The notes beneath the pieces were generated by a model that saw nothing but the letters and a program-made list of their open reading frames with translations, had not been told where the DNA came from and searched no databases. The position numbers were made by a program, and so were the translations under genes. A DNA stretch of 64,000 nucleotides from a bacterium (GTDB taxonomy: Bacteria > Armatimonadota > Zipacnadia > Zipacnadales > UBA11051), in the NCBI GenBank assembly GCA_030604405.1, contig JAUVVY010000004.1, forward strand, positions 86,853-150,852, in the 5' to 3' direction. Within the stretch, counting starts at the first letter, position 1. The number at the start of each line of letters is the position of its first letter. Below are positions 1 to 64,000 of this stretch, piece after piece.

Positions 1-306
1 GCCGCCGACGAGCATCTCGGCAAGATACGCTCCGGCGGCCTGATTGTAGCCAATTCCTCCCTGACCGGCCCCTTGACGGTAGCCGATGCAGAATTGATCG
101 AGGTGCCCGCTACCAGGATGGCCGCCGAACTGGGCAACGAACAGGTAACCAACATCATCCTGTTGGGGACGTATGTGAAAGCCCGGGGCGTCTTGCAACT
201 GTCGCACTTTGAAGCAGCGCTCAAGACCGTCTTGCCAGAAAGACACCACAAACACATACCGTTGAACATTGAGGCCGTAAACCTGGGCGCCGAACAAGTC
301 CCTTGA
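1..306 (+). CDS. 2-oxoacid:ferredoxin oxidoreductase gamma subunit (pyruvate/ketoisovalerate oxidoreductase gamma-like), C-terminal fragment entering from the window edge
   Basis: Frame-1 translation from nt 1 reads AADEHLGKIRSGGLIVANSS...IEVPATRMAAELGNEQVTNIILLGTYVKARGV...EAVNLGAEQVP. The pattern (GG-LIVNSS, IA-ELG, N-MLG, E-A-G at the C-terminus) matches Por/Kor gamma subunits. The ORF is open to the window start. Confidence 0.5.
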   Translation, partial: AADEHLGKIRSGGLIVANSSLTGPLTVADAELIEVPATRMAAELGNEQVTNIILLGTYVKARGVLQLSHFEAALKTVLPERHHKHIPLNIEAVNLGAEQVP

Positions 307-536
307 TCGCGGATTCCTGAGAGCCAGAGGGCGCGCAAATGTCTGTCACATTTCCCAACAGTGTACCCCGCCCGGCGTTGGGCACACGAAGCCTCCAGAC
401 CAGGAACAGCAGACACGATCCGCGAGCGCCTGCTGCGTTAGAGACAGGTGCATAGGGAGGGACGTGTATCATAGAGATCAACAACGGACGCCTGAAGCTC
501 AGCTTTGAGCCAGCCACGGGCGCACTGGCTCGCATC

Positions 537-2516
537 GTGGACACAAGAAGCGGGCTGGTGCATCTGGATGCTCTCGGCGGCGGGTGCAGCGATGGCCGGC
601 TTTTCAGGGTGAACGTGCCCAGCGATACCTGGTCATCCCGATATGCAGATAGCCATGCCCAGGCCACCGTGGAGTTGACGCGGGAAAAGGATGGCCTGCG
701 GCTATGGTATCCTGACCTGGTGGTGGCCACAGGCGAGACTCACGGGGTCTCTGCGGAAGTACGGGTAACGCCGTCTCCGGCGGCGGACGAAGCGCTGTTT
801 ACGCTGCGTCTGGAGAACGATGGTCCCACGGAGATCAACGAGGTGCGCTTCCCATGGGTCGGCGGATGGACCGGCTATGGCGGCAAGGGCCTGGACCGAA
901 TGGCCCTCGGAGCCCACAACTTCTTCGACCCCCATTCCTTTCCGACGCCTGTGGGCAACACCTATGCTCTCAATGATCAGCGGCGCAAGTTCCTGTATCC
1001 TGTGAACCTGTTTGCGCCCTGGCTGGATGTCTCAGGGCCCATCGGCGGGCTGTCCTATCTTAACTACATGTCGAGGCCTGAGAACGGCTGCATCTCCATC
1101 GAGAACCTGGCCGGCTACGGTTCCGGCTTGCGACTGGCCTTCGGATGGGCACACTTCATCGTGTTGCGTGCTGGAGAGACATGGACCTCGCCACCGGTTG
1201 GCCTGGCGGTTCACGACGGCGACTGGCACGACACCGCCGACCGTTACCGCCGGTGGTTCGAGACGCAATACCCACCAGACCTCAGTCGCCGGTCCTTGCG
1301 GGCCATGATCGGCTTCCAGAATGTCTTCTTCCGGGGGTTCGATGGCAGCCCCATCCGCAGTCTCGACGAAATCCCCCGGGTGGCCGCCATCGGGCGTGAG
1401 TACGGGGTGGAGCACCTGTGCGTATGGGACTCGCTGACCCTGGGCAACTACGCCAACAAGGGAGCTCGGGACCTGACTGATTACCCGGCCGCAGAACGCG
1501 CCGTGCTGAGCGAGGGCTTGAAGCAGGCGGAAGCCGAGGGCACCTACACCAGCGCGCTGATCAACTTCCGGCATCCCAATGTCCGGCTGCATCTGCCTGA
1601 CCCGACTGTGCAGCGGCAGATCCAGCGCCGCTATGACGGCACTGCTCGCACCGAGAACTGGTCGGGCTCTCATCATCACGCCGGGCTGCCGACGCAACAC
1701 CTGGGACCCGAGAGCTACGTCTTCAGTCCCTTTTCGGAAGCCCATCAGGAGCGCGTGATGCGCCTGACCCGTGAGTATCTCAACCTTGGCTACACCGCCA
1801 TGTTCTATGACCAACCATTTGAATCCTACCCGGACTATGCTTTCCTGCAGCAAGGCCATCGCCCTGCGCACACCCATCACGCAGCCATTCAACTCATCGC
1901 CCGTGTCCGCGAACTGCTCCTCCGGAATGATCCCAACGCCATCATCATCGGCGAGGAGTGTGACGTGTTCGCCACGCCCTGGGTTGACATGTGGATGAGC
2001 TGGAGCATCTCCGTCCCGGCGGTGGCCGCGTCAGTGGCCATGACGCATTACTCGATCCCTCACACGATGCTCTCCTGGGTTGTGGATCGTGAGCCTGAAC
2101 GTGCGGCCCTGGCCTTTGCGACAGGCATGTATCTGTGCCTGATGATCCATGGCGGCGAGGGAACGCTGGACGATGAACCCAGCCTCGCTCATCTGGTGAG
2201 AACCCTCGGGGAGTTGCGGAAAGCCACGGCCGAGCGCACCGTGCAGGCGCGCTTTGTGGATTGCCGCGGTCTGACGATAGACGCCGATGAGGGCTTTGTT
2301 GCTCATAGCTACGACGGCCCGGCCGGACCGGCGGTGATCGTGGCCGCTCCGGGAGCTGCTGCCAACGGCCGGGTGCAGGTTGACCGGTCCGCATTCAGTG
2401 CTCCTGGTGACAGCGCTGATGGACAACTGCATCGTCTTGATGGTTCTGTCGAAGCCCTGGCAGGTGACGTGTGCGAGTTCCGTTTGCAGGCTAATGAAGT
2501 TGCGGTCTGGACATAA
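537..2516 (+). CDS. hypothetical protein, 659 aa, possibly a carbohydrate-active enzyme
   Basis: Long ORF with GC-consistent codon use and no competing ORF. There is no signal peptide. It is rich in W/Y/D as glycoside-hydrolase-like proteins are, but I recognise no family motif. Confidence 0.45.
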   Translation: MDTRSGLVHLDALGGGCSDGRLFRVNVPSDTWSSRYADSHAQATVELTREKDGLRLWYPDLVVATGETHGVSAEVRVTPSPAADEALFTLRLENDGPTEINEVRFPWVGGWTGYGGKGLDRMALGAHNFFDPHSFPTPVGNTYALNDQRRKFLYPVNLFAPWLDVSGPIGGLSYLNYMSRPENGCISIENLAGYGSGLRLAFGWAHFIVLRAGETWTSPPVGLAVHDGDWHDTADRYRRWFETQYPPDLSRRSLRAMIGFQNVFFRGFDGSPIRSLDEIPRVAAIGREYGVEHLCVWDSLTLGNYANKGARDLTDYPAAERAVLSEGLKQAEAEGTYTSALINFRHPNVRLHLPDPTVQRQIQRRYDGTARTENWSGSHHHAGLPTQHLGPESYVFSPFSEAHQERVMRLTREYLNLGYTAMFYDQPFESYPDYAFLQQGHRPAHTHHAAIQLIARVRELLLRNDPNAIIIGEECDVFATPWVDMWMSWSISVPAVAASVAMTHYSIPHTMLSWVVDREPERAALAFATGMYLCLMIHGGEGTLDDEPSLAHLVRTLGELRKATAERTVQARFVDCRGLTIDADEGFVAHSYDGPAGPAVIVAAPGAAANGRVQVDRSAFSAPGDSADGQLHRLDGSVEALAGDVCEFRLQANEVAVWT

Positions 2517-2860
2517 TGCTCCAGGGCGTCGTAGTGTCAAACATGTGAGGACGGCCACACAAGTGTCGGAGACGGACCTCGAACTGTGGCGGGAATGCCA
2601 GAGGGCGAAGGAAAACCGCGGAGCAAGAGCCGCTGGTGCAGGAAGCAAAGCGCGTCCTTGCCACTTGCGACGACTTTGTGACCACCGACGCCTACTATCA
2701 CCAGCGTATAACGGCTGACCAGATATTGACAGCGCGAGAGCAAATCGCCTCTGAAATTGAGAAGATATCGAAAGTATTGGGCGACTAGCAAGGAGCCTGG
2801 ACCATCTCGCGAACTCGGGGCAACATTGCCTGGCGTGAGATCTATGCGACGGCATGAAGA

Positions 2861-3544
2861 TTGAAGCTTTGTCAGCTTAGGTCGCTATTCGAATACTCTT
2901 TGGAGGTGGACGCCATACTTAGCGGAGTTGAGAAGACAGCAGATGCGATTCGTGAGCGGCTCGACGTGCTTGACGGCGTACGTGAAAAGGCCTACAAGCT
3001 TTCGCGCGAGATCGTACGTGCCTCGTCAATAACGATAAAGCACATGCACCGCAACGAGGTTGATGAGGCGCGCGGGCAACTGGGCGCGACCGCGGCACTT
3101 GTTGCCGAAATGCAGGAGGCGCTCGCCGACGCACCCCAACTCAGCCGCGGCGGCTTCGTTGCAGACGCGGAGAAGGAATACGTCGAGGCCGCAATAGTGA
3201 TCGCCTGCATAGCCGGCGAAGACGTTCCGGATCACGCGACGCTGGGCGTATGCGGGGCAGTATGGCTCAACGGGCTGGCCGAGGTGGTGGGTGAGCTACG
3301 CCGTCATGTGCTGGACCTCATCCGCATGGGCGAGCCGGAGCGCGCGGAAGAATTCCTCGCCGCAATGGACGACATCTATCAGATTATCATGTCCTTCGAT
3401 TACCCCGACGCTATCACGTTGGGTTTGCGCAGACGCTCTGACGCGGCCCGGGGCATGGTAGAGAGAACCCGTGGCGATCTCACCAACGCGCTGCGCCAGG
3501 CCAGCCTCGAAAAACGATTGGGGCAGCTCGAAGAGCGGCTGTGA
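2861..3544 (+). CDS. translin-family protein (bacterial/archaeal translin-like nucleic-acid-binding protein)
   Basis: 227 aa. Motifs EKEYVEAAIV, GLAEVVGELRRHVLDLIRMG, DDIYQII, YPDAITLGLRRRSDAARGMVERTRGDL match the conserved translin-family C-terminal signature (GLADLTGELRR ... PDALT-GLRRK-D-AR-IERTR-DL). Confidence 0.6.
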   Translation: MKLCQLRSLFEYSLEVDAILSGVEKTADAIRERLDVLDGVREKAYKLSREIVRASSITIKHMHRNEVDEARGQLGATAALVAEMQEALADAPQLSRGGFVADAEKEYVEAAIVIACIAGEDVPDHATLGVCGAVWLNGLAEVVGELRRHVLDLIRMGEPERAEEFLAAMDDIYQIIMSFDYPDAITLGLRRRSDAARGMVERTRGDLTNALRQASLEKRLGQLEERL

Positions 3545-3792
3545 AGAGCACGCGGCCTCGGCGGATGACGTCAGTGAGTTCGTTAGCGGAAGAAGTTGCA
3601 GCCCGGTGACTTCGTCGCCGAACGGCAAAAACACCACTATAGGACATTTTCACTTTGCAGCAATAGGACATTATCACGTTGCGCTTACACTCTCTCCGCC
3701 ATCTGTTGACACACCTGCCGAATGCAGTTAGAATAGCGCGAATGTCCGCCAGCCAAGCACAGGTAAAACTGCAACCATGCAACGTGTGGCCT

Positions 3793-4701
3793 ATGAGTGC
3801 TACGGGCCTGATAACCGATATCAAGAAATTCGCAATCCACGACGGGCCGGGCATCAGGACAACAGTCTTTCTCAAGGGCTGTCCGATGCGGTGTCTTTGG
3901 TGCCATAACCCGGAAACACAGAGTGACGAGCCCATTGTGGGCTATCTGCAGGCCAACTGCATCGGCTGCGAGAAGTGTATTGAGGCCTGCCCGCAAGACG
4001 CACTGTCGTCGGGTAAAGATGGCATAGTCAGAGATCGCGTCGTTTGCACCAACTGCGGCGCGTGCGTGGAAGTCTGCCCGGCCGAGGCCATGATCATGTA
4101 CGGCAAAGAGGCGACGGTGGCCGAGGTCATGGCCGAGGTGGAAAAGGATCGTCCGTTTTACGAGAACTCCGGCGGCGGGGTAACGCTTTCGGGCGGCGAG
4201 CCGCTGCATCAGCCTGAGTTTGCTGTCGCGCTTCTGAAGGCAGCCAAGCAAGCGGGCTTGCACACCTGTGTGGATACTTGTGGATACGTGCCGTGGTCCG
4301 CATTCGAGGCAACTTTGCCCTATACAGACCTGGTGCTTTACGACATCAAGTCAACCAATGACGCAGTTCACCACGAATATACAGGCTGCCCGAGCGCGCT
4401 GATAGTACAGAATCTCGAAGCGCTGCTCGAGGATGACGTTGAAGTGCTGGTCCGGACGCCGGTGGTGTCGGGGTTCAACGCTACGGTGGAGGATCTGGCT
4501 GCCATCGCGGGCCTTTTGACGGGCTTGACGCGGCTTGTGGACATGGAACTGTTGGCCTATCATGAACTCGGTGAAGCGAAGTTTGAGCGACTGGGTATGA
4601 CGTATGAGTTGCAGGGCCTGAAACCACCCGGCAAGGAATTGATGGCGGAACTGGCTCAGACTGTGCAGGACCGCGGAGTCAACTGCAGAGTCGGAAACTA
4701 A
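3793..4701 (+). CDS. glycyl-radical enzyme activating protein (radical SAM, PflA family, with two extra ferredoxin-like 4Fe-4S motifs)
   Basis: Radical-SAM motif GCPMRCLWCHNPE (CxxxCxxC). Two CxxCxxCxxxCP ferredoxin motifs (CIGCEKCIEACP, CTNCGACVEVCP). SGGEP SAM-binding motif. The N-terminal KKFAIHDGPGIRTTVF is typical of GRE activases. The start is placed at internal Met39 (MSATGL) of the track ORF 3679..4701; Met22 at 3742 is an alternative. Confidence 0.75.
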   Translation: MSATGLITDIKKFAIHDGPGIRTTVFLKGCPMRCLWCHNPETQSDEPIVGYLQANCIGCEKCIEACPQDALSSGKDGIVRDRVVCTNCGACVEVCPAEAMIMYGKEATVAEVMAEVEKDRPFYENSGGGVTLSGGEPLHQPEFAVALLKAAKQAGLHTCVDTCGYVPWSAFEATLPYTDLVLYDIKSTNDAVHHEYTGCPSALIVQNLEALLEDDVEVLVRTPVVSGFNATVEDLAAIAGLLTGLTRLVDMELLAYHELGEAKFERLGMTYELQGLKPPGKELMAELAQTVQDRGVNCRVGN

Positions 4702-4802
4702 CAGACAGACTGCATACGTCGGATTGCGCGGTGGCCGTCATCAATGACGGGCACCGTTATTTGTGTGTGTTCGCCAACGCTGGAACCTGGTGGAGTTGAT
4801 TG

Positions 4803-7800
4803 ATGCCTAAACGCGCCGACATAAATAGCATTCTCCTCATCGGCTCAGGCCCGATCATCATTGGGCAGGCCTGTGAATTCGATTATTCCGGCACCCAGGC
4901 CTGCAAGGCGCTGCGCGAGGAAGGCTACGAGGTTATCCTGGTTAACTCCAACCCGGCCACCATCATGACCGACCCCGAAATGGCCGACCGGACCTATATC
5001 GAGCCGCTGACCGTCGAAAGCGTCACTGAGATCATGGCCAACGAGAAGCCCGATGTACTGCTGCCCACAGTGGGTGGGCAGACGGCGCTTAACCTGGCGC
5101 TGCAACTGGCTGAGACCGGGGCGCTGTCTCGGTACAACGTCGAGCTAATCGGGGCCTCGCGCAAGGCGATAAAGAAGGCCGAGGACCGCGAGCTTTTCAA
5201 AGACGCAATGGTTGCCGCCGGCCTGGAGGTCCCGCAAAGTGGCTTCGCTTCCAATCTGCGTGACGCGCGGCTGATAGCGGACGAGATAGGTTTCCCGCTT
5301 ATTATCCGCCCGTCCGGCACTCTAGGTGGCAGTGGGGGCGGCATTGCCAGCAATATGGAAGAGTTGGAGCACGCCTGTGCCAGAGGCATTGACGCCAGCC
5401 CGATGAACGAGGTACTTGTCGAAGAATCTGTCATCGGCTGGAAAGAGTACGAACTCGAGGTCATGCGCGACCGCAAGGACAATGTGGTTATCGTCTGCTC
5501 CATCGAAAACCTCGACCCGATGGGCATCCATACCGGTGATTCGATTACCGTAGCCCCCGCCCAGACGCTGACAGACCGTGAATACCAGATCATGCGCGAC
5601 CAAGCTATCAGAATCATGCGCGAGATCGGTGTTGACACCGGCGGCTCTAATATCCAGTTCGCCATCAACCCGCAAGATGGGCGCATGGTGGTGATCGAGA
5701 TGAACCCGCGCGTGAGCCGCTCGTCGGCGCTGGCCTCCAAGGCGACCGGCTTCCCGATCGCCAAGATCGCCGCTAAGCTTGCCGTCGGCTACACGCTCGA
5801 CGAGATCTCCAACGACATCACCCGCGAGACGCCCGCGTGCTTCGAGCCAACGATAGACTATGTTGTGACTAAGATCCCACGCTGGGCTTTTGAGAAATTC
5901 CCCGCTGCCGACCCGACGCTGATGACGCAGATGAAATCGGTGGGCGAGGCGATGGCGATCGGGCGCACCTTCAAAGAGTCGCTGCAGAAGGGCATCCGCA
6001 GTCTCGAAATCGACCGCTTCGGCCTGGGCGCGGATGGCAAGGGCGTGCATTACGACCAGATGCCGGCCGAGGAGCTCAAGCGCCAGCTTCTGCTCCCGCA
6101 CCCCGACCGCCTCTTCCAGCTCCGCAGCGCCATGCGCGCGGGAATAAGCGTTGAAGAGCTTTACGATATCACTGGCATTGACCCCTGGTTCCTCTACAAC
6201 ATCCAGCAGATAGTCGAAATGCAGGATGAGATAGTCAAGTACCGCGACCCACCCGAGGCGGATAGCATTGACCCCGAGGCAAGAGCGGCCTCGTCGCCGC
6301 TTCCGACTGATGTGATGCGCGAGGCCAAGCGGGCCGGGTTTTCTGACCAGCAGATCGCGGTACTGACGCAAACCGATCCCGCGCACATACGCCAGGTGCG
6401 CAAGGAGCTAGGAATCGAGCCTGTGGTCAAGCTGGTGGACACCTGCGCCGCCGAATTCGAAGCGTACACGCCATACTATTACCTGACCTACGAGCAGGAG
6501 GACGAGCACCGGCGCACCGATGCCAAGAAAGTTGTGATCCTGGGTGCCGGGCCTAACCGCATCGGCCAGGGGATAGAGTTCGACTACTGCTGCGTACATG
6601 CCGCCTTTGCGCTCAGCGAAGACGGCTATGAGACGATAATGGTCAACTCCAACCCCGAGACCGTCTCCACCGACTACGACACCTCGGACAAACTGTACTT
6701 CGAGCCGCTCACGGTTGAGGACGTGCTCAATATCTGCGAAAAGGAAAACCCCTACGGCGTGATGATGCAGTTCGGCGGCCAGACTCCGCTTAACTTGGCC
6801 AGAGAGCTGGTCGAGCACGGCGTTGCGATACTGGGCACTACCGCTGATAGCATTGACCGCGCCGAAGACCGCGAGCGCTTCAAGCAACTGCTCGAAAAGC
6901 TTGGCTGCCGCCAGCCCGACAACGCCACAGCCACCAGCGTGGAGGGAGCCATCGCAGCCGCAATCACCATCGGCTATCCGGTGGTGGTCAGGCCCTCGTA
7001 TGTGTTGGGCGGCCGGGCCATGCAGATCGTCTATAACGATGAGACGCTGGCCGAGTACATGGCGTGGGCCCTTGAGGCCTCGCCCGAGCACGCCGTCCTC
7101 ATTGACGAATTCCTCGAAGATGCCGTCGAGATAGATGTGGACGCTGTCGCTGATGGCGAGCGCTGTGTCATCGGCGGCATCATGGAGCACATCGAGGAGG
7201 CCGGCGTCCACTCCGGCGATTCAGCATGCGTTCTGCCGGCGTTCTCCCTGGCAGAGACTGAAGCCCAGGAGATCCGCGAACAGACCGAGGCCATCGCCCT
7301 GGAACTGCAGGTCATAGGCCTACTCAACATCCAATACGCCATCCGCAACGAGCAGCTTCACGTGCTGGAGGTCAATCCACGCGCCTCCCGCACTGTGCCG
7401 TATGTGTCCAAGGCGATCGGGGTGCCGCTGGCCAAGATCGCAGCCCGGGTCATGGTCGGCAAGAGCCTGGAAGAGCTGGGCTTCACCGAAGAGATTCAGC
7501 CTCCACACATGGCCGTCAAGTGCCCGGTCTTCCCGTTCAGCAAGTTCGCCGGTGTGGATACGCTGCTGGGGCCGGAGATGAAGTCCACCGGCGAGGTCAT
7601 GGGCATAGACGAACACTTCGGCGCTGCGTTTGCGAAGGCTTATATCGCCGCCGGTCACGATCTCCCCGACCGCGGCACCATCTTTATCTCCGTGCGCAAC
7701 CGCGACAAGCGCGATGCAATCTTCCTGGCCAAGCGGCTGTCAGAGCTGGGCTTTGACATCGTGGCCACCCGGGGCACAGCCCATGTGCTGAGCCGCTGCG

Positions 7801-8087
7801 GTGTCAAGGCTGAGGAGATCTCGCGCCTTTCCGACCCCAGTGGCGGCCGCAACTCCATTGACCTGATCCGCGACGGCCGCATTGACCTGATCATCAATAC
7901 CCCCACCGCCGGCCAGGAGCCGCGCGAAGACCAGATTGCTATCCGCCGCGAAGCGGTGCTTTACAAAGTGCCGTGTATTACGACGATGGCGGGTGCGATG
8001 GTCGCTGCCCTGGGCCTCGAAGCCCTGCGTGACGGCCACATTGACCCGAAACCGCTGCAGGAATACCACCGCGCGATGGTCGAATAG
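4803..8087 (+). CDS. carB: carbamoyl-phosphate synthase large subunit
   Basis: 1094 aa. N-terminal [33 protein letters not shown]. Two ATP-grasp halves (second: [26 protein letters not shown]). C-terminal MGS-like domain. Start taken at the second Met of the track ORF. Confidence 0.95.
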
Positions 8088-8093
8088 AGAGTT

Positions 8094-8169
8094 AGATTGG
8101 GGACAACCCATTTCTTGTAATTTCTGTAAGTCCTACTCCTCTGCAGCAACAGGTGACTGTCCCCAATTT
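8094..8169. repeat. copy A of IR-flanked 5'-leader element (degenerate, about 76 bp)
   Basis: Arms gattggggacaacccatttc ... caggtgactgtccccaattt with interior atttctgtaagtcctactcct. This is related to copies at 11980 and 22321. It ends about 20 nt before AGGAGG and the ATG of the 8181 gene. Confidence 0.55.
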
Positions 8170-8180
8170 AGCCAGGAGGA

Positions 8181-11100
8181 ATGACAATGTCAGCGCAAAA
8201 CATCTTTGTGGCGGTACTAATCATTGTGGTGCTGAGTGCTGTTAATAGTTTCGCTGACGACGTTATCATACCGGCCGATGAGCCGCTGATGGACTGGTCG
8301 CCGTGGGAGAAGTATCGCAGTACGGTACAGCACCCGGCCGGGTACATAAACGCCCAGGACCTGGAAAACGCCCGCGAGAATATCAAGCGCTACCAGTGGG
8401 CGAAGGACTATGTGCAGGGAATCGAAGCCAACGTCGTGGCGCACCTGGAGAAGTTCACTCCCGAATTCCTCGAGCAGATGATACCGGCCAACTCCGTGCA
8501 GCGGTGCTTCCAGTGTCCGGCATGTCGTGACAAGGACCTGCCACGACATCCGGGTGGCGCCTGGGCCTGGTCAGTTGATGATCCAGAGCACATCAAGTGC
8601 CGGCTGTGCGGCACCGTTTTCCCCAATGACGAATACCCCGAGACAATTGTGCTCGAGTGCCAGTCGGAGGCCGGCAAGGGACAGAAGTTCAGCTACTACG
8701 GCGGCGAACCGTTCCAGCAGTGGGGTTATGCTCATTGCCGGCCCAGCTTCTCCGGCCATGTACGCTACTGCAAGGTCGGGTGGTCTAGAGGCAGGGCATA
8801 CCAGTTCGCCCTCGCCTACGCACTCACTGAAAAGCCGGAGTATGCGGAAGTGACGCGCAAGATACTCCTGCGCTTCGCCGAGGTGTACCCGCACTGGCTG
8901 CTGGTTTCCGACTATGGTGAGGTCGCGGACATGGATCCGCACATAGCGGCGCTCAACCTCGATCACCTGCCGGAGGATGAATTGGTCTATCCGCCGAACC
9001 AGCCGAACCGCAAGCTCTACGCGGGCTATTGGCAGAGCGGCAAAGCCGGCGGGGGGGCGGATGCACAGGGCGGTTTCACACAGATGATGCTGCAGACCTA
9101 TGAGCTGGCCCACAATGCCAAGAAAGCTGATGGGACGCCGCTTTTTAGCGAAGAAGAACGGATCAAAATCGAGCGCGATCTAATTCTGGAAAGCTGCATT
9201 CACCTGTACGCTCATAAGGGTATCAATAACAAGTCTGTCAGTGGGCGGAAAGCCGTGGGCATGGTCGGGGTAGCGCTGGGCCTGCCCGGCTTTGTGCGCT
9301 TCGGGCTGGAGGGCTGGAAGCTGACGATGGATGACTGGTTCCTGGCCGATGGCTGCACACCCGAGTCACCGGGCTATGCGATGATGACCCTTGGGGGGAT
9401 GTACTCGCTTGCGCAGGCGCTCCGGGATTACTCCGACCCGCCGGGCTATGTGGATCAAGATGGGAATCGGATAGACAGTCTCAACCTCTACGAGGGTAAG
9501 TACAAGCTGGTCTGGCAGCGGATGTTTGAAGGCCTGCAGGGGAATCTGCGCTACCCGCCGTATGCAGATTCGTATCGCACCACGGCCCTGGGTGCACGAT
9601 TTTGCGAGCTTCTGGCCGCCAACTATCCTGACAACCTGCAATACCTGGCGCTGCTGAAGGCGTATGCGGGCGATGACCTGAGCAAAGCCGACCGCCAGAC
9701 GGCGCTGTTTTTCCGGCAGCCAGGCCTGCAGGAGAAAGAAACGCCGCCGCTGCGTTTCGACGACAACTTCTTCCCGATTCTTTGTCTCGGCCAACTCCGC
9801 AGCGGCGAGCACGGGCGCAAGTCGCTGGCCCTGCTCAGCGCCACCCACTGGGGCGGCCATCATCAGTCCGACAGCCTCAACCTGTACTACTGGCAGGATG
9901 GTCACGAGCTGCTGACTGACTTCGGCTATCTCTGGGACCACCCGATGCACAAGATGATCAGTCGCACCTTTGCCCACAACACCGGCATGGTGGACCTCAC
10001 CGGCCAGAAAGCCAAGGGCCGCGGCGGGTATGTTCACCTGTTCCACACTGGTGAGAAGATCAAGGTCATGGAAGCCTCATCGCACGCCTACGACAAGGCC
10101 GACATTTACCGCCGTACCGTTGTGCAGATTGACCATGCGCCGGATAATTCATATCTCGTGGACATCTTTCGTCTCCAAGCCGATGGCTCTCGTGACCTGG
10201 TCTATCACGGCCCAAACAGCGACTACCAGCTATCAGGCATAGAGCTACAGGAAGGCAAGATTGCCCCTGAGGAGAAAGAAATCCGCTTCGCCCTGCGCTT
10301 CCATCTGGCGGGTGAGACTGACGAGATATTCGTTGATGACGTCAGCATCAAGCTCGCCGACGGCACCGAAGTGGCAGTCAATCCATCAATCACCGAGATG
10401 AATGAGAAGACAGACAAGCCGGCGGGATGGAACCACTATTCCGGTGACGGTGCAGTTGAGTGGGGCGCCTCATCGCCGGGCCGCAGCGACGATCACTGCG
10501 CGTATCTGAAGGTGACAGGGAAGCCAAAGAAGAGAGTGAATCAGGCGCTGATGCACGGCGATACCAAGGGCTACACCGGAACCAACGCCCTGCAGATGCG
10601 CGAGGGCAGCAAGGGCAAGGTCAGCTTCTGGATACGGGGCAAGGCGGCCGCCTGCAATGTCGGATTTGTGATGTGGCCCAACGACCCCAATAATCCCGGC
10701 GACCGCCAGCATATCGCTTTGGCGTCCATTCCCGCAACCGAGGAGTGGGTCCAGCACACGGTTGACTTTTCGTTCGAGAGGAGCAGGATGGACCTGGAGA
10801 ACGTCAAATCCGCACACAGCCCCGACACGTGGAGCGCCAGGTGGCAGGTAGCCGAAGACATGCAGCTTTCAGCTTACCATTGCGGACAGAGGGGCGAGGT
10901 TACCTGCATCGGCGACGGCTGGGGCCAGCGCGATCATCGCAACAGCGACCTCGGCGTCACCATCCCCTACATCGTCCGCCGCCATAAGCCCGACGAAGGC
11001 ATATCGGCCTTCTGCACCGTCTATGAAGGCCATAAGCCCGACGCAGGCCTGGTGAAATCGGCATTCCGTCTGGCCGTCCCTGAAGAGCAGCGAGACAACG

Positions 11101-11978
11101 TTGTGGTGCTGGCAATCGAGACGAAGCTGGGCACGGACCTCGTTGTGAGCCAGCTTGAGCCGGCTGAGATCGAGATTGACACTCCGGCAGGCAAGCTGCA
11201 AACTGATGCCGCAGTCGCCGTTATATCCGTCCAGGACGGCCGCGTCGCGTTCGCCGCCGCCGCTGCAGGAAGCATGCTGCGGCTGAATGGGAAAGAACCG
11301 CCTATGGAGGAATTGCAGCGAGATTCAGCACTTGGCGAGCAGGCGAGTGCAAGCCCCGTTTCTGCCTCTTCAAGGGAGCCCTGGGCAAAGCCGATGTGGG
11401 TGATTCACCGAGGCGGCGAAGACGGCGTGCCGGAAAACACGATGGTGGCGATTAAAGACTCCGTAGAACTCGGGGCCAAGTATATCGAGATTGACCTCCA
11501 TGCCACCGCAGACGGCAAGATAGTGCTCTTGCATGATGAACTCGACCGCACCACCACCGGCACCGGCAAGCTATCTGAGTACACCTGGGAGCAGGTTAAG
11601 GACCTCGACGCCGGCTCGTGGAAGGACCCCGAATTCAGCCACGCCCGCATACCGTTGCTGTCGGAGGTGCTCGCGTACTGCAAAGAGCATGAGGTAAAGA
11701 TATTGCTCGACATCAAGGACCCCAACGCCGCAGGCGCCAACCTTTACGAACTCCTCGAACGCCACGATATGGTTCAGGACGCCCGGGTCTATATGCTCGC
11801 CGGCGCTTCCCAGCCTGCGGTGAAGGCCGCTTTGGATCCGCGTGTGGTGCAATTCCCCGGCAGCCTGGTTCAGCCGTGGGGCAATGATACGCCCGCTCAA
11901 AAGATGCAGCAGGCGCTGGATAACGAAAAGTCCATGGGCGCCCTTCTGCGCTCGTACCGGCCTGTGCTGGACTTCTAG
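8181..11978 (+). CDS. secreted multidomain protein: heparinase II/III-like polysaccharide lyase domain, CBM-like beta-sandwich, C-terminal glycerophosphodiester phosphodiesterase (GDPD) domain
   Basis: Signal peptide MTMSAQNIFVAVLIIVVLSAVNSFA. Cys4 cluster CFQCPAC...CRLCG. Heparinase II/III C-terminal signature HWGGHHQSDSLNLYYWQDGHELLTDFGY. CBM-like segment with EWVQHTVDF. GDPD signature VIHRGG..PENT...A....GAKYIEIDLHATADGKIVLLHDELDRTTTGTG...T..E...LDAGSW. Confidence 0.7.
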   Translation: MTMSAQNIFVAVLIIVVLSAVNSFADDVIIPADEPLMDWSPWEKYRSTVQHPAGYINAQDLENARENIKRYQWAKDYVQGIEANVVAHLEKFTPEFLEQMIPANSVQRCFQCPACRDKDLPRHPGGAWAWSVDDPEHIKCRLCGTVFPNDEYPETIVLECQSEAGKGQKFSYYGGEPFQQWGYAHCRPSFSGHVRYCKVGWSRGRAYQFALAYALTEKPEYAEVTRKILLRFAEVYPHWLLVSDYGEVADMDPHIAALNLDHLPEDELVYPPNQPNRKLYAGYWQSGKAGGGADAQGGFTQMMLQTYELAHNAKKADGTPLFSEEERIKIERDLILESCIHLYAHKGINNKSVSGRKAVGMVGVALGLPGFVRFGLEGWKLTMDDWFLADGCTPESPGYAMMTLGGMYSLAQALRDYSDPPGYVDQDGNRIDSLNLYEGKYKLVWQRMFEGLQGNLRYPPYADSYRTTALGARFCELLAANYPDNLQYLALLKAYAGDDLSKADRQTALFFRQPGLQEKETPPLRFDDNFFPILCLGQLRSGEHGRKSLALLSATHWGGHHQSDSLNLYYWQDGHELLTDFGYLWDHPMHKMISRTFAHNTGMVDLTGQKAKGRGGYVHLFHTGEKIKVMEASSHAYDKADIYRRTVVQIDHAPDNSYLVDIFRLQADGSRDLVYHGPNSDYQLSGIELQEGKIAPEEKEIRFALRFHLAGETDEIFVDDVSIKLADGTEVAVNPSITEMNEKTDKPAGWNHYSGDGAVEWGASSPGRSDDHCAYLKVTGKPKKRVNQALMHGDTKGYTGTNALQMREGSKGKVSFWIRGKAAACNVGFVMWPNDPNNPGDRQHIALASIPATEEWVQHTVDFSFERSRMDLENVKSAHSPDTWSARWQVAEDMQLSAYHCGQRGEVTCIGDGWGQRDHRNSDLGVTIPYIVRRHKPDEGISAFCTVYEGHKPDAGLVKSAFRLAVPEEQRDNVVVLAIETKLGTDLVVSQLEPAEIEIDTPAGKLQTDAAVAVISVQDGRVAFAAAAAGSMLRLNGKEPPMEELQRDSALGEQASASPVSASSREPWAKPMWVIHRGGEDGVPENTMVAIKDSVELGAKYIEIDLHATADGKIVLLHDELDRTTTGTGKLSEYTWEQVKDLDAGSWKDPEFSHARIPLLSEVLAYCKEHEVKILLDIKDPNAAGANLYELLERHDMVQDARVYMLAGASQPAVKAALDPRVVQFPGSLVQPWGNDTPAQKMQQALDNEKSMGALLRSYRPVLDF

Positions 11979-11979
11979 G

Positions 11980-12077
11980 AAATTGGGGACAGTCACCTAT
12001 TTCCTATCATCTCCGGAGTCTCCACTCCTATTCCTGTATGGGCTAGACTGGCGGAAATAGATGACTGTCCCCAATTT
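11980..12077. repeat. copy B of IR-flanked 5'-leader element (98 bp)
   Basis: Left arm aaattggggacagtcacctatttc, right arm gaaatagatgactgtccccaattt (23/24 complementary). Interior agtctccactcctattcctgtatggg. Followed by ccaggagg and the ATG at 12093. Confidence 0.65.
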
Positions 12078-12092
12078 CCAGGAGGTGATCAG

Positions 12093-12491
12093 ATGTCTTT
12101 TGGAATGTATGCAGCAGGACGAGCGATACTTGGAGCGCTTTATCCGGCCTGGTGGGCGTTCGCCTATCAGATTCCCATCGGCCTGCTGGTGGCCTACATC
12201 GTCTTCTGGCAACAGTCAGAAGACAGAGACAAGCTCAGGACATTGCTGACTCCGGCGGCAATCAGCGGCGGCATAGGTAGCGCCGTGTACGCCCTTTTGG
12301 CAATGCTGCCCCTGGCACTGACAACTGTGATCGGCCTGGTCGCCATGTGGTTCATTGTTTCTTTCACGGCGGATCGCTATCTCGACATTGACCTGGATAA
12401 GAGCAACAGGATCACTGCCGCCATTTGCGTGCCGATATGGATCTTGTGGCTTATCATCGGGGCGGTGTTTGTCGTCCTTCGGGCGAGTTAG
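12093..12491 (+). CDS. small integral membrane protein, about 4 TM helices, hypothetical
   Basis: 132 aa, four hydrophobic segments. Strong RBS (ccaggaggtgatcagATG). Confidence 0.55.
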   Translation: MSFGMYAAGRAILGALYPAWWAFAYQIPIGLLVAYIVFWQQSEDRDKLRTLLTPAAISGGIGSAVYALLAMLPLALTTVIGLVAMWFIVSFTADRYLDIDLDKSNRITAAICVPIWILWLIIGAVFVVLRAS

Positions 12492-12501
12492 AAGCTGGTC
12501 T

Positions 12502-13560
12502 TCAGCCCTTCAGGCATTTGTCGAAGAACGGGAACGCCTTGACGCCGGTAAAGGCGTGGCCGCCCTCGAATATCTCCTGCTGCAGCACTCTCTCCGCGCC
12601 CTGGTCGCGATAGATCCGCTTGAGCGCCTTGTATGCCTTGCGGAAGCTTTTCACAGGTGCCACGTCATCCTCGTCGGCGGTGGTGACCAGCAGCGGCCGC
12701 GGGCAGATTAAGCCGCAGACATCGTCCTGCTCGAAGTAGCGCAGCAGACTGGGCACGTAGTTGCAGTTGCAGTGCGTCACATCCATTATCTGCTCGGTCC
12801 AGTAGCAGAAATAGCCCTGGATGCAGGCCACCTTGATGCGCGCATCAACGGCGCTAAGTAGCTCGGTGGTGTGGCCGCCGCCCGACAGCCCGATACAGCC
12901 CAGAGCCACATTCTTCTCGTCCGGCCGCCGCTTGATCCAGTCAATCAGGTGCATGGCATCCTGCACCCGCAGGCCGATATCGCTGGTGCCGAGCAGAATC
13001 GCGCGGGCGTTGATGTCCACACAGGAATTGCCTACGCCGGTCTCGACCGGATCACCCTGGTCATTGCGCTGGTTGAAGCCGCGCTGGCAGGGCGCATAGA
13101 CCAGGTACCCTCGGCGGGCGAACTGCGCGCCATAGGTGTAGTTGTGTTGTTTGATGGTTTCTTTCTCGCCCGGGCGGCCCTCATCCACACCCGCCACCGG
13201 GTCGGCCCCAAAGGGGCCATGACCGTGCAGAGCCAGCAGGACGCAATCCGGCTTTGCCATCGCGTCAGGCACCAGCCGGTAGAACAGGATGTGGTCGCCG
13301 AAGGGCGATTCCACGGCCCACTTTTCACGCCTGAAGCCCTGGTCCTGCTCTTCGCCCAGAAGCCAGCTTTTCGGCTGCTTTACCCGCACCGGCAAGAAGC
13401 CGAGTAGTTGTTTCAGCTGCTTGCGCGCCTTGGTCTGCCAGCTTTTGAAATTGCGCTTGCCGCCGGCCTCATCGTAGCCCATCAGCCTGGGCATGTGCTC
13501 ATTCATCCCGTTGAGCAGTGCTACGGTGCTTCGCAGCTTGAGTTTGGGGTGCCGCATCAT
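12502..13560 (-). CDS. alpha/beta-hydrolase fold esterase (acetyl-xylan-esterase / dienelactone-hydrolase-like)
   Basis: GLSGGG nucleophile elbow, HGHGPFG region, about 350 aa. Confidence 0.55.
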   Translation of the reverse strand: MMRHPKLKLRSTVALLNGMNEHMPRLMGYDEAGGKRNFKSWQTKARKQLKQLLGFLPVRVKQPKSWLLGEEQDQGFRREKWAVESPFGDHILFYRLVPDAMAKPDCVLLALHGHGPFGADPVAGVDEGRPGEKETIKQHNYTYGAQFARRGYLVYAPCQRGFNQRNDQGDPVETGVGNSCVDINARAILLGTSDIGLRVQDAMHLIDWIKRRPDEKNVALGCIGLSGGGHTTELLSAVDARIKVACIQGYFCYWTEQIMDVTHCNCNYVPSLLRYFEQDDVCGLICPRPLLVTTADEDDVAPVKSFRKAYKALKRIYRDQGAERVLQQEIFEGGHAFTGVKAFPFFDKCLKG

Positions 13561-13594
13561 TCAGCCCTCCCTGTTTACAACCGCGTAGCTCGGG

Positions 13595-15007
13595 CTAGTC
13601 TTTCTCGCCGCTGGCCTCCGTGGAGGGTTTGTCGGCCTTGGCCAGTGTCGGGGCGACGCTGACCGAGGCCACTTGCCCCAGCGGGCTGCCCTGGTCGTTT
13701 TTCAACTCGGCAACCAGACTGGCGGCGTTCTTTTCCGCCGGCAGCGCCTTGTCGAGCTCCACCATTTCACTCACGGAGGCCTTAATCTTCAGCGTCTCAC
13801 CCAACGGCTTGCCGTCTTTATCCTTCAGGTATATGTCCAGCTCACCAGGCGCAAATAGCCCCAACTTGGCGGTTATCTTGAATTCGTCTGCGGTCCTGGT
13901 GACTTTCAGCCGCTCGTTGACGGCGGCCACCTCGCTGACATGGCGCACCGGCCCGGCAACCCGCGTTGCGTACCACTTGACCTGGCTCTCCGCCGTATCG
14001 CCGGGAGCTATTCTCTCCAGAGGGCTGAGTATCCCCAACTCCATGTACGAATGTTCCGCGCTGACCCGCACGGTGATTGTCGAATTGTCTTCGGGATAGT
14101 CCTGAAGCTGGCGCTGGGTAAAGCGCTGCACGAAGGCGTAGTTGCTGATGCTGTCCAGATGTGCCACCCATCCGCCCATAGAATCGGCACCGATGCGACC
14201 TGCCTGCCCGCGGCAGCTTACCTCCAGCAGCAAGTTGTCCTCAATCGGGGTGAACTGGTCAACGCCACCCTCATTGAGATAGACAAACCGCCGCTTGTGC
14301 TTGCTGGCCGGGTTGAGCGGGAAATAAACCTTCGGTTCAGGGGAGAACTTGGCATCTTCGGCAAGCGACCCCAGCAGTTGCGAGGTGTGCTGGATGCTCC
14401 ATTCGACTTCCCGGTCGCTGACGTTCTCAAACTTCTCGGTAATCACCACATTGGTGGTTCCTGTGTACATCACGATATTGCGGGTGATCTGCAGGCCGGT
14501 GACTCTTTTGTCAGCGGGGCTTTTGAGTTCGATTTCCACCTTGCGGCCGCGGCCGGTGATGATCTGGAAGGTCCACCTGCCGCTGTCGAGTGATGAGCCC
14601 TCCGGGTCCGGCGGCCCCTCCCACTTGCTGAGCGGCGCGGGCCATGCCTTGTAACCCCCGAAGTCGCGATAGGTGCGGTTCTCGGCGTCCGCGGCTTCGT
14701 ACTTCTGCCCCAGCTCGTTCGGATTCACCCATAGGAGCGGCCGGCTGCCGAGCTTGTATTCTATGATCCGCCCGCCGATCTCCGGCACCGCTACCAGTGT
14801 CACCAGGCCGTTGCTCATGCGGATGGCTTTCCAGCCGTGGTAGTTAAACTCTTCCGCGGTGGCCTTCGCCGCCGGCTCAGTTATGCCAGTTGAACCGGAA
14901 ATGCCCGGCACTTGCCGAGGCGGCCTGGCCTGCTCCACTCCGCCCCCACAACCGGCCAGCAGAATCAGTATCAATAGACCTGCAACCATCTTCACATACC
15001 CGTTCAT
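13595..15007 (-). CDS. secreted lipoprotein, hypothetical (DUF4380-like?)
   Basis: Lipobox LLAGCGG after a hydrophobic N-terminus. 470 aa beta-rich. Confidence 0.5.
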   Translation of the reverse strand: MNGYVKMVAGLLILILLAGCGGGVEQARPPRQVPGISGSTGITEPAAKATAEEFNYHGWKAIRMSNGLVTLVAVPEIGGRIIEYKLGSRPLLWVNPNELGQKYEAADAENRTYRDFGGYKAWPAPLSKWEGPPDPEGSSLDSGRWTFQIITGRGRKVEIELKSPADKRVTGLQITRNIVMYTGTTNVVITEKFENVSDREVEWSIQHTSQLLGSLAEDAKFSPEPKVYFPLNPASKHKRRFVYLNEGGVDQFTPIEDNLLLEVSCRGQAGRIGADSMGGWVAHLDSISNYAFVQRFTQRQLQDYPEDNSTITVRVSAEHSYMELGILSPLERIAPGDTAESQVKWYATRVAGPVRHVSEVAAVNERLKVTRTADEFKITAKLGLFAPGELDIYLKDKDGKPLGETLKIKASVSEMVELDKALPAEKNAASLVAELKNDQGSPLGQVASVSVAPTLAKADKPSTEASGEKD

Positions 15008-15034
15008 CGCAAACTCTCCTCGGTCAGAGTCCGT

Positions 15035-15910
15035 CTATTTCCACAGCAACGCCGCGCCCGGTGCTACTTCGATCTCCAGCGGCGTCCGTGCCGTCACGTC
15101 GCCATCCACCAGCGCCGGTGCGGGTCGCTCAGTTTCGATCTTCACATTCCGCGCGCGCAGCATCTTCACCTTCGGGTGGCCTTCGTGCTCGCCCCGCAGC
15201 ACCAGCCGCAGACTCCGCAGCACCTCAAGCCGCCCCATCCGCTGCACCAGAATCACGTCCAGCAGCCCGTCATCACAGGCCGCTTTGGGCGCGATTCTAA
15301 AGCCCGCTCCGTAGGCATTGCCGTTGGCCACTGCGACGAGCAGCCACTCGTCCTCAAAGCTGCACCCATCAACTTCGACTCGTGCCGGCAGGAAACTGTT
15401 CCCGGCCACTTCGGCAACAACAGCGGGCAAATAGGCCATCAGACCCCGCGAAATGCGCTTGCGACGGTTGATGCGCTCGGCCACGGCCGCATCAAAGCCG
15501 ACGCCGACGGTGTTTATGAAATGCCGCTGCGGATTGCTCAAGCGGCCGAGGTCAACTGCGACGGCTTGGCCATTCAGTAGCTGTTCCGCCGCCTCCGCAA
15601 CATTCTCCTTGATGCCGACAAAGCGGGCGAAGTCATTGCCGGTCCCACACGGCACCAGCCCGCACGGTACACCTGTCCCCAACAGCCCGTTAAGCAGCTC
15701 CGAAAGCGTCCCATCCCCGCCCACACCGACGACCAAGTCATAGCCCGCGCCTGCAGCTTCCCTGGCCAACTCTTCGCCATGGCCCGGCGTCGCAGTCGGT
15801 TGCAAGTCCACGTCCCAGCCGCCCTGCTGTAGCAGCCGCGCCACGCTTTCGGCAATGCTCAGGCCGGTACGCCGCCCGGCCTGCGGGTTCGCTATCAGCC
15901 CAACCTTCAC
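15035..15910 (-). CDS. diacylglycerol/lipid kinase catalytic-domain protein (YegS/BmrU family)
   Basis: MKVGLIANPQAGRR, GGDGTLSEL, GTGNDFAR motifs. 291 aa. Confidence 0.75.
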   Translation of the reverse strand: MKVGLIANPQAGRRTGLSIAESVARLLQQGGWDVDLQPTATPGHGEELAREAAGAGYDLVVGVGGDGTLSELLNGLLGTGVPCGLVPCGTGNDFARFVGIKENVAEAAEQLLNGQAVAVDLGRLSNPQRHFINTVGVGFDAAVAERINRRKRISRGLMAYLPAVVAEVAGNSFLPARVEVDGCSFEDEWLLVAVANGNAYGAGFRIAPKAACDDGLLDVILVQRMGRLEVLRSLRLVLRGEHEGHPKVKMLRARNVKIETERPAPALVDGDVTARTPLEIEVAPGAALLWK

Positions 15911-15950
15911 ATCAACTATTATACCCCGCAGCGCAAATGGTTACCACCGG

Positions 15951-16493
15951 CTAATCACGCCGGCGTACGGTCCGGCCCAGCCAGTCCTTGCTGTCGACCA
16001 TCAGGCGGGCACGCGCACTCACCTGCAAAACAAAGTCATCGCGACGCTCCAAGCCGAAGGGTATGCCTATTCTGCCCCCGGAGGTGGACACCCGCATTGG
16101 CATGTCCTCCCTGCGAAATATAATCGCCTCGACACTCTCCCATGGGTATTGCGTGATTCTGCCGTTGCGGTCAGTAATCTGCAATGCCTTCGATCCAACA
16201 ATGGCCCGGAAGTTCCGCGCCAATTTGACCTCGCGCCAAAACATCCAGCCGCACAGTGCCAGTACGATGATGGGCATCAGGATGCTTACCAGAGTGACAC
16301 TCCACCAGGCCATCACAAAGTCGGGGTCATTCCAGCTCTCTGGCGACACAGTCTTTGCCCAGTAAGGGATCATAAACCGGACGAAAAAGGCGATCAGGCC
16401 GTACAGCGCTGGACCGAATAAAGCCAGAAACATCAGCCACAGATAATATGACGGTCTGGCAAGCCGATAGGTAAAGCTGTCCTCTGTCGCCAT
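15951..16493 (-). CDS. membrane protein, hypothetical
   Basis: Two N-terminal TM helices then a soluble domain. Start probably at Met11 (MATEDSF); the track gives 15951..16523. Confidence 0.4.
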   Translation of the reverse strand: MATEDSFTYRLARPSYYLWLMFLALFGPALYGLIAFFVRFMIPYWAKTVSPESWNDPDFVMAWWSVTLVSILMPIIVLALCGWMFWREVKLARNFRAIVGSKALQITDRNGRITQYPWESVEAIIFRREDMPMRVSTSGGRIGIPFGLERRDDFVLQVSARARLMVDSKDWLGRTVRRRD

Positions 16494-16534
16494 CTGTCGT
16501 GTCCCCCGAGAACTCTGCAGCAATAGGCCGCTGG

Positions 16535-17398
16535 CTACAGCTCCTCGATGTATGCAAGCTCTTCGACGAGCGCCTCTTCGCCGTGGAAATGCTCCAGGAG
16601 CAGCGGAATGCCCAGGTTCTTGACCTTCCTGTGTACCTCGATCGGGATGGTGCCCTTGCCGACGTCGAGGTGCTTGTCCAGGCGGCCCTCTGGCTCAAAC
16701 AGTTCGTGCCCGTTCCAGTGTACGTGGCCGATGGCTTCAGGATCTGAGAGAAAGCGCATGAGTTGCTCGACGCGCTCATCGTGGTCGGCGATGGCATGGA
16801 CCGTGCAGCAGGCGTGCGCGGTGTCGAGACAGAGCTTCAGGTTCTCATGACCCACATCGCGGTAAGACTGCAGCCAGTCATCCGGCTCGATAGCAAAATA
16901 AACGAAGTTCTCGGCGGGCGCAGAGTCCTCCCACGCCATCTCCCCGGCGGCGTTGGTCCAGTAGCGGCGGTTGTTTTCCAACATCAGCCGGAGGCCATTC
17001 TCGCCGGCTGTGTCCGCGAGCCTGCGCAGGCTTTGGATATACAGCTCGTAATCGCCGATCTCTCCGCCCGCCTGCGACTCACACACAAAGCGCTGCGGCG
17101 ACCCGTGAATGACGATCAGGCCGACGTTGGGGAGCAATTCGGCGGTCTGCCTCATCGCGTTTTCGATTATCTGCAGGCTGATGTGCCGAAACTCATTATC
17201 AACGGCCGCGTAGTTCAGACGCCCCAGTGCCGGGGTACTGTAGGGCATATGCACACTGGCGACGCGCTCTGCTATCTCCGGCGGCAGCTCGGTCATTTCC
17301 CGGCTGGCTACCTCGACCGTCAGGTCGTATCTGCACAGCATATCGGCGCCAGGCTCATGTTTAGGTTTCATGTAGATTATCCCGAGCTTCGGGGCCAT
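16535..17398 (-). CDS. sugar phosphate isomerase/epimerase family protein (xylose-isomerase-like TIM barrel), paralog 1
   Basis: DTAHAC, HVHWNGHELFEPEG motifs. The C-terminal 70 aa are near-identical to the neighbour. Confidence 0.5.
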   Translation of the reverse strand: MAPKLGIIYMKPKHEPGADMLCRYDLTVEVASREMTELPPEIAERVASVHMPYSTPALGRLNYAAVDNEFRHISLQIIENAMRQTAELLPNVGLIVIHGSPQRFVCESQAGGEIGDYELYIQSLRRLADTAGENGLRLMLENNRRYWTNAAGEMAWEDSAPAENFVYFAIEPDDWLQSYRDVGHENLKLCLDTAHACCTVHAIADHDERVEQLMRFLSDPEAIGHVHWNGHELFEPEGRLDKHLDVGKGTIPIEVHRKVKNLGIPLLLEHFHGEEALVEELAYIEEL

Positions 17399-17426
17399 CT
17401 ACAGATGTCACCTCCGCGCTTTTTCA

Positions 17427-18287
17427 CTATAGCGCGGCGATATATGCCAGTTCTTCGACCAGCGCCGCTTCGCCGTGAAAATGCTCCAGAACGACAGGGA
17501 TGCCCAGGTTCTTGACCTTCCGGTGCACCTCGATCGGGATGGTGCCCTTGCCGACGTTGAGATGCTTATCCAGGCGGCCTTCGGGTTCAAACAGCTCGTG
17601 CCCGTTCCAGTGTACGTGGCCGATGGCCTCAGGACGCTCCAGATAACTCAGCAGCACCCCTGGGCGCTGGGCATGGTCCTCAAAGGTGTGAGCATAGGTG
17701 CAGGCATGAGCGGTGTCCAGGCAGAGCTTGAAGTTTTCATGGCCCGCGTCATCATACGCCGCCAGCCAGTGCTCCGGCGTGCATCCGAAATAGCGCATAT
17801 CCGGAGTGGCCACGCCGTCTTCCCAGGAGAACTCGCCCGCCGCGTTGACCCAGTAGGCGTTGTTGTTCTCCAAGGTCAGAAGCAGGCCGTGCTCAGCGGA
17901 GAAATCTGCCAGCTCGCGCAGGGCCGAGATGAATAGCTCGTAGTCGCCGATGCGGCCGCCGGCGTGTTCGTGTGCGACCCAGCGATATGGCGCGCCGTGG
18001 ATGACCACCAACCGCGCGCTTGGGAAGTTTTCGGCGGCAAAGACGATCCGCCCCTCGATCATCTCCATGCACAGGCGGCGGAAGTCTGGATCGGTGGCGG
18101 CGTAATTGAGCCGCCCGATGCCCGGCTCGCTCCACGGCATGTGCACGCTGTAGGCCAGATCAGCGGCTTCGGCGAGTGCCACTTCCTCGAAGCCTCTGAC
18201 TACTTCGATGCCCATGTTGTATTTGACCACGATCTCGCGGGTTACGCCGGCGTTGGGGCTGTAGCCGATGTTAAGCTCTGGTAGCAT
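17427..18287 (-). CDS. sugar phosphate isomerase/epimerase family protein (xylose-isomerase-like TIM barrel), paralog 2
   Basis: Tandem paralog of 16535..17398 with the same motifs. Confidence 0.5.
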   Translation of the reverse strand: MLPELNIGYSPNAGVTREIVVKYNMGIEVVRGFEEVALAEAADLAYSVHMPWSEPGIGRLNYAATDPDFRRLCMEMIEGRIVFAAENFPSARLVVIHGAPYRWVAHEHAGGRIGDYELFISALRELADFSAEHGLLLTLENNNAYWVNAAGEFSWEDGVATPDMRYFGCTPEHWLAAYDDAGHENFKLCLDTAHACTYAHTFEDHAQRPGVLLSYLERPEAIGHVHWNGHELFEPEGRLDKHLNVGKGTIPIEVHRKVKNLGIPVVLEHFHGEAALVEELAYIAAL

Positions 18288-18372
18288 TTGGTTGATGCAC
18301 TTTCTCGGATGTGATTAGCGAACAGAACCAACGCCCCGCCAGTGGGACGCCGCTGCGCTATAGGAACTTACC

Positions 18373-19227
18373 TCAGTCCCAGTCCAAATCCGCCACGACC
18401 GACCTGATATAGGCCAGGTCAACTTTGGCGAAGTAGTTGCGGTCGCCCTGACGCGGCGCTTCGAGGCCGATGGGGCCGTCATAGCCCTGGTCCTTCAGTA
18501 TCTCCATGAATTTGTAGTTATCAATGACGCCGTCGGAGATATGGCAGCAGATCCAGCCGCCTCCCGGTACGATATAGACGTTCTTGAGGTGCGTGTAGTA
18601 GATCTTGCCCTTGAGGATGTCGAGGGCCTCTTCGAGCGATTCACCGGTCGGGTGCAGGACGATATTGCCCATGTCAATGTTAGCGCCGACGGCGGGCGAG
18701 TCAATCATGTCCAGCAGCTTCCCGGTTGGTGCGGCGATGTCGGTCAAGGCGACCATGTGGGTCTCGAAGGCGAGGCGAGCGCCGCCTGCTTCAGCGATGG
18801 CGCCGAGGGCCTGGTAAGCTTCGGTGGCCCATTTCCAGTGCTCGTCGCTAGCCGCGCCGGAGCCGCATTTGTCCCACTCGCGGGGGTCAACGTCATCGGG
18901 GCTGATGCCGCCGCACATTGCATTGTACGTCGTCACGCCCATGTCAATTCCACGCTTGAGCACATAGCCCCAGTGCTCCACCTCAGCCTTGCGCTCGTCG
19001 GCATCGTCGGTCATGTAGTTCCCGTGCAGGGCCAGCACCACCTCGATACCTGTCCGCTGCTTCTCCTTGTCCACAAGGTCAAGGTAATCGTCGAGGGCCA
19101 TTGACTCATCCCGCGGGCGGCCGCGCATCTCCACGCCGTCATAGCCGTGTTCGACAGCTTTGTCGAAGGTGGTCTCGACCGAATAACCTGTCTCGAAGTA
19201 GTTGCAGTGCATGATGAAATTAGGCAT
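18373..19227 (-). CDS. sugar phosphate isomerase/epimerase (xylose-isomerase-like TIM barrel)
   Basis: AFETHMVALTD, THLKNVY motifs. 284 aa. Confidence 0.6.
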   Translation of the reverse strand: MPNFIMHCNYFETGYSVETTFDKAVEHGYDGVEMRGRPRDESMALDDYLDLVDKEKQRTGIEVVLALHGNYMTDDADERKAEVEHWGYVLKRGIDMGVTTYNAMCGGISPDDVDPREWDKCGSGAASDEHWKWATEAYQALGAIAEAGGARLAFETHMVALTDIAAPTGKLLDMIDSPAVGANIDMGNIVLHPTGESLEEALDILKGKIYYTHLKNVYIVPGGGWICCHISDGVIDNYKFMEILKDQGYDGPIGLEAPRQGDRNYFAKVDLAYIRSVVADLDWD

Positions 19228-19326
19228 TGTCTCTCAACTCTTTTCTCACGCCTGAATTATCTGCTTTCCAGCAGGTACGCGCTTAGCCTGGCGGCAAACT
19301 CAACCGCAAAGCTGTCGGGCTAGAAA

Positions 19327-19575
19327 CTGTAATTGTACAAATTCTGCTAACGGCTGGGCCGGATTCTCCGGTGCCACCCACTGCGCACTCACACCTCCGG
19401 TGTGGGTACCCGGCACCTCCGTATGCGGCCCCTCCGCAAAACAACGTCTAAGCCTTTGAGCGCGTAGGTCGGGCTTTCCAGCCCGACAGCCGTTGTCGTC
19501 CGGAGGGGCCGCATGGAGGTGAGTTTGCCTGCAAACTCACGGCCATCCGGCCCAAGACTTGTCACAGCACCAGCG
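19327..19575. mobile_element. MITE-like structured repeat, copy 1 (truncated, about 250 bp)
   Basis: Shares about 130 bp of core with 38939..39266: ...aacgtctaa.cctttgagcgcgtaggtcgggctttccagcccgacagccgttgtcgtccggaggggccg.atgg...atccggcccaagactt.tcaca. The left end ctgtaattgtacaaattctgct resembles the terminal inverted repeat of copy 2. The right end overlaps the last four codons and stop of gene 19562..21028. Confidence 0.6.
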
Positions 19576-21028
19576 GCCGGTAGCTCCAGGACTGCATCTT
19601 GCACAGCATGGCAATGCGGCTGTCGTCGTAGAAGGGCGGCGCATTGGTTGAGCCGGCACTGGCGTTCTGGAAGATCGGGTATTGAGCGCACTCGGGCAAG
19701 CCGCCGGTGGGCTGGACGGTGACTTGCTCGGGCAACTCATTTTGCGAAAAGGCCTGAGCCAGCGCCAGCAGGACCTCGCCCGGGCCGGCATCAACGGCGT
19801 GCGCGCGAATGGCATGAGGCGTGCGGTTGTGAGCCATGATGTAAGCGTACACCGAGCGGGCGGCGATAAGGTAATTCGCGCGCAGATATGTCACCGGCGC
19901 GGCCAGCTCCGGGACCGCCTCTACAGGCCCCAGGGTGCGCCGGATTTGCAGCTTGGCGGGCAGCTTGTTGTGCCGCATGACGTGCTCGCCAAGTGTCGCT
20001 AACAAGAACAGCGCATCCGCCGTGGACACGGTCGTATCGCCGGCTTTGAGCGCGTCGAATCTCTGCATCAAATCCCGGGCCATCTGCTGCACCTGGGCGA
20101 GGGTCAGCCACTGGCCGTCCGGCTCTTCGTGGCGCACATAGTAGTCTGCCAGCTTCATGACCTCGATATCATCGCGACTTGCCAGCCACTCGGCGGCGCG
20201 CCGCGTCCACTCGAAATGGGCCTCAGAATCAGCGGCGGTGCGCATCGCCGTCTTGCGCCACTGCCTGTCATGCGGGTAGTAGCCGACCGCCCCGTGCTCT
20301 TCGGTAATTCGGAATGGAATCGTGGCCTCGTACCAGCCCCACCATTCGGAGACCACCCAACAGGTGGGATGCCCCACGACATTGACGTGGTCATAGCCCT
20401 TCTCCAACTGCCGGTCGAAGGCTTCCTGGAATTGCCGCAACTGCTGCTCGGGATCCACGGCGGGCTTTTGTCGCTCCGGGTGCAGGGGATCGTATTCGAA
20501 GCTCCAGTCACCCTGGGGACCGACGACGCGCTTGGCTCGGCCCACAAACAGCGTGTCCATGACCCACGCATTGTGCGGCATGTCATCGCCGAAGCCGCCG
20601 TTGTTCACCCGCACTCCGCCCAAGCGCACCGCATACTGGGTCGCCGGGCTGTGGTTTGCCTGGTGCTGCACGTATGCAGTCGGGAATTGGCCTGTGACCT
20701 CGGCCACTTCGTTCAGGCCCGGGATTTCGATGCTGAGTGCCTTGCTCAGAGCCGTGTCCCAGTCATCGTTGGCCCCATAGACCAGCGCCGGCTCCGGGTA
20801 GTCGAACCAGTAGTTGCCGTGGTAGCAGATGTCGTGATCGGCCAGGGCGGCGGCGACATCATGCCGCCCGTTCAGCCGCATGAACCGCGCCTTCTGTCCG
20901 GCGAAAAAAAGATTCAGCGGTACGCCGACATCGCTGTGTATCTGGCAGAGCCGCAGCAGCGCATCGTCGGATTCGGGATTGTTCGCATCTTCAACATCAA
21001 GCCCTAAGAAAACAGGTATCCTAGCCAT
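19562..21028 (-). CDS. hypothetical protein, about 488 aa, possibly carbohydrate-active
   Basis: Start moved to the internal ATG (MARIPVFLGLDVEDANN) with RBS gaaggtga; the track start is a TTG. The C-terminal codons lie inside the MITE-like element. Confidence 0.45.
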   Translation of the reverse strand: MARIPVFLGLDVEDANNPESDDALLRLCQIHSDVGVPLNLFFAGQKARFMRLNGRHDVAAALADHDICYHGNYWFDYPEPALVYGANDDWDTALSKALSIEIPGLNEVAEVTGQFPTAYVQHQANHSPATQYAVRLGGVRVNNGGFGDDMPHNAWVMDTLFVGRAKRVVGPQGDWSFEYDPLHPERQKPAVDPEQQLRQFQEAFDRQLEKGYDHVNVVGHPTCWVVSEWWGWYEATIPFRITEEHGAVGYYPHDRQWRKTAMRTAADSEAHFEWTRRAAEWLASRDDIEVMKLADYYVRHEEPDGQWLTLAQVQQMARDLMQRFDALKAGDTTVSTADALFLLATLGEHVMRHNKLPAKLQIRRTLGPVEAVPELAAPVTYLRANYLIAARSVYAYIMAHNRTPHAIRAHAVDAGPGEVLLALAQAFSQNELPEQVTVQPTGGLPECAQYPIFQNASAGSTNAPPFYDDSRIAMLCKMQSWSYRPLVL

Positions 21029-21159
21029 GGCGGTCACCTTCGAATGCAGGAGGTTATGTGTGCACCTGCTATTTCCCCGTGGATGCCAACAGCCCTTGCG
21101 CACTTACACAAAGATGCAAAAGGCCGCACGTGTGCTCCCCAAGAAGCTGCTGGGCAGCT

Positions 21160-22302
21160 CTATTCGTACACCCCGTACTGCTTGCAGCACCGCCAGTAGG
21201 TTTCCAGGTTCTCCCTGGGCGTTCCCTCGCGGAAGCTGTCGGAGGAGCCGATGATGAAACCACCGCCGGGCTTGGCTATCTGCATCGCCTCGGCCACGGT
21301 CTGCTCGACCAGCTCCGGCGTGCCGTGTTTGATCACGTACAGCAGGTCCACATAGCCCTTGATGGTGGTCTTGTGCCCGATCTTGTCCTTGGCCTCGCGC
21401 AGGTCAAAATCGCCTACCGGCGGCGGCGTGCAGGTCTCCAGCACATCTATGCCGGTATCGGCAATCATCGCCATGCTGTCCGCGAGCTTGCCGTCATCAT
21501 AGAAATCGTAAGGAGCCCCGTATGAGTGGGTCAGCTCGACGTGCTCTTTAATCTCGGGGACAAAGATTTCCTGGTAGATCTTCGGCGACCAGCCGGCTGA
21601 GAGCGAATTGTAGTACCAGCTTCCGAATATGGCCTCTACACCGGCTTCGAGGGCGGCCCTAATGCGCTGCAGTGAACGCTCATGGAAAATGCCCAGCAGG
21701 CTGTCGAAGAACTCCCTGTCGTCGTAGTAGTCCATCATCAGCTCCTGCATGTCGCGCGCCTGGCCGGCATTGTGGTCCAGGGAGCTGCGTATGCAGACGA
21801 GAACGATGCCGCGGTCGCCGATGATCTCCTTGGTCTGGTGGTAGTAGTCGAAGTCGGTGCTTATTTCCGGCAATATGTAGGCGAGGCTCTCCAGGTCTTC
21901 AGCGGCCTTGACCAGATACTCGGTCTTTATTGCGTTGGGCGAGACGCCGTATTCGCGGCCCGACGGCGGGATCTTGGTGCGGTCTGAGAGGTCTCCCGCC
22001 GGGGTCTGAAAGACTCTCTCTACGACCTTATAGGCGCCCTCTTCGTAGCGTTTCTGCTCAACCTCCACCTCGGGCAGATCGTATTCGTCCGGGTAGCTGG
22101 TTACGTAGTCGCGAGTGCCGTCCCCAAGGATGTGCATGTAGTCCAGGTCGGGGAGCATCCCAAGCTCTTTTTCCAGGGGCACCGAGCCATACTCGGAGAG
22201 GAGCCATGCCGCATACCGCGGCGATATCGGCACGCGGTCGGGTTCCTCATGTCGCATCGTAGTCAGCAGCCGCTCACGTCCTGTCATTTCAGCTTTTGGC
22301 AT
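21160..22302 (-). CDS. uroporphyrinogen-decarboxylase (URO-D) family protein
   Basis: About 380 aa URO-D/MtaA-like fold. The start could be the GTG at 22311 or the ATG at 22302 (RBS agggtgag). Confidence 0.6.
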   Translation of the reverse strand: MPKAEMTGRERLLTTMRHEEPDRVPISPRYAAWLLSEYGSVPLEKELGMLPDLDYMHILGDGTRDYVTSYPDEYDLPEVEVEQKRYEEGAYKVVERVFQTPAGDLSDRTKIPPSGREYGVSPNAIKTEYLVKAAEDLESLAYILPEISTDFDYYHQTKEIIGDRGIVLVCIRSSLDHNAGQARDMQELMMDYYDDREFFDSLLGIFHERSLQRIRAALEAGVEAIFGSWYYNSLSAGWSPKIYQEIFVPEIKEHVELTHSYGAPYDFYDDGKLADSMAMIADTGIDVLETCTPPPVGDFDLREAKDKIGHKTTIKGYVDLLYVIKHGTPELVEQTVAEAMQIAKPGGGFIIGSSDSFREGTPRENLETYWRCCKQYGVYE

Positions 22303-22320
22303 TGCTCTCACCCTTTCGGT

Positions 22321-22418
22321 AAATTGGGGACAGTCACCTATTTCTTCGCATTTCCGCAGTCTCCACTCGTATTCCTGTACGGGGTAAATTGGCTGAAATA
22401 GGTGACTGTCCCCAATTT
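22321..22418. repeat. copy C of IR-flanked 5'-leader element (98 bp, perfect 24-bp arms)
   Basis: aaattggggacagtcacctatttc ... gaaataggtgactgtccccaattt, interior agtctccactcgtattcctgtacgggg. It lies directly upstream (minus strand) of the RBS and start of 21160..22302. Its other end overlaps the stop codon of 22417..23076. Confidence 0.7.
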
Positions 22419-23076
22419 ACAGAGCCTCTAACTCCTCATTAACTGTTCTCACCATTGCATCGAGAACGGTCGCAAACCGAGTCTGTCCGTACTCCACAGT
22501 GGCATCCACGCAGTCCTCGCTGATGCCATCGAGCGCATCGGGCCTGTCGAGTTGCTCCATGTCCACCAACTCGGGCCTCATGTGCAGCATCGCGGAGGTC
22601 TCGATGATGCCGGCGTGTTCGCTACGAGGGTCTGTGGGGTGCAGGTTGAAGGGATCGAGCAGAATGATTTTCGATGCCGGGTGCCTGGCCATATACGCGT
22701 CAGCGATGCCCTGGATCAGCAGGCCCTGAACACGCGGGTAATGGCCGGTGCAGGCTACGATCAGCTTGAAGCCCTGCTGGTCGAGCTGGCTGAGCACATC
22801 GGCGACGATGCCGGCGATGGTCCCGTTGCTGAGCAAGAGCGAGCCGGGCCAGCCTACGTGTCCCTCAGTGCCCCAGAAGGTGGGCGGCAAGACCACGCCG
22901 CCGGTCTGCTGGGCCGCCTGCAGGCAGAGCTCGTGCGCGTGCATTGCATCGAAGCCGAACGGCAGATGGAAGCCGTGATACTCCAGCGACCCGATGGGAA
23001 AATAGACCAAAGGCGTCTGCTCGCGGACGGCTGCAAGCTCGTCCGGTCGCATTTCCTCATATCGGACTTTTCTCAT
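22417..23076 (-). CDS. creatininase-family amidohydrolase
   Basis: PIGSLEYHGFHLPFGFD (creatininase metal-binding motif). 219 aa. Confidence 0.65.
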   Translation of the reverse strand: MRKVRYEEMRPDELAAVREQTPLVYFPIGSLEYHGFHLPFGFDAMHAHELCLQAAQQTGGVVLPPTFWGTEGHVGWPGSLLLSNGTIAGIVADVLSQLDQQGFKLIVACTGHYPRVQGLLIQGIADAYMARHPASKIILLDPFNLHPTDPRSEHAGIIETSAMLHMRPELVDMEQLDRPDALDGISEDCVDATVEYGQTRFATVLDAMVRTVNEELEAL

Positions 23077-23364
23077 GCTTGGCGCTTTCTGTGCGAGTGG
23101 ACTTGACGGCCAGGCAGTGCGTCAAATCGTATTTCGACTGCCGGCCTTGTTGCGTTCACCTCTTGGGGACCATTCTCCTCCCCTGTGAATTCACTCTGGT
23201 CGGTCACTGGTAGCGCTGCTCTGTTGCCAGCAACAACACAGAGCCGAATCTGAGCAGGGAAGCTGGCGTTGTATGGCGAAGCGGAGGGCAGTTCGAGGAC
23301 TTTCGCGGAGCTTTCGACGCCAAAGCCGACATCTCGGTGAGCAACTGAAGGGAGTAGCTGTGCA

Positions 23365-24381
23365 ATGAAAAAGGCAGTGATAACAGGCGAGCGAAAAGCT
23401 GCGCTGGTGGAAGCCCCAGACCCCCAGCCGAAGGCCGACTGGGCGCTGGTAAAGGTCCATGCCGCACCTATGTGCACCGAGTACAAAGCCTTTGTCGCCG
23501 GTACTGAGCAAGAATTCCTTGGGCACGAAGCCGCCGGGGAAGTGGCAGCGGTGGCGCAGCCCGGGCCGGTCAAGGTCGGGGACCGGGTGGTGGTGATGCC
23601 ACAATTCCCCTGCGGAAGATGTTGGCTCTGCCTGGCCGGGGACTACATCCACTGTCAGAACAATTATGATTTCGGCGCCTTCACCGGTTCGCGAGAAGGG
23701 CAAGGCACTATGGCGCAGTATGTGCTCAAGCCCGGCTGGCTTCTTCTTCCCATTCCTGACGGCATCTCGTATGAGCACGCTTCATTGGCCTGCTGCGCTC
23801 TGGGAGCAACATTCGGCGCTTTCGACACGATGGGAGTTGACGCCTTTGATACGATGCTAATCGCCGGGGCCGGCCCGGTCGGACTCGGCGCGGTGGTCAA
23901 CGCCTGCTATCGTGGCGCTCGTGTAATCGTTGCAGAGCCCCACCCCTGGCGAGCAAAGCGGGCAGAGCAATTGGGCGCTGAGGTCGTCCTGGACCCTCAC
24001 GGCGAGGATTTGGCCGGCCAGATTGGGGAATTGACGCAGGGCAAGGGTGTGGATAAAGCACTTGACTGCTGCGGTGCGCTGGAGGCTCAAAGGCTATGTA
24101 TTGAGGCCACTCGGCGAAAGGGCAAGGTGGCCTTTGTGGGCCAGAGCATGGAGGACTTGCCGATCAAGACGACTCTTGATTTGATTACCGCAGGGCTGAC
24201 CCTGTACGGCTCGTGGCATTACAACATTTCTTTGTATCCCAAGGTCATGCAGGTCATTCAAGAGTCGCCAGTAATCGAGCGTCTGATAAGCCACGTACTG
24301 CCTATGACTGAGATACAGCAGGCAATGGAGCTGTCGGCGTCGCATGAATGTGCCAAGATAATCCTCAAGCCGTGGGAGTGA
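23365..24381 (+). CDS. zinc-dependent alcohol dehydrogenase (MDR family, threonine/sorbitol-dehydrogenase-like)
   Basis: GHEAAGEV, CGRCWLCLAGDYIHC structural-zinc motif, GAGPVGLG Rossmann motif. Confidence 0.8.
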   Translation: MKKAVITGERKAALVEAPDPQPKADWALVKVHAAPMCTEYKAFVAGTEQEFLGHEAAGEVAAVAQPGPVKVGDRVVVMPQFPCGRCWLCLAGDYIHCQNNYDFGAFTGSREGQGTMAQYVLKPGWLLLPIPDGISYEHASLACCALGATFGAFDTMGVDAFDTMLIAGAGPVGLGAVVNACYRGARVIVAEPHPWRAKRAEQLGAEVVLDPHGEDLAGQIGELTQGKGVDKALDCCGALEAQRLCIEATRRKGKVAFVGQSMEDLPIKTTLDLITAGLTLYGSWHYNISLYPKVMQVIQESPVIERLISHVLPMTEIQQAMELSASHECAKIILKPWE

Positions 24382-24470
24382 GAGGCTTGGGCTCGAAACC
24401 TGACTGAAGGACAAAGTGTCTCACAGCCGTGCAAAACGCAGTAGATGCGAACTCACCAGGAGGGTCTGCT

Positions 24471-25472
24471 ATGACCGTCAGATGGGGCATTATTGGCTGT
24501 GGTAATGTTGCGGAATACAAGGGCGGGCCGGCGCTTTATAGTGCGGAAAATTCCGAACTGGTCGCAGTGATGCGCCGCGATGAAAAACTCGCCGCCGACT
24601 TCGCCCAGCGGCATGGGGCCAAGCGCCACTACTCGGCCGTCGAAGAGATCCTGGCCGATGAGGAAGTCAACGCCGTCTATGTCGCTACGCCGCCGCATGT
24701 GCACGCCGAGCAGACTATCGCCGCCGCCGAAGCGGGCAAGCACGTGCTGTGCGAGAAACCGATGGCGATGAATGTGACCGAGTGCCGGTCTATGATCTCC
24801 GCGTGCCAGGACAACGGTGTGCAACTCATGATCGCCTACTACCGGCGGTTCTGGCCGATCGCACAGAAGATGAAACAGCTCCTGGACGAAGGTGCGGTCG
24901 GGAGGCCGACAATCGCCCGCGCGCATTGCGCCTGCCTGTGGCAGCCACCTGAGGATGCCTCGAGCTTCTGGCGCATCCAGCCCGAAATCGCCGGCGGGGG
25001 CTTTCTATGGGACATCGGCGCACACCGGCTGGATCTGCTGCTGCAGATGATGGGCGATGTCGATTCGCTGGGTGCGCTCGTGGACGCCCTACACTTTGAC
25101 ATCGAGGTGGATGACTCAAGTTCGCTGGTGATGCAGTTTGCCAGTGGCGCGCACGGCATCGGCATGTTCTACTGGAACGTCGGCGCGAATATAGATATGT
25201 TGGAAGTAGCCGGGCCCGGCGGTCGGCTGATTGCCACCGATCTGGGCGCGGGCAACCTGACACTTATGCAGGCCGATAAGACCGAAGAATTTCACCTGCC
25301 GCCGCCGAAAATCACGCACCTGCCGCTGATCGAGCACTACGTGCAGTGCCTCCTCTCGGGGGAGCCTAATGCGCTTCCGGGCGAGGCAGGAATGAAGACA
25401 ACCGCGATCATCGAAGCGAGCGAGAAGTCTTCGAGAAGCGCGACCTTCATCAAACTCAAAAGCCTCGTTTAG
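24471..25472 (+). CDS. Gfo/Idh/MocA family oxidoreductase
   Basis: VRWGIIGCGNVA, EKPMA motifs. Start at Met15 of the track ORF, with RBS aggaggg. Confidence 0.8.
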   Translation: MTVRWGIIGCGNVAEYKGGPALYSAENSELVAVMRRDEKLAADFAQRHGAKRHYSAVEEILADEEVNAVYVATPPHVHAEQTIAAAEAGKHVLCEKPMAMNVTECRSMISACQDNGVQLMIAYYRRFWPIAQKMKQLLDEGAVGRPTIARAHCACLWQPPEDASSFWRIQPEIAGGGFLWDIGAHRLDLLLQMMGDVDSLGALVDALHFDIEVDDSSSLVMQFASGAHGIGMFYWNVGANIDMLEVAGPGGRLIATDLGAGNLTLMQADKTEEFHLPPPKITHLPLIEHYVQCLLSGEPNALPGEAGMKTTAIIEASEKSSRSATFIKLKSLV

Positions 25473-25508
25473 GAGGACAGCGCCTGGCTTGCGTTCACAG
25501 GAGAGGTG

Positions 25509-26774
25509 TCACGCCGATTGTGGCTCCACGATCAGGCGACGGGCCTGATGAACGGCGACCGTGGTCGCGTCGCCGCCAACATACTCCTGTGCCCAGGCCA
25601 TAGCTTGCATCGGATCGGAAGTCGCACGAACGAACGTCCCACCAAGCTCGTCCACGAAGTGCTCTCCCACAAGCGCGATAACAGCCGCCTGGCGGTCAAC
25701 CACTGGCTTGGCCAATATCCTGGCCCCGTGAGCGCCTAAAGAGAACAGCTCACGTTTCATGACCTCGACAACAATCTCTTCGGGGGTAAATTGCTTAAGC
25801 CACTTCACGAAAGTATCCTCAGCCCCCCAGCCCTCTTCAGTCTCCGACACCATGACGATCGCGCCGCCCGGTTTGACCAGCTCATAGGCAGGAATGATCG
25901 TCTTCTTTCCCTGCACCAGGTCACAATCGTACGGATAGCCGCCTGCCGAAGAGATGATTATGTCCGCCATCGGGCCCGGCACGCGAAAAATCTGCTTTGA
26001 CAGCCTGCAACCCTCTCGGTGTGCCTGGCAGCGATCGCCGGCGACGATGGCGGTGTCCTCGTCGTTGGGGCCCACGACTGAATAGACGATGAAATCCAGT
26101 GGCATGTCGCGAGCGAATTCCTCCATGTCCTCACTAATCGGATTTCCGTCGAGCACGCCGACGCGGCAGGCCGGATCGGTAATCAGGTAGTGATTGGCGT
26201 CTATCGCTTCGTGCCAGGCCATGCCGGGCATAAGCATCTTGCGAGAGCCCGAAAACCCGGCCAGATAAGTCGGCTCGATGATGCCGACGGCCAGCACCAG
26301 ATCGTGCTCGAAGATGGCGCTATTGACCTTGATCGGAGTGCCTCTGGAGGTCCGTCCGCGGTCCACATGGGCCGCGGGGTCGAATGAATCATGTTGGATT
26401 ATCGGATAGGTCGAGCAGATCTGCTGGCCAAGGTGTTGGCGCATCTCATCTTCGGTCATCGGGCGGTGGCGCCCGGCGGCTATGGCGATGGTCGGCCGGA
26501 CCGAGGCCTGCGCCAGCACCTCCAAAACCGGCTCCAGAAGCGGCCCGGGTGAGGGGCGCGTGTAGTCAACCGTCAGTATCAGGGCAGTGTCCGCCCCAGC
26601 GGCCATCTCGGACAAGGGCTTGCTCCCGATCGGGTCGGCCAGGGCCGCACGCACGGCCTCTCGTACATCATCCAGCGCCGTCACTGGCCGTGGCTGCACA
26701 TGTCCCAGGAAGTGCTCATCGGGCACCTCAAACTCGACTGTGCCACGGCCAAATGCGAGCGTGACGGAAGCCAT
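25509..26774 (-). CDS. LarA-like nickel-dependent lactate racemase family protein (DUF2088)
   Basis: N-terminal MASVTLAFGRGTVEFEVPD. About 420 aa LarA-like architecture. Start at internal Met14. Confidence 0.55.
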   Translation of the reverse strand: MASVTLAFGRGTVEFEVPDEHFLGHVQPRPVTALDDVREAVRAALADPIGSKPLSEMAAGADTALILTVDYTRPSPGPLLEPVLEVLAQASVRPTIAIAAGRHRPMTEDEMRQHLGQQICSTYPIIQHDSFDPAAHVDRGRTSRGTPIKVNSAIFEHDLVLAVGIIEPTYLAGFSGSRKMLMPGMAWHEAIDANHYLITDPACRVGVLDGNPISEDMEEFARDMPLDFIVYSVVGPNDEDTAIVAGDRCQAHREGCRLSKQIFRVPGPMADIIISSAGGYPYDCDLVQGKKTIIPAYELVKPGGAIVMVSETEEGWGAEDTFVKWLKQFTPEEIVVEVMKRELFSLGAHGARILAKPVVDRQAAVIALVGEHFVDELGGTFVRATSDPMQAMAWAQEYVGGDATTVAVHQARRLIVEPQSA

Positions 26775-26825
26775 GAGCAGTTGCCTCCCGTGCAACGACA
26801 CTCTTATGCCCATCTGTGCAGGTTA

Positions 26826-28802
26826 TTACCCGTCGTCTGCTAGCTCCAGCCTTTGCACCCATGCCCAGTAGCTGTCGCCCAGACGCTTGATACCCCACCA
26901 CACCAGGCCTATCAATATCCCGATCCACAGGCCGTGGGCGACGCGCACCAGCGACACTGCAAGCGGCGTGTGCATGTGACAGAAGGTATTGAACAGTGAC
27001 ACCTGCGATATCGCGCCGACGGCCACCAACGGCCAGGCAATCTTGCGGCGCTGGTGCAGAAGCAGCATGATGCCGACGAAAAGCGCCGGGTAGCCGAGCA
27101 ATATCTCCTTGGTGCGCGGCCGCACAACCAACAACTTGTCGAGCGCGGCCCGCAATTGTATTTCGAGGCCGCTGGCTCCGATGCTCGCCTCATTGCCCGA
27201 CCGCATCAGCATGTAGCCCAGCGTCGCTGCGGCCAGCACTATCAGCGCCACATGCCAATACTTGACGACCTCGGCGCCGATTTCGCCAAGGCCCGCCTTC
27301 AGCGCCTGCCATCGTGGTCGCGATGCAGCAGTCTTAGCGTAGCTCTCAGTGGCTCGCACGGCAAGGATAAGCAATAGCGCCGCCAGCGGTAGCAGTTGCG
27401 CAAGCTTTACACCCCGGAACTGCTCGATCTTGATCAGATGCATGGTGTCAGTCAGCGCCGCCGCGCAGAGCAACCCGCCGATGGCCGTGACCAGGGCAGT
27501 GCGGGCGGTCAGGCCGACTGCCCATAGGATCTTGACGCCGCGTTTGCTCTGGTTCATCTCCGGATAGCTCGGCGCGATGAGCGATATTGCCAATATCGGG
27601 AAGATCAGCGCGGCGGCCAGCGCCACCAGCGGCCGTGCCATTGCAGGAGCCAGAGCGGGCACGGCCACTGCCAGCAGCAGGCCCGCGCCCGCCATCGGCC
27701 AGAATATCCGCGCCGGCAACTCTTTCAAGGTCTGCTGGAGCCACAAGAACCCGCCCAGCACGGCAAGGGCGATGAGAATCAGGGCCGCCGCCGGGGCCGC
27801 AACATCGGAAAACATTGCCGGTTTGCCCAATGCGTAACCATGCTCCTGCAGGGCGGCAGCGATGCTGCCTATGTGGTCGGCGTTTGTTGCGGCCAGGTCG
27901 TCGGCGCCGGTAAAGATAAGTCGCACGTAGCACAGTCGCACCTTGCGCTCGGTCACCGCCAGCAGGAAGCGGTCAAATGCCCGCTGCGGCGACATCTGCT
28001 CCATCTCCTCTGCCGAGACGCTGTGGCAGCGCACCACCTGGCCGTCCAGCGCACGCGCCAGTGTGTATTCGCCTTCCTGCGGCACCAGTTCGATCATGCC
28101 GAAGTCCAGCCCGTACTCGCTGAGCCGCTGGGCGGTGTATTGAAGCAGTCCGCGGCTGCCCAGCACCTTGATGCCATTGAAGATAACCAGTTGCGCCCCG
28201 GCGTCCTTAGCGGATTTGAGCGAATAATCAACGGCCTGCTCACTGAAGCAGTAGTCAGGAATCGGGCGGGCCACAAGCTGCAGCCCGCTTTCCTTAATCG
28301 CCTCCAGCGCAACCGGATCGTAGCCGACACCGATGGCCCTGAAGACAGTTACGTCCCCGTTGAAAACGCCGTCCGGAACCACTGGCGTCCGCACTATCCT
28401 GGGTCTTGCTGGATTGGGAATCGCACCGGCCGACCACTCATCGGCCCTCAGCCCTGGCAGTTTTGCCTGCAGTGCCTCCATGTAGGCACGGCGTCCCTCC
28501 CCGAATATCGCCGTTTGCCCGAAGCTGAACGATACGTTGATGCGGTCGGAAAGCAGCAGATCGCCGAGAGCAGTCTCCGTCAGAGCGACATGAGTCGCCC
28601 CCGCCTGCTTAAGCTCGGCGAGCTGTTTGTCCACTGATTTCCCGGTCAGCGCGGCCAGCCGCTCCGCCTCCCGATAATCCAAGCACACCGCCACCTGTGG
28701 GTTGCTGCTTTCGCTGCCGATGCGGACATAGGCCATCCAGAGCGAAGCGACCAAGCCGATTATGACAATGGCGGCGATGAAGTCTCGCTCATTCTTCTTC
28801 AT
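26826..28802 (-). CDS. large membrane protein (periplasmic N-domain plus about 10 C-terminal TM helices), hypothetical (DUF5693-like?)
   Basis: Start moved to MKKNERDF (RBS gggaga). The track N-extension GTVPSGTVP is encoded by a direct 11-mer repeat in the leader. Confidence 0.5.
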   Translation of the reverse strand: MKKNERDFIAAIVIIGLVASLWMAYVRIGSESSNPQVAVCLDYREAERLAALTGKSVDKQLAELKQAGATHVALTETALGDLLLSDRINVSFSFGQTAIFGEGRRAYMEALQAKLPGLRADEWSAGAIPNPARPRIVRTPVVPDGVFNGDVTVFRAIGVGYDPVALEAIKESGLQLVARPIPDYCFSEQAVDYSLKSAKDAGAQLVIFNGIKVLGSRGLLQYTAQRLSEYGLDFGMIELVPQEGEYTLARALDGQVVRCHSVSAEEMEQMSPQRAFDRFLLAVTERKVRLCYVRLIFTGADDLAATNADHIGSIAAALQEHGYALGKPAMFSDVAAPAAALILIALAVLGGFLWLQQTLKELPARIFWPMAGAGLLLAVAVPALAPAMARPLVALAAALIFPILAISLIAPSYPEMNQSKRGVKILWAVGLTARTALVTAIGGLLCAAALTDTMHLIKIEQFRGVKLAQLLPLAALLLILAVRATESYAKTAASRPRWQALKAGLGEIGAEVVKYWHVALIVLAAATLGYMLMRSGNEASIGASGLEIQLRAALDKLLVVRPRTKEILLGYPALFVGIMLLLHQRRKIAWPLVAVGAISQVSLFNTFCHMHTPLAVSLVRVAHGLWIGILIGLVWWGIKRLGDSYWAWVQRLELADDG

Positions 28803-28914
28803 AGAGATCTCCCGCACTGCGCGGATAGCAGTGTTATCAAGCGGCTGGTACGGCCTGGCCTGATGAGCGGGGACAGTCCCTGAAGGGACAGTCCCCCAGA
28901 GCATTCAGAATTCT

Positions 28915-30027
28915 TCAGAGCCCTTCCACAGCGGCTGCCACATCGGCTTCGCTGACGGTGCCAGCCAACCCTTCTGCATCTGTGACCAGCAGGTAATCCT
29001 TTTGTTTGCGCATCATCAGTTGCAATGCTTCGATGGCGCTGGCGCCGATGCTGATGAAGTCGGCTTCTGGGTCCAGAGAATTCATGATCTGGTGCACCGG
29101 CAAGTACGGCCAGTTCCCCGGGTCAACGCCTCGGACGCTGTCCAGGCGCAGTATCCCTACTACCTCATGGCCATGAACTACCGGCAGGGCGGTGAGCCGA
29201 TAGGGCGCGAAGTAATTATCAACAACGTACTGCACCGGCCAGGTGGCGTCCACCAACACACGCGCAGGTCTCATTAAGTGGCCTACTGTCACTCCCTGCA
29301 GCATCACCTGGAGTCGTACGCTCTGAAAGGCGTTGGCTGCGACCACCGTAAGCAGCCATCCCAGGCCGAGAGTATATAGGCCGAAGATGTTGCCGGTCAC
29401 CAGTAGCATAAACAAGCCCAGCCCCATCAGCAGATAGCCGAAGGCTTTGCCCAGAATTGTCGCTATCCGCGTGCTGTTGAGCAAATCGTCCGTCAGATAC
29501 CAGATACACGCGCGCAGCACTCGTCCGCCGTCGAGTGGGAAGGCCGGTACCATGTTGAAACCGGCCAGCCACAGGTTCAACATGCCATTGAATTGAAATA
29601 CTCCGGCCCAGATCGGTGCCGCCGAAGCTTGCCCAATAGCCCACCCGATCCCGTATGAAACGCCGCTCACCGCTACGCTAGTCAGAGGCCCGATGATCGC
29701 AATCCACAACTCCGAGAGTGCGGTTTTCGGCTCGCCCTCGCTCTGCGCCACACCGCCGAAGATGAACAACGTTATTCGCGAAACTCCCAGCCCGTATCGC
29801 CGTGCGATCAGCGAGTGCGAAACCTCGTGCACCAGCACCGACACGAAAAGCAGTATAGTGGCGGCAAGTGCGGCGGTCCAATGCTGCCACGCACGCGCTT
29901 GTGGGAAGCCTTCCGGGAAATGGCCGCTGCCCAGGCTGGCCAGGAAGATGCCAAAAATGATCAGCCACGATGAGTTTATCTCGATAGCGATACCGGCGAC
30001 GGTACCGATGCGCCAGCCGCGCAACAT
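28915..30027 (-). CDS. site-2 protease family (M50) zinc metallopeptidase with C-terminal CBS pair
   Basis: HEVSHSL (HExxH) inside a TM helix, multiple TM segments, CBS-like C-terminus. Confidence 0.75.
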   Translation of the reverse strand: MLRGWRIGTVAGIAIEINSSWLIIFGIFLASLGSGHFPEGFPQARAWQHWTAALAATILLFVSVLVHEVSHSLIARRYGLGVSRITLFIFGGVAQSEGEPKTALSELWIAIIGPLTSVAVSGVSYGIGWAIGQASAAPIWAGVFQFNGMLNLWLAGFNMVPAFPLDGGRVLRACIWYLTDDLLNSTRIATILGKAFGYLLMGLGLFMLLVTGNIFGLYTLGLGWLLTVVAANAFQSVRLQVMLQGVTVGHLMRPARVLVDATWPVQYVVDNYFAPYRLTALPVVHGHEVVGILRLDSVRGVDPGNWPYLPVHQIMNSLDPEADFISIGASAIEALQLMMRKQKDYLLVTDAEGLAGTVSEADVAAAVEGL

Positions 30028-30209
30028 GCGTTCTCCCTTTACCTACTCCAATACTGTCGAGCTGGTCGCCGACGCGCCACAGCCGCTACGACGACGATGC
30101 GAAGGCTGATCTACGCGACAACAGTGGGTTTCACAGTATGCTTCGACACAATATGACGACAGGCCTGCCTGTATTGTTCTCTGTGTGGGCCTGTGCTATA
30201 CTCCGCCTG

Positions 30210-30599
30210 ATGGCACCACTAGCAAACACAGCCTCTGGTCGTTGGTACATGATACCAGTAATCGCACTGGCCGTGGCCCTCATTTGTGCGAGTGGGTGCG
30301 GGCCCCGCTACCCCGCCGGCAGCATTGATGATCTATTCGTCACCAACAAGCGCTACAATATTGATAAGGACAAAGGGATCGTCCGGGTCTTTGCGCAGCT
30401 TGAGAATACCGGCGCAGGTCTGATCAGGGAAGTCAAGATGGAGGCCGTTCTGCTCAGCGCCGATGGTGACAAGCGCGGCACCAATAATGTGGTCCTGAAA
30501 GACATCAAGCCGGGCGAGAAGCGCAACTTTTCGATCGTTGTCACCAGTCACAGTCGGGGCCACAAGGTAGAGATTGTGGCCAAGGAAGTCGAGAAGTAG
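30210..30599 (+). CDS. lipoprotein, hypothetical
   Basis: Lipobox ALICASGCG. Start uncertain; candidates are 30138, 30210 and 30249. Confidence 0.4.
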   Translation: MAPLANTASGRWYMIPVIALAVALICASGCGPRYPAGSIDDLFVTNKRYNIDKDKGIVRVFAQLENTGAGLIREVKMEAVLLSADGDKRGTNNVVLKDIKPGEKRNFSIVVTSHSRGHKVEIVAKEVEK

Positions 30600-30760
30600 A
30601 AATGCACCGTCCCCCGGACACGAAGAATTAATCCCAAACCAAGAGGTCGGGCCCGGTCTATGAAGAATATACCTGCCGGTGACTGTCGCCGACGGGTCTT
30701 TTGTCGCACCTGACACGGGATCACGAGGGCGCGATCCGGGCAAATGTCGAGGTACACGTA

Positions 30761-31729
30761 ATGGCCGAAAGATTGACGGCAGCCGTAATCGGAGCTTCCG
30801 GAATCGGCAAGCATCACGCCAAGTGGCTTAATAATCTGGGCTGCGATGTGGCGGCCTTTGTCGGAACCACCCCGGATTCAGTCCAGACTACCGGCGAAAT
30901 GTTGCGTAACGACCTCGGCATTGATGCCGTCGGCTATATAGATGCAGGCGATATGCTCAAACAGGTCGAGCCGGCGATAGTCAACATCTGCGGGCCGCCG
31001 GAGTTTCACTACGTGCACTTCATGGCGGCTGCTCCCAGGAACTGCCACATCATGTGCGAGAAGCCGCTGACCTGGGACCAAGACAAGAGCCTCGACCAGC
31101 TTCTGCTCGAAGCGCGTGAAATGGCTGAATATGGCAGCATTGACGAAGTCCACGCCATCAACACGCAATACACTGCAGCTCCGGCCGCATACTACGCCCT
31201 CTGCGAGCAAATTGGGCTCGATGCCGGTCCCCCTGAGAAGTTCTTCATGCAGATGGACTCCCGGAACACCAACAAGATATACGACCGCGTTTGGGTGGAC
31301 CTGGCGAGTCATCCGCTGAGCGTCCTGACGGTCTTTTGCGGCAACGGGCGGATAGTGCCCGGCAGCGAGGATGTTGTTATCAGCGAGAAAGAGGTCGTGG
31401 CGCGGTTCTTATATCAGCCGGCTGGGGGGCCTGTGTGCCAAGCTGAGATACTCGTGCGCGCCTGGTGCACTGAAGAGTTAGTCCGCAGGTTCGGTATCAA
31501 TGATCTGATCGCCGATTGCGAGGGCCGAAACGACGAAAACGGCGTATTCCGCACCTACCTGACGCTCGACGGGCTCGAGGCCGAGAGCGACGACTTCATG
31601 TATGTCTCGCTGAGCCGCTTTGTGGCGGCGATACGCAAACAGACGCCCGGCCCGCTGGCAGGTATTGCGGATGGGTACGCAAATCAAGAGATGCAGTTTG
31701 CCTTGCTTAAATCAGCAAGGAGAGAATAG
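30761..31729 (+). CDS. Gfo/Idh/MocA family oxidoreductase
   Basis: MAERLTAAVIGASGIGKHH, CEKPL motifs. Start at internal Met21. Confidence 0.7.
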   Translation: MAERLTAAVIGASGIGKHHAKWLNNLGCDVAAFVGTTPDSVQTTGEMLRNDLGIDAVGYIDAGDMLKQVEPAIVNICGPPEFHYVHFMAAAPRNCHIMCEKPLTWDQDKSLDQLLLEAREMAEYGSIDEVHAINTQYTAAPAAYYALCEQIGLDAGPPEKFFMQMDSRNTNKIYDRVWVDLASHPLSVLTVFCGNGRIVPGSEDVVISEKEVVARFLYQPAGGPVCQAEILVRAWCTEELVRRFGINDLIADCEGRNDENGVFRTYLTLDGLEAESDDFMYVSLSRFVAAIRKQTPGPLAGIADGYANQEMQFALLKSARRE

Positions 31730-31764
31730 ATCAACTTATTTGTGCAAACATTCGGAGGTGCAGT

Positions 31765-33024
31765 TTGATGGACGAGTCCGCGTCCTACAATGCCAGAGAA
31801 GTAGCCGTGCAGCAATTGGTGGAGGCCGCAAGCCGTATTGATGTGCGTGATTCAATCGTAGAGAAGTTGAAGCATCCCAAGCGCATCCTGCAAGTGAGCA
31901 TCCCTACCAGGATGGATGATAACAGCTTCGAGGTGTTCACCGGCTATCGCGTCCAGCACAATGTGGACCGTGGTCCGGCCAAGGGTGGCCTCCGCTACCA
32001 CCCGCAGGTGACGATGGACGAGGTTGTGGCTCTGGCAATGTGGATGACCTGGAAGTGCGCAGTGGTCAACATCCCCTACGGCGGTGCCAAGGGCGGCGTC
32101 GTTTGCAATCCCAAGGAGATGTCGCTGGGCGAGTTGGAGCGCATGACTCGGCGCTTCACTTCCGAATTGATAGACTTCATCGGGCCGGAAAAGGACATCC
32201 CCGCGCCCGACGTCTATACCAACCCGCAGACAATGGCGTGGATTCTTGATACCTATAGCATGAACAAGGGCCATCTCATCCCTGCCGTCGTAACCGGCAA
32301 GCCGGTGGAGGTCGGTGGTTCGCTTGGCCGCAATGAGGCCACCGGCCGCGGCTGCGCATTCGTCGCCCGCGAAGCTCTCAAGACGCAGGGCATGGATATC
32401 AACGGCGCTACAGTCGCGGTTCAGGGCTTCGGCAACGCCGGCTCGGTGGCCGCAAAGGTGCTCGAGGAAATGGGGGCCAAGACTATCGCTGTTTCTGACT
32501 CCCGTGGCGGCATCTACTGTGAAGCCGGTCTGGATACCGGAGCTGCCATCGAGCACAAAGCCGACACCGGCGCTGTGTCAGGCTTTGAGGGATGCGACGA
32601 GATCACCAACGAAGAGCTGCTGGCGCTCGAGTGTGACGTGCTCGTCCCCGCCGCTCTGGAGAATACCATCACCGCTGACAACGCCGACGCTGTCAGGGCG
32701 AAGATCATTACCGAGGCCGCCAACGGGCCTACCACCCCGGAAGCTCAAGCCATACTCGACGAAAAAGGCATCTTCGTGGTCCCCGATATTCTCGCCAACG
32801 CCGGCGGCGTCACTGTCTCCTACTTCGAGTGGATACAGGGCAGCCAGATGTTCTTCTGGGCCGAAGATGAGGTCAATAGCCGCCTCGAAACCATTATGGT
32901 CAACTCCTACTGCGGCGTGCGCGCCGAAGCGAAAAGAGGCAATTGGAACATGCGCGACGCCGCGTTCAACGTCGCTGTCGACAGAGTCGCCAAGGCCGTC
33001 GAACTGCGCGGTATCTACCCCTAA
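31765..33024 (+). CDS. gdhA: NAD(P)-dependent glutamate dehydrogenase
   Basis: GGAKGG, GPAKGGLRYHP, QGFGNAGS motifs. 419 aa. Confidence 0.9.
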   Translation: MMDESASYNAREVAVQQLVEAASRIDVRDSIVEKLKHPKRILQVSIPTRMDDNSFEVFTGYRVQHNVDRGPAKGGLRYHPQVTMDEVVALAMWMTWKCAVVNIPYGGAKGGVVCNPKEMSLGELERMTRRFTSELIDFIGPEKDIPAPDVYTNPQTMAWILDTYSMNKGHLIPAVVTGKPVEVGGSLGRNEATGRGCAFVAREALKTQGMDINGATVAVQGFGNAGSVAAKVLEEMGAKTIAVSDSRGGIYCEAGLDTGAAIEHKADTGAVSGFEGCDEITNEELLALECDVLVPAALENTITADNADAVRAKIITEAANGPTTPEAQAILDEKGIFVVPDILANAGGVTVSYFEWIQGSQMFFWAEDEVNSRLETIMVNSYCGVRAEAKRGNWNMRDAAFNVAVDRVAKAVELRGIYP

Positions 33025-33125
33025 GGCGCTGATGTTGTGAGCGGAAGTCCCGCGCGGCCACGGGCCTGACGAATGGCTGCGCCCGTGGATATACACAGTT
33101 GTACGCAATGCGAGAGGTGGGAGAG

Positions 33126-33743
33126 ATGCTTCGACCCGTAAGCGGATTTACGCTGGTCGAGGTGTTAGTGGTCATCGCCATCATCATCGTCCTGGCGGCG
33201 ATGCTGCTGCCTGTGTATGAGATGGCGACCAAGCGCGCTGAGGCGACGTCTTGTCTCAGCAACATGCGCAACATTGGCATCGCGGCCCGGATATACGCCG
33301 ATGATAACGATGATGGGATAGTACCCGCGCGGGTCTCTGGTGCCCCGGCGGGCTATTTCGGTATCGGCTGGGCACTACTGCTGCAGCCCTACATGCGCAA
33401 CGAGTTGATACTTATCTGTATCTCTGATCCTAACCCCACCGTGGCGATCGGCACCTATGGAGTAAAATGCAGCTATGGCATCAACTATGAGGTTGCCATG
33501 GTCGGCGGCTATAACAATTCATCGCTGTACCTCGCCAATATCAGTGACCCGACCCAGGTCATACTCTTCTTCGGAATCGACTCCAGCCTGCATCGTCTCG
33601 GCATCTCGTACACCGATAGCGGGCTGTCGGCAGTGGCTCCCAGACACCGCAACGGCACCAACTATGCCTTCGTGGACAGCCACGCCAGGTGGCTGCGCCC
33701 TGAGCAGACCATCAGCCCCAAGAGCCTCTGGTCGCCGCAGTAG
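33126..33743 (+). CDS. prepilin-type N-terminal cleavage/methylation domain protein with DUF1559 (H-X9-DG) C-terminus
   Basis: GFTLVEVLVVIAIIIVLAAMLLPV, C-terminal HRNGTNYAFVDSH. RBS gaggtgggagag. This protein class is a Planctomycetes hallmark. Confidence 0.75.
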   Translation: MLRPVSGFTLVEVLVVIAIIIVLAAMLLPVYEMATKRAEATSCLSNMRNIGIAARIYADDNDDGIVPARVSGAPAGYFGIGWALLLQPYMRNELILICISDPNPTVAIGTYGVKCSYGINYEVAMVGGYNNSSLYLANISDPTQVILFFGIDSSLHRLGISYTDSGLSAVAPRHRNGTNYAFVDSHARWLRPEQTISPKSLWSPQ

Positions 33744-33763
33744 CGCTGCGCGGTCTCGATAGT

Positions 33764-34594
33764 TCACCTCTGCATGAAGGCTTCCTCGATGATACTGCCC
33801 GTCCAGCCGGGTGGTATCGGCAGCCCCATCGCGTGTGCAACCGTCGGCGAGGTGTCGTGTATCGTGACATCGCAGTTGACTTCTCGGCCAGCTTGTATCC
33901 CCGGCCCAGAAACAATCCACGGTATTGTCATATCTTCCGGTATATCTTTTCCGTGGCTCCGCTCATGGCCCCCGTGATCGGCCAGGACCGCTGTTATCGT
34001 CTCGCCGAAAGCGCCGACCTCTCTCAGGGCCTCGATCACCATACCGATGGCGATATCGGCAGTTTCTATGGCCGCCACGTACTCATCCGACATCCAGTCG
34101 TGCGCGTGGCCGTCGGAGTCAACTTGGTTGAGGTGAACGAAGAAGAAATCCGGGTTTTCTTGCCGCACAATACGCGCCACTGAGGTGCCTGCTGCGACGT
34201 CGTCACTCAGGTAATGTGGGTCGAAATCAAATATGTCCACCGTGCCCGGTCTGGGGATAGGCTCAAATGGCTGCCAGCCGAAAACCATCGCGGTTCTCAG
34301 GCCCTTTTGTTTGCACAGATCAAAGATCGTGGGCACCTTGTAGGCATAGTTTTCGGGCCAGCTATTGGAGGTGATACCGTGTGTTGCGGGCTTTACGCCC
34401 CAAAAAAGCGAACAATGAGGCGGCAGGCTGACGCATGGTGAGACAGTCTGCGCCTGCCAGGTGTACGCGCCGTTTTGCCATAGCGCGTCAATGTGAGGGG
34501 TGTCGGCCTCGGCCAGACCGTCGGGCCGGCAGCCATCAATGACTACGATCATTGCTTTCTTCGCGAGACCCACAAACGATCCCCCTTTAAGCAT
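33764..34594 (-). CDS. alkaline-phosphatase-family protein (nucleotide pyrophosphatase/phosphodiesterase-like)
   Basis: MIVVIDGCRPDGL, DHGGHERSHG motifs. Start moved to internal MLKGGSF; the track N-extension overlaps the neighbouring gene. Confidence 0.6.
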   Translation of the reverse strand: MLKGGSFVGLAKKAMIVVIDGCRPDGLAEADTPHIDALWQNGAYTWQAQTVSPCVSLPPHCSLFWGVKPATHGITSNSWPENYAYKVPTIFDLCKQKGLRTAMVFGWQPFEPIPRPGTVDIFDFDPHYLSDDVAAGTSVARIVRQENPDFFFVHLNQVDSDGHAHDWMSDEYVAAIETADIAIGMVIEALREVGAFGETITAVLADHGGHERSHGKDIPEDMTIPWIVSGPGIQAGREVNCDVTIHDTSPTVAHAMGLPIPPGWTGSIIEEAFMQR

Positions 34595-35819
34595 TCTCGG
34601 CAACTTTGTGCACGATGTCGGCCATGTCCTGTATATCCTGTTCAGTGAAGTACTGGTTGACCCACAGGCACGCCATCTCATCGAGCGCCTTCTCAGCCTC
34701 CGGGCAATAGCCTGGCTCGTAGGGGACCTCGTGGCCGCTGCCGTACTCCTGCGAGTCGAACGGGAACAGTGTGTCGCCATAGATTTGCTTGCGGCGCAGC
34801 GCCTCGTACATGAAGATGGGATAGCCGATGTAGCCGGCGCTGCATGGCCCGCCCTCGGCTCTGACGGCCTCCGCGAAACGCTCGTTGCTCATCCCGAACT
34901 GCTCTTCGTCTATTCGCAGCGCGAACAGCCAGTAGGTGTGCAGGCCGTCCGGCTGGGTTATCGGCGGCGTCAGGCCGGGGATGCCCTGCAATTTCTCGGT
35001 GAGCAGGTCACCTGCCCAGTTATGCGCGGCGGTGATGCGGTCGAGTTTGCGCAACTGCGCCAGGCCCACCGCCGCGGTTAGCTCGGTCATCCGGTAGCAG
35101 AAACCGAACAGCGGATAGTCGCGAGCGCCCCTGGCAGAGTAGTTGGGCCAGCCCTTATTGGCAAACAGGTGAATCCGCTCGCCAAGCTCATCATCATCGG
35201 TTATCGTCAGCCCGCCATCACCGGTGGTGATATGTTTGCTCTGCTGCAGCGAAAAGGCCCCGATGTGGCCGATGCTACCACACCGGCGGCCCCTGTACAT
35301 CGTACCGTAGGCTTGTGAGGTGTCCTCGATAACGTAGAGGTCGTGCTGCTTGGCAATGGCCACGATCGCGTCCATGTCACAGGGGTTGCCGAAGAGGTGC
35401 ACCGGGATGATGCCGGCCGTGCGGTCAGTTATGCGCTCTTCGATGGAGGCGGGAGAGACGTTGTAAGTGTCGGGGTCAATATCAGCGAATACCGGGATGC
35501 AGTTCTGCCCCAGGATTGCGATTATCGTGCCCATGTCGGTGATCGGCGCGGTGATCAACTCATCGCATGGATTGGGGTTGATACCACCCACTGCAACATG
35601 CAAGGCAGATGTCCCCGAGGTGCTGGCGGTGCAGTGTTTTACCCCGTAGTGATGAGCAAACCGGGCTTCGAACTGTGGTACCTTCTCGCCGCCGTAGAGG
35701 CAAAGCTGCCTCGATTCGATGACCTCAGCGACCAGTGCGAGTTCTTCTTCACCGATGTCCTTGCCGCTCGGGAACGGCTCGGTACGTAGCGGCGTGCCGC
35801 CATCAATTGCCAGCTTCAT
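34587..35819 (-). CDS. DegT/DnrJ/EryC1/StrS family PLP-dependent aminotransferase
   Basis: SLQQSKHITTGDGG (PLP-lysine region), HLFG. Start at internal MKLAIDGGTP with RBS ggggg. Confidence 0.75.
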   Translation of the reverse strand: MKLAIDGGTPLRTEPFPSGKDIGEEELALVAEVIESRQLCLYGGEKVPQFEARFAHHYGVKHCTASTSGTSALHVAVGGINPNPCDELITAPITDMGTIIAILGQNCIPVFADIDPDTYNVSPASIEERITDRTAGIIPVHLFGNPCDMDAIVAIAKQHDLYVIEDTSQAYGTMYRGRRCGSIGHIGAFSLQQSKHITTGDGGLTITDDDELGERIHLFANKGWPNYSARGARDYPLFGFCYRMTELTAAVGLAQLRKLDRITAAHNWAGDLLTEKLQGIPGLTPPITQPDGLHTYWLFALRIDEEQFGMSNERFAEAVRAEGGPCSAGYIGYPIFMYEALRRKQIYGDTLFPFDSQEYGSGHEVPYEPGYCPEAEKALDEMACLWVNQYFTEQDIQDMADIVHKVAENA

Positions 35820-35949
35820 CCCGAGACCCCCTATTCCATCATTCGCGTGGGTTCGTCTTCCGGCCCGATGCCACTGCCTCAAAGACAAACGAGCCGTTCG
35901 CATTACTTGCGACACGGCCCGCAGATGTCAACTTGGTTTGTAGCTCTTC

Positions 35950-36336
35950 TTACTCTGTCGGCTCACTGGTTGCTTGCAGAATGCGGTCAATTATCAGCAG
36001 CAGCTCATCAAAGCTAAAGGGCTTGGAGTGGTACCACGTGGCCCCTAGCTGCCAGCCCCGGGCCTTCTCTGCGTCGCGGTTGTGCGCTGTGAGTACCAGT
36101 ACCGGAATATCGGCCTTTTCCGGGTCCTGCTGCAACATGCGCAGTACGTCCCAGCCGTTGAGCCGCGGCATGGTGATGTCGAGGATGATCAGGTCGGGCG
36201 TTATTTCCTCAAGCTTCTCCAGTGCCTCAATGCCATCATAGGCGGCATGAAACTCATAGCCCAATTCGGTCAGATAGATCTCGGCGGATCTGACCAGATC
36301 TCTTTCGTCATCCACAAAAAGAATTGAGTATGCCAT
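35950..36336 (-). CDS. single-domain response regulator (CheY-like receiver)
   Basis: ILFVDDE, ...DLIILDITMP, LTA...KP receiver motifs. 128 aa. Confidence 0.85.
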   Translation of the reverse strand: MAYSILFVDDERDLVRSAEIYLTELGYEFHAAYDGIEALEKLEEITPDLIILDITMPRLNGWDVLRMLQQDPEKADIPVLVLTAHNRDAEKARGWQLGATWYHSKPFSFDELLLIIDRILQATSEPTE

Positions 36337-36514
36337 AGCTGCTCACCTTGGCGCTTTCGGGTTCGAGTTGTAAGCCTGCTAATCACACTTCTGTGCCCAC
36401 ACCATAACCGCGGCGGAGCTACTTGGTATCAGAAAACATTCGCGATAACTATACTATATTTCCCGCGCAGTGCCAAGTTCCTTCTTTTTCGTGTAAAGTG
36501 CAGCTCTTCTTACT

Positions 36515-37417
36515 TTACGTCATCCAGTGCTGACGGCGCCGGTCGTACACGAAGTTGCTTCCGCTCATCGTCTTGGCGTAGGCCTTCAACTCCGCCAGGA
36601 CCGCAGCGATATGTCCAGGATGGGTGATATCTTCCGCCTCGTTGGTCACCATCATGGCGCTGAGAGTGGTCAGTTCGAAGCTATCGTACTCGCCGGCGCG
36701 GTTGAGAGCGCGGAAATGGCCGTCGCGAAAATGTTCTTCACAAAAAAAACGCTCTTTGCCCTGCTCAAAGTTCTCAACCACCTCAGGGCCCAGAATTCCA
36801 GCCGACGAGACGGGAGCAGTCAAGAAGAAGTCGTCGCCGCCGAGGTGAGCGATGAACCAGTGCTCGGGGTGGTGGCGCGCCACTGCCTGCTCAATTAGCT
36901 GCTTTAGCCACAATATCATCTCATCGCCCTGCTGGTAGCCATAAATATCGTTATAGGGCTTGAAATTATCGAGATCAAACTGGATTACGGCAAGCGTCCC
37001 GCGCTGGGGCAGCCGGGCGGCGATCTCGCGCTGCAGCGCCGGACTGCCCGGCAGACCGGTCAGGGGGTTCACGGCCGCGTAGGCATGGACTGTATCCAAT
37101 ACCATGCGTGCCGCCGCCGCGATATTCTCCGGATCACATCCCGGGACATAGGCCTGAGCCGGGCCGGCTGCCGCAGCGTGATAAGCCGCCGGCTCATCCG
37201 ACCCGCCAGCGACCACCACCGGCGTGTGCAGCAGACCACTCTCAGCGATGAAAGTGTCCAGTGCCTGGGCAATATCGCAGCCCTCGGCAACGCGCAGCAC
37301 CACCACGTCGGCAGGCGGCTCATCGGCCACGCACAAGCCCCGCGTCGGGCAGATTGCCGAAAAGCGCGCTTGCCAATCGGGGTCGAAGTTGTGCAAATAT
37401 ACACGGCTGCTGAGCAT
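36515..37417 (-). CDS. diguanylate cyclase (GGDEF domain; active-site variant GGDDF) with degenerate receiver-like N-domain
   Basis: NPLTGLPG, DLDNFKPYNDIYGYQQGD, GGDDF motifs. Confidence 0.8.
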   Translation of the reverse strand: MLSSRVYLHNFDPDWQARFSAICPTRGLCVADEPPADVVVLRVAEGCDIAQALDTFIAESGLLHTPVVVAGGSDEPAAYHAAAAGPAQAYVPGCDPENIAAAARMVLDTVHAYAAVNPLTGLPGSPALQREIAARLPQRGTLAVIQFDLDNFKPYNDIYGYQQGDEMILWLKQLIEQAVARHHPEHWFIAHLGGDDFFLTAPVSSAGILGPEVVENFEQGKERFFCEEHFRDGHFRALNRAGEYDSFELTTLSAMMVTNEAEDITHPGHIAAVLAELKAYAKTMSGSNFVYDRRRQHWMT

Positions 37418-37490
37418 CGGCCTGTGCTCCGGTTGACAATATGTGGGCAGCGACGGTAAGATAGGTTGAGCTATCGGAGGCAGCTTTGCG

Positions 37491-37796
37491 ATGCAGTTCT
37501 TACTTCCCTTTGTCGGCGTTTTGGGCCTGGGCGGTGTCCTCGGCTACGGCGCTGCGACATTTCTTAAGACTGTTACCAAGCTGGTCGGTTGCATCATCGG
37601 GATCCTGTTCATCCTGATGCAACTACTGGCCTACTATGGTTTCGCCGAATGGCACTGGGATGCGCTGGGACATGCCGCCGGCCCTGCCTCGGCGGCGGCC
37701 AAATCGGGCTTCTCGGTGCTCTGGAAGGTCCTCACGTACAACCTGCCCTTCACCGGCGGCTTTGCGACCGGCTTCTGGTACGGCTGGAAGCATTGA
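37491..37796 (+). CDS. small Gly-rich membrane protein (FUN14-like)
   Basis: 101 aa, two or three TM helices, GxxxG-rich. Confidence 0.4.
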   Translation: MQFLLPFVGVLGLGGVLGYGAATFLKTVTKLVGCIIGILFILMQLLAYYGFAEWHWDALGHAAGPASAAAKSGFSVLWKVLTYNLPFTGGFATGFWYGWKH

Positions 37797-37827
37797 ACCC
37801 GCTGCCACATTCCGCTCTCGTAACCCC

Positions 37828-38871
37828 TTAGACCTTCACCTCTTTGCCGCGCTCGGAGGACTTGTAGATGCCGTCCAGGATGCGCTGGGTCATCAGCGCC
37901 TCCTCCCCCGGCACCGGCGACGGCTTGCCCTTGCGAATCGCCTCGGCGAACTGCCGGATCTCCTCGTGGTGCGAAGCGATGCCCCGGTCCGGGCTGACCT
38001 GCACTGTGGTATCTGTCAGCATCCCGGCTGCCTCGCGCACCAGCGTCGGCGGATTGTTCTGGATTCCGCCCTTGGTGCCTGCCAGAAACACGCCGTTGTT
38101 AGGCTGGGTTGAGTTTATCGCCCAGGAGGTTTCCAGCGTCAGCGAGGCGCCGTTTGCGAAGCGGATGAATCCGACCGCCAGCTCGTCAGGGACGGTGAAT
38201 TTCTTGGGATCGTGCGTCATGAGCGAGGGCTTGTTGGATATCTCCAGGTAGATGTTTGCTGACACGCTCACCGGCTCGGGGTGGCCCATCAGCCACATGC
38301 AAAGGTCGAGGATATGAACTGCCAGATCATAGGCAGGGCCGCCGGCGGAAAGCTCCCTGGAGATGAAGGTGCCCCAGGCCGGCACTCCGCGCGGGCGCAG
38401 ATACGATGCGCGGCCCCAATAGATGTCGCCCACCAGACCCTCGTCAACCCAGCGCTTCATGATCAGCGCATCTTCGCCGAAACGCATGCTCTGGGCCACC
38501 ATCAACAGCTTGCCGGCCTGCTTGCCCGCAGCTATCATCTGCCTGGCGTTAGCCACAGAAGTCGTTATTGGCTTTTCGACGATGACGTGACAGCCCCTCT
38601 TGAAGGCCGCTATCGTCGGGGCCTTGTGCACGCAGTTCGGGGTGCAGACGTCAACGATGTCCATCTCAACTTCTCTCAGCATCTTGCTGTAGTCGGTGTA
38701 CAGCCGGTCCTTGGCGATGCCGGCCAACTCGCCGCCCGTGGTCAGGGCCTGCTTGCTCACATCGGCGGCCGCTACGATCTCGGCGTCTTCTACCTCCTGC
38801 CACCCGGGTATGTGGCAGCCCTGCGCGATGCCGCCCACGCCTACAATACCGACCCTGAGCTTCTTAGCCAT
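37828..38871 (-). CDS. Gfo/Idh/MocA family oxidoreductase
   Basis: MAKKLRVGIVGVGGIAQ, VEKPI motifs. Start moved to the internal Met because the track N-extension lies inside the MITE-like element. Confidence 0.8.
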   Translation of the reverse strand: MAKKLRVGIVGVGGIAQGCHIPGWQEVEDAEIVAAADVSKQALTTGGELAGIAKDRLYTDYSKMLREVEMDIVDVCTPNCVHKAPTIAAFKRGCHVIVEKPITTSVANARQMIAAGKQAGKLLMVAQSMRFGEDALIMKRWVDEGLVGDIYWGRASYLRPRGVPAWGTFISRELSAGGPAYDLAVHILDLCMWLMGHPEPVSVSANIYLEISNKPSLMTHDPKKFTVPDELAVGFIRFANGASLTLETSWAINSTQPNNGVFLAGTKGGIQNNPPTLVREAAGMLTDTTVQVSPDRGIASHHEEIRQFAEAIRKGKPSPVPGEEALMTQRILDGIYKSSERGKEVKV

Positions 38872-38938
38872 CAGTAAAGCCTCCCTGAATTGGTCTGTTC
38901 TTACGTCACAAGCAGTCCTTCGTGGAGTCGGGCTGGAA

Positions 38939-39266
38939 CTGTAGTTATGCAAATTCCTGGTCTGTGGCTCATCCATCTGTAATTGTAGGCGCTGGTGCTG
39001 TGATGCGCCTTGGGCCGGATAGGGAACGCGGATTTTGCTTTCGCAAAATCCACCCTATTCGGTCCCTCCGAAAGACAACGTCTAAACCCTTGAGCGCGTA
39101 GGTCGGGCTTTCTAGCCCGACAGCCGTTGTCGTCCGGAGGGGCCGAATGGGGATGAGAGTTTCGAAGAAACTCGAAGGGGCCCCCATCCGGCCCAAGACT
39201 TATCACGCCAGCATTGCCTGTTACGAACAAGGGCTCATCACCTACCAGAAATTTGCATAACTACAG
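38939..39266. mobile_element. MITE-like structured repeat, copy 2 (full length, about 328 bp) with 23-bp terminal inverted repeats
   Basis: Terminal inverted repeats ctgtagttatgcaaattcctggt / accagaaatttgcataactacag. About 80-nt imperfect inverted termini. Internal hairpins (gtcgggctttctagcccgac; gagtttcgaagaaactc) carry compensatory changes relative to copy 1. Track ORFs 38969..39196(-) and 19389..19691(-) share RPLRTTTAVGLESPTYALKGLDVV because both come from this repeat. Confidence 0.7.
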
Positions 39267-39350
39267 CGGAAGCCCGACCTACGCGGAGGATGGGATAATT
39301 GGCTCCCCATTTCGCGATCTACGCGACGAATCAGACAATTGCTTGTATGC

Positions 39351-39707
39351 CTAAGTCCCGACCACTATTTCGTCATCGGGATCAAAAGCCGGATTTACCA
39401 CGATTAGTGCCTTGAAATCGCCCCAGCCACGGTGCGTGACACCGGCGGGGATGTAGATTGCCGTGCCCGGCCGGACCTGGTGCGTCTCGCCGTCAAGTTC
39501 CACGTACCCTTCGCCCTCGATGATGTAGTAGATCTCGTCGGCGATCTCGTGGAAGTGCGCGGCACCGTGCGTAATGTGAGTCACGTGCGCACTCATTGCG
39601 GCCCCGTCGTCGCCGGTGATGATACGAGTGCTTTGCCCGCAGGGGCACGCCACGGCCTCGACATCATTGTAGTGCCGCACTACGGGCTTGCGTTTGGCTG
39701 TGCTCAC
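39351..39707 (-). CDS. cupin-domain protein
   Basis: 118 aa. The motif HxH...E...G...H (HITHGAAHFHEIADEIYYIIEGEGYV) is a cupin-2 signature. Confidence 0.65.
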   Translation of the reverse strand: MSTAKRKPVVRHYNDVEAVACPCGQSTRIITGDDGAAMSAHVTHITHGAAHFHEIADEIYYIIEGEGYVELDGETHQVRPGTAIYIPAGVTHRGWGDFKALIVVNPAFDPDDEIVVGT

Positions 39708-39800
39708 AGCTTGCTCCTGACCGACCGCGTATTTCGTCCTTGGCCTATTCTCTGGGGGACAGGCAATACCTCCAGGATGCGCCGACTTTTCCTGGGCGGC

Positions 39801-41114
39801 TCAGTAGCGATGATGCCGTGAGCGCTTTACCCGCCACGGCTCATGGAAACACCACACTGCGCGGTGCAGCTCTGTGGCCTTTTCCGGCTGCTGGTCGATG
39901 ATGTTGTTTTGCTCCGCCGGGTCGTCGGGCAGGAAATATAGCTTGTTGGGCCGCTCCCCACGGTTGTCAATGAATTTGTACCCGTCGGCTGTCACCACGC
40001 CGGCGTGGAAGTTGAAGGCTCCGAGAAACAGCTCCTTGGCCGGCTCCAGCCCATCGCCCCTGGCCGCCGAAAGCAGGCTGCGGCCCTGCATGTGCTTCGG
40101 AATGTCCAGTGCGGCCGCCTCCAGCAGCGTCTCCGGCAGGTCCACATTGCTAACCAGGTCGTCGTATCTGCTGCCGGCAGGTATCTTTCCCGGCCACCGC
40201 ATCATCAATACCAGGCGCGCCAGTTCCTCATGGATCGGGTAACCGAACTTACGTATCGTGCCATGCTCCCCGAGCGGCATCCCGTGGTCCGAGATGATTA
40301 CCACCAGCGTGTTCTCACTCAGCGCCAACTCGTCCAGTTGATCCAGCAGCTTGCCGAACCAATGGTCGGTCTCGGTGATGGCGGCATTATACAGGGCGTG
40401 GACGTGCTCCATGTCTCCGGGCCGCGTCCAACTCATGTCCGGCCCCATCGGCATGGGAATATAGCGGCCCTCAAAGCCACGGCGCGGCTCGTACATGCTT
40501 GCGAAGGGCTCAGGCGTGTCCCACGGTTCATGCGGATTGAAGCTGTCCACCCATAGGAAGAAATTCTCGTTGCAGTGCTCACCCAGCCACTGCGCAACAT
40601 CCTCGATCATCATCTGCGGCAGGTACTTGCCATACTTCTCATGGGAACGCGCCCGGTTGGTCTTTGTCTTCGAGTAAAAGAGGTACTCATTTTCGGGGAA
40701 CCCAGGGGGGAAGAAAGCCTCCGAGGCATCCATCAACGGCTGGCCGTCCATTGGAGGCAGGCACTTGCCCATCGGATAGTGGACAAAGTGCTTAAACCCC
40801 CGCTCCATGTTGGCCCCGGCATTGAAAGGAGTATCGGAGAAGGCAGCGGTCAGATAGCCGGCATCCGCGAACAGCTCGGCGATATGCAGATCATCCGGCT
40901 CCAGCGCCTGCCACGGGCGGTTGGTGAAGGTGTAGATGCCGGCAACCATCGCCGTGCGCGCCGGGATCGTATTGGGACACTCGGCATAAGCGCGGCTGAA
41001 CAGGCAGCCCTGCTCGGCGAAGCGGTCGAGATTGGGAGTCTGCACAACGGTAGGCCCGTACGCGCCGACCTTATCGGGCCGCACGGTGTCGAGGGATATT
41101 ACCAGGACGTTCAT
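39801..41114 (-). CDS. sulfatase-family protein (alkaline-phosphatase superfamily)
   Basis: N-terminal VLVISLDTVRPD, CPNTIPARTAMVAG (variant of the C-x-P-x-R region), DHGMPLGEHG. Confidence 0.65.
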   Translation of the reverse strand: MNVLVISLDTVRPDKVGAYGPTVVQTPNLDRFAEQGCLFSRAYAECPNTIPARTAMVAGIYTFTNRPWQALEPDDLHIAELFADAGYLTAAFSDTPFNAGANMERGFKHFVHYPMGKCLPPMDGQPLMDASEAFFPPGFPENEYLFYSKTKTNRARSHEKYGKYLPQMMIEDVAQWLGEHCNENFFLWVDSFNPHEPWDTPEPFASMYEPRRGFEGRYIPMPMGPDMSWTRPGDMEHVHALYNAAITETDHWFGKLLDQLDELALSENTLVVIISDHGMPLGEHGTIRKFGYPIHEELARLVLMMRWPGKIPAGSRYDDLVSNVDLPETLLEAAALDIPKHMQGRSLLSAARGDGLEPAKELFLGAFNFHAGVVTADGYKFIDNRGERPNKLYFLPDDPAEQNNIIDQQPEKATELHRAVWCFHEPWRVKRSRHHRY

Positions 41115-41237
41115 TGTGATATTGCGACCTTTCGAAAAAACAAGCCGCAGCGCCTAGCTGCGGCGTGATCACATCCAGCAGCGCATGGTCGGAGCCTTTT
41201 GGCCCCGGCCAGTCATATCGCATCCCCGGGCGGCGGG

Positions 41238-41867
41238 TTATTCCAAATCGAAATTGCTGCTGTCGGTCACAAATGCTTCTTTTTGGCACTTGGCGTGACC
41301 GTCGCAGAAGCCTACGTTAGCCGTTTCGTTGTGGCGCAGATACACGAAATAGCCATTCGGCTCTCTGGACCAGGTGATGACATAAGTCATCCCCACACTC
41401 CAGCCGCCACTTGACAGCAGGTGTTGGCCGCTGTCAGCTAGCAAGATGGTCTCGGCGGGTCTGCCTATCTTCGCCAGTGGGCAGCCGCCATAGCCGTAGC
41501 CGGGCGGAACGTGCCAGTTGTAGGTAAGGTAGGAGTAGTTCTGGCCGTATCCTAACCCATACGCTGTCTCATTTCCCCCACTTGGACACACGAGAACCTG
41601 GGTGTTCTTCACATAGGGATCGATCACCTCATACCACTGGTTGTAGGCGCCGGGACTGCCCGGCATATATGACGCCGGCAGCCTCTCGTCGTGGTCCTGT
41701 GCGTACATCATGTGGCCGAGAGTCATCTGCTTGACGTTGTTCAGACAGGAGCTCTGCCGGGCCTTTTCCCGCGCCCGGGCAAACACCGGAAATAGTATCG
41801 CCGCCAAAATGGCGATGATAGCTATTACCACTAACAACTCAATGAGAGTGAAACCTTTGCGCATCAT
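41238..41867 (-). CDS. prepilin-type N-terminal cleavage/methylation domain protein with DUF1559 (H-X9-DG)
   Basis: [26 protein letters not shown]-terminal [13 protein letters not shown]. Start at internal MMRKGF. Confidence 0.75.
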
Positions 41868-42103
41868 GCACCTCCACCTGTGATCTGCTGACCACAAAAA
41901 TGGTGCCCTTGACAAGGCACTCTTGCGACTGGCTGTCAGGTCTTAATTATGGGTCTCCCGCCAACTTATTCGCCGAAACCGTCCTAATTCCTGCAAACGA
42001 GATCTTTTTTTCTCTTCTCGCATACAGGAATGCAGGGCGGTATTGCTGAATTGAAAAGGGTAGGTATTTCACAGCGAAAACGCCGCAAGGAAAGTGACTT
42101 CAA

Positions 42104-42325
42104 ATGGGCAGTAGCTCTGACAAGGTAACCATCAAGATTCCGCGGCCGCTTTATGAGAAGCTGAGCCAGGTCATCGAAGGCGCCGGCTACAATTCGGTCA
42201 CCGATTTTGTGGTCTATGTACTGCGCGACATCGCCTCGACGCACGCGCTTTCCGAGACCGAGCCCTATAGCGAAGATGACCTCATCAGGGTGAAGGAGCG
42301 CCTGCGCAGCCTCGGGTATCTGTAG
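42104..42325 (+). CDS. ribbon-helix-helix (CopG/Arc/MetJ-like) DNA-binding protein
   Basis: 73 aa. N-terminal KVTIKIPRPLYEKLSQVIE fits a beta-strand plus helix RHH. Confidence 0.45.
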   Translation: MGSSSDKVTIKIPRPLYEKLSQVIEGAGYNSVTDFVVYVLRDIASTHALSETEPYSEDDLIRVKERLRSLGYL

Positions 42326-42340
42326 GGCCGCGTTGCAATC

Positions 42341-43909
42341 CTACCGCTGCTGGTAGCTGACCACCATCTGCAGGTCGTGCACCACGGCTTCATCTTTTGC
42401 CCCTGCCGCAAGCGCCATCCCGACGCTGTTTTCGCCCTGCCTGACCAGCTCGGGGGCGACCGCCAACTCCAGCCAGCCATCCGCAATTGCGCCACCCGCC
42501 AGCGCCTCAGCGTTGAACTTGACTAGCATATCATCGGCGCCAGCCAGGCCGGTGACCTGCAGTCGCAACGTGATCTCCGGAACGATGCCCTGGTCCTTGC
42601 CCCACAGCACATCGTCGCCGACCGCGATACTGGTATCCTGCTCGGCGCCGGCTTGCAGCGACACGGGGTGTTGTGGGTCCAGCGTCGGGACCGACAGGAA
42701 GCGTTCGCCGCCGGCCAGGTAATTGTTCGCGTGTTGGACGCCGCGGTAGTTGACGTAGTAGTGCTTGGTCAACCCGCGTAGGGTCTGCGGCTCGCCGAGC
42801 TCGGACCACAGCGGATGGCGCGGATTGAACACGTTAAAGATATAGACACCGTCGCCGCCGGATTCCCACACGCTCATCGCCCGTGCCCGGTACGCCTCAA
42901 GCTTGTTACGCGCCTTGCCGGCCTCTCCCTTGACGCGCGAATCGCTCAGACACGGATAGACTGGCACACCGTACTTGTGACCCAGTTCGACGGTGTCTTG
43001 CCAGGACGAAAGCTTCATGTAGCCGGTCGGGATCAGGATGTCGAAGAGGCCTTCCTCAAGCCAGAGCTGCAGATCAAAGCCGACGCCGCGGCAATATCCC
43101 ACCGAGTCAGGCACGCGCACAGCAATCAGGATCGGCCTGCCGCGCTCCTGGCCCACCTGATCGCACATCGCCCGCACGCGTCGCAGCAATTCGGTCATCT
43201 GTCCGCGATCCTCGTCGCTCGCCTCTCCGCTGAATGCAGGCCCCTTGAAGAAACACAGATGCCGGAAGAAGTCCAGCTCAATGCCGTCAACGTCATAGCG
43301 CTTGCAGACGTCTTCGATGATGGCAAAGGCCTTGTCCCGCACCTCCTGGTGTCCGAAATCGGCGGAGGTCCACGTGCGACACCTGGGCTCGTTGTCCTCA
43401 GTGCCGATCAGATACTCCGGATGGTCCAGCTTCCACTGCGACCTGAATTTGACGTTACTGTAGTCATGCGTGTCGTTCATCCGCATGGACCAGAATATCT
43501 CGATACCATTTTGCCGGCAGAAATCAGTCATGACCTCCAGATTGTCGGTGCCCTGCGCAATAAACCTGGCAGCCATCGTTCCGTCAGGCGCATTGACTTC
43601 GCACGCTCTGGAATTGTGGCTGAAATAGGCAAAGCTCTGGGCAGTTGAATAGAAGATGGTGTCCACGTGGGTGCCCAGCAGCGGGGTAGTGCGCAGGTCG
43701 AGGAATTCCTGCCGGGTCGTCGGCTTCCATGAATCGTCGCCATCATTGTTGAAGATGATGCGTCGGGTCCGAGAAGCGGCTTGCTTGCGCAATTCTTTCA
43801 TCTCTTCACACCTCACTGGGGTCGAAAAATGGGTTGCGACCACGAAGACCACGGCGAGCAGCATCAGTGTCCAACGCACGGTAAAGCCCTGCACCAAGAC
43901 CATTGTCAT
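42341..43909 (-). CDS. putative glycoside-hydrolase-like TIM-barrel protein with N-terminal signal anchor, paralog 1
   Basis: 522 aa. N-terminal TM/signal. IIFNNDG, IFWSMRMNDTHD, DGIELDFFRH motifs shared with the neighbour. Confidence 0.5.
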   Translation of the reverse strand: MTMVLVQGFTVRWTLMLLAVVFVVATHFSTPVRCEEMKELRKQAASRTRRIIFNNDGDDSWKPTTRQEFLDLRTTPLLGTHVDTIFYSTAQSFAYFSHNSRACEVNAPDGTMAARFIAQGTDNLEVMTDFCRQNGIEIFWSMRMNDTHDYSNVKFRSQWKLDHPEYLIGTEDNEPRCRTWTSADFGHQEVRDKAFAIIEDVCKRYDVDGIELDFFRHLCFFKGPAFSGEASDEDRGQMTELLRRVRAMCDQVGQERGRPILIAVRVPDSVGYCRGVGFDLQLWLEEGLFDILIPTGYMKLSSWQDTVELGHKYGVPVYPCLSDSRVKGEAGKARNKLEAYRARAMSVWESGGDGVYIFNVFNPRHPLWSELGEPQTLRGLTKHYYVNYRGVQHANNYLAGGERFLSVPTLDPQHPVSLQAGAEQDTSIAVGDDVLWGKDQGIVPEITLRLQVTGLAGADDMLVKFNAEALAGGAIADGWLELAVAPELVRQGENSVGMALAAGAKDEAVVHDLQMVVSYQQR

Positions 43910-44079
43910 CAGCCCTTCCTTGTATGCTTTATGCCTCAGGCCCGAACAGCATCAGGCGCTGGCCCACCTGCACGCCCGGCAGGTCAGCCTCGTCCGGTGA
44001 GCGGGAGACCACATTCATCTGATTTCTTCCTTTCAACGTGCACAGATTCAGCTCCCTTCAGGTGCACTGGCCGGCGCGG

Positions 44080-45633
44080 CTAATCGTACGTGACCCACAA
44101 CTGCAAGTCCTTGATTGTCACCGGCTGTCTCGCGTCCGGCGCAAGCTGCAAGGCCATATCGTTGTCGCCGCGCTGAAGTTGCGTCGGCGCGGCCGCAAAC
44201 TCCAGCCATCCGTCTGCCAGCGTCCCATCACCTTGCGGCTGGCCGTTCAGGCTCACGTGCAAGTGCCTCGCCTTGTCGAGGCCTTCCACACACACCCTCA
44301 GGCGCAAACCAGGCTTGAGGCCCTTTTCCATCGCATCCTCGAGGTCCTCGCCGCAGGCCAGTGTCGTCTCGGCGGCTTCCCCGGCGGTTAGCTCAACGGG
44401 ATGATCCGGTGACAAGGTGGGCACGTCTATAAACTCCTCGCCGTCGCGCAGGTAGGACGTTGCCGCGCGGTCCCCCCGCACAGTCACGTGGTAAACCTTC
44501 TCCAGCGGCTGCAGAGTCTCAGGATCGCCGAGTTCACGCCAGATGCTTGCGGTGGGCTTGAAGATGTGGTGGTAGTTGAACAGATAGACCCCGTCGGCGC
44601 CGCAATTCCAGATATTGGTGGCCCGCGCCCGCATACACTCCGTCTGGTTGCGAATGTCGTCCTGCCATTCTGCATCAGGCCGGCCCCGGACCCGCGACTC
44701 GCTCAGGCATGGGTACACCCGCACCCCATACCTGTGCCCCAGTTCCACGCTGTACTCCCACGGATTGAGCTGGAAATAGCCGCTGGGAATGAGCAGGTCG
44801 AACAAGCCTTGTGCCAGCCACGTTTCCAGATCAAGGCCGACTGCGGAGCAGTAGTCCAGCGAGTCGGGCACTCTGACGGCGATAAGGATCGGCCGCTGAC
44901 GACTGGCCCCTACTTCGTCCCCCATCCCGCGCACCCGCTGCACAAACTCGGTCATCTTGTCGAGGTGTTTCTGCGTCAGCGGCTCGCCGTAAGCCACCTC
45001 TCTGAAGAAAAGGCAATGGCGGAAGAAGTCGAGTTCGATGCCGTCCACCTCGTAGCGGCGGCAGACATCTTCGATGATGGCAAACGCCCGCTCGCGCACT
45101 TCATCCTGGCCATAGTCCACCGCCGACCACGCCCTGCCCTCGCCGACGCCGGGCAGCCGCTGGCCCTGGCTGCCGAACAGGTACTCGGGGTGGTCCTGCT
45201 TGAACTGCGGGAAGAGCTGCGGGTAGTACAGCTCCCCGTCTTGCACCTGCCCGTCATGCACGTCGTTCATTCGCATTGACCAGAATATCTCGATGCCGCT
45301 TTGGCGGCAGTAGTCCACCATGATCTCCAGCGGATCGGTGCCTGCGGCGATGAGGTCGGCTGTGAGGTTGTGTTCGAAGATGCCTTCCTTGGTGGTGAAG
45401 ACCTCTGCAATGTTGCTCTGGTGAGTGAATAGGCCAAAGCCGGAGCTCCAGTCGCAGTAGAATATGGTGTCCACCTGCGAGCCCTGTAGCGGCGAGGTGT
45501 GGTGCCGCAGGATCTCCTGGACCATCGCCTCCTTACCGCTCACCTGCTGGCTGAGGTACACCACCTCGTTGCCGTCGTTGTTCATGATGATGCGGCGCTG
45601 GCGCGCCGCGGCCTCTTTCCTGAGCTCTTTCAT
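44080..45633 (-). CDS. putative glycoside-hydrolase-like TIM-barrel protein, cytoplasmic paralog 2
   Basis: 517 aa. Same motifs (IIMNNDG, IFWSMRMNDVHD, DGIELDFFRH). No signal peptide. RBS gaggag. Confidence 0.5.
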   Translation of the reverse strand: MKELRKEAAARQRRIIMNNDGNEVVYLSQQVSGKEAMVQEILRHHTSPLQGSQVDTIFYCDWSSGFGLFTHQSNIAEVFTTKEGIFEHNLTADLIAAGTDPLEIMVDYCRQSGIEIFWSMRMNDVHDGQVQDGELYYPQLFPQFKQDHPEYLFGSQGQRLPGVGEGRAWSAVDYGQDEVRERAFAIIEDVCRRYEVDGIELDFFRHCLFFREVAYGEPLTQKHLDKMTEFVQRVRGMGDEVGASRQRPILIAVRVPDSLDYCSAVGLDLETWLAQGLFDLLIPSGYFQLNPWEYSVELGHRYGVRVYPCLSESRVRGRPDAEWQDDIRNQTECMRARATNIWNCGADGVYLFNYHHIFKPTASIWRELGDPETLQPLEKVYHVTVRGDRAATSYLRDGEEFIDVPTLSPDHPVELTAGEAAETTLACGEDLEDAMEKGLKPGLRLRVCVEGLDKARHLHVSLNGQPQGDGTLADGWLEFAAAPTQLQRGDNDMALQLAPDARQPVTIKDLQLWVTYD

Positions 45634-45668
45634 TTCATATCTCCTCGCTGGCGGTTATAGAGGTTGTG

Positions 45669-46931
45669 TTACGATGCGAATTCCCGCAGCGCCTCGAACA
45701 TCGCCACAAGGTTCTCGACCGGCGTATTGGGCTGGATGTTGTGGATGGCATTGAAGACGAAGCCTCCGCCGGGCGCGAAGATCTCCAGCCGCTGCAGCAC
45801 CTCTTTGCGCACCTCTTCCGGACTCCCGAAGGGCAAAGTCCGCTGAGTGTCCACGCCCCCGCCCCAGAAGCAGATACGCTCGCCGTACTCCCGCTTCAGG
45901 TGCTGCGGGGCCATCCCCTGCGCCGAGCATTGCACCGGATTGAGGATGTCGAAGCCTGCATCAATGAAGTCCTCAATCAGCGGCTCGACCCCACCGCACG
46001 TGTGGATGAACGTCTTCCACGTAGTGTTATTGTGGGTCCACTCGTTGACTGCTTTGTGAAACGGCTTGAACAGATCCCGGTACGTGGCAACGGATATGAA
46101 GGGCCCGCGCTGGGTGCCAAAGTCCGCGCCTGTTACCATCAGGACCTGGACTCGGCGCCCGATAGCCGGAGCAATCTTCTCCAGGTTCTGCAGGGCGATC
46201 TCACACTGGCCCTGGAACACCTCGTACACGTAATCTCGGCGGGCGAGGGTGGATATGTACCACTCTTCGACATCGCGGATGCCCTTGGGATATTTCAGAA
46301 ATGGCCCGGGGACAAGCGCAATGTCACCGAAGCTTGTACCTCCGAAGTTGGCCACTACCGCATAGTCGCTTTGCGCATACAGCCTACCTGCTTCTGCGGC
46401 TACCCCATCAAGTTCTGCTTCGTTGATTGGCGCGAATTCCTCCAGATTATCGCGCGGATCGAGCTTGTCATCTTCAATTGGCGGCTGGCGGATAATGGTG
46501 TCGAAATAGTAGCCGCCTGCCGGCATTCGCCCGCTTGGCGGAGCGGACCTGTCGCCCTCGGGGTACATCAGGATGTCGCCGTTGTCCTCGGGATCGGTGT
46601 TGAATGCGTCCGGCACCAGGACCGGTGTGCCGTCGAACAGCTCCCACTTCTTCCAGTCACGGTTCTCGAAACCAAAGAGGGTCTTGCTGCCGCCGACGCC
46701 GACTGTGTCAATGCCAAGCGTCTCGCGCAGGTCGTCGGTCACCGCGCCGAGCATCTGGTACGGCTCAATGACCTTCACCCGGTCACCGGGCTTGTCCAAT
46801 CCCAGCGCCAGCCGCAGCTTCGACAAGGTGCTGGCTGCGATCCCGCTTACCGGCGTTGAGCCCAGATCCAGCGGAACCCTGTCCGCTTCCTGGTGCTCAA
46901 GCGCCCCCTCTATCCGCTCTCTGGAATTCAT
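45669..46931 (-). CDS. uroporphyrinogen-decarboxylase (URO-D) family protein
   Basis: 420 aa, URO-D-like fold. Second family member in the window. Confidence 0.55.
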   Translation of the reverse strand: MNSRERIEGALEHQEADRVPLDLGSTPVSGIAASTLSKLRLALGLDKPGDRVKVIEPYQMLGAVTDDLRETLGIDTVGVGGSKTLFGFENRDWKKWELFDGTPVLVPDAFNTDPEDNGDILMYPEGDRSAPPSGRMPAGGYYFDTIIRQPPIEDDKLDPRDNLEEFAPINEAELDGVAAEAGRLYAQSDYAVVANFGGTSFGDIALVPGPFLKYPKGIRDVEEWYISTLARRDYVYEVFQGQCEIALQNLEKIAPAIGRRVQVLMVTGADFGTQRGPFISVATYRDLFKPFHKAVNEWTHNNTTWKTFIHTCGGVEPLIEDFIDAGFDILNPVQCSAQGMAPQHLKREYGERICFWGGGVDTQRTLPFGSPEEVRKEVLQRLEIFAPGGGFVFNAIHNIQPNTPVENLVAMFEALREFAS

Positions 46932-46974
46932 GGTTGATTTTGCCGCCCTCTGTAGGTTCGGAGCCTTTACCGGC

Positions 46975-49323
46975 TTACTGCTGGCCCTCTAGCTCGACCA
47001 AGGCCGCCTCGATCGCCTCCCGCACGACCGGCAGCTTCTCTACGACCAGGCGGGAGCGGAGGGGCTGGATGGCGCGCACGTCGCCCAGCTTGCCCAAGGC
47101 CTCCGCCGCTGGACGGCGCACTCCGGCGTATTTGTCCCTTAAGCCGAATATGAGTGGCTCAACTGCGCGGCGGTCGCCAAACTTGGCCAACGCCTCCGCC
47201 GCCGTCCGAAAGAGATAGGGCTGATCGCGATCCAACGCAGAGATGAGAGGCTCGATGGCCCGGTCGTCCCCGATCTCCCCCAGCGCCTTTGCCGCGGCAA
47301 CGCTTGTGAAGAGAGGCTGCTGGTTCAATAGCATGATAAGTGGCTCGACGGCACGCGGGTCCCCAAGTGCGCCGAGCGCTTTCACCGCATCGCGACAGAA
47401 TTGCGAGCTTGCGACTACGTGTGCCACCAGCGGCTCCAGTGCACGCGCATCGCCAAGTTTGCCCAACGCCTCCGCCGCCCTGAAGCTCCGCCATTTGTCG
47501 CCGGACTCGAAGAATGGCAGCACGTACGGAATTGCCCGCGGATCGCCCAGCTTTCCCAGCGCGCCTACCGCAGAGCTCTGGACCTCCTTATGGTCATCGT
47601 TGGTGGCCGCGAACAGCGGCTCTATCGCGCGCGGATCGCCGATCTTACCAAGCGCCCACGCCGAGGCCTTGCGCACCTCAAACCCCGGGTCCTTCAGAGC
47701 GGCTATGAGTGGCTCAACTACCTGCGGGTCGGCGATGTCAGCCAGGGTACTGGCAGCGGTACACCGCACTTTCACGTCCTCGTCTTCGTCCTGCAACAGG
47801 CCGATGAGTAGCTTTGCCGCCTGGGGACTGCCGTTGTAGGCCAGAGCCCCCGCCGCGCGATAGCGGAGGTTGTCGTCCTCGTCCTTCATGACGCCGACTA
47901 GTAGCTCCAGCGCCCGCGGGTCGCCGCTGTGACTCAACGCGTAGTTCGCATCGAATCTGCCATACCTCTTGCGTGTCTTGAAGGCTGCTACCAGAGGCTC
48001 GGTGCCACGGGGATCCCCAATCGCGGCCAATGCCGAAGCCGCAGCATTGCTGACATCGTTATCTTCATCCTCTAGTGTAGCGATGAGGGGCTCCACAGCT
48101 CTGGGGTCGCCAAACTCGCACAATGCAGATGCCGCGCACCGCCGCACGTCCTTGTCCTCATCCTCCAAAGTTGCCATTACTGGCTCGACCGCCTGCAAGT
48201 CGCCGATCGTCCCCAGTGCTGTCGCTGCGGCGGAACGAACGCGGTTGGCTTCATCTTTCAGTGCGACTATGAGCGGCTCGACGGCCCGCGGGTCCCCGAG
48301 CTTGCCCAGCGCCACTGCTGCGTATGCGCCCACCCTCGGATTCTCATCTTCTAGTGCGACTATCAGCGGCTGCAGTGCCCGTATGTCACAAAGCCAGCAT
48401 AGTCCCTCCGCCGCGCACCTGCGGACATCACTATCCTCGTCACCTAGTGCGGTGATGACTGGCTCGACCGCCCGCTTGTCGCCTAGCCAGCCCACCGAGA
48501 ATGCGGCAGCCCTGCGAACGCGGCTATCTTCATCCTTCAATGCGGCGATGAGCGGCTCGATAGCCCGCTCGTCGCCGACATCGCGTAACGCGTAGGCCGC
48601 AGCCCTGCGAATATCGCTATCATCATCTTGCAAGGCAACAATGAGAGGTTCAACAGCCTGCGGGTCGCCCAGTTCGGATAACGCGTTCGCGGCCGCCGAT
48701 ACGACACCGCTATTCTCATCCTGCAAGGCGGCAATCAGTTGCTCGACACTGCGCTGATCGCGAAGTTCGCCCAGTGCTCGGGCCACGGCCTCCCGCACCT
48801 GCGGACTGTGATCCGTGAATATGGAGAGAAGCGGCTCGACAGCTCGTCTATCGCGGGCTTCGGCCAATGCCTCTGCCGCGCCCACGCGAACAAGCTCGGA
48901 CTCATCGCCCAAGGCAGCCAGGAGGGGTGCAAACGCCGGCTCACCCATTCGCCCCAGGGCCTGTGCGGCTTCCTGGCCTGGCGATGTAGGCGCCGGCCCA
49001 CTGTCTGTCCACGAGTGGGTGCTTTTAGTGGGCGTTCTATCACCTAGTGTCTCCAGCAAGGCCAGTATGGACCCTTTGCCCCTCAAGCCCTTGCGCCCCA
49101 TCTCCGTCACGGTGTCAGATTTTTCGGTCGCGCTGCCGGTCCGCAGTATGGCTATATACGCCTTCTCGGCATCCGGTGCTTCCGCTTCCCACTGCAGTAG
49201 TTGGGCCTTGAGTTCGGGATGCTGATCGAGGAAGGTCAATTCGTCGGCGCCGCACGGGATCGCGCCCCACACCACCATAAGCACGAGAATCAACAGCCAC
49301 ATCCATTGACATCTCATAGACAT
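46975..49323 (-). CDS. secreted HEAT-repeat (PBS-lyase-type) protein, about 20 repeats
   Basis: Signal peptide [22 protein letters not shown] long array of about 31-aa repeats of the form A-PLI-AL-D-D--VR--AA-ALG-IGD. Confidence 0.8.
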
Positions 49324-49408
49324 CCGTATCGCCTCCTTGTTGGGCTCGGTCCTGCAACAGACCTACCAATCTCGAGCGCTCAGGCCCCTGGACCGGGGCC
49401 TGCGCTCA

Positions 49409-50503
49409 TCAACTCGTTTCGAATTCCCTGACCAGTTGCACGTAGCGCTGATAGGCGGCGAAGGAGATATCGGGCAGAATCATGTCGTCCACTGCCGGAA
49501 TGTAGCCGCCCTGTTCCATCAGCCACGGTACCTTGGCGTAGAACTCCTTCTCAACCGCTTCCGGCCCGTCCATCAGCGCCTGCCGACCTATGTTGCCCAT
49601 AAGCAGCAGATCCCGCCCGTATTCCTTGCGCAGCTTAACTGCATCCATGTCAGCGGCCACTTCAAGCGGCCCAAACAGGTTGATGCCGGTCTCCAGATAC
49701 GCCGGGATGAGTGGCTCGATGTTGCCGCTGGTGTAGTGGCCGACATAGTTCACACCATTGCTGTGCAGAAAATCACACACGCGCTTGAGATACGGCATCC
49801 ACAGCTTCCGGTACATCTCCGGCGAGATGAGAGTACTGTTCTTGTACCCGATGCCATCCTCCATGAAGAACATGTAGTCAACCCGCGTGGCTTCCACCAC
49901 CGGCCGCATCAGTTCGATCAAAAAGTCGGCCCAGAAATCGAAGATGTCCTCCACAAACGCCGGCTCGTCAATCAGGACCTCCAGAAACCTCTCGAGCCCC
50001 ATCATGCAGCCACTTTTCGGGCCGCGCCCCGGGCCCCAGTGCGACCAGATCCACACGGGACGGTCTAAGCTGCTATAGTATTCCAGCAGCTCCTCGCTCC
50101 ATTCTTTCGGGTAGCGGCGCAGGTCGCGCGGATCGTGACGCTGCTTCATGCGCTCCCAGTCTGCACGTGTCTCCACGGCACCCTTGAGGTAGTAATAGAT
50201 CGTCGGAGTGACGCTTTTTTCTTTCAGGGTTTTGACGGTAGTGCCATACCGGTCAATCGTTATCACCCACTCGTCGTCCTCGTGGATGATGCGCGGGATG
50301 AAGGCGGGAATCGGCCCGTCATCGAGGCCGACTCTCTCGGCGCGCTCGATACCGAAGTAGTCGAATGGGTTCATCTGGGCGGGGTAGCCCTGTGCGACCC
50401 AGGTTCGCAGGCCGCCCTCAGTGAACCCTTCCAGGTCCCACAGGGGAATGCGATCCGGTGTTTCGAAGTTCATTATGGCGTGGAAACATTGTCGAGAGGT
50501 CAT
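49409..50503 (-). CDS. uroporphyrinogen-decarboxylase (URO-D) family protein
   Basis: Start at internal MTSRQCF with a perfect RBS aaggagg. Third URO-D-like protein in the window. Confidence 0.6.
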   Translation of the reverse strand: MTSRQCFHAIMNFETPDRIPLWDLEGFTEGGLRTWVAQGYPAQMNPFDYFGIERAERVGLDDGPIPAFIPRIIHEDDEWVITIDRYGTTVKTLKEKSVTPTIYYYLKGAVETRADWERMKQRHDPRDLRRYPKEWSEELLEYYSSLDRPVWIWSHWGPGRGPKSGCMMGLERFLEVLIDEPAFVEDIFDFWADFLIELMRPVVEATRVDYMFFMEDGIGYKNSTLISPEMYRKLWMPYLKRVCDFLHSNGVNYVGHYTSGNIEPLIPAYLETGINLFGPLEVAADMDAVKLRKEYGRDLLLMGNIGRQALMDGPEAVEKEFYAKVPWLMEQGGYIPAVDDMILPDISFAAYQRYVQLVREFETS

Positions 50504-50556
50504 TCGTTCCTCCTTGCAGCGGCAACCACAGCGGGCCGTCTGTTCGCCCCGGCCCT

Positions 50557-51651
50557 CTACCACTCTCTGGGGTCGGGAACTTCCACCGGCTCGCTGCCGG
50601 CTTCGGCCGACATATGCGCGCAGATGCCCGGAAGCGTCATGTCCAGGGCCTCATAGACATCAATCGGCGGGTCGGTGTCATTGATAATAGACTGGACGAA
50701 ATCGTCCACCATGAAGTACTCGCTGCTGCCGTGTCCGCCGGTCAGTGCCTCGGGCGGCGCGCCGGGGTGGTCGGCGTCACAGTCGAAGAGCATCGGCCCG
50801 CTGAGCTTGTCGTACTTTTCGCGGTACAGCCGGTGCGGGCTGGCCGTGGTGACGGTGCCAAAGCGCGATGACTCGATCTGCCCCTCGGTGCCGTAGATGG
50901 TGAACCAGTGATGTGGCGGCTGCTTGGCTACCGAAAAGCTGCACAGCAGCTTGAGCGTCACATTCTTGGCGGTTTTGAACAGGCCGACTTCCATATCAAT
51001 GCAGCCGATGTCCGGGCGGCGGCGGTTGCCGGTGTGCATGCCGACCGCCGTGACGCAGCGGTCGTGGCACATCTGGATGATCGGCCCCAGGTCGTGGGTG
51101 CAGTAGTAGATCGGCGGCATACTCGCGCGCCATGCCAGTTCCCCTTTCTTCCCGCCGGCGCCGTCCGCTTGCCGGACCATGCCCTCCTCGTATGGGTGCA
51201 CGTACTCAGCCTCGGCGTAGATGATCTCGCCCAGTTCGCCCGCCTCGACTATCTGGCGGTAGGTCTGCACCCAGGGAAAGTAGCTCATGTTCTCAGCGAA
51301 GCTGTACTTGGCCTCGCTGGTCTTGACCGCCGCCACCAGCGTCTGGGCTTCCTCGATGCTAGAGACCGCCGGCACCTCGCCCAGCACGTGTTTGCCCGCC
51401 TCCAGGCACGCGATGGACTGCTCGGCATGCAGCGGCAGCGGCGTGGCGATGTATATTACCTCGCAGTCGCTTTCCAGCAGCTCCTCGAAGCTGCCGTAGG
51501 CGTTGGGGACAGCGAACTCTTTTGCCGCCGCCTGTGCCTTGTCCGGATTGTGGTCGGCCACCGCGTACAGCTCGCAATCTTTGTGATGGGCAAAAACGCT
51601 GGCCGGCCCCAGTCCCCGAAACAATCCGACTACACCGATCTTCAGTGCCAT
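50557..51651 (-). CDS. Gfo/Idh/MocA family oxidoreductase (tandem paralog 1)
   Basis: MALKIGVVGLFRG. C-terminal ...PVEVPDPREW, shared with the neighbour. Confidence 0.75.
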   Translation of the reverse strand: MALKIGVVGLFRGLGPASVFAHHKDCELYAVADHNPDKAQAAAKEFAVPNAYGSFEELLESDCEVIYIATPLPLHAEQSIACLEAGKHVLGEVPAVSSIEEAQTLVAAVKTSEAKYSFAENMSYFPWVQTYRQIVEAGELGEIIYAEAEYVHPYEEGMVRQADGAGGKKGELAWRASMPPIYYCTHDLGPIIQMCHDRCVTAVGMHTGNRRRPDIGCIDMEVGLFKTAKNVTLKLLCSFSVAKQPPHHWFTIYGTEGQIESSRFGTVTTASPHRLYREKYDKLSGPMLFDCDADHPGAPPEALTGGHGSSEYFMVDDFVQSIINDTDPPIDVYEALDMTLPGICAHMSAEAGSEPVEVPDPREW

Positions 51652-51907
51652 AATCTTATGCCTCCCTTAATTGTGCTCCCATCAGGCAGATGTTTGCCTG
51701 TCACCGTTGCCGTTGCTTTTCGGAGGGGCCGCGTCGAGCGTGGCGAGCCCGGCCCACGCAGGACGCTATCCTGGCGAGATCTTCAGAGCCAAACGCTGAA
51801 TGACAACGGCTGGGCCAGCCTTGAAAGCTTCGCAAAGCTTCCTGTGACAGGCCCCTCCATTACGACTAACGACTCCAGGCCCCCGCAACATGGCAAAGCT
51901 CTCGCGC

Positions 51908-53005
51908 CTACCATTCCCTCGGATCCGGTACTGCCACCGGCTCGCCGCCGTTTTCCGCCGAGATGTGCGCGCAGATGCCCGGCAGCGTCCAATCCAGCCC
52001 CTCATAGACATCTATCGGCGGCTTGGTGTCATTGAGGATGCACTGCACAAACTCGTCCACCATGAAGTATTCGCTGGTGCCGTGACCGCCGACGGTGGCT
52101 TCCGCCGGGGCGGAGGGGTCGTTATTGGGCACATGCAACGTCATCGGCCCGCCGAGCTTGTCGTACTTCTCCCGATACAGCCGGTGCGTGCTGCAGCCGG
52201 CCTCCACCGCAAAGCGGCTCTGCTCGATCTGCCCCTCGGTGCCATAGACGCAGAACCAGTGATGCGCCGGCTCCTTGGCCGTCGCGAAGCCGCAAAGCTG
52301 CTTGATCGTGACGTTCCTGGCGGTCTTCAGCAGCGCCACTTCCATGTCAATGACGCCCAGGTCGGTTCGCCGCCGGCAGCCCGTGTGCATGCCCACTGCC
52401 GTCACGCAGCGGTCCTCAAGCCACTGCAGCAGCGGCCCTAAATCGTGGGTGCAGTAGTGTATCGGCGGCAGGCTCGCGCGCCAGGTCGGCTTGCCCTCAA
52501 CGCCGCCGCCCATGCCATCGGGCCGGCCTTCCATCAGGCTCTCGCAGTTGTGGATGTACTCGCCCTCGGCATAGATTATCTCGCCCAGTTCGCCATCGCG
52601 CACCAGGTCCCAGTACATCTGGCAATACGGAAAGTAGCACATATTCTCGGCGAAGCTATACTTCAGGCCGGACTCCCTGACGGCCTTAACTAGCTCCTGG
52701 CCGCCCTCGATGCTGGGCACCGCCGGCACCTCGCACTGCACGTGCTTGCCCGCCCGCAGCGCAGCAACCGAATGTTCCGCATGAAGCGGCGCGGGCGTAG
52801 CGACGAACACTGCGTCTATGTCGGCCTCCAGCATGTCGTCGAGTTCATCATACCGCTGCGGCACTTCGAGCCTGTCGCACAGCGCCTTGAGGAGGTCGGG
52901 ATTTCTATCCGCGACAGCGACGAGTTCGCAGTCTTTATGGTCCTTGAAGACGCTCGCTGGCCCGCTACCTCTTCCGGCACCGACTACGCCGATCCGCAGG
53001 GACAT
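51908..53005 (-). CDS. Gfo/Idh/MocA family oxidoreductase (tandem paralog 2)
   Basis: MSLRIGVVGAGRG. About 60% identical to 50557..51651, with the same C-terminus PVAVPDPREW. Confidence 0.75.
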   Translation of the reverse strand: MSLRIGVVGAGRGSGPASVFKDHKDCELVAVADRNPDLLKALCDRLEVPQRYDELDDMLEADIDAVFVATPAPLHAEHSVAALRAGKHVQCEVPAVPSIEGGQELVKAVRESGLKYSFAENMCYFPYCQMYWDLVRDGELGEIIYAEGEYIHNCESLMEGRPDGMGGGVEGKPTWRASLPPIHYCTHDLGPLLQWLEDRCVTAVGMHTGCRRRTDLGVIDMEVALLKTARNVTIKQLCGFATAKEPAHHWFCVYGTEGQIEQSRFAVEAGCSTHRLYREKYDKLGGPMTLHVPNNDPSAPAEATVGGHGTSEYFMVDEFVQCILNDTKPPIDVYEGLDWTLPGICAHISAENGGEPVAVPDPREW

Positions 53006-53037
53006 GGAATATAGCCTCCGTTGCTGGGTTCACTCAA

Positions 53038-53100
53038 AGTCGAGGGGTATATTCGGGGAGGATGGCTGATTGTCCTTCAGGAGCTCGGCTTTGGAGTGAT
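53038..53100. repeat. R1: imperfect copy of the ruvB 3' terminus (att-like direct repeat)
   Basis: tcaaagtcgaggggtatattcggggaggatggctgattgtccttcaggagctcgg is about 74% identical to the ruvB 3' end at 56665..56740. On the minus strand it encodes ...SPNIPLDFE*, compared with RuvB ...SPANIPLDFE*. Confidence 0.55.
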
Positions 53101-53225
53101 AGCATAACAGAGGGAGGGCATGACGTTGCGTTTTGCTATCTCCTCACAAGCCGGTGCCGAGCAGACTTGGGTATGCGTAGTCATATTGGGGTATCACTCC
53201 GTATTGTCGCAGATCGCTGAAGTTG

Positions 53226-53300
53226 CTACTTCAAACCGAGGGCTATATTCGGGGAGCACGCCTCTTCATCCTTCGGCGGCTGAAGGTTCGTATGGCGCTA
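53226..53300. repeat. R2: second imperfect copy of the ruvB 3' terminus
   Basis: tcaaaccgagggctatattcggggagcacgcctcttcatccttcggcggctgaaggttcg. Its minus-strand reading ends ...SPNIALGLK*. Confidence 0.5.
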
Positions 53301-53375
53301 GGGGTACGCAATGATGCTGCAGCCGCAGGAACTCGGAATCAAGGACCCGGTGTTGAGCGACCAGACCTCGACCAC

Positions 53376-54377
53376 CTACTGCAATGGGGGCTCGTTTTCA
53401 TCGAGTGTAGTAGTCCACTCGTTCTCGGGCGGGCCTCCGACGCTGAAGAATTTCTCGCCGTCGTAGTGAATCATGTGATCTGGAACCTCCGCAACCCAGA
53501 CCTCAGTTTCCCAGGCAATGTCATTCACGTGCTTCTTCAGCTCTGTGAATGATGGGAAGGCAGATACGTAAATCCGTTGGACTTCGCATCCAGAAAGGAT
53601 TTCTTCGAGTTCATTCCATCGCTTTGGAGAAACCGGCCCATGACTTGTCACTACCTCCACCAGCACAAGCAGTTGGCGCTGCTCCCAGAAGAGCACTACG
53701 TCAGCCAGTTTCCCGTGCTCAGCCAGTTGAACTCCGAAGTCCAGAAGCTGTGGTGCATCGATGAAGAGTGCTTTTTCTGCCGTGTCGCCGAAGTATAGAA
53801 TCCTGGCTCCTGGCGTGAATCGCGGCGCAAAATCTTGGACCACAGCGGCCTGCAGCTGGTTGTGCGCGCCTGGCGAAAGCACGAACTTCTGACCGTTCGC
53901 CGTCACGACCTCTATCTGGGCAAGTTCTCTGGGCTTCTGATAGAGTTCCGCAAGAGACCCTGCGCACGCTCTGAACTTGCTGGCGCTCTGTTCCCAATTC
54001 CCAGCGCCGAACCTCTGAAGAACCTCGTGAGCTTCCGGCGTTAGTCGATAGTTTGTGTTCGGGCTATTGGTGGGACGTTTGGGATCGTCCGCATTACGCA
54101 CCACAACAGCCGCCTGCTCAAGTTGGTGAAGCACTTGGCGACGCACGGTCTCCCGCGTGTTCTCGGCGTACGCTCTGCCATATCTCTCATTGATAAACAA
54201 CAGAATATTGTGAGGTCGTGTCGGCACCGCGACTGAATTTCTCCATGCATCCTGTGGCCCCAAGTTTGCTAGCGATAACAACGTCAAGGCGGAGAATTCA
54301 TTTTGCTGCGCGACTGGCAGCCCAAGTGCTTTCAGAATCGCCTGTGCCTCGGCTATGCGCATTTCAACACTATCCAT
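53376..54377 (-). CDS. type II restriction endonuclease, BsuBI/PstI-like (inferred)
   Basis: 333 aa. It overlaps by 8 nt the upstream gamma-class N6-adenine methyltransferase in the same operon. The N-terminal AILKALGLPVAQQNEFSALTLLSLANLG resembles the BsuBI/PstI N-domain. Lower GC than its surroundings. Confidence 0.5.
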   Translation of the reverse strand: MDSVEMRIAEAQAILKALGLPVAQQNEFSALTLLSLANLGPQDAWRNSVAVPTRPHNILLFINERYGRAYAENTRETVRRQVLHQLEQAAVVVRNADDPKRPTNSPNTNYRLTPEAHEVLQRFGAGNWEQSASKFRACAGSLAELYQKPRELAQIEVVTANGQKFVLSPGAHNQLQAAVVQDFAPRFTPGARILYFGDTAEKALFIDAPQLLDFGVQLAEHGKLADVVLFWEQRQLLVLVEVVTSHGPVSPKRWNELEEILSGCEVQRIYVSAFPSFTELKKHVNDIAWETEVWVAEVPDHMIHYDGEKFFSVGGPPENEWTTTLDENEPPLQ

Positions 54378-56013
54378 CTATTGTCTCACCCTCTGATACT
54401 AGACCTGCCGGCGCACCCAGCACCGTCTCCACGATACTGTCTAGCGTGCGGCTGGTGCTTTGTTGAATTTCTATGCCGATTGCCCTAATGACATCCATGG
54501 CTGGCAGAGGCAGTGCGCGTAGCTCGGTCGCATTTACTTGCGTATGGCCGTTTAGTATGCGGAAATACGTATCGACGAGTCGGCTGTTTAGCAAGCCGGC
54601 AAGACCATACGTCTCATCCATTGTTAGAGCGCCCTCCACCCTGTAAATATAATTCAGATGGTTCTCCAATCCAATGTACGGAGCGTCCAGGTCACCTCTA
54701 GTCAGGGGCGCGGCTACGATGCGCTTCTTTTGCTCCTTCGATGTAAACCGTCTTGTTAACACGTAATTGTCTAGAGGCACGAGAAGCTTCATGGACTCTG
54801 GCGATATCATGATACCTTGTGGTTTTTCGAGTTGCTCTAGCGGCCAATCGATATCCATCACGTCCACATTGTTCAGCATCAATAGCGGAGCCACGTCAGT
54901 CAGTGGTTTGCCTCGCCATGTGAAGTCCCTATTATGGTACCGCAAAAGGGCTTTTGCACGGAAAGCTACTACGGGACCCGTGGATACCTCCACCGCCAGA
55001 GATCTTAGGGTGTGTGGCCATGACAACATCCACTTGCGCAATTGCTCCTGCGCCTGCGTTGTGGGTATAAAAAGCATCTTCTCATAGGAAGTTAGATCAA
55101 TCACGCTTGGCAACGGTACCTGTATCCGATGGCGGTTCGAGATGTCGGAGATTCCGCGACTGCTGGAAATACCGACGAGGCGCTTGGCCCCCAATCCGCT
55201 TACATCTGCGCTACGTCTACGCACTCGCATGATCACGTTTTCCTGCAATACGTCATCTTTCGCAAAAGTATCCTTACGAGAGTCAAAGAGGTGGATGGCT
55301 TCAGGCACAGTGATTCGAAGCAATGCCTGGCGGAAACATCGAAAGTATAAACCAGTGGTAAAGCTCCTCGGCGAGATTGAGACCATGGTTCCGTTAGGCA
55401 CCAGAAGATGGGCAGCAATACCCATACAGATCGCGTAGATATTGGGCTGCCCATGCACAAGTTCTTTGGCTCTTTGAGCTCGCGGGTCCAGCTTTCGGAG
55501 CTTGAAATAGGGGGGATTCATTATGACCCGGCTGTACCTTGCACATGGTTGTCCCCAGAGAGTGCCTGAGCCTAAAGCCTCCCCATTCGCTAACACGAAA
55601 TCCTCTTTGATCACCGACGCATGCACGTTGCACCCGCGCTGGCTAGCCCACTGTCGTGCGTGCCCCAGAACGCGCGCTGCCAGGCAAGCCAAATCTGGGT
55701 CATTCTCATACGCATCTACGTGGAGTACTCTTGTCGTCCTATCGGCGACCGCCTTCTCGACTAATGCGCAAGTCAGTATTCCAGTGCCCGCACCCACGTC
55801 AAGGATACGCTCCTCCTTCCGGTCCAATTCGCACCACTGCGCCATGAAGTGTGCTATCTCTGGAGGCGTGAAGTACTGCCCTCGTTCCTTTTTGCGTTCT
55901 TCAGAAACGTTCTCCGCAAACCAGTGGGCTAGCATATCCGCATAGCTCACAGGTGACATATCCTGTGCTGGCTCGAGCAGGCCTGCGCTTCGAATAGCAT
56001 CACCAGTCAGCAT
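54370..56013 (-). CDS. N6-adenine DNA methyltransferase (Eco57I/PstI-like gamma class)
   Basis: GQYFTPPEIAHFM (motif X/I region), LDVGAGTGIL (AdoMet binding), VIMNPPYFK (NPPY motif IV). 547 aa. Confidence 0.8.
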   Translation of the reverse strand: MLTGDAIRSAGLLEPAQDMSPVSYADMLAHWFAENVSEERKKERGQYFTPPEIAHFMAQWCELDRKEERILDVGAGTGILTCALVEKAVADRTTRVLHVDAYENDPDLACLAARVLGHARQWASQRGCNVHASVIKEDFVLANGEALGSGTLWGQPCARYSRVIMNPPYFKLRKLDPRAQRAKELVHGQPNIYAICMGIAAHLLVPNGTMVSISPRSFTTGLYFRCFRQALLRITVPEAIHLFDSRKDTFAKDDVLQENVIMRVRRRSADVSGLGAKRLVGISSSRGISDISNRHRIQVPLPSVIDLTSYEKMLFIPTTQAQEQLRKWMLSWPHTLRSLAVEVSTGPVVAFRAKALLRYHNRDFTWRGKPLTDVAPLLMLNNVDVMDIDWPLEQLEKPQGIMISPESMKLLVPLDNYVLTRRFTSKEQKKRIVAAPLTRGDLDAPYIGLENHLNYIYRVEGALTMDETYGLAGLLNSRLVDTYFRILNGHTQVNATELRALPLPAMDVIRAIGIEIQQSTSRTLDSIVETVLGAPAGLVSEGETIDG

Positions 56014-56016
56014 TTC

Positions 56017-56520
56017 TCACTTCGCTCCGCGGACGATGAGAGAGTAGTCCTTCTTAGTGAGTCTCCGCATTGCTTGTCGGAAATAGAGACCCCAGTATTT
56101 CATTAACCGAGGCTCAACGAAACTCAACTTCTCCAGAAGTGGCCTTACAGGCTTGGGAGTTTTCCAAATCACCACATCGCTTAAGTCCAACTCAAGCTCC
56201 ATAAACGGAAGCTTTGGGACCCGGCGGGGGTCACTATAGTCCTCGAAAATCGCCCTTGTTTCGGAAGACACCCTCGCAGTTGCGGCAAAATAAGATCTGT
56301 TTGTCCCAGCCAAATAGAAAACAAGATAATCCCCCGGTTTAAGGGCTCGGCGGTTCGCCGCTGAATCGCCCATCTGCCAGGTGTTCTTCCGCAGTAACGC
56401 CTTGAGAGTCTTGTCTGCGGGTAGCACAAGGTCCCCGTACTCCAAATCGTTGACGGACACCATGAAATACGCAACGTCTTTCGCGCGGCTTAATCTCACG
56501 AGAGTCCCTCCACTGTGCAT
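56017..56520 (-). CDS. EVE/PUA-like domain protein (hypothetical; possibly binds modified bases)
   Basis: 167 aa. KPGDYLVFYLAGTNRSYFAATARV and the C-terminal DYSLI pattern resemble EVE (PUA-like) domains. It is first in the operon with the methyltransferase and endonuclease. Confidence 0.35.
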   Translation of the reverse strand: MHSGGTLVRLSRAKDVAYFMVSVNDLEYGDLVLPADKTLKALLRKNTWQMGDSAANRRALKPGDYLVFYLAGTNRSYFAATARVSSETRAIFEDYSDPRRVPKLPFMELELDLSDVVIWKTPKPVRPLLEKLSFVEPRLMKYWGLYFRQAMRRLTKKDYSLIVRGAK

Positions 56521-56661
56521 TTAAGTCCTTCGGCAGAAGCCTCGAAAGCACCGCTCAACCCGCTTGCCACCATCACCTACGACGTTCCCTTCGCCCAACA
56601 AGGCCCGAGTCGATGATCCGCCTATACCTTCATCGGTACCCCTTGTCGCCATCCTTACGTG

Positions 56662-56740
56662 CAGTGTCACTCAAAGTCCAATGGTATATTCGCCGGGGAT
56701 GGCTCTTTGTCCTCCGGCGGTTCGAGGTTCAGGTGGTCGT
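56662..56740. repeat. R3: the ruvB 3'-terminal segment itself, reference copy of the att-like repeat
   Basis: tcaaagtccaatggtatattcgccggggatggctctttgtcctccggcggttcgaggttc covers the last 20 or so codons of ruvB. It is homologous to R1 and R2. Confidence 0.55.
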
Positions 56741-57722
56741 AGGCGCGGGCGGTGACCTGGCGGCCGCGGGCCAGGCGAATCACGAACCCGATCTTCAGTA
56801 AGTACGGCTCCACAACCTCCTGCAAGGTGCCCTCGTCCTCGGCCAGCGTCGCGGCCACCGCGTTAAGACCCGCCGGACCACCGCCATAGTAACGAACGAT
56901 CGCCAGCAGGTACTTGCGGTCCAGTTCGTCAAGGCCCACAGCATCCACGCCCATCGCCGCCAGCGCCTCCTGGGCGATCTCGCAGGTGATCGAGCCATCG
57001 CCCTTGACCTGCGCATAGTCGCGCACTCGCCGCAGCAGCCGGTTGACGATACGCGCCGTCCCGCGCGCCCTGGTGGCAAGCTCGCTGCAGCCGTCCGGGG
57101 TCATCTCGATCTCCAGCAGCCGCGCCGACCGCTCTACGATTAGCTCCAACTGCTCGGGGGTGTAGAAGTCTATGTGGTGGAAGATGCCGAAGCGCTCGCG
57201 CATCGGCCCGGTCAGCAGTCCCGCGCGGGTGGTGGCGCCGATCAGCGTGAACGGCTCCAGGTGCAGCGGGATGGACTTGGCATAGGGGCCGCTGTCCACC
57301 ACGAAGTCAATCCGAAAATCCTCCATCGCCGAGTACAGGTACTCCTCGACGATGCGCGGCAGGCGGTGGACTTCGTCTATGAACAGCACGTCGCCGCGCT
57401 TGAGGTTGGTCAGGATGCCGACTAAGTCGGAGGGCCGCTCGATCGCCGGCCCGGAGCTGCGGGTGATCTCGGAGCCCATCTCGTGGGCGATGATATGGGC
57501 CAGCGTGGTCTTGCCGAGACCCGGCGGGCCGTGGAACAGGATATGCTCCAGCACATCGTCGCGCTCCCTGGCGGCATCTATGGACACGCGCAGGTTGTCT
57601 ATGAGCTGCCGCTGGCCCACATCGTATTCGTCCAGGGTCTCCGGGCGCAGGGCGAAGTTAATGTCGTCCTCTTCGCGCTGGTGGCCGGTTACAACTCTCT
57701 CACGGCCGGGTTGCTCATCCAT
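56667..57722 (-). CDS. ruvB: Holliday junction branch-migration ATPase RuvB
   Basis: LRPETLDEYDVGQ, GPPGLGKTTLA, DEVHRL, ATTRAGLLTGPMRERFG motifs. Start set at Met10 (RBS agagg); the upstream extension runs into the intergenic hairpins. Confidence 0.95.
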   Translation of the reverse strand: MDEQPGRERVVTGHQREEDDINFALRPETLDEYDVGQRQLIDNLRVSIDAARERDDVLEHILFHGPPGLGKTTLAHIIAHEMGSEITRSSGPAIERPSDLVGILTNLKRGDVLFIDEVHRLPRIVEEYLYSAMEDFRIDFVVDSGPYAKSIPLHLEPFTLIGATTRAGLLTGPMRERFGIFHHIDFYTPEQLELIVERSARLLEIEMTPDGCSELATRARGTARIVNRLLRRVRDYAQVKGDGSITCEIAQEALAAMGVDAVGLDELDRKYLLAIVRYYGGGPAGLNAVAATLAEDEGTLQEVVEPYLLKIGFVIRLARGRQVTARAYDHLNLEPPEDKEPSPANIPLDFE

Positions 57723-57756
57723 GTGGAACAGACCTCTGCCGGCCCTCACCCCTGAC

Positions 57757-57843
57757 CCCTCTCCCTGAGGGAGAGGGGAAAAGGCGCGCGGACTCGGATT
57801 TTAGTTTCGCATTAGCTGTCAACCCTCTCCCTCTGGGAGAGGG
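57757..57843. promoter_or_regulatory. two hairpins with identical 9-bp stems in the ruvA-ruvB spacer
   Basis: cccctctccc-tga-gggagagggg at 57757..57779 and accctctccc-tct-gggagagggt at 57823..57845. Confidence 0.5.
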
Positions 57844-57873
57844 TGGCCGAAGGCCGGGTGAGGGGCCGTTGTT

Positions 57874-58488
57874 CTAGCGCTTCAGCACTACCTTCACGAT
57901 CTCCTCGACGTCCGTCAACTCAGCACCTGAGGCATGGAGCGCCAGCACCGCCTGTATCGCCTCGTGTTCCGACACGCCGAGCTGCTGCAAGATCTCGATG
58001 GCCTGGGCCTCGGCGTCGCTTTCTACGGTCGCACCGGCGGCCACCGGCTCCAGTTCCTCGGCGCCGATGAACTGGCCGAGCTTACCCTGCAACTGAGCGA
58101 CCAACGCCTTGGCGGTGTTGGCGCCGACGCCCTGCAGGGACTTCAAGGTCTTGGTGTCGCCGATCTCGATGGCCTTGGCGTAGGTAGAAAGCGGGATGGT
58201 CATGCTGCGCAGCGCCGAGCGCGGGCCGAAGCGCGGCGCCTCGATGAGTTGCTCGAAAAAGTCGCGCTGGGCATCCGTCTCGAAGCCCATCAGCACCGGC
58301 GTACTGCGGGCCTGCTCCTGGTACAGATAGTGGAAAGTGTGCAGCTCGATTTCGGAGCCGACCGGGCGCTCGGCCAGCCGCTCGGCGGTGGAGGGCGCGA
58401 CCAGCACCTCGTAGCACAGATGCTCGGCCTGCAGCAGCACGTGCTCAGCGCCGACTTCGACGAGTTGTCCGCGGATGCGTCGTATCAA
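57874..58488 (-). CDS. ruvA: Holliday junction DNA helicase subunit RuvA
   Basis: 204 aa. OB-fold N-terminus, two HhH motifs (LQGVGANTAKALV), C-terminal domain III. Confidence 0.9.
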   Translation of the reverse strand: MIRRIRGQLVEVGAEHVLLQAEHLCYEVLVAPSTAERLAERPVGSEIELHTFHYLYQEQARSTPVLMGFETDAQRDFFEQLIEAPRFGPRSALRSMTIPLSTYAKAIEIGDTKTLKSLQGVGANTAKALVAQLQGKLGQFIGAEELEPVAAGATVESDAEAQAIEILQQLGVSEHEAIQAVLALHASGAELTDVEEIVKVVLKR

Positions 58489-58991
58489 TTGCGATATCTC
58501 CTGTTCGCCTCGATGGCATTTTCGCGGCCGCGGCTGTGGCAGATGGCCAGCGCCAGGGCGTCGGTGATGTCAGCCGGCCTGGGCGGCTGCCCGAGAGACA
58601 AGAGCTCGCAGACCATGCGCCCGACCTGCTCTTTGGAGGCTCGTCCGCTGCCGGTCAGGGACTTCTTGACCTTTGACGCCTCGTACTCGCGCACCGGTAT
58701 GCTCGCAGCAGCGGCAGCCAGGCAGATGACCCCGCGGGCGTGGCCCATGAGTATCGCGGTTTGCGGGTGGCGGTACTTGGCGTAGAGCCGCTCGACCACC
58801 GCCACCTCAGGCTGCAATTCCCGCAGCACCTCGAGCATGCCCTCGTAGATAGACAGCAGGCGCAGTTCCAGTGGCGCCTCGGCGTCAGTGCGCACCACAC
58901 CGCCCTCGACGAGTGTGCATTTGCCGTCGGCGACCTCGACGACGCCGTAGCCTGTGCACTGCAGCCCCGGATCTATTCCGATAATCCGCAT
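58485..58991 (-). CDS. ruvC: crossover junction endodeoxyribonuclease RuvC
   Basis: MRIIGIDPGL.CTGYGV, ...VVERLY, DALALAICH motifs (RNase-H-like catalytic residues). Confidence 0.9.
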   Translation of the reverse strand: MRIIGIDPGLQCTGYGVVEVADGKCTLVEGGVVRTDAEAPLELRLLSIYEGMLEVLRELQPEVAVVERLYAKYRHPQTAILMGHARGVICLAAAAASIPVREYEASKVKKSLTGSGRASKEQVGRMVCELLSLGQPPRPADITDALALAICHSRGRENAIEANRRYRN

Positions 58992-59082
58992 GATAGCGAG
59001 TCGTTAGGCTTCTTGGGAGTGAGATAGTTGTGCATGAAGGACAATAGACAAGCACATAGGCACACAGCAACAAAGCTGAAAG

Positions 59083-59619
59083 CTACGGCAGCCAATTTAG
59101 CCGTTGGAGTTCTTCGTAAGCTTCCGAGATTTGAGTGCGACTTACTTTGGGCTTCAAACGCATAACGGCATTGCTGATCTCCTCACGAGTTTGGTTGTCA
59201 CTCCGTTGTGCAACGAAATGGATAGTAGCAAGCAGGCCCAATTCTGGAGCACTGCGCCCCAAAAGGCAATCAATGACCTCGTTAACTTGCCGTGGCAACC
59301 TGTCTATATCTGCTTCGTTTTCCGTAAGAAGTTCTCCTGTGGCGCGTGTAATTTGGATTCTGTGGTCTCTACGATGTGTGTCATCAATCTCCGTGTACCC
59401 TAATACATTAGACAGGGAAAGATGGGCAGCTAGATCTCTGGAAAATGGGCCGTAGTAGTCAATTGCGAACCGATAATCTGATGGTAACCCACCAACTTCT
59501 TGTGCGAAGTAAACGAGCTTCTGGAAGCGCGTCTTGTTCAGATATTCTTCCCGTTGCCGTGCTCTGTTGGCGACGTACAACGCATAGACCCAGTTATCAT
59601 CTACGAAAGTTGGCTTCAT
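59083..59619 (-). CDS. Panacea-domain (DUF4065) protein, putative antitoxin or sensor partner
   Basis: 178 aa. KTRFQKLVYFAQEVGG...YRFAIDYYGPFSRDL matches the Panacea/DUF4065 signature (KLQKLLYFA ... YGPV). Start ATG at 59617..59619 overlaps the stop of the upstream HD gene as ATGA. Low GC. Confidence 0.6.
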   Translation of the reverse strand: MKPTFVDDNWVYALYVANRARQREEYLNKTRFQKLVYFAQEVGGLPSDYRFAIDYYGPFSRDLAAHLSLSNVLGYTEIDDTHRRDHRIQITRATGELLTENEADIDRLPRQVNEVIDCLLGRSAPELGLLATIHFVAQRSDNQTREEISNAVMRLKPKVSRTQISEAYEELQRLNWLP

Positions 59620-60860
59620 TGTGGTTCCCTCCATAGGCGGATTATATCCTGTTCTATATCCCTCTCGCAATACAGCCGGCGTTGTGAAATAGGACGGAGA
59701 AGCGTGATAAGAGCAGAACATTCCTGAATCGGCTGGGGCACCCCGGTGGTCTCGTCAATAACCAAGAAATTGGCTTCTTCGAAGTTGTGCAGGGCCTTTT
59801 CGGGACTATCGACCCACAAATTCGGGGTGTACTTCTCTGGCAATTTGGCTATGCATCCATCAAAATGTGTGAGCTCCGTACTATCTGCGTGCTCAAACGT
59901 CTCGCGAAAAAGCTTCATGTGTTGGCGATGCGTAATCTTATGCACATCTTCATCACCGGGATTATTAGTCATCCAAGTAATAATGCGGGCATCATTGCAT
60001 TGAAGGTACTTGGATGTGTCGGTGGGATATTTTTCAAGGCCTTCGGCCTTTAGCACCTTGCGAATCACATTTCCAAGATGGTAGTCCAAAGCTCTCCTGG
60101 TCTTGTGAAAATACACCTGTGTGAACATGAAGTAGCGGGCCAAAATCATTTCTTCCGCAGCATGTACCCCTCCTGCCTCAATACCCAGTAGCGGGCCCTG
60201 CTCTTCATCTTTATCAGAGGCTGGAGGAATTGTGAGCGAATGGACCAACCTTGGATAATTGAAACGCCCACAGTTGAGGCCGATATGATGGCTGTCACGC
60301 GAGAGATAATCCATCCGATCGGCGTCTAAGTCGCCAGAAATCAACTGGTGCATCAAGGGGCCGAGTCTGGACGTACTTTCGCCAGTAAGTGTGTCACATA
60401 CTTCGCTGGCGGTTATGCCATATGGGTTAAGTTTGCTGTCGTCGAGAAGTGAAGAGTATTCATCTCTTATGATCCTACAACTAAACTCTTCATGTGGCAT
60501 CGGCATGAGATCGTGTGTCTCGCTTGCGTGAGAGAACGGTGCATGCCCGACGTCATGAAGTAATGCGGTGATCCGGAGTATCTGTTTGGCGCGCCCAATG
60601 TCCTCTTCATCTGGGGCATACGGCTTGAGGCAGTGTTTGCGTTCAAGTGTTTCAAACATGTCTGTGGCAAATTGCATCACTCCAAGCGAGTGAGCAAATC
60701 TGGAATGCTCCCCGCTGGGGTAGACGCAGTAGCTCATGCTAAGTTGTCGAATATGGTGTAGCCTTTGAAATGGGGCTGAGTCCACAATCTGTGTTTCCAG
60801 CTCATTCAGGGCGATATTGCCGTGAATAGCATCCCAAACAGTAACCGGTATTGCACTCAT
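59616..60860 (-). CDS. HD-domain dNTP triphosphohydrolase (SAMHD1/Dgt-like)
   Basis: FQRLHHIRQLSMSYCVYPSGEHSRFAHSLGV matches the SAMHD1/Dgt motif FQRLRxIxQLG....V.P.A.H.RFEHSLGV. LLHDVGHAPFSHASE matches CHDLGHGPFSH. 414 aa. Low GC. Confidence 0.75.
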   Translation of the reverse strand: MSAIPVTVWDAIHGNIALNELETQIVDSAPFQRLHHIRQLSMSYCVYPSGEHSRFAHSLGVMQFATDMFETLERKHCLKPYAPDEEDIGRAKQILRITALLHDVGHAPFSHASETHDLMPMPHEEFSCRIIRDEYSSLLDDSKLNPYGITASEVCDTLTGESTSRLGPLMHQLISGDLDADRMDYLSRDSHHIGLNCGRFNYPRLVHSLTIPPASDKDEEQGPLLGIEAGGVHAAEEMILARYFMFTQVYFHKTRRALDYHLGNVIRKVLKAEGLEKYPTDTSKYLQCNDARIITWMTNNPGDEDVHKITHRQHMKLFRETFEHADSTELTHFDGCIAKLPEKYTPNLWVDSPEKALHNFEEANFLVIDETTGVPQPIQECSALITLLRPISQRRLYCERDIEQDIIRLWREPQ

Positions 60861-60935
60861 CCTCTTTTTCTGCTACGTGTTCACACGAACTATTTTACAT
60901 ATTCAACCAAGCTGTGTGGATACCCTCTTATTATA

Positions 60936-60955
60936 CATAGAACATTTGTTCTATG
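60936..60955. promoter_or_regulatory. perfect 9-bp inverted repeat (putative operator) upstream of the HD-dNTPase operon
   Basis: catagaaca-tt-tgttctatg, about 75 bp upstream of the HD gene start, inside an AT-rich divergent promoter region (60861..61149). Confidence 0.5.
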
Positions 60956-61149
60956 TCAAGCATATATCGGGTTCTGCTTCATACAAAGCCAATCATAAGT
61001 CACAGATTCCGATTGCACTACAACGTACATATAGCATCAGGTGTTTCAGCGAATGAATGAGGCTTTGTTGCCATACGTTGGGAGGTTAGAGACTAGACAC
61101 CCAGAATATACGAAATGTAGTCTGCGACTTCTGACTAGCTCGATGGACA

Positions 61150-62376
61150 GTGATTCAGGAAATGCTGTTTGTTTGCGATCTGCATGTGCATATTGGGCGG
61201 GCGAGTACCGGGGAGGCCGTCAAGATCACTGCCGCTCGTGATCTGACCTTCGAAAATATCGCCAAAGAGGCCGCCGAGCGCAAGGGCATTGATATCGTCG
61301 CGGTGATAGACTGTGCCTCGCCGCCGGTCATCGCCGACATCGAGGCGTGCCTGGACAGTGGCGAGATGGAAGAAACTCACGGCGGCGGGCTGCGCTACCG
61401 CGACCAGGTCACGATGATTCTCGGCGCTGAGATCGAGACCCGTGAGAAAACCGGCGGCATGTCGCACCATCTAAGCTATTTCCGCAGCCTGCAGCAGTTG
61501 AAGCAATTCTCCCAGACGCTGAGCCAACATGTCACCAATATCAACCTGTCGTCGCAGGCCTGTGGGCTGACCGCGCGCGAGCTTTTCACTGTAGCCGACG
61601 ACTGCGGAGCGTTCTTTGTCCCGGCGCATTGCTTCACCCCGCACAAGAGCCTTTACGGGGCATGCACCGACAGCATGACGGCAATATTCGGCGAGGCATG
61701 GGAGCAGATCCCGGCAATTGAGCTCGGCCTGTCGGCGGATGCTTACCTGGCCGACCGCATCGCAGAGCTTGCGGACAAGAGCCTGCTGGCCAATTCGGAT
61801 GCTCATAGTCTGCCCAGGATCGGCCGGGAGTACAACCTCATCGAGATGCAATCCGCCTCGTATGACGAGCTGTTGATGGCGCTGTCGCGGCAGGAGGGGC
61901 GGCACGTGGCGGCGAACTTCGGCCTTGACCCGCGCTTAGGGAAATACCACCGCACCTACTGCGAGGCCTGCGGGCATATCGCAGCAGGCGAGCCGCCGGT
62001 GCAGATATGCGAGCGCTGCGGCAGTCACAACATCACGCGCGGCGTGCTGGACCGCATCGTGCAGATAGCCGACTACGATGAGCCGCAGCAGCCCTCCCAC
62101 CGAGGGCCATACCAGTACCAGGTGCCGCTGCAGTTCGTCCCTGGCGTCGGCACCGTGACACTCAACCGGCTGATCAACCGTTTCGGCAGCGAGATGGCCG
62201 TCCTGCACCAGGCCACTCGCGAGGAACTCGGGCAGACCGTCGGACAGAAGAGGGCGGAGCTGATAATCCAGGCCCGCGAGGGGACGCTGCCGCTGCAGGC
62301 CGGCGGCGGTGGCAGGTACGGCCGCGCCCTTACCGAAAGGGACACCGGCCAGATGAGCTTGCCGGGGATATCTTGA
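61150..62376 (+). CDS. EndoQ-like (TIGR00375 family) PHP-domain nuclease with zinc ribbon
   Basis: N-terminal MLFVCDLHVHIG PHP motif, further His/Asp ladder (AHCFTPH, NSDAHS), zinc ribbon CEACGH...CERCGSHN. About 400 aa. Confidence 0.5.
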   Translation: MIQEMLFVCDLHVHIGRASTGEAVKITAARDLTFENIAKEAAERKGIDIVAVIDCASPPVIADIEACLDSGEMEETHGGGLRYRDQVTMILGAEIETREKTGGMSHHLSYFRSLQQLKQFSQTLSQHVTNINLSSQACGLTARELFTVADDCGAFFVPAHCFTPHKSLYGACTDSMTAIFGEAWEQIPAIELGLSADAYLADRIAELADKSLLANSDAHSLPRIGREYNLIEMQSASYDELLMALSRQEGRHVAANFGLDPRLGKYHRTYCEACGHIAAGEPPVQICERCGSHNITRGVLDRIVQIADYDEPQQPSHRGPYQYQVPLQFVPGVGTVTLNRLINRFGSEMAVLHQATREELGQTVGQKRAELIIQAREGTLPLQAGGGGRYGRALTERDTGQMSLPGIS

Positions 62377-62398
62377 TGCAACGGAGAGTTACCAAGAC

Positions 62399-63352
62399 AT
62401 GACCCAGCGAATCTGCTACATCGGCGCCGGGAATTTCAGCAACGGTTTCATCTACCCGCAGCTTGCGCAGCATGATGTCGAGCTGGCGGCGGTGTGCGAC
62501 CTCATTGAGCAGAAGGCCCAGGCTGCGGCGGCCAAATTCGGCTTCCAGAATGTCTATACCGATTTCGAGAAGATGTGTGATGAGCAGGAGCCGGATGCGG
62601 TGTTCTGCGTAGGCGGGCCGCAGGTGCACTACGAGGTCGGGATGAAGATTATCGAGCGCGGGCTGCCACTGTACGTGCAGAAGCCGCCGGCCGGCACTTC
62701 AGAGCTCACCAGGCAGATGGCTGCGCTCGCCGAGCAGAACAGCACCGTCTGCCATGTCGGCTTCAACATGCGCTCCTCGGGCGCGGTCATGATGACGAAG
62801 GAGTTCATGGCCGGCGCTGACTTCGGCGACCCGACGCTGATGATCTATCGCTACGGCCTGGTGAGCGGCAGGGACTGGCGACACGCAATCTACGACCAGC
62901 ACTGCCACGCAGCCGACACGATGCTGTACCTGCTCGGCGAGGTGGAAAGCATCCACGTCGAGCCGCTTTTGCAGGAAGACGCGCGCGGCTACATAGCGGC
63001 GATGCGGATGAAAAACGGCGCGCTGGCAACGCTCAACACGACCTCCGAGCAGGACATGCGGGACGAGTTCATCTATTTTGAGATAACCGGGCGCAGCCAG
63101 CATTATGTAACCTCGCACGACGGCGATTTGCGCTACCATCGGCCGGATGGAGCAGACCTTTGCCTGCGAGCGGGGACGTACTATCCGGGGCGGCTGCTGG
63201 AGCATTTCGGCTATGTCGAGGACGTGCGCAATTTCCTGGCCGCGGCGCGCGGCGAGGAGCCAGACCGCTGTCCGGTGGCCGATACGATAAAGACAATGGC
63301 GCTTGTCGAGGAAATCTACAGACAGTGCCGAGAAAAGGGTGGTCCAGAATGA
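62399..63352 (+). CDS. Gfo/Idh/MocA family oxidoreductase
   Basis: ICYIGAGNFSNGFIYPQL, VQKPPA motifs. 317 aa. Confidence 0.7.
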   Translation: MTQRICYIGAGNFSNGFIYPQLAQHDVELAAVCDLIEQKAQAAAAKFGFQNVYTDFEKMCDEQEPDAVFCVGGPQVHYEVGMKIIERGLPLYVQKPPAGTSELTRQMAALAEQNSTVCHVGFNMRSSGAVMMTKEFMAGADFGDPTLMIYRYGLVSGRDWRHAIYDQHCHAADTMLYLLGEVESIHVEPLLQEDARGYIAAMRMKNGALATLNTTSEQDMRDEFIYFEITGRSQHYVTSHDGDLRYHRPDGADLCLRAGTYYPGRLLEHFGYVEDVRNFLAAARGEEPDRCPVADTIKTMALVEEIYRQCREKGGPE

Positions 63353-64000
63353 AATTTGCTGCGGGAATCCATGCCGTAACGGACTTTGGCAATGACACGA
63401 TACGTTTCTCAGACGCGCTGGCAATCATCACTGACTGCGGCTTCGACCGCGTGATGCTGGTGTCAGTGCCTGGCGGCCCGGTGCTGAGGCGGGGAGAGAC
63501 GCCGAATGGGGCGTTCTTGAACCTCGCCACATCGGACCTGGACCTCGTCGCCGGGCAATTGCGCAGGGCAGGTCTTGATGTCGAGGTTGTCCATGCCGCG
63601 GGCGTTGACGCAAGTACGGCCGAGGCGATGGATCAAAGCACTGACTGGCTGCAGGCCATTTCCGAGGCGGCGGCACAACTGGGCTGCCGCTACGTGGGGC
63701 ACAGTTGCGGAGCGGCCGGCGCGCCGGGGATGAGCACTGCGGACAAGCACGATCAGATCAACCGGCTGGCTGAGATCGTGGACGAAGTCGCCGCCACCAT
63801 GCCGGAGCTGCACTTCGCCGTGGACGTGCACTGTCACGGGACCGTGGAGAGCGTTGCCGACTGTGAGTATTATCTTGAGCAGCTTTCATCCACCAATGCC
63901 GGCATCCTGCTCAACACCGGCCACATGACCACCTGCAACCAGCCGGGCTGGGAGCTGGCGCAAAACTATCCGGATCGGACGCCCATTATCGGCTGGAAGG
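63349..64000 (+). CDS. sugar phosphate isomerase/epimerase (xylose-isomerase-like TIM barrel), 5' partial, continues past the window end
   Basis: ATG at 63349 overlaps the upstream stop (ATGA). The translation MKFAAGIHAVTDFGND...VDVHCHGTVES...NTGHM is open to 64000. It is not in the ORF track because no stop falls in the window. Confidence 0.6.
   Translation, partial: MKFAAGIHAVTDFGNDTIRFSDALAIITDCGFDRVMLVSVPGGPVLRRGETPNGAFLNLATSDLDLVAGQLRRAGLDVEVVHAAGVDASTAEAMDQSTDWLQAISEAAAQLGCRYVGHSCGAAGAPGMSTADKHDQINRLAEIVDEVAATMPELHFAVDVHCHGTVESVADCEYYLEQLSSTNAGILLNTGHMTTCNQPGWELAQNYPDRTPIIGWK

Follow-up and report, generated by a model that had tools for sequence, protein, structure and literature searches.

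The window, by which we mean the whole 64-kb stretch of DNA analysed here, contains three palindromic elements, at 8094-8169 (copy 1, E1), 11980-12077 (copy 2, E2) and 22321-22418 (copy 3, E3). Each of them occupies the space between a pair of genes that point in the same direction. Copy 1 lies between the stop codon (8085-8087) of carB (4800-8087) and the Shine-Dalgarno (SD) sequence and ATG (8187) of a gene encoding a heparinase-II/III-GDPD protein (8187-11978). The latter gene separates copies 1 and 2. Copy 2 is followed on the plus strand by an open reading frame for a four-helix membrane protein of 132 residues (12093-12491), which has no match in Pfam; this frame and its SD sequence are contained in the 424-nt plus-strand segment adjoining the element (12078-12501). 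The genes around copy 3 are on the minus strand, with a creatininase-family gene (22417-23076) upstream and a URO-D-like gene (21160-22302) downstream.

The three elements had been recognised in a sequence-only reading of the window, and their positions were borne out by our analysis. The same reading noted an SD sequence and an ATG after every copy, which is correct. The distance from the end of the element to the ATG is 17 nt for copy 1 (8187), 15 nt for copy 2 (12093) and 18 nt for copy 3 (22302, minus strand), and the range of 17-20 nt given previously has to be revised to 15-18 nt. The three downstream genes were described as unrelated, and the genes neighbouring the copies are indeed functionally unrelated. 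The elements are just as close to the preceding genes, a feature absent from the sequence-only reading: the stop codon is 6 nt away from copy 1 and 1 nt away from copy 2, and the TAA stop codon of the creatininase-family gene (22417-22419) overlaps the arm end of copy 3 (-2 nt).

When up to three mismatches are allowed, the 24-nt arm AAATTGGGGACAGTCACCTATTTC has five matches in the window, compared with 0.00 expected from 100 shuffles, and the same arm pairs were also recovered by a repeat scan across the whole window. The arms of copy 3 (22321-22344 on the plus strand and 22395-22418 on the minus strand, with a 50-nt interior at 22345-22394) are perfect, giving a stem of 24 nt that reaches 26 bp with a G-T-A/T-A-C extension. 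In copy 2, the left arm (11980-12003, plus strand) is AAATTGGGGACAGTCACCTATTTC and the right arm (12054-12077, minus strand) is GAAATAGATGACTG, on either side of a 50-nt interior (12004-12053). The right arm has one mismatch, the A at 12062. The description of the arms as perfect 24-bp inverted repeats thus holds for copy 3, while those of copy 2 match at 23 of 24 positions. Copy 1 had been considered a degenerate 98-nt copy; it is instead a doublet of a shorter, ~83-nt subfamily, which is common in related genomes (loci L004, L016, L041, L053, L061 and L071). Its right arm is intact (caggtgactgtccccaattt) and its left arm has decayed (agattggggacaacccatttc; five mismatches in 17). An interior motif had also been noted to recur near 42030-42050. 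The sequence in question, ATTCCTGTA at 42023 on the minus strand, is a single 9-mer match with 0.24 matches expected by chance, and therefore provides no evidence of relatedness.

Copies 2 and 3 are predicted to form very strong stems. The whole hairpin of copy 2 spans 11978-12079 and has a folding energy of -63.2 kcal/mol for RNA (z = -5.4) and of -29.1 kcal/mol for DNA (z = -7.4); in its extended stem, AGGAGG is paired with CUUCU from the end of the upstream gene. Copy 3 folds with -56 kcal/mol as RNA (z = -6.4) and has a z-score of -9.4 as DNA. Copy 1 folds no better than shuffled sequences (RNA z = -1.2). A search of the whole window against Rfam at the gathering score gave no matches. At a permissive E-value, two of the copies matched only generic miRNA-precursor models, scoring 21-26 bits against cut-offs of 63-90. 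A promoter and terminator scan of positions 7900-12600 found no sigma-70-like or terminator-like site in the elements beyond chance. On these grounds we rejected a curated structured RNA or an intrinsic terminator. A CRISPR-like array was rejected as well, the copies being single doublets 4-10 kb apart.

The distribution of the arm was determined by scanning one genome per species (596 Gb) for exact matches to the 18-mer AATTGGGGACAGTCAYCT. The scan returned 71 loci, with ~35 single matches expected by chance. A partner arm was then sought, allowing two mismatches, and most of the matches were found to be paired: they form 43 hairpin doublets, 49-116 nt long. The MAGs in which these are present are labelled as Planctomycetota/Phycisphaerae, Armatimonadota, Acidobacteriota, Nitrospiraceae, Hydrogenedentes, Omnitrophota, Eisenbacteria and Chromatiales. 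Arms containing the core AATTGGGGACAGTCACCT are present in MAGs labelled as at least eight phyla, and across these the core is almost invariant over 12-18 nt. The half-sites are ~50 nt apart, with a spacing that varies from 13 to 80 nt. Every intact arm has the GGGGWSAS-type motif GGGGACAG at its outer end, as in the left arm of copy 2. The copies are mostly located outside genes, 40 of 44 being intergenic. The window shares 85-90% identity with two Armatimonadota MAGs, 'Armatimonadia' CAYMIN01 and Ca. Zipacnadia JALGTY01. Viral contigs scanned with the arm pattern yielded no matches, and a literature text search with the core 12- and 13-mers retrieved only unrelated human primer sequences.

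The hairpin dyad is actively maintained through compensatory change. In an alignment of 39 doublets, 90.8% of cells in the dyad are paired, and at each of the five pairs flanking the invariant core both sides have changed in 9-16 of the 39 sequences. The covariation score is 0.195, compared with 0.083 for shuffles (reached in none of 500) and 0.035-0.069 for slid controls; kinship among the copies inflates these figures, and the slid controls retain that kinship. A single arm has only a trivial GAC-A-GTC symmetry and lacks a GTAG or GTGG foot. There are no target-site duplications across the 43 copies: the flanks are directly identical at 2, 3 and 4 nt in 8, 1 and 0 copies, respectively. They are inverted-complementary at 2, 3 and 4 nt in 32, 21 and 7 of the 43. 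Y1/HUH enzymes are expected to leave no duplication, in contrast to what is expected of DDE MITEs.

At four of the loci (L047, L052, L069 and L070), a distance of 759-789 nt separates the arms, which enclose an open reading frame of ~230 codons and face outwards as they do in the doublets. The encoded proteins (225-236 residues) read MPRIARI..HITQRGNNRQD..CLMTNHVHL..YIE(L/R)NP..WSS.., and an alignment of the four shows the motifs NH[VI]HL, HLWQ, YIELNP (or YIERNP, YVEQNP, YVERNA) and WSSA. They match the Pfam family Y1_Tnp with 52-65 bits (cut-off, 23 bits). The top NCBIfam family is REP_Tyr_transpos (NF047646), with 73.8 and 77.1 bits, which is 3-6 bits below the threshold of 80. With the NCBIfam IS200 model, the scores reach no more than 22-25 bits. 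A PDB sequence search with the transposase profile gave weak matches to ISDra2 TnpA (E = 0.007) and did not retrieve E. coli TnpAREP. Compared by eye, the interiors of the doublets do not obviously resemble the subterminal regions of the L047 TIRtron outside the arms, and we rejected a derivation of the doublets by internal deletion.

We then searched metagenomes with a profile built from the four proteins, obtaining 549 confirmed relatives, 80 of which were kept. Among the kept homologues with at least 49% identity, 45 of 57 have GGGACAGTCACC (up to two mismatches) upstream of the start codon, at positions -42 to -109 and mostly at -52 to -59; the chance of finding the arm core in a given flank is ~0.004. 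An inverted arm is present 7-68 nt downstream in 33 of 53 such homologues. More distant homologues have different inverted repeats of the GGGGAC type. The co-occurrence of the arm core with one protein clade, together with the different repeats of its distant homologues, indicates that arm and enzyme travel and diverge together. All of the arm loci flanking a transposase belong to organisms other than the source lineage of the window. Using tblastn, we found no Y1 transposase gene in the 64-kb window or in ~120 kb of related Armatimonadota loci, and the existence of a cognate enzyme in the Armatimonadota lineage is therefore an assumption, which is the weakest point of our assignment.

Genes of this kind have been described before. 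Di Nocera et al. (2013) reported RAYT-like genes in which the place of flanking GTAG REPs is taken by long terminal inverted repeats with GGGGWSAS in common, and introduced the names TIRYT and TIRtron (PMC3733652). Families of these TIRs are dispersed as singles, dimers or clusters, and the TIRYTs were judged to be 'less productive' (PMC3733652). Quentin et al. (2018) equated TIRYT with subclass 2.1 of TnpAY1 and with Group 1 of Bertels (PMC6006769); Group 1 RAYT is the class name used in Bertels et al. 2017 (PMC5581495). The signature of subclass 2.1 comprises NHVH, W[EQ], YIELNP and an SS tail in proteins with a median length of 238 residues (PMC6006769, Table 1), and no REP-like sequences were found adjacent to subclass 2.1 genes (Quentin et al., PMC6006769).

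The repeats studied here share with TIRYT/TIRtron a RAYT-like Y1/HUH gene encoding ~230-240 residues within long terminal inverted repeats, a GGGGWSAS outer end (here GGGGACAG) and dispersal in the genome as single repeats, dimers and clusters. Both have proteins with the motifs NHVH, WQ, YIELNP-like and SS, the assignment being made by motif comparison, and the hosts in common are Acidobacteria, Planctomycetes and Proteobacteria. Because the arm fits GGGGWSAS and the proteins fit the subclass 2.1 signature, we conclude that the window elements are probably TIR dimers of the TIRYT/TIRtron class, that is, REPIN-like elements linked to RAYT-like Y1/HUH transposases. Some features differ from the published descriptions. 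The host here is an Armatimonadota (class Ca. Zipacnadia), which is not named as a host in the accounts of TIRYT consulted, and the arm has a near-invariant core of 12-18 nt across at least eight labelled phyla. The many dispersed doublets also differ from the lack of REP-like sequences reported beside subclass 2.1 genes and from the view of TIRYTs as 'less productive'. The exact core was absent from all searchable paper texts.

The elements can also be compared with other families of hairpin repeats. Like the REPIN-RAYT system (Bertels & Rainey 2011, PMC3116915; Nunvar et al. 2010, PMC2817692), our elements consist of a pair of inverted repeats and a spacer that form an extragenic hairpin; the Y1 transposase gene is itself flanked by the repeats; and there is compensatory change in the hairpin and persistence at orthologous sites. 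Unlike REPINs, they lack a GT[AG]G foot at the 5' end, and one arm by itself does not make a palindromic REP hairpin. Their transposase, just under the NCBIfam RAYT cut-off, is closer to Group 1 than to Groups 2 and 3, which form REPINs. The IS200/IS605 family and its miniature derivatives, the PATEs, have in common with our elements a Y1/HUH catalytic domain, the lack of a target duplication and, as we propose here, the recognition of hairpins in single-stranded DNA. The subterminal hairpins of IS200/IS605 are small and distinct, whereas long terminal inverted repeats are present here, and the low score of the NCBIfam IS200 model and the weak PDB match to ISDra2 TnpA also set the enzymes apart.

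The Correia/NEMIS, ERIC and RUP MITEs are similar in size (80-150 bp), in their inverted-repeat ends of ~25 bp and in their position next to genes. As here, co-transcription is expected, and the long stems are possible RNase III substrates. These MITEs, however, are derived from or attributed to DDE transposases and have target duplications (TA in the case of Correia). The lack of target-site duplications and the presence of the arms around a Y1/HUH gene make our elements REPIN/TIRYT-type rather than classical DDE-type MITEs. The sequence-only reading had proposed a MITE. That part of the proposal which concerns a miniature, non-coding, dispersed inverted-repeat element stands, and the classical DDE type does not. 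In more general terms, the elements are likely to be small, non-coding, dispersed hairpin repeats of a known mobile class.

The placement of the elements relative to genes was analysed for 21 copies, representing 18 independent sites, from the same Armatimonadota lineage. Genes were called with a codon-usage program trained on the lineage, a heuristic of our own whose start sites are approximate. An ATG is located 16-25 nt from the arm edge in 11 of the 21 copies, and eight of these 11 have an SD-like motif; the bias towards start codons noticed in the window therefore extends to further copies. Stop codons are at least as regular. Of 20 sides facing a stop codon, 16 are within 13 nt of it, and several TAA or TGA codons overlap the outer bases of the arm, as would be expected of elements wedged into short operon spacers. 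When the element is subtracted, no more than 40 nt remain in eight of the 18 occupied gaps, according to rough gene calls. Gaps of this size hold only 2.9% of the element-free intergenic bases (binomial P ~2e-8); they make up 30% of gaps, and by that count P = 0.035. The regularities at start and stop codons reduce to a single one, namely that the doublets are located in short operon spacers, between a stop codon and a pre-existing SD sequence.

Selection against insertions into coding sequence or ribosome-binding sites explains part of this placement. A preference for the 3' ends of genes, as has been noted for REPs (PMC3733652), or selection for an effect on RNA may add to it, and the strong bias towards short spacers hints at more than passive survival. 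These observations bear on an alternative reading, in which the repeat is an operon-internal RNA element selected by the host, its 24-27 bp stem setting the stability, processing or translation of the neighbouring cistrons. This corresponds to the mRNA-stabilising stem-loop put forward in the sequence-only reading, and it is compatible with an origin by transposition. The distances to start and stop codons and the excess of residual spacers of 40 nt or less speak for such an element, as does the pairing of AGGAGG with CUUCU in the stem of copy 2. Effects of this type on mRNA have been published for REP and Correia/ERIC sequences (PMC3733652). At orthologous sites, the arms are identical at 47-48 of 48 positions and the interiors at 76-88%, a pattern of conserved arms and decaying interiors that again suits an RNA element, but recognition by a transposase explains the conservation of the arms equally well. 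Against this reading, the lineage sites also include three in convergent gene settings (L016, L019 and L030) and three in divergent ones (L004, L021 and L027), and one copy is located in frame inside a gene (L037). Moreover, orthologous copies can differ in orientation, as at the site of copy 2, and the neighbouring genes have no function in common. We judge the RNA-element reading to be unlikely.

Copy 3 and its orthologue (L006) have both arms identical (24/24 each) and 76% identity in the interior. The interior of copy 2 is 88% identical to those of its orthologues in L019 and L030, where it is inverted relative to the flanking genes. In both relatives, the element is located between two convergent stop codons and has no downstream gene: segment 12078-12501, with the SD sequence and the 132-residue frame, is absent, and the element directly meets the stop codon of a convergent hydrolase gene. 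L030 also lacks the region corresponding to 8080-11375 of the window. In L007, an extra gene for a protein of 382 residues is found beside a single arm where the window has copy 3. An empty orthologous site was not found; the flanks of all copies, blasted against all loci, gave occupied orthologues only.

These gene-sized insertions and deletions adjoining the elements, and the inversion of copy 2 between relatives, might be taken to indicate recombination sites or cassette boundaries resembling integron attC sites, with the palindromes marking points where gene-sized segments are gained or lost. By inspection, however, the arms lack the R''/R' core (RYYYAAC/GTTRRRY), there is no integrase nearby, and the neighbours are not cassettes but large genes of the housekeeping type, carB among them. 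Rearrangement is to be expected at dispersed repeats of any kind. We therefore consider an attC-like function to be very improbable.

The orthologues are also informative about the leading idea of the sequence-only reading, a mobile leader or promoter cassette with outward signals, that is, a classical DDE-derived MITE that delivers a promoter or ribosome-binding site to the downstream gene. The terminal inverted repeats and the SD sequence and ATG 15-18 nt after all three window copies suggested this function, which is now largely refuted. The interiors of copies 2 and 3 have the same plus-strand orientation and their genes are on opposite strands; with the inversion in L019 and L030, it is clear that the orientation of the interior is not tied to the direction of the gene. 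Copy 2 has no gene to serve in these two relatives. The SD sequence is outside the repeat, positions beyond -3 are not conserved, there is no promoter-like site above chance, and the linkage to stop codons is as tight as that to start codons, or tighter. Added to the missing target-site duplications and a flanked gene that is Y1/HUH and not DDE, these observations leave the cassette with hardly any credibility. Finally, an operator, in the sense of a palindromic site for a host DNA-binding regulator of a shared regulon, would account for the perfect dyad symmetry and the invariant 18-nt core, but it has next to no plausibility for half-sites that are ~50 nt apart with a spacing of 13-80 nt, border unrelated genes, are found between convergent genes too, and occur in many phyla, always in step with a transposase clade.

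We return to the TIRYT-type dimer and propose the following mechanism. The doublet consists of two inverted arms of ~27 nt, each with the invariant core AATTGGGGACAGTCACCT, and a variable spacer of ~50 nt. On single-stranded DNA, the arms would fold into a stem of 24-27 bp. A transposase acting in trans, encoded by one gene at another place in the genome, would recognise, cut and rejoin this stem, and in this way spread the doublets. The cognate Y1 gene would be bracketed by AATTGGGGACAGTCACC arms. Only those insertions that spare coding sequence and ribosome-binding sites would survive, and a possible preference for the 3' ends of genes may contribute to the observed location of copies immediately behind a stop codon, with the next start codon ~15-20 nt away. 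Doublets that have spread would subsequently be inherited vertically. Any effects on expression would be a by-product of transcribing a long stem, which may protect the 3' end of the upstream cistron or be cleaved between cistrons by an RNase III-type enzyme.

Three aspects go beyond the descriptions that we found: the Armatimonadota host, a near-invariant core travelling with its enzyme across phyla, and the close fit of the elements between a stop codon and an SD sequence. One possibility is that the TIRYT clade keeps long-lived REPIN-like populations with the core (G)GGGACAGTCACC in many, mostly uncultured phyla, and that the Armatimonadota doublets are targeted to, or retained in, the space between stop codon and SD sequence as elements of RNA processing or stability. 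We put this forward tentatively and regard it as doubtful in its full extent.

One consequence concerns annotation. An eye-catching repeat upstream of three genes is best explained as a transposase-linked hairpin element and not a regulatory leader, and no promoter or riboswitch should be annotated here. Leads on how such elements choose sites and reshape operons come from their tight fit between a stop codon and a ribosome-binding site, from the inverted orthologues of copy 2 and from the adjacent gene-sized insertions and deletions, none of which is unexpected for REP-like repeats. Our results extend the little-studied TIRYT/TIRtron class to the Armatimonadota. Given that one arm core is common to a transposase clade across very distant phyla, this clade is a good candidate for the first biochemical study of TIRYT-arm recognition.

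When close relatives were compared, gene-sized presence/absence differences were found to adjoin hairpin elements. Only the window carries the 132-aa membrane ORF (12078-12501), and only L007, one of the loci from other genomes found by the arm-core scan, has the 382-aa gene beside a single arm (2669-3817). L030, the locus of a close relative, lacks most of the 1263-aa heparinase/GDPD gene (window 8080-11375 vs L030 5306-5468).

The stem of copy 2, the palindromic hairpin doublet at 11980-12077, reaches past the repeat (11971-12086), with the downstream AGGAGG pairing with CUUCU at the upstream gene's end. Owing to this pairing, the folded RNA would sequester the Shine-Dalgarno sequence of the membrane ORF that starts at 12093. 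This extension of the stem may be fortuitous.

In a Thermoanaerobaculia MAG, a 49-nt doublet (L037 3609-3657) lies within an AMP-binding enzyme ORF, immediately preceding its ..IVYTSGTTGGPKG.. motif, and its frame is free of stop codons, as is that of the L029 doublet at 4309-4365. The uninterrupted frame suggests that the L037 doublet is an in-frame intragenic copy, similar to those reported for some REP/RPE elements.

The window contains further repeats. At 28869-28896 there is a 28-nt near-palindrome, GGGGACAGTCCCTGAAGGGACAGTCCCC, which also has a GGGGWSAS-type motif at its start. It recurs in two related loci (L071 6110-6137 and L032 5982-6009), identical as the reverse complement in one and with 2 mismatches in the other, and GGGACWGTCCC was counted 18 times in the 837 kb of sequence scanned (~1.6 expected). 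The near-palindrome appears to represent a second family of small repeats in this lineage. Within a two-copy repeat (19416-19575 and 38927-39278; 108 nt at 89% identity) lies a canonical REP hairpin with a GTAG foot, gcGTAGGTCGGGCTTTCyAGCCCGACag, which in the second copy is enclosed by longer inverted repeats whose arms measure 40 nt (38927-38966 and 39239-39278); a search of this repeat against Rfam returned no match. The tandem array at 47060-48880, comprising ~17-20 units with a 93-nt period and 60-78% identity to a reference unit, probably codes for a repeat protein with 31-residue units.

In the L047 TIRtron, a Y1/HUH transposase gene bracketed by inverted arms, inspection by eye revealed a good sigma-70-like promoter (2109-2155; TTGACG, ~17 nt, then TACAAT). 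As this promoter-like site follows the left arm and precedes the transposase ATG, the arm-proximal region may drive the transposase.

Follow-up and report, generated by a model that had tools for sequence, protein, structure and literature searches.

Two structured repeats in the window, the whole 64,000-nt stretch of DNA that was analysed, are in our judgement copies of a MITE-like mobile element, non-autonomous and about 330 nt long, that belongs to an Armatimonadota lineage and targets the loops of REP hairpins, a reading to which we assign a probability of roughly two in three. The element lies inserted where the loop of a GTAG-type REP meets the 3' stem, at copy 2 with a pentamer of the loop left as a direct repeat on both sides, and it is absent from the orthologous positions of close relatives at both sites, where the flanking proteins are 90-96% identical. 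In the terms of the MITE definition (PMC3184786), it is 328 nt long, carries no transposase gene, ends in terminal inverted repeats and occurs as dispersed copies with empty sites. We picture it as a long palindrome that would fold as a single strand, whether of DNA or RNA, with a GTAG-headed REP at its apex, and that would be moved in trans, by a transposase whose gene lies at another place in the genome; the simplest such enzyme would be a DDE-type insertion sequence with specificity for REP loops, by analogy with IS1397 and ISKpn1. An earlier reading made from the letters alone (the sequence-only reading) had offered a non-autonomous transposon, a cis-regulatory leader RNA or a small RNA gene, and it is the first of these that the terminal repeats, the direct repeat, the lack of coding capacity, the non-orthologous copies and the empty sites bear out.

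The features discussed below are, in coordinates of the window:

19314-19326, minus strand: host REP of copy 1, left half: GTCGGGC stem and TAGAAA loop
19327-19564, plus strand: copy 1, "type 1", right end truncated; covariance-model score 118.7 bits
19327-19344, plus strand: left terminal repeat of copy 1
19356-19364 with 19545-19553, plus strand: long-range stem of copy 1
19368-19413, plus strand: left side hairpin of copy 1
19422-19514, plus strand: 93-nt core of copy 1
19464-19487, plus strand: inner REP of copy 1, GTAG then GTCGGGCT-TTCC-AGCCCGAC
19519-19540, plus strand: right side hairpin of copy 1
19562-19576, minus strand: junction at which copy 1 meets gene 19562..21028 at its 3' end, within the microhomology GCACCAGYGG
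38927-38938, minus strand: host REP of copy 2, left half: GTCGGGC stem followed by TGGAA (one copy of the direct repeat)
38939-39266, plus strand: copy 2, a complete 328-nt "type 2" element
38939-38961 and 39244-39266: terminal inverted repeats of copy 2, CTGTAGTTATGCAAATTCCTGGT and ACCAGAAATTTGCATAACTACAG, complementary at 22 of 23 positions
39028-39053 and 39157-39173, plus strand: side hairpins of copy 2
39056-39148, plus strand: 93-nt core of copy 2
39098-39121, plus strand: inner REP of copy 2, GTAG then GTCGGGCT-TTCT-AGCCCGAC
39267-39282, minus strand: direct-repeat copy CGGAA, followed by GCCCGAC, the host REP's right half, and by the GTAG head of that REP (CTAC on the plus strand)
39283-39315, minus strand: extra spacer beside the head of the host REP, boundary approximate; close relatives lack it too in their orthologous spacer
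about 51697-51825, plus strand: degenerate third relic of the family (E 3e-23)

The structured repeat had been described as present twice, and it is: blastn aligns copy 1 with copy 2 over 157 nt at 83% identity (E 2e-39), and an ungapped block of 108 nt is 89% identical. The copies have the 93-nt core in common, and their flanks are unrelated to each other. At the left, the true end of each lies further out than had been noted and takes in half a REP (19314-19326 and 38927-38938). The central hairpin, GTCGGGCTTTCYAGCCCGAC, occurs in the window at these two sites only, with 0.04 occurrences expected by chance, and the three stems quoted in the sequence-only reading all exist. The 23-bp terminal inverted repeats claimed for copy 2 are likewise real, and when the flanking half-REPs are included the inverted repeat reaches 40 nt at 83%. 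With its nested long-range stems, practically the whole 328 nt of copy 2 is an imperfect palindrome bearing two small side hairpins. Its predicted RNA fold has an energy of -201 kcal/mol (z -13.4) on the plus strand and -203 kcal/mol (z -14.2) on the minus strand; as single-stranded DNA the value is -103 kcal/mol (z -11.9). The terminal repeat motif of the element is CTGTAGTTATGCAAATTCCTGG. When a covariance model of the 93-nt core was applied to the window and to 19 loci, the window yielded no more full copies. The relic consists of the arm motif CGGAGGGGCCGC and 75 nt at 89% identity to the sequence flanking the L009 copy, and it lies between two co-directional minus-strand Gfo/Idh/MocA paralogues. 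The known copy number is low, two to three per 64-kb window, and exact-pattern scans gave few elsewhere.

The hairpin at the centre of the element is itself a REP. In both copies it reads CGCGTAG-GTCGGGCT-TTCY-AGCCCGAC, that is, a GTAG head, a GC-rich stem of 8 bp and a loop of 4 nt, which fits the definition of GTAG-type REPs as a 5' GTAG head followed by a GC-rich palindrome of 20-40 nt (PMC3733652, section 5). This combination of head and palindrome is found in the inner and the host hairpins, not in the element as a whole. A motif for REPs of the lineage is GTAGGTCGGGC. The REP seen at the centre of the element also stands alone, without the element, at L001:2127, L004, L006, L010:5005 and L014:5576. 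Its stem has variants with complementary changes (GTAGCTCGGGC...GCCCGAG and GTAGGACGGGC...GCCCGTC), and many REP loops in related MAG loci hold other small hairpins. GTAG heads number about 30 in about 100 kb of MAG loci, which were chosen for containing the motif, and three in the 64-kb window. Heads resembling ATTCATSAACGCGTAG precede REPs in related MAGs and are similar to the spacer at 39283-39315. The sequence-only reading had missed that the element is nested in GTAG-type REPs and itself contains one.

On the minus strand, the junctions of copy 2 read GTAG-GTCGGGC-TTCCG-[CTGTAG...CTACAG]-TTCCA-GCCCGAC. The flanking pentamers, TGGAA and CGGAA, match at four of five positions, GGAA exactly, and account for the split loop of the REP. 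Removing the element and one pentamer yields GTAGGTCGGGCTTCCAGCCCGAC, a variant that is found intact at L001:2127 and L010:5005. The pentamers are direct, not inverted, and form the sole 4-nt bubble at the base of the predicted hairpin; what they resemble is a target-site duplication, not part of a monolithic palindrome. That the whole structure is one monolithic palindrome was rejected because the pentamers are direct and because an intact REP exists at an orthologous site. Elsewhere the flanking pentamers match at three of five positions (L005) or poorly (L001), and copy 1 is without its right end; copy 2 is the only copy with both ends good enough for a clean direct repeat. The same terminal repeat stands at the ends of copies in L001, L003, L005 and L010, and every terminal repeat found at other loci has a REP half-stem and a loop of 4-6 nt ahead of it.

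Comparison with relatives shows what the insertion sites look like when empty, and these two empty sites are the decisive evidence. At the copy 1 site, the nearest homologue (P0001) of the 488-aa protein is 90% identical and is encoded on 157-kb contigs (L014-L016) with the gene order of the window: a URO-D-like gene, the 490-aa gene and two xylose-isomerase-like genes. L014 and the window have the left flank ggcaaRctcaaccgcaaaSc in common. L014 then carries an intact REP, GTCGGGCTAGAAAGCCCGACCTAC, which reads GTCGGGC-TAGAAA-GCCCGAC-CTAC, whereas the window has GTCGGGC-TAGAAA followed by CTGTAATTG... Because the intact REP of L014 corresponds to half a REP plus the element in the window, copy 1 sits at the loop/3'-stem boundary of a pre-existing REP, and copies 1 and 2 occupy the same relative position within the host REP. 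At the copy 2 site, the sulfatase-cupin-Gfo order is kept in relatives whose Gfo orthologues are 96% (L018-L020), 88% (L021-L024) and 82% (L025-L027) identical, and in these relatives (L018-L027) the spacer between the cupin and Gfo genes measures 61-70 nt, as against 479 nt in the window. Here the REP is absent too, implying that REP and element arrived either together or successively. More distant orthologous loci, at 70-73% protein identity, have neither REP nor element. An aligner match of the L018 spacer to the core of the element proved to be an artefact, the homologue of that spacer being already present in the window's left flank.

The insertion at the copy 1 site has also changed a gene. 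Copy 1 had been credited with the last four codons and the stop codon of gene 19562..21028. The stop codon (19562-19564) is certainly supplied by the element, but the next three to four codons lie inside a microhomology of about 10 nt, GCACCAGYGG, that is common to gene and element, which makes their source unassignable. The protein ends in ...SWSYRPLVL* (488 aa), its orthologues in ...SWSYRPLVQNV* (490 aa). Homology of the gene to L014 reaches window position 19565, and TCACAGCACCAGCG (19562-19575) is identical to the mirror image of the left arm of copy 2; from these two observations we infer a deletion through the microhomology. Running from the right arm of the element to the 3' end of the gene, this deletion would have truncated copy 1 at a later time and taken with it all that is missing there, namely the terminal repeat and the REP half on the right, spacer of about 110 nt and the neighbouring gene's last two codons.

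An exact-pattern scan of one genome per species located six loci, all of them within two Armatimonadota MAGs, of which one is a Candidatus Zipacnadia bin and the other an uncultured Armatimonadia bin. A metagenome scan with a pattern for the core loop gave five loci, of which L009 and L010 were new; L007 was dropped as a chance match, and L008 and L011 as duplicates of L002 and L010. Blastn against all fetched loci revealed half-elements at L005:4023-4145, L002:3928-4014 and L002:7357- and twice in L006. About ten further whole or partial copies are thereby known outside the window, in Armatimonadota MAGs and metagenome contigs. Synteny with the window is lacking at every one of these loci, and the neighbours of the copies are mutually unrelated: a Wzy-like gene, nuoCD/nuoI, nuoI/nuoL, hisD/dnaE, a GT4 glycosyltransferase gene and an enolase-like gene. 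Blastn of the element against plasmids and phages gave no match. A simple segmental duplication, or a chance similarity, would agree with there being only two core-containing copies in the window, but it is refuted by the unrelated flanks, by the copies at other loci in other genomes, and by the E value of 2e-39 between the two copies.

The family comprises two types. Type 2 (copy 2, L003 and L005b) has symmetric arms, and type 1 (copy 1, L001, L002, L005 and L009) lacks one and the same stretch of about 45 nt from the left arm; because this one deletion occurs at at least five loci, the deletion derivative has itself multiplied. In L006 and L010, one arm has been replaced by the mirror image of the other. 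The frequency of half-elements and mirror-image arms (L006, L010, L002 and L005) indicates that recombination or template switching in the palindrome also shapes the family. All seven unrearranged copies are oriented alike with respect to the flanking genes, the GTAG strand of the inner REP being antisense to them (two-sided p about 0.016, binomial, assuming independent insertions). Classical DDE MITEs usually insert in either orientation. The uniformity hints at a strand-specific mechanism or at selection.

The only ORFs of the element, of 75-109 aa, are spurious and share RPLRTTTAVGLESPTYALKGLDVV in both copies, as the sequence-only reading had noticed; a search against 5.8 billion proteins found no homologue of them, and no copies were harvested that way. 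Among the approximately 50 ORFs of the window we found no transposase, RAYT or integrase. Neither the window nor 258 kb of fetched loci contains an autonomous partner with the same terminal repeats, and no additional pairs of terminal repeats enclosing a gene were found in the 258 kb.

The most serious rival explanation holds that the element is an over-grown REP or REPIN-like composite, built of nested palindromic modules and moved as single-stranded DNA by an HUH tyrosine transposase (RAYT or TIRYT) instead of a DDE enzyme. We consider this unlikely, although several observations speak for it. The conserved part of the terminal repeat itself begins with GTAG (nnGTAGTTATGCA...); canonical GTAG REPs stand at the centre and at both outer flanks; the same REP abounds in the related MAG loci, often with other small hairpins in the loop; a fold of the entire element as single-stranded DNA is predicted at -103 kcal/mol; and the single orientation of the seven unrearranged copies would suit strand-specific transposition of single-stranded DNA. 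REPs within long palindromes, and RAYT-like genes with long terminal inverted repeats, are on record as well (PMC3733652, sections 7 and 16). However, HUH transposition proceeds without target duplication, and yet it is a direct pentamer that explains the split REP loop at copy 2. Nor does the anatomy agree: a REPIN consists of two inverted REPs with a short spacer between them in a hairpin of about 100 nt, whereas here the arms (TTATGCAAATTCCTGGTCTGTGG...) are not self-complementary and thus not REP hairpins, and a single central REP lies in 328 nt. Among the ORFs of the window, finally, no RAYT was seen. PATEs, which derive from IS200/IS605, have subterminal hairpins but no terminal inverted repeats and no target duplication; the element has long terminal inverted repeats and, at copy 2, a flanking direct repeat. 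Speculative, and in our view improbable, is a mobile module of REP loops that carries a copy of its own target at its apex, so that such elements could nest in one another (REP in element in REP), and that is moved in a fixed orientation by a strand-specific or site-specific enzyme, RAYT-like or IS110-like instead of a classical DDE transposase, perhaps with a structured RNA as product; if it were true, this would be a new type of REP-parasitic or REP-propagating non-autonomous element.

The remaining alternatives give the element a role as RNA. On the five full inner copies, pairing is kept in 92% of cells, compared with 88% after shuffling and 35-47% when the partners were slid. Two-sided changes affect 8 of 60 pairs, a number reached by none of 500 shuffles. 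Seven of the eight fall in the two small side hairpins, where whole hairpins are swapped, and one in the long stems, which are nearly invariant among the five copies. The covariation asserted by the sequence-only reading is accordingly real but sparse, and the hairpin it had cited as conserved is invariant and hence uninformative; the covariation term of RNAalifold, +1.4, gives no support. In long DNA palindromes, pairing is kept up by arm-to-arm templated correction or by selection for a hairpin in single-stranded DNA, so that the "compensatory changes" are no proof of function as RNA. The gene-sense strand folds slightly better in four of five copies and the reverse holds in L001, and G-U and A-C mismatches are about equally common (about 8 versus 5, read by eye from the table of pairs). 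The 93-nt core, including an unpaired stretch of 21 nt (TCTAAACCTTTGAGCGCGTAG), is 94% conserved across genomes, as would suit a signal for protein binding or transposition no less than an RNA. The Rfam search that had been suggested gave no match at gathering thresholds over the whole window and none at E values up to 10, the best sub-threshold match scoring 20 bits against a threshold of 93, and scans of both copies for promoter and terminator consensus sequences found nothing. The regulatory-RNA readings, whether as a leader RNA or as a small RNA gene, are not supported.

One specific version, which we regard as very doubtful, is that the element is a structured RNA carried as cargo by a REP-specific recombinase of the IS110 type, on the model of the orphan ssr9 modules of ISPpu9 in Pseudomonas putida (PMC12288879). 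This precedent would accommodate the constant insertion point within REPs, flanked on either side by a short identical core, the GTAG at the start of the terminal repeat's conserved part, the fixed orientation relative to neighbours, the two-sided changes that keep pairing and the strong conservation of the unpaired 21-nt stretch across genomes. Like the element, the orphan modules are non-autonomous, structured and non-coding and lie inside REPs at several loci. They are bounded by A' and B' boxes, however, and are demonstrated small RNAs, whereas the element has long terminal inverted repeats and is known from DNA only. Long terminal inverted repeats are foreign to IS110-type elements, and those seen here measure 23-40 nt; together with the direct repeat, they count against this rival and the HUH one alike. 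Against an RNA cargo there also count the negative Rfam, promoter and terminator searches, the lack of a preferred strand in folding, the similar numbers of G-U and A-C mismatches, and the absence of an IS110 gene near the element.

A conserved cis-regulatory leader, or a small RNA, for sugar-metabolism genes is highly improbable. The idea draws on the position of both copies and of the relic upstream of xylose-isomerase-like or Gfo/Idh/MocA genes, on the 94% conservation of the core across genomes and on pairing above the shuffled and slid controls. It is largely refuted by the close relatives, whose orthologous genes have no copy of the element upstream. In other genomes, moreover, the element adjoins nuo, hisD, Wzy-like, glycosyltransferase and enolase-like genes, and the Rfam, promoter and terminator searches and the RNAalifold term speak against it here as well. 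The flanking genes had been called convergent; they are in fact co-directional, all on the minus strand, in which direction the order is the gene for the 488-aa protein, copy 1 and a xylose-isomerase-like TIM-barrel gene at the first site, and sulfatase, cupin, copy 2 and a Gfo/Idh/MocA gene at the second. The window is very dense in such sugar genes: its 64 kb include at least six of the Gfo/Idh/MocA and three of the xylose-isomerase-like kind. Given this density, the unrelated neighbours elsewhere and the relatives' sugar genes without the element, the gene content of the region likely accounts for the association. Both window copies lie inside co-directional gene strings and are for that reason probably transcribed in polycistronic mRNA, where a hairpin of about -200 kcal/mol could alter read-through or mRNA stability, as a side effect and not as an evolved regulator.

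The MITE-like element that we favour combines traits of several known systems. Hairpin MITEs such as Correia/NEMIS, ERIC/IRU and RUP (PMC3184786) are likewise under 400 nt, non-coding and intergenic, have terminal inverted repeats and, as at copy 2, a flanking direct repeat, form a long hairpin from end to end, vary in presence between relatives, make spurious ORFs and can fuse to the ends of genes. They use a short TA-like target, however, in place of the loop of a REP hairpin, and the element is set apart from them by its central REP, its low known copy number, its Armatimonadota host and a cognate insertion sequence that is only putative. Insertion sequences that target REPs, among them IS1397 and ISKpn1 of the IS3 family and IS621, ISPpu9 and ISPpu10 of the IS110 family (PMC1525189, PMC12288879), also insert inside REP palindromes and have a short sequence repeated at both junctions, but they are autonomous, 1-1.5 kb long and equipped with a transposase gene, whereas the element is 328 nt long and gene-less; the IS110 members, in addition, differ from it in having no long terminal inverted repeats. 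The hairpins in and around the element are like the GTAG-type REPs and their composites (BIMEs, REPINs and TIRtron repeats; PMC3733652, PMC3116915) in their GTAG head, GC-rich stem of 7-8 bp and loop of 4-6 nt, in their stem variants with complementary changes, and in their location 3' of genes and between co-directional ORFs. Unlike a REP, the element as a whole is tenfold larger (328 nt) and has a direct repeat resembling a target duplication. REPs nested in longer palindromes are described from Anabaena variabilis (PMC3733652, section 7). The ingredients are thus known, these being long-hairpin MITEs, REPs, REP-targeting insertion sequences and REPs within longer palindromes; new are the family, the host phylum and the combination of a gene-less inserter into REP loops with a central REP. 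Our literature search found no paper linking REPs and Armatimonadota.

These data document REP hairpins, and a miniature element that targets them, in Armatimonadota. The element opens no new class of regulator, but it has changed the C-terminus of a gene, and hairpins of about -200 kcal/mol now lie inside strings of genes, including the nuo operons of relatives, so that operon expression may be affected. In this uncultured lineage, the pairs of filled and empty sites are clean markers of recent movement. The element is also a concern for the annotation of MAGs, in which it breaks short-read assemblies and yields spurious ORFs: the Logan contigs that encode the exact proteins of the window stop inside the element, because repeats cause such breaks.

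Two further Armatimonadota MAGs carry the studied element, a hairpin of about 330 nt resembling a MITE, inside strings of complex I (nuo) genes:

L002:1915-2170, studied element between nuoCD and nuoI
L003:6953-7200, studied element between nuoI and nuoL

Essential operons thus tolerate this element. Its repetitive nature has a practical consequence. Two Logan contigs of run SRR14872665 (L012 and L013) encode the exact Gfo and isomerase proteins of the window, and stop 81 and 140 nt upstream of those genes, within the element. Hence SRR14872665 also contains the window's organism, and short-read assemblies break at the repeat.

Besides its two copies, the family has left a trace in the window:

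51697-51825, degenerate relic of the studied family, consisting of the arm motif CGGAGGGGCCGC plus 75 nt

These 75 nt match the sequence next to the copy at metagenome locus L009 with 89% identity (E 3e-23), and the relic sits in the spacer that separates two tandem minus-strand Gfo/Idh/MocA paralogues. Tandem paralogue arrays occur at three places in the window:

16535-19227, minus strand, three xylose-isomerase-like TIM genes in tandem
43246-45519, two unannotated genes of about 520 aa in tandem
50557-53005, minus strand, two Gfo/Idh/MocA genes in tandem, with repeat blocks 71-90% identical and spaced about 1351 nt apart

Loci from other genomes and metagenomes also carry the element's arms in mirror image:

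L006:1809-1936, mirror-image variant
L006:7537-7640, mirror-image variant
L010:4740-5035, mirror-image variant

In one of this set, a REP precedes the "left" arm in reverse complement; in another, the left arm is the reverse complement of the right arm of L009. We take these arrangements as evidence that the arms flip, by recombination or template switching inside the palindrome. The REPs themselves, short GTAG-headed palindromic hairpins, also vary in what they enclose. Many REP heads of related MAGs bear a conserved 5' extension, ATTCATSAACGCGTAG (L002:2221, L003:1566 and 5490, L009:1377, L022:272 and others), and the loops of these extended REPs contain differing small GC-rich hairpins. Loop-filled REPs thus look like a general feature of the related MAG genomes.

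More distant relatives have a different repeat, of about 38 nt, in the spacer between the isomerase gene and the 490-aa gene, orthologue of the 488-aa gene at the copy 1 site:

L029:7473-7707, spacer with the ~38-nt tandem repeat
L030:2364-2674, spacer with the ~38-nt tandem repeat
L031:2669-2941, spacer with the ~38-nt tandem repeat

The copy number of this repeat ranges from one to three between samples: a variable-number tandem repeat in the same intergenic position.

The window also holds a palindromic repeat family unrelated to the studied element:

8143-8170, solo arm, one instance
11971-12086 and 22316-22423, inverted-repeat units of about 110 nt each, pattern AAATTGGGGACAGTCACCTATTTC ... 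GAAATAGGTGACTGTCCCCAATTT

The two units are 87% identical and have interior sequence in common. In two cases an arm stops a few bases 5' of the ribosome-binding site of a plus-strand gene (ATG at ~8187 and ~12093). The family could be another MITE, a REPIN-like element or an operator.

Two further features of the window deserve mention:

46975-49323, minus strand, 782-aa ORF with at least 17 tandem 93-nt (31-aa) repeats of HEAT/PBS-lyase type
53376-56013, minus strand, BsuBI/PstI-type restriction endonuclease and Eco57I-like methylase, then an EVE-domain gene

The second stretch lies in a low-GC patch (0.53 versus ~0.60 elsewhere) and is probably a restriction-modification island gained horizontally.

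Follow-up and report, generated by a model that had tools for sequence, protein, structure and literature searches.

The insertion sequence IS1397 enters the loop of REP hairpins and duplicates 3–4 bp of target. REP hairpins are also the targets of other insertion sequences, drawn from five families in all (PMC1525189): IS1397 and ISKpn1 belong to the IS3 family, and the others to IS110, IS4, IS256, and IS5. All are autonomous and encode a transposase. The borrowing of a transposase by a non-coding module has been documented for ssr9/ISPpu9 of Pseudomonas putida (PMC12288879), an IS110-type system in which ssr9, located in REPs, encodes a small RNA, lacks long terminal inverted repeats, and spreads through transposase supplied in trans. 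Bacterial MITEs have been defined from examples such as Nezha, Chunjie, Correia/NEMIS, and ERIC (PMC3184786); they measure about 70 to 400 bp, carry no transposase gene, and end in terminal repeats of roughly 15 to 30 bp that are conserved among copies. REPs of the GTAG type are palindromes of 20–40 bp with a 6–13-bp stem, a short loop, and a terminal unpaired GTAG or GTGG; they are mostly extragenic, high in copy number, and associated with a gene for a RAYT, a transposase of the Y1/HUH type. Their canonical form combines the tag with an 8-bp G+C-rich stem and a 3–4-nt loop (PMC2817692, PMC3733652, PMC3116915), and REPs with long structured loops or inside longer palindromes are known, as in A. 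variabilis GTAG-15 and H. neapolitanus CGTC-1 (PMC3733652). Our literature search found nothing on such repeats in Armatimonadota.

Here we describe a non-coding element of 328–329 bp that lies at 38939–39267 (+ strand) of the window, a 64,000-nucleotide stretch of DNA, between two genes of an uncultured Armatimonadota bacterium. We judge it probable, at roughly two chances in three, that this is a non-autonomous transposable element, a MITE, that targets REP loops and is moved in trans. It resembles described MITEs in its size below 400 bp, its terminal inverted repeats, its short flanking direct repeat, its long hairpin, its lack of a gene, its several copies, its filled versus empty orthologous sites, and its position between operon genes that it did not destroy. 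It is unlike them in that no parent IS with the same ends is known, in that its target is a structured repeat (the REP loop) rather than a short sequence, and in its interior of nested palindromes with a central REP. REP-hairpin-specific insertion is shared with IS1397, ISKpn1, and their counterparts in the other families, from which the element differs in being gene-less and in coming from Armatimonadota. Like ssr9 it is non-coding and located in REPs, but it has 23-bp terminal repeats and a putative 4-bp duplication.

The body, which is missing from orthologous loci, comprises both terminal repeats, all that lies between them, and one further base (C at 39267); its ends are shared by at least 12 termini elsewhere. 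The left terminal inverted repeat, CTGTAGTTATGCAAATTCCTGGT, at 38939–38961 (+ strand), matches the right one, at 39244–39266 (− strand), at 22 of 23 positions, and 100 shuffles of the window contained no such pair. The preliminary description had proposed a MITE-like full-length copy with 23-bp terminal inverted repeats and about 80 nt of imperfect inverted ends around a core, and the inverted arms bear this out: they measure 40 nt (38927–38966/39239–39278, 83% identical), 38 nt (38987–39024/39182–39219, 76%), and 31 nt (39053–39083/39122–39152, 84%). The segment 38920–39290 is predicted to fold into a single nested hairpin with energies of −201.2 (+ strand) and −202.8 kcal/mol (− strand), compared with about −125 kcal/mol for shuffled versions (z ≈ −14 on both strands). 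No match to the element was found in Rfam 15 over the whole window at the gathering score, and a search of 38850–39350 at a permissive E-value returned only chance-level matches (E ≥ 0.16). Coding capacity was considered and ruled out, since no reading frame is kept among copies; stop-free frames exist and shift from copy to copy.

The interior of the element is a stack of nested palindromes with a REP copy at its centre. An inner palindromic unit, TGGGCCGGAT...ATCCGGCCCA, at 39011–39195 (+ strand) forms a predicted four-way junction made up of a 10-bp closing stem, hairpin H-a, a long stem S4, and hairpin H-b. Across copies this unit varies from 171 to 239 nt and the four-way junction is kept, with H-a (GGATTTTGC TTTC GCAAAATCC, 39030–39051, + strand) swapped for unrelated hairpins; H-b (GAGTTTC GAA GAAACTC) lies at 39157–39173 (+ strand). 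Within the unit a conserved unpaired segment, TCTAAACCCTTGAGCGC (39081–39097, + strand), shows at most 2 to 3 substitutions among copies from at least 4 genomes. It adjoins the internal GTAG-tagged REP at 39098–39121 (+ strand), which consists of GTAG followed by GTCGGGCT TTCT AGCCCGAC and has an invariant stem in all copies. The internal and target hairpins have the tag, 8-bp stem, and 3–4-nt loop of GTAG REPs, and they are nearly the same as RAYT-associated REPs, of which GTAGGTCGGCCTTCAGGCCGAC is one (PMC2817692). A REP that is central in a longer conserved palindrome, together with mosaic, modular copies, recalls GTAG-15, CGTC-1, and BIME-type mosaics; unlike GTAG-15 and CGTC-1, the long palindrome described here ends like a transposon, and its insertion polymorphism is proven.

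An exact-pattern scan in which each species was represented by one genome turned up the core in a pair of uncultured MAGs (Ca. Zipacnadia JALGTY01, Armatimonadia CAYMIN01), and a scan with an independent core pattern added six loci in metagenome contigs. The element is the sole sequence common to the window and these loci. Three full-length copies were recovered (window 38939–39267 and loci L001 and L011), many others being truncated or mosaic. The terminal consensus, (C)TGTAGTTATGCARATT, is present at at least 12 termini in two Armatimonadota MAGs and in metagenome contigs; the conservation of the ends in other copies, on which the preliminary description had staked its reading, therefore holds in other genomes.

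The element sits inside a split REP, and its flanks read GTCGGGCT GGAA / CTGTAG...CTACAG C / GGAA GCCCGAC CTACGCG. One stem half of this target REP, on the − strand, is GTCGGGCT as written on the + strand at 38927–38934. The other, with its GTAG tag, is at 39271–39285 (− strand), where the + strand reads AGCCCGAC plus CTACGCG and the − strand CGCGTAG GTCGGGCT; positions 39270–39285 are the perfect reverse complement of 39095–39110 in the internal REP. When the flanks are joined and the element and one GGAA are taken out, the result is GTCGGGCTGGAAGCCCGAC, the reverse complement of a solitary REP, GTCGGGCTTCCAGCCCGAC, that is intact with its GTAG tag in L001, L010, and L047. Tag bases lie unpaired beside both hairpins, as GTAG at 39098–39101 in the internal REP and as CTAC at 39279–39282 in the target, and solitary units carry GTAG or GTGG. 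The 2 outer half-REPs of the 328-bp element are thus halves of a single split REP. A REPIN joins two whole REPs, inverted relative to each other, across a short spacer within about 100 nt, and the element is neither a REP nor a REPIN.

The preliminary description had called for target-site duplications of 2–10 bp, and a candidate can be read from the sequence: GGAA, comprising the REP loop and one stem base, at 38935–38938 on the left and again at 39268–39271 on the right. The repeat is direct although the surrounding flanks are palindromic. The duplication remains putative, as C at 39267 separates the right-hand GGAA from the terminal repeat by a one-base offset and the match among the three full-length copies falls from 4 of 4 bases here to 3 of 4 in L011 and 2 of 4 in L001.

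Insertion within REP hairpins, as known for IS1397, is documented by 15 junctions and by the comparison of filled with intact REPs. Each of the 15 recovered termini (15/15) is preceded by a REP half-stem and 4–5 loop bases. The outer half-stems differ among copies (GTCGGGCT, CTCGGGCT, and GTCAGGCT), as do the loops (GGAA, AGAAA, and TCCA), and both vary in step with the solitary REP variants of the same genomes while the internal REP stays constant. Because the outer stems match solitary variants and the internal REP does not change, we conclude that the copies landed in different REPs. Some MAG loci hold several REP units, with up to 5 of them within 8 kb of L014. The 64-kb window contains no solitary REP, only element-associated units.

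Three sets of relatives show what the locus looks like when the element is absent. The gene order sulfatase–cupin–Gfo is kept in all three, and FUN14 and GGDEF genes are also present in the two closest. In loci L057–59 the Gfo protein is 96% identical and the cupin–Gfo spacer is 64 bp; in L060–63 the values are 88% and 70 bp, and in L064–66, 82% and 61 bp, in every case without element or REP. The spacer in the window measures 479 bp, and since orthologous loci without the element have 61–70 bp, the element is an insertion. Window positions 39365–39337 and 38914–38860 align to L057, the closest relative, which leaves about 420 bp of extra DNA at 38915–39336 (the element, the target REP, and the REP flanks), with outer bounds fixed to about 15 nt at best, the nearest empty site having diverged. 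About 90 bases of this interval lie beyond the element and comprise the REP and its flanks, likewise missing from the relatives. On the cupin side of the target REP, a 27-nt direct repeat (39275–39301 and 39315–39341, 74% identical, CGAYCTACGCG...GAYAATTG) has a distal copy that overlaps the sequence aligning with the relatives' empty site; it could derive from an old duplication or represent a further degenerate REP tag.

The empty sites in L057–66 thus document mobility for this copy (copy 2), and for copy 1 the corresponding evidence is an intact target REP in loci L067–L070. Copy 1, at 19327–19566 (+ strand), retains one terminal repeat and the core, which recurs at 19416–19565 with 83–89% identity; a deletion has removed its other end and, with it, the final 3 codons of the adjoining gene. 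That gene has a 90% identical orthologue in L067–L070, where the spacer holds an intact REP doublet, ...CCGTAG GTCGGGCT TTCT AGCCCGAC AGGTTTGCGGTTGAGCTTGCCGCC AGGCTAGAAAGCCTGG CCTACGCGG.... What remains in the window is T-TTCT-AGCCCGAC with 30 nt of adjoining sequence (41 of 43 positions identical to the relative), fused directly to the terminal repeat of copy 1. This half of the ancestral REP with its flank occupies 19284–19326 (− strand) and is 95% identical to L067:4587–4629, where the REP is intact. The junction falls where copy 2 also splits its REP, just after C and ahead of the final T in the 5′ stem. Since L067 has an intact REP at the same site, the REP is older than copy 1, and the alignment indicates that at this site the REP was present first and the element then entered its loop. 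The far-side deletion cost the locus its remaining REP half and 124 nt of spacer, and it shortened the gene by three codons at its 3′ end.

The doublet itself (L067:4576–4650) is an inverted, REPIN-like pair, GTAG GTCGGGCT TTCT AGCCCGAC, a 22-nt spacer, and CCAGGCT AGAA AGCCTGG CCTAC, and in this respect the relatives resemble REPIN systems. Compared with L067, the window has lost about 125 nt, beginning in the loop of the second REP. The gene affected (19562–21031, − strand) encodes a conserved 490-amino-acid protein that ends ...SWSYRPLVL* in the window versus ...SWSYRPLVQNV* in its closest orthologue, P0121; the other six orthologues have similar three-residue tails. Its stop codon in the window comes from element sequence (19562–19580), and copy 1 with its associated deletion accounts for the loss of the last three codons.

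The outer GTCGGGCT arms were at first favoured as part of the element itself, since the relatives have no REP at the copy-2 site, and this assignment was largely rejected on the strength of L067 and the variation of the outer stems. The same material bears on a rival explanation that we hold to be rather unlikely, namely, a composite mobile unit in which a REP has a loop grown to a 330-nt insert and the genome's REP-associated tyrosine transposase (RAYT or TIRYT) recognises the single-stranded GTCGGGCT/AGCCCGAC stem and GTAG and copies the whole hairpin. Joint arrival would agree with the three sets of relatives lacking both REP and element at the copy-2 site, and with the window being without solitary REPs. 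The inverted symmetry also reaches past the REP stem into TCCTYCGYGTAG on both arms, GTAG motifs stand at the foot of several nested stems (38941, 38984, and 39098), and the precedents for REPs with long structured loops or within longer palindromes were noted above (PMC3733652). The REP-less relatives do count against the MITE reading, which then needs two successive events at copy 2 or a REP and element moving jointly; the lack of solitary REPs in the window and the recovery of no more than three full-length copies also weigh against it. However, copy 1 abuts an ancestral REP that is intact in L067, pointing to insertion into an existing REP, and outer stems and loops follow the genomic REP variants whereas the internal REP is constant. 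Moreover, the element is flanked by loop bases in direct repeat, an arrangement that HUH-type copying does not produce. A six-frame search for RAYT-like HUH...YxxxNP open reading frames found none in the window and all loci, a result that weighs little since these are small parts of the host genomes. A somewhat less probable idea is a self-nesting system, in which several kinds of small palindromic element in these Armatimonadota genomes would each enter the apical loop of another hairpin repeat through a structure-specific single-strand (HUH/RAYT-like) or RNA-guided enzyme rather than a DDE enzyme. If so, an element with its own preferred target, a REP, at its centre could lead to recursive stacking.

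On the reading of a MITE entering REP loops, a GTAG-tagged REP arrived earlier in the former 64-bp cupin–Gfo spacer, and the element then entered the apical loop of this existing hairpin, GTCGGGCT-TCC-AGCCCGAC. In the process it apparently duplicated 4 bases at the dyad (GGAA on the + strand, TTCC on the − strand). A transposase encoded elsewhere in the genome would presumably act in trans and recognise the terminal repeats, and by analogy with known REP-targeting elements it may pick the symmetric REP stem-loop as its target and make a 4-bp staggered cut around the dyad. The search for an autonomous element with these terminal repeats, or for a transposase, covered the window, about 100 loci, viral contigs, and plasmids and came back empty, which counts against the MITE reading. 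Pairs of the terminal repeats 1–3 kb apart were absent from every locus examined, and the whole element had no match among plasmids. Matches to the terminal-repeat pattern in viral contigs (n = 37) were all chance 16–21-mers and were discarded.

Alternatively, the mobilising enzyme could be an IS110-type (bridge-RNA-guided) or similar recombinase serving an ssr9-like module, with the internal REP as guide or recognition mimic. In favour of this, the copy of its own target that the element holds is embedded in a multi-helix fold which, like its unpaired segment, is conserved. IS110 relatives also typically insert at REPs, and hijacking by a non-coding module has a documented case (PMC12288879, PMC1525189). 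We nevertheless regard this as improbable, because 23-bp terminal inverted repeats and a 4-bp duplication are atypical of IS110 elements, the internal REP would pair internally instead of with the target, there is no Rfam family match, and a recombinase gene is absent nearby. The internal and target REPs also vary independently of each other (TTCT versus TCC in the loop, G versus C in the stem), and a role of the internal REP as a guide for target choice was rejected on this ground.

The genes on either side raise the question of local effects. Directly upstream in the direction of transcription is a cupin gene (39351–39707, − strand), 61–70 bp from the Gfo gene in relatives, and downstream is a Gfo/Idh/MocA oxidoreductase gene of 347 amino acids (37828–38871, − strand; start MAKKLRVGIVG). 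An open reading frame of 382 amino acids reaches 38976, inside the element; position 1 of the Pfam GFO_IDH_MocA profile falls at its residue 40, nearly all of the best 120 Gfo homologues have 345–351 amino acids (a few are shorter, a handful have 359–360), and an independent gene call on the public contig gives a 347-amino-acid protein. Because the Pfam domain start, homologue lengths, and gene call agree, the start at 38871 is the supported one on sequence grounds and the longer frame is an artefact, its spurious 35-codon N-terminal extension being accounted for by the element. The preliminary description had placed the start there with the element about 70 bp upstream, and the distance to the left terminal repeat is indeed 67 nt. 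The public contig stops at window position 38952, within that repeat, as expected because repeats break assemblies.

The ribosome-binding site and the 43 nt preceding the Gfo start codon are intact. A promoter contribution, also suggested in the preliminary description, finds no backing, since no sigma-70-type promoter was found in 38700–39500; intrinsic terminators were likewise absent from this interval. The companion suggestion, a leader, is tenable only insofar as the element has come to occupy what used to be a 64-bp spacer within the operon. There, a predicted hairpin of about −200 kcal/mol would stand about 50–65 nt upstream of the Gfo ribosome-binding site, and the local consequence is that a very stable hairpin splits a tightly spaced cupin–Gfo operon junction that was probably co-transcribed.

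A functional structured RNA gene, or a cis-regulatory leader acting as promoter, attenuator, or mRNA stabiliser, that selection retains for what it does to the Gfo/Idh/MocA gene would fit a fold that is conserved and very stable and in which subfamilies differ by a few compensatory changes (e.g., T-A to G-C in stem S4), and mRNA stability can be altered by REPs and MITEs (PMC3733652, PMC3184786). Most copies are also intergenic between co-directional genes, and about 7 of 10 share one orientation relative to flanking genes, a bias that is not significant and comes from a crude ORF heuristic in G+C-rich DNA. We consider selection of this kind very unlikely, as orthologous loci do without the element, copies adjoin unrelated genes and are in many cases truncated or mosaic, both strands fold equally well, and neither promoter- or terminator-like sites nor an Rfam match support it. 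Compensatory changes among five inner units are few and the covariation term is unfavourable at +2.16, so that selection on structure is neither proven nor excluded by this comparison. The effect of the element on its neighbours is most likely incidental, and its "function" is most likely selfish propagation.

Taken as a new family of MITEs that targets REP loops, the element combines components that each have a precedent (PMC3184786, PMC3733652, PMC1525189). Two features stand out: the strictness with which an element that has no gene targets REP loops, and the presence inside it of a copy of that target. It adds a new repeat family from a phylum known almost solely through metagenomes and implies that MITEs, like complete IS elements, find safe landing sites in REPs. 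The REP within the element could seed further insertion events, which may partly account for the mosaic and nested character of repeats in these genomes.

Several further repeats were observed in the window and in other genomes. A degenerate fragment of the element family, matching the right-hand part of the copy in L030, lies at 51700–51830 between tandem paralogous genes (50557–52842) that are spaced 1351–1354 nt apart and share blocks of 71–90% identity. Related MAGs contain the element core inverted relative to its arms and also carry more small palindromic modules (for example, GGGTACCCAC...GTGGGT, CTCCCCTCTCCC...GGGAGAGGGG, and CGCCTTCGCTGAAGC...GGCGGGCAAGCCG), which are nested in one another and in REP loops at L012:760–960, L014:7536–7660, L007:2280–2380, L042:740–1101, and L017:3570–4180. 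The betaproteobacterial Thiobacillus sp. 65-29 (L006:6736–6805) has a REP doublet, GTAGGTCGGGCTTCAGCCCGAC ... GTCGGGTTGAAACCCGACCTAC, whose tag and stem are the same, so this REP type is not confined to Armatimonadota. A second, unrelated palindromic family of about 100 nt, with 24-nt inverted ends (AAATTGGGGACAGTCACCTATTTC ... GAAATAGGTGACTGTCCCCAATTT) and no Rfam match, is present in the window at 11980–12081, 22321–22422, and about 8090–8170, and all three copies stop a few bases before a ribosome-binding site and ATG. Finally, at least 17 tandem repeats of 93 nt (31 codons), 60–78% identical to one another, fill 47060–48880 within a long open reading frame that probably encodes a repeat protein.

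Follow-up and report, generated by a model that had tools for sequence, protein, structure and literature searches.

The window analysed here (the whole 64-kb stretch of DNA, from an Armatimonadota host) contains a low-GC cassette of 2,164 nt at coordinates 58995–61158, situated between the ruvCAB genes and a gene for an Endonuclease Q homologue. It carries two genes on the reverse strand, one (59616–60860) coding for a 414-residue SAMHD1-like HD phosphohydrolase, and a smaller one downstream (59083–59619) coding for a 178-residue protein related to the DarG C-terminal domain and the Panacea superfamily. The GC content is 0.41–0.52 over approximately 58950–61200 as against 0.60–0.68 in ruvCAB and beyond 61200, and two contigs (L174 and L175) that are ~96% identical to the window in DNA sequence on both flanks lack the cassette altogether. 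Comparison of these contigs with the window by blastn gives homology at 62966–61159 and at 58994–57770 with nothing between, and the breakpoints at 58994/58995 and 61158/61159 are also backed by local alignment. In both contigs the PHP/EndoQ gene lies 173 nt from ruvC, and the cassette replaces this spacer completely. Because these close relatives lack the segment and have a 173 nt gap in its place, we conclude that 58995–61158 is a horizontally acquired two-gene cassette. An earlier note on this DNA had proposed horizontal acquisition of an AT-richer module inserted upstream of ruvCAB; the empty sites reveal this directly, although the foreign segment is slightly wider than the extent of 59083–61149 that had been assigned to it.

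The genes downstream of the cassette (56667–58991, reverse strand) are the host ruvC (58485–58991), ruvA (57874–58488) and ruvB (56667–57749); RuvC and RuvA_N Pfam matches are found on the same contig and RuvB homologues were retrieved for ruvB. At the empty site a TATAAT stands 20 nt ahead of ruvC; the window lacks this element, its ruvCAB is without the native promoter spacer, and terminator prediction finds nothing from the small gene to ruvC. Since the whole EndoQ–ruvC spacer has been replaced and no terminator follows the cassette, the cassette probably now also drives ruvCAB. On the other flank, the forward-strand Endonuclease Q homologue (61162–62376) has a PHP domain and a zinc finger, and matches PDB 5zb8 (PfuEndoQ, 8.1e-45), PDB 7k30 (3.8e-44) and TIGR00375 (8.3e-80). 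The window also contains a PstI-type R-M/EVE operon, which lies beyond ruvCAB from the cassette.

The 414-residue HD protein contains PFQRLHHIRQLSMSYCVYPSGEHSRFAHSLGV and LLHDVGHAPFSH, and HMM searches give matches above the gathering cut-offs to Pfam HD (PF01966; 2.7e-10, 41 bits, cut-off 22) and HD_assoc_2 (PF19276; 1e-09, 38.6 bits, cut-off 23.1). Its PDB matches are to 2hek (2.4e-49), EF1143 (2o6i; 6.8e-31) and SAMHD1 (~5e-21); 2HEK, 3IRH, 2Q14 and SAMHD1 have been grouped as a single SAMHD1-like COG1078 family, whose members in prokaryotes are auxiliary, horizontally moving genes (PMC7854603). The metal-binding H...HD...D residues and the catalytic histidine that follows the HD are all present, and H52, H102-D103, H106, D181, D184-Y185, R188-D189 and Y250-F251-H252 show no variation across 32 homologues; the set of catalytic residues is complete. 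The DxDRxDYxxRD and VYFHK (Y-x-H-K) substrate/allosteric motifs align with those of 2hek, EF1143 and SAMHD1. Two residues of the allosteric A1-site triad (SAMHD1 D137, Q142 and R145) are present as D27 and Q32, and position 35, the equivalent of R145, is a histidine in the window protein and its closest relative (P0011) and an arginine in more than 90% of the family. Judged by these sequence features, the gene product is a SAMHD1-type (COG1078/YdhJ-type) dNTP triphosphohydrolase homologue with its catalytic residues intact, and it most likely hydrolyses dNTPs. It shares the HD core, the C-lobe (HD_assoc_2) and the DxDRxDYxxRD and YxHK motifs with SAMHD1, EF1143 (3IRH), Aq_1910 (2HEK) and BT 2Q14, but lacks the SAM domain of SAMHD1. 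The description of the enzyme as SAMHD1/Dgt-like therefore stands in its first part but not in its second, because all Dgt-type models score poorly (TIGR01353, 38.5 bits against a cut-off of 152; NF041026, 26.7 bits against 400; PADLOC dGTPase, 41 bits) and align over residues 24–115 only. Solved SAMHD1-like homologues had been produced in E. coli, and SAMHD1-like enzymes without a partner exist, so the enzyme alone would not be obviously lethal.

The small gene is listed as 212 codons in a mechanical ORF list, and the ATG at 59619 that gives 178 residues is the start in the gene call for the same contig. The protein had been assigned to the Panacea (DUF4065) family from a motif, and the motif is indeed present (QKLVYFAQ...YYGPFS), but the window protein gives no match to PF13274 (Panacea/SocA, DUF4065) even at E ≤ 10. 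It does match the C-terminal half of DarG, at positions 170–327 of 329 in the PADLOC model (PDLC02990, 5.8e-15) and 170–336 of 338 in the NCBIfam model (NF048014, 8.8e-13). Both matches are confined to the toxin-binding half; the macrodomain is absent and the neighbouring gene encodes an HD hydrolase. A full DarG antitoxin can be rejected, with 48 bits against the equivalog cut-off of 250 for NF048014, no macrodomain and no adjacent DarT. Structure prediction with AlphaFold2 (pLDDT 90.9) followed by Foldseek analysis gives the same fold assignment, with the best match to the DarG C-terminal domain of the DarTG complex (7yk3_B; E 6.3e-07, TM 0.74/0.70, 23% identity) and all subsequent matches at E ≥ 0.07; the N-terminal half gives weak winged-helix/MarR-like fold matches. 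The profile of the small-protein family also matches 7yk3_B (2.3e-10), and some relatives weakly match winged-helix Pfam families. Because 26 of 78 relatives reach the SocA_Panacea model PF13274 weakly (E ≤ 1; best 1.6e-06), the small protein is best described from its sequence relationships as a divergent Panacea-superfamily member, with the Panacea link holding at the family level only.

A 2026 paper likewise states that homology exists between DUF4065 proteins and the C-terminal domain of DarG (PMC13621843). PanA antitoxins bind their toxins in complexes (PMC8832971), and the characterised DarG-C-terminal/Panacea-superfamily members neutralise a partner enzyme by direct binding; for the HD enzyme, the small protein would be the candidate antitoxin or regulator. 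It is homologous to, and predicted to have the same fold as, the domain of DarG that inhibits DarT (7yk3; PMC13621843), but the cassette has neither a macrodomain nor a DarT, and in place of a DNA ADP-ribosyltransferase it pairs the small protein with an HD hydrolase. The small protein would at most work like the type II half of DarG, and the locus is not a DarTG system.

The HD stop codon (TGA, 59618–59616) overlaps the small-gene start codon (ATG, 59619–59617) as a reverse-strand ATGA at 59616–59619, as had been noted earlier, and the two genes are predicted to be translationally coupled. A GGAGGG Shine-Dalgarno sequence (59627–59632, reverse strand) is positioned 7 nt upstream of the small-gene ATG, while AAGAGG directly abuts the ATG of the HD gene, and these differing sites may set the ratio of HD to small-protein expression. 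There is also an internal promoter-like sequence near the 3’ end of the HD gene (TTGCGA-18 nt-TATAAT at 59641–59670, reverse strand; promoter scan 10/12) that carries a half-site, TAGAACA (repeat D11), and might add to small-gene expression.

The arrangement of the two genes recurs widely. The HD gene is directly upstream of the small gene on the same strand, with a gap of -4 to +20 nt, in ~65 of 80 genome loci, and loci bearing the pair are found in Chloroflexota, Armatimonadota, Acidobacteriota, Bacillota and archaea. Among HD-anchored metagenome loci the partner is present in 53 of the 67 that could be evaluated, or 55 if two with an offset are counted. A stricter classification gives 105 full-length HD genes with a partner and eight scored as solo, although in two of the eight a partner next to the HD gene had escaped the automatic classifier; SAMHD1-like HD genes without a partner amount to 6 to 12 loci. 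The family is large (159 genome hits and ~4,000 representatives at 50% identity), and the distance matrices of the HD and small proteins co-vary (Mantel r 0.85, a value reached by none of 500 permutations). The small gene is intact beside HD remnants in several loci such as L057 and L063, although several of the ‘split’ HD genes are from long-read MAGs, where the split may be a frameshift introduced in assembly. In one locus (L027) the small gene has swapped partners and is coupled to a HaeIII endonuclease, and in another (L068) a bona fide DarG is encoded next door to it. No other neighbour family is shared by more than eight of the 80 loci, and together with the close relatives that lack the pair this argues against a housekeeping dGTPase syntenic with ruvC. 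Synteny with repair genes is absent from ~150 other loci. The description of the HD and small genes as a coupled two-gene module is thus borne out, and the pair is a self-contained module kept as a unit across very different genomic contexts. It also conforms to the definition of type II toxin–antitoxin pairs used by Kurata et al., namely two neighbouring genes in the same orientation, separated by less than 100 nt, that are paired across species and are not part of a larger conserved operon. Conservation of this kind is the signature expected of a toxin–antitoxin-like or conflict module.

The combination is not new, contrary to the earlier note, which had regarded it as undescribed. Dataset S1 of Kurata et al. 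2022 contains a predicted group, T34, in which an ‘HD domain-containing protein’ (CDD YdhJ) is followed by PanA (PMC8832971), and the HD/YdhJ–Panacea combination has therefore already been predicted to be toxin–antitoxin-like. T34 resembles the window pair in its HD/YdhJ (COG1078) toxin candidate, in its short Panacea-type partner without an N-terminal domain, and in its toxin-then-antitoxin order, where the intergenic distances span -17 to +23 nt, -4 among them. It differs in being a prediction from five Firmicutes genomes, to which the window family is equated by annotation and architecture, and the window small protein has diverged too far to be recognised by the Pfam Panacea model. Relative to T34, the much wider distribution, the match to the DarG C-terminal fold, the LexA-type box described below and the empty-site evidence are new. 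The solved bacterial SAMHD1-like dNTPases have been studied as single, nucleotide-regulated proteins, whereas in the window family a partner is present in 80–90% of sampled loci, often with an SOS-type promoter.

The HD gene is preceded by a consensus sigma-70 promoter directed towards it (TTGACA-18 nt-TATAAT at 60930–60959, reverse strand; scan 12/12), and the spacer is filled by a perfect palindrome at 60935–60956, ACATAGAACA-tt-TGTTCTATGT. The palindrome had been reported as a 9-2-9 inverted repeat; it is real but one base longer in each arm (10-2-10). Its core, GAAC-N4-GTTC (GAACATTTGTTC, 60940–60951), corresponds to the LexA motif documented for Firmicutes and Actinobacteria (PMC4951493), an operator type that also takes in Chloroflexi, and is a LexA box candidate; no LexA motif is documented for Armatimonadota. 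There are four distinct perfect palindromes in the window with arms of 10 nt or longer and loops of up to 4 nt (five raw matches collapse to four; block shuffles give a mean of 0.5 matches as against five observed). The exact GAAC-N4-GTTC occurs once in the 64 kb where 0.78 are expected by chance, there is no second exact box, and boxes with one mismatch are at chance level; core SOS gene signatures (recA, lexA, uvr) were not found in the window, so there is no second-box comparison there. Because the single window copy is at chance level, the case for a LexA box comes from enrichment across loci. Of 138 homologous HD genes, 12 have the motif in their upstream sequence where 0.36 are expected, and 12 of the 35 exact copies in 1.55 Mb are located in the 2% of sequence upstream of HD genes, an enrichment of ~16-fold upstream of homologous modules that is seen only in Terrabacteria hosts. 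With up to one mismatch it is found in 19 of 34 Chloroflexota loci, five of 10 Bacillota loci, the only Aquicultor locus and the two other loci from Armatimonadota, but in just one of seven Acidobacteriota and none of four archaeal loci; the window host is itself placed in Armatimonadota. The flanks and spacer of the boxes fit C/A-GAAC-RNNY-GTTC-G/T, with CGAACATATGTTCG in L065, and in the module of L010, which is 67% identical, the -35, box and -10 are preserved while the surrounding bases have diverged. Because the motif is positioned in the spacer of a consensus promoter and is enriched in Terrabacteria only, the palindrome is likelier to be an operator for the host SOS repressor LexA than a site of self-regulation.

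Our preferred interpretation, to which we give somewhat better than even weight, is that the cassette is a two-gene member of a widespread toxin–antitoxin-like family, consisting of a dNTPase and a coupled DarG-CTD/Panacea protein expressed from a LexA-type promoter. The small protein would bind the dNTPase and keep it inactive until a trigger, which could be partner loss or turnover, phage infection or DNA damage, removes or outnumbers it, and the freed enzyme would then drain the dNTP pool and halt the replication of the phage, an induced prophage or the cell. Transcription would start at the consensus sigma-70 promoter, with the spacer palindrome bound by the host LexA repressor and the operon kept off until SOS induction.

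The presence of LexA-type boxes upstream of many homologous modules would also suit an accessory nucleotide-pool regulator, in which an SOS-inducible dNTPase adjusts dNTPs during repair with the small protein as a regulatory or allosteric subunit. This reading draws further on the location of the cassette between two DNA-repair loci (ruvCAB and Endonuclease Q) in the window, on the existence of partnerless HD genes, on the many genomes in which a SAMHD1-like enzyme is encoded by a lone auxiliary gene (PMC7854603), and on the neighbours of homologous loci, since the 150 neighbours within two genes on either side are mostly housekeeping genes. We nonetheless consider it rather unlikely, because the repair-gene context is not repeated in the ~150 other loci, genomes ~96% identical in DNA do without the pair, and the sole characterised fold and sequence relatives of the partner are antitoxin domains. 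Moreover, a small gene that is coupled elsewhere to a restriction endonuclease and is kept beside decayed HD genes fits better with the neutralisation of a harmful partner than with a dedicated regulatory subunit.

It is improbable, in our estimation, that the palindrome is instead the module’s own operator, with the small protein or an HD–small protein complex acting as an autoregulator and LexA uninvolved, as the earlier note had supposed in invoking a repressor. Such a site would be expected to travel with the module, and it does lie in the module promoter spacer with a layout that the window shares with L010 despite differing flanks; the half-site is repeated before the small gene, many type II antitoxins autoregulate, and the winged-helix similarities of the small protein and some of its relatives, though weak, point the same way. 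The motif is, however, identical to the documented LexA consensus, as in CGAACATATGTTCG of L065 (PMC4951493), it is near-constant beside small proteins that share only 25–35% identity, and it is absent from Acidobacteriota and archaeal loci with the same protein family, a pattern that a host factor would predict and that a co-evolving repressor encoded in the module would not. The DNA binding of PanA has in addition been attributed to an extra N-terminal HTH (PMC8832971), which the 178-residue protein lacks. A host LexA box thus better explains the enrichment and its taxonomic pattern. Least probable of all is pure addiction, in which the pair would have no defence or DNA-damage role and would persist only because its loss frees a stable dNTPase from a labile antitoxin: although the unit is mobile, self-contained, inserted singly among housekeeping genes and polymorphic between close relatives, with antitoxin genes persisting beside toxin remnants, we found no relatives of the small protein on plasmids (distant HD-protein matches only) and just one relative on viral contigs, which is where addiction pays, and both the conserved SOS-type operator, which implies regulated deployment, and the defence genes among the neighbours speak against it.

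The neighbourhood check proposed in the earlier note gives weak support for a defence role, with defence genes scattered among neighbours that are mostly housekeeping genes. They include SoFic, PDC-S01, REase, DrmD (DISARM), DarT, DolB and LmuA (Lamassu), and restriction-modification systems of types I and II. In PADLOC v2 the pair is not represented by a model of its own, and the search returns weak dGTPase and DarG matches only. A phage-defence function is plausible by analogy with the anti-phage systems formed by Dgt-type dGTPases and dCTP deaminases, whose proposed dNTP depletion would starve phage DNA synthesis in a similar manner. In the work of Tal and colleagues from 2022, anti-phage nucleotide depletion reportedly has this effect. 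The Dgt-type systems differ in belonging to another enzyme lineage, in which the N-terminal HD motif alone aligns, and in being single genes without an antitoxin-like partner.

A more specific proposal, which we offer tentatively, is that the pair is an SOS-licensed immunity or abortive module acting through dNTP depletion. LexA would silence the dNTPase and its inhibitor together, DNA damage or phage or prophage activity would induce the operon, and subsequent loss of the inhibitor, perhaps a nucleic-acid mimic at the oligonucleotide/allosteric interface of the enzyme, would unleash dNTP hydrolysis and block replication of the phage or induced prophage. In E. coli, toxin–antitoxin loci such as tisB/istR, symER, yafNO and dinJ-yafQ are LexA-regulated, with an SOS box through which DNA damage licenses expression. 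The window module resembles these as a toxin–antitoxin-like operon behind a candidate SOS box, but their toxins and antitoxins are unrelated to the window pair, the LexA motif of Gammaproteobacteria is CTGT-N8-ACAG (PMC4951493), and the box of the window module recurs in its family across several phyla. The pair is, by homology, widespread in bacteria and archaea and often positioned behind a LexA-type box. If the proposal is correct, SAMHD1-type antiviral restriction would have a prokaryotic antecedent in these modules, one that is equipped with its own protein switch, extends over both Terrabacteria and archaea, and is missing from current defence catalogues.

Two overlapping genes on the minus strand separate ruvC from a divergent gene, the first encoding a 414-aa HD-domain protein (59616-60860) and the second, directly 3' of it, a 178-aa protein (59083-59619). 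The stop codon of the HD gene overlaps the start of the small gene as ATGA, and the public gene call of the same contig has the identical two frames. GC content is 0.41-0.52 across approximately 58950-61200, against 0.60-0.68 in the adjoining ruvCAB genes and past 61200. These features, together with a perfect palindrome (ACATAGAACA-tt-TGTTCTATGT, 60935-60956), are as the earlier note described them, save that each palindrome arm has one more base, and the note's claim of horizontal acquisition upstream of ruvCAB is borne out by the existence of empty sites. Relatives sharing at least 90% identity with the RuvC of the window are encoded on two contigs (L174 and L175) that are ~96% identical in nucleotide sequence to the window on both flanks; there, ruvC and a PHP-domain gene are transcribed away from each other across a spacer of 173 nt. 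Homology to the window ends at 61159 and restarts at 58994, both breakpoints being three bases upstream of the flanking start codons. The 2,164 nt in between (58995-61158) are thus an acquired cassette that replaces the entire native spacer between the Endonuclease Q gene and ruvC. A repeat search found no flanking direct repeats or target-site duplication around the cassette, the window contains no tRNA genes that could be an integration site, and no Rfam families are present in 52000-64000. An Armatimonadota bacterium is the most likely host, this label being carried by nine of ten named homologues of RuvB (64-76% identity). The spacer 5' of ruvC in the empty site includes an inverted repeat, AGGAACAT-N15-ATGTTCCT (L174:1834-1864).

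The native spacer (L174:1809-1981) also has a TATAAT sequence 20 nt 5' of ruvC that is absent from the window, and no promoter-like or terminator-like sites are predicted between the small gene and ruvC (58995-59082). With the native element lost and neither type of site predicted before ruvC, ruvCAB is probably transcribed by read-through from the cassette, and may be expressed from its candidate SOS-box promoter; the swap in this genome is a clean replacement that has probably rewired ruvCAB expression. On the opposite side of the cassette is a gene for a bacterial Endonuclease Q homologue (61162-62376, plus strand), with a PHP domain, a CxxC...CxxC zinc finger and a match to PfuEndoQ (5zb8; 8.1e-45); translation probably starts at the ATG at 61162 (404 aa) and not at the GTG at 61150. 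A second lower-GC island beyond ruvCAB (53376-56520, minus strand; GC 0.49-0.55) contains three genes packed as in an operon, encoding an EVE-domain protein (56017-56520), a type II N6-adenine methyltransferase (54370-56013; PADLOC MTase_II, 2.7e-107) and a BsuBI/PstI-family restriction endonuclease (53376-54377), such that ruvCAB is sandwiched between two accessory modules. We note two similar GC-rich perfect hairpins between ruvA and ruvB (CCCCTCTCCCTGAGGGAGAGGGG, 57756-57778, and ACCCTCTCCCTCTGGGAGAGGGT, 57822-57844), and a further perfect palindrome, GTGAGTTTGCCTGCAAACTCAC, at 19519-19540.

The HD protein matches Pfam HD and HD_assoc_2 above their curated thresholds, and its best solved relatives are an Aquifex protein (2HEK; 2.4e-49 over the full length), Enterococcus EF1143 (6.8e-31), Bacteroides 2Q14 and SAMHD1 (~5e-21). 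These same structures have been placed in the SAMHD1-like COG1078/YdhJ family, which is distinct from Dgt-like enzymes and whose members are auxiliary genes with signs of horizontal transfer (PMC7854603). Residues H52, H102-D103, H106 and D181 (metal ligands or catalytic) are invariant in 32 aligned homologues, as are D184-Y185, R188-D189 and Y250-F251-H252, and all are present in the window protein. Given these family matches and the intact catalytic residues, the predicted dNTP triphosphohydrolase activity is well supported by homology. The enzyme class first proposed, SAMHD1/Dgt-like, survives in its SAMHD1-like part, and a Dgt-type or anti-phage dGTPase identity is rejected, as only the N-terminal HD motif aligns, with scores far under the cut-offs. 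Residue 35, the equivalent of the guanine-binding R145 in allosteric site 1 of SAMHD1, is an arginine in more than 90% of relatives; the window protein and P0011, the relative closest to it, have a histidine here, a change that may alter nucleotide activation of the enzyme.

The small protein was initially assigned to Panacea (DUF4065). A direct Pfam assignment is rejected, since PF13274 gives no match at E <= 10 and the other matches are noise (PknG_TPR, HrpB1); a sequence search of the PDB gave no useful match. The protein matches the C-terminal half of DarG only, both with PADLOC (5.8e-15, positions 170-327 of 329) and with NCBIfam DarG (8.8e-13, positions 170-336 of 338). An AlphaFold2 model (pLDDT 90.9, pTM 0.88) superposes over its full length on the DarG C-terminal domain of the M. 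tuberculosis DarTG complex 7yk3 (E 6.3e-07, TM 0.74/0.70), and the next-best fold matches are weak ones to winged-helix/MarR proteins (E >= 0.07). A profile of 78 family members matches 7yk3_B at 2.3e-10, and 26 of the 78 match PF13274 SocA_Panacea at E <= 1 (best 1.6e-06); homology between DUF4065 proteins and the inhibitor domain at the C terminus of DarG has also been reported (PMC13621843, 2026). From the DarG matches and these family-level PF13274 matches we conclude that the small protein belongs to the DarG-CTD/Panacea superfamily as a divergent, stand-alone member, lying outside the PF13274 model as it stands, and that the Panacea label holds at the superfamily level. It shares the C-terminal domain fold of DarG but is not a DarG, as it has neither a macrodomain nor an adjacent DarT.

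A word-indexed homologue search returned just nine relatives of the small protein, and the impression of a rare family was overturned by a pattern scan and an exhaustive HMM search. The profile search found 3,985 representatives (50% identity) at E <= 1e-3, with 1,246 at E <= 1e-10, and nearly all of the 150 profile matches listed are 170-200 aa long. The pattern scan, using one genome per species, identified 159 relatives, and 80 loci were kept. Most are in Dehalococcoidia/Chloroflexota, the closest (63% identity) is in Armatimonadota, and others are in Acidobacteriota, Bacillota, Bacteroidota and several archaeal lineages. An HD homologue lies immediately 5' on the same strand in ~65 of the 80 loci, the intergenic distance usually being -4 to +20 nt, and when neighbouring ORFs are clustered the two module families alone are common (76 and 71 loci), the next family occurring in eight. 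Conversely, the partner is present in 53 of the 67 metagenome loci that were anchored on an HD gene and extend far enough downstream to be scored (55 with two offset cases), and a stricter classification scored 105 full-length HD genes with a partner and eight as solo, two of these eight having an adjacent partner overlooked by the automatic classifier. The HD and partner distance matrices co-vary strongly (Mantel r 0.85, with 0/500 permutations as high), and the partner evolves the faster of the two (median identity 25% versus 35%). The coupling of the two genes and the toxin–antitoxin-like logic, as originally proposed, hold up.

Some loci depart from this arrangement, in part through partner exchange. 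In several (for example L057 and L063) the small gene is intact and the adjoining HD gene is reduced to fragments or remnants, although some of the 'split' HD genes are in long-read MAGs and may be assembly errors. In a Dehalococcoidia locus (L027:6883-8468) the small gene is translationally coupled not to an HD gene but to a HaeIII-type restriction endonuclease gene (Pfam 9e-68), which suggests that the small-protein domain can pair with other harmful enzymes. In a Methanosaeta MAG (L068:5217-8209) a bona fide DarG (Macro plus CTD, 379 aa) is convergent to the HD-small pair, placing two superfamily members side by side, and at another locus (L086) an ORC/CDC6-like ATPase is encoded 3' of the small gene. 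The 150 neighbours within two genes on either side of the homologous loci are mostly housekeeping, with scattered strong matches to defence genes (SoFic, PDC-S01, type II/IIG restriction enzymes, DrmD, DarT, DolB and LmuA), and we regard a defence-island association as suggestive. Carriage of the pair by phages or plasmids is unsupported: viral contigs contain one weak relative, and plasmids yielded no small-protein match and only distant matches to the HD protein. The counter-case raised in the earlier note, that the HD gene is a housekeeping dGTPase syntenic with ruvC, is rejected because no neighbour family beyond the pair is present in more than 8 of the 80 loci and the ~96%-identical relatives are without the pair.

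Just four different perfect palindromes in the 64 kb have arms of 10 nt or longer, and block shuffles average 0.5 hits. The one upstream of the HD gene fills the 18-nt spacer of a minus-strand promoter, TTGACA-TAGAACAAATGTTCTATG-TATAAT, that matches the sigma-70 consensus at 12/12 positions. Its core, GAAC-N4-GTTC (60940-60951), is of the LexA box type of Firmicutes and Actinobacteria (PMC4951493). Within the window the exact core occurs once against 0.78 expected, which is at chance level. The weight lies in the comparison across loci. Of 138 non-identical loci, 12 have the exact motif within 200 nt 5' of the HD gene (0.36 expected from shuffles, maximum 3), and 37 have it when one mismatch is allowed (9.0 +/- 2.8 expected); of the 35 exact motifs in 1.55 Mb of fetched loci, 12 fall upstream of HD genes, a portion that makes up 2% of the sequence. 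The motif often lies between recognisable -35 and -10 elements (L046, L059, L056 and L080), and its flanks and spacer fit C/A-GAAC-RNNY-GTTC-G/T, with CGAACATATGTTCG in L065. With up to one mismatch, 19 of the 34 loci from Chloroflexota have the motif, and in 13 of them it lies at positions -27 to -36 relative to the estimated start. It is also present in 5 of 10 Bacillota loci, in both other loci of Armatimonadota and in the one Aquicultor locus, but in just 1 of the 7 loci from Acidobacteriota and in none of the 4 from archaea. A 67%-identical module in another Armatimonadota MAG (L010) has other flanking genes, yet keeps TTGACA-tcGAACgcctGTTTggct-TATGAT.

The palindrome was at first interpreted as an operator for a repressor encoded by the module. 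The motif is essentially constant beside small proteins of just 25-35% mutual identity, and this constancy, together with its absence from lineages without this LexA specificity, points to a host factor and away from a module-encoded repressor. We read the palindrome on this pattern as a candidate SOS box, with LexA the more likely ligand, noting that this consensus is the one documented for Firmicutes and Actinobacteria rather than for Armatimonadota. No second SOS box or core SOS genes were found within the 64-kb window.

An internal promoter-like site, TTGCGA-18-TATAAT with one half-site (59670-59641, minus strand), lies within the 3' end of the HD gene and is weaker than the main promoter. 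It is followed by a GGAGGG ribosome-binding site 7 nt 5' of the small-gene ATG; in contrast, the AAGAGG of the HD gene abuts its own ATG directly. Such an arrangement would tend to yield more of the small protein than of the HD enzyme. In a Chloroflexota locus the sequence GAACAAATGTTC (L090:7894-7905), with the same core as in the window, is located between the HD gene and the small gene; its position hints at a separately SOS-controlled small-gene promoter.

The combination of an HD dNTPase with a Panacea protein, previously thought to be undescribed, is already listed as a prediction. Dataset S1 of Kurata et al. 2022 (PMC8832971) includes a group T34/pT33 that joins an "HD domain-containing protein" (CDD YdhJ) to a PanA without an N-terminal domain, in toxin-then-antitoxin order and with gaps of -17 to +23 nt. 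Its members come from Ammonifex, Desulfofundulus and three Caldicellulosiruptor genomes, each entry bears the flag 'notest', and the main text does not take the group up. The window pair probably belongs to the same families, as judged from annotation and architecture. Literature searches on SAMHD1 with antitoxins, on YdhJ/COG1078/PF19276 and on the LexA regulon with HD proteins found nothing on the pair or its SOS control beyond this dataset.

The best-supported interpretation, from sequence comparison and modelling, is of a toxin–antitoxin-like module in which a DarG-CTD/Panacea-type protein restrains a SAMHD1-like dNTPase within a LexA-repressed operon. The small protein would bind the enzyme and hold it back, LexA would repress the operon in Terrabacteria hosts, and the enzyme, when released, would deplete dNTPs and arrest DNA replication. 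The module could benefit the host, by protecting it from phages or induced prophages, or the cassette itself, by addiction, or it could serve DNA-repair physiology. The main rival is an accessory SOS-inducible regulator of the nucleotide pool with the small protein as its regulatory subunit; against this, the pair has no conserved repair context and shows presence/absence polymorphism, and the small protein has antitoxin ancestry and swaps partners.

Prokaryotic SAMHD1-like dNTPases are common, and their biological role and control have so far been largely obscure. In a large clade the enzyme and an antitoxin-type protein move together as a fixed pair, the partner having ~4,000 representatives (50% identity) over Chloroflexota, Bacillota, Armatimonadota, Acidobacteriota and archaea, and in Terrabacteria a LexA-type box often precedes the pair. 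These findings turn the T34 prediction into a concrete and testable model of a protein-gated, DNA-damage-licensed nucleotide-depletion module, one that bears on phage and prophage control and on the evolutionary roots of SAMHD1 restriction.
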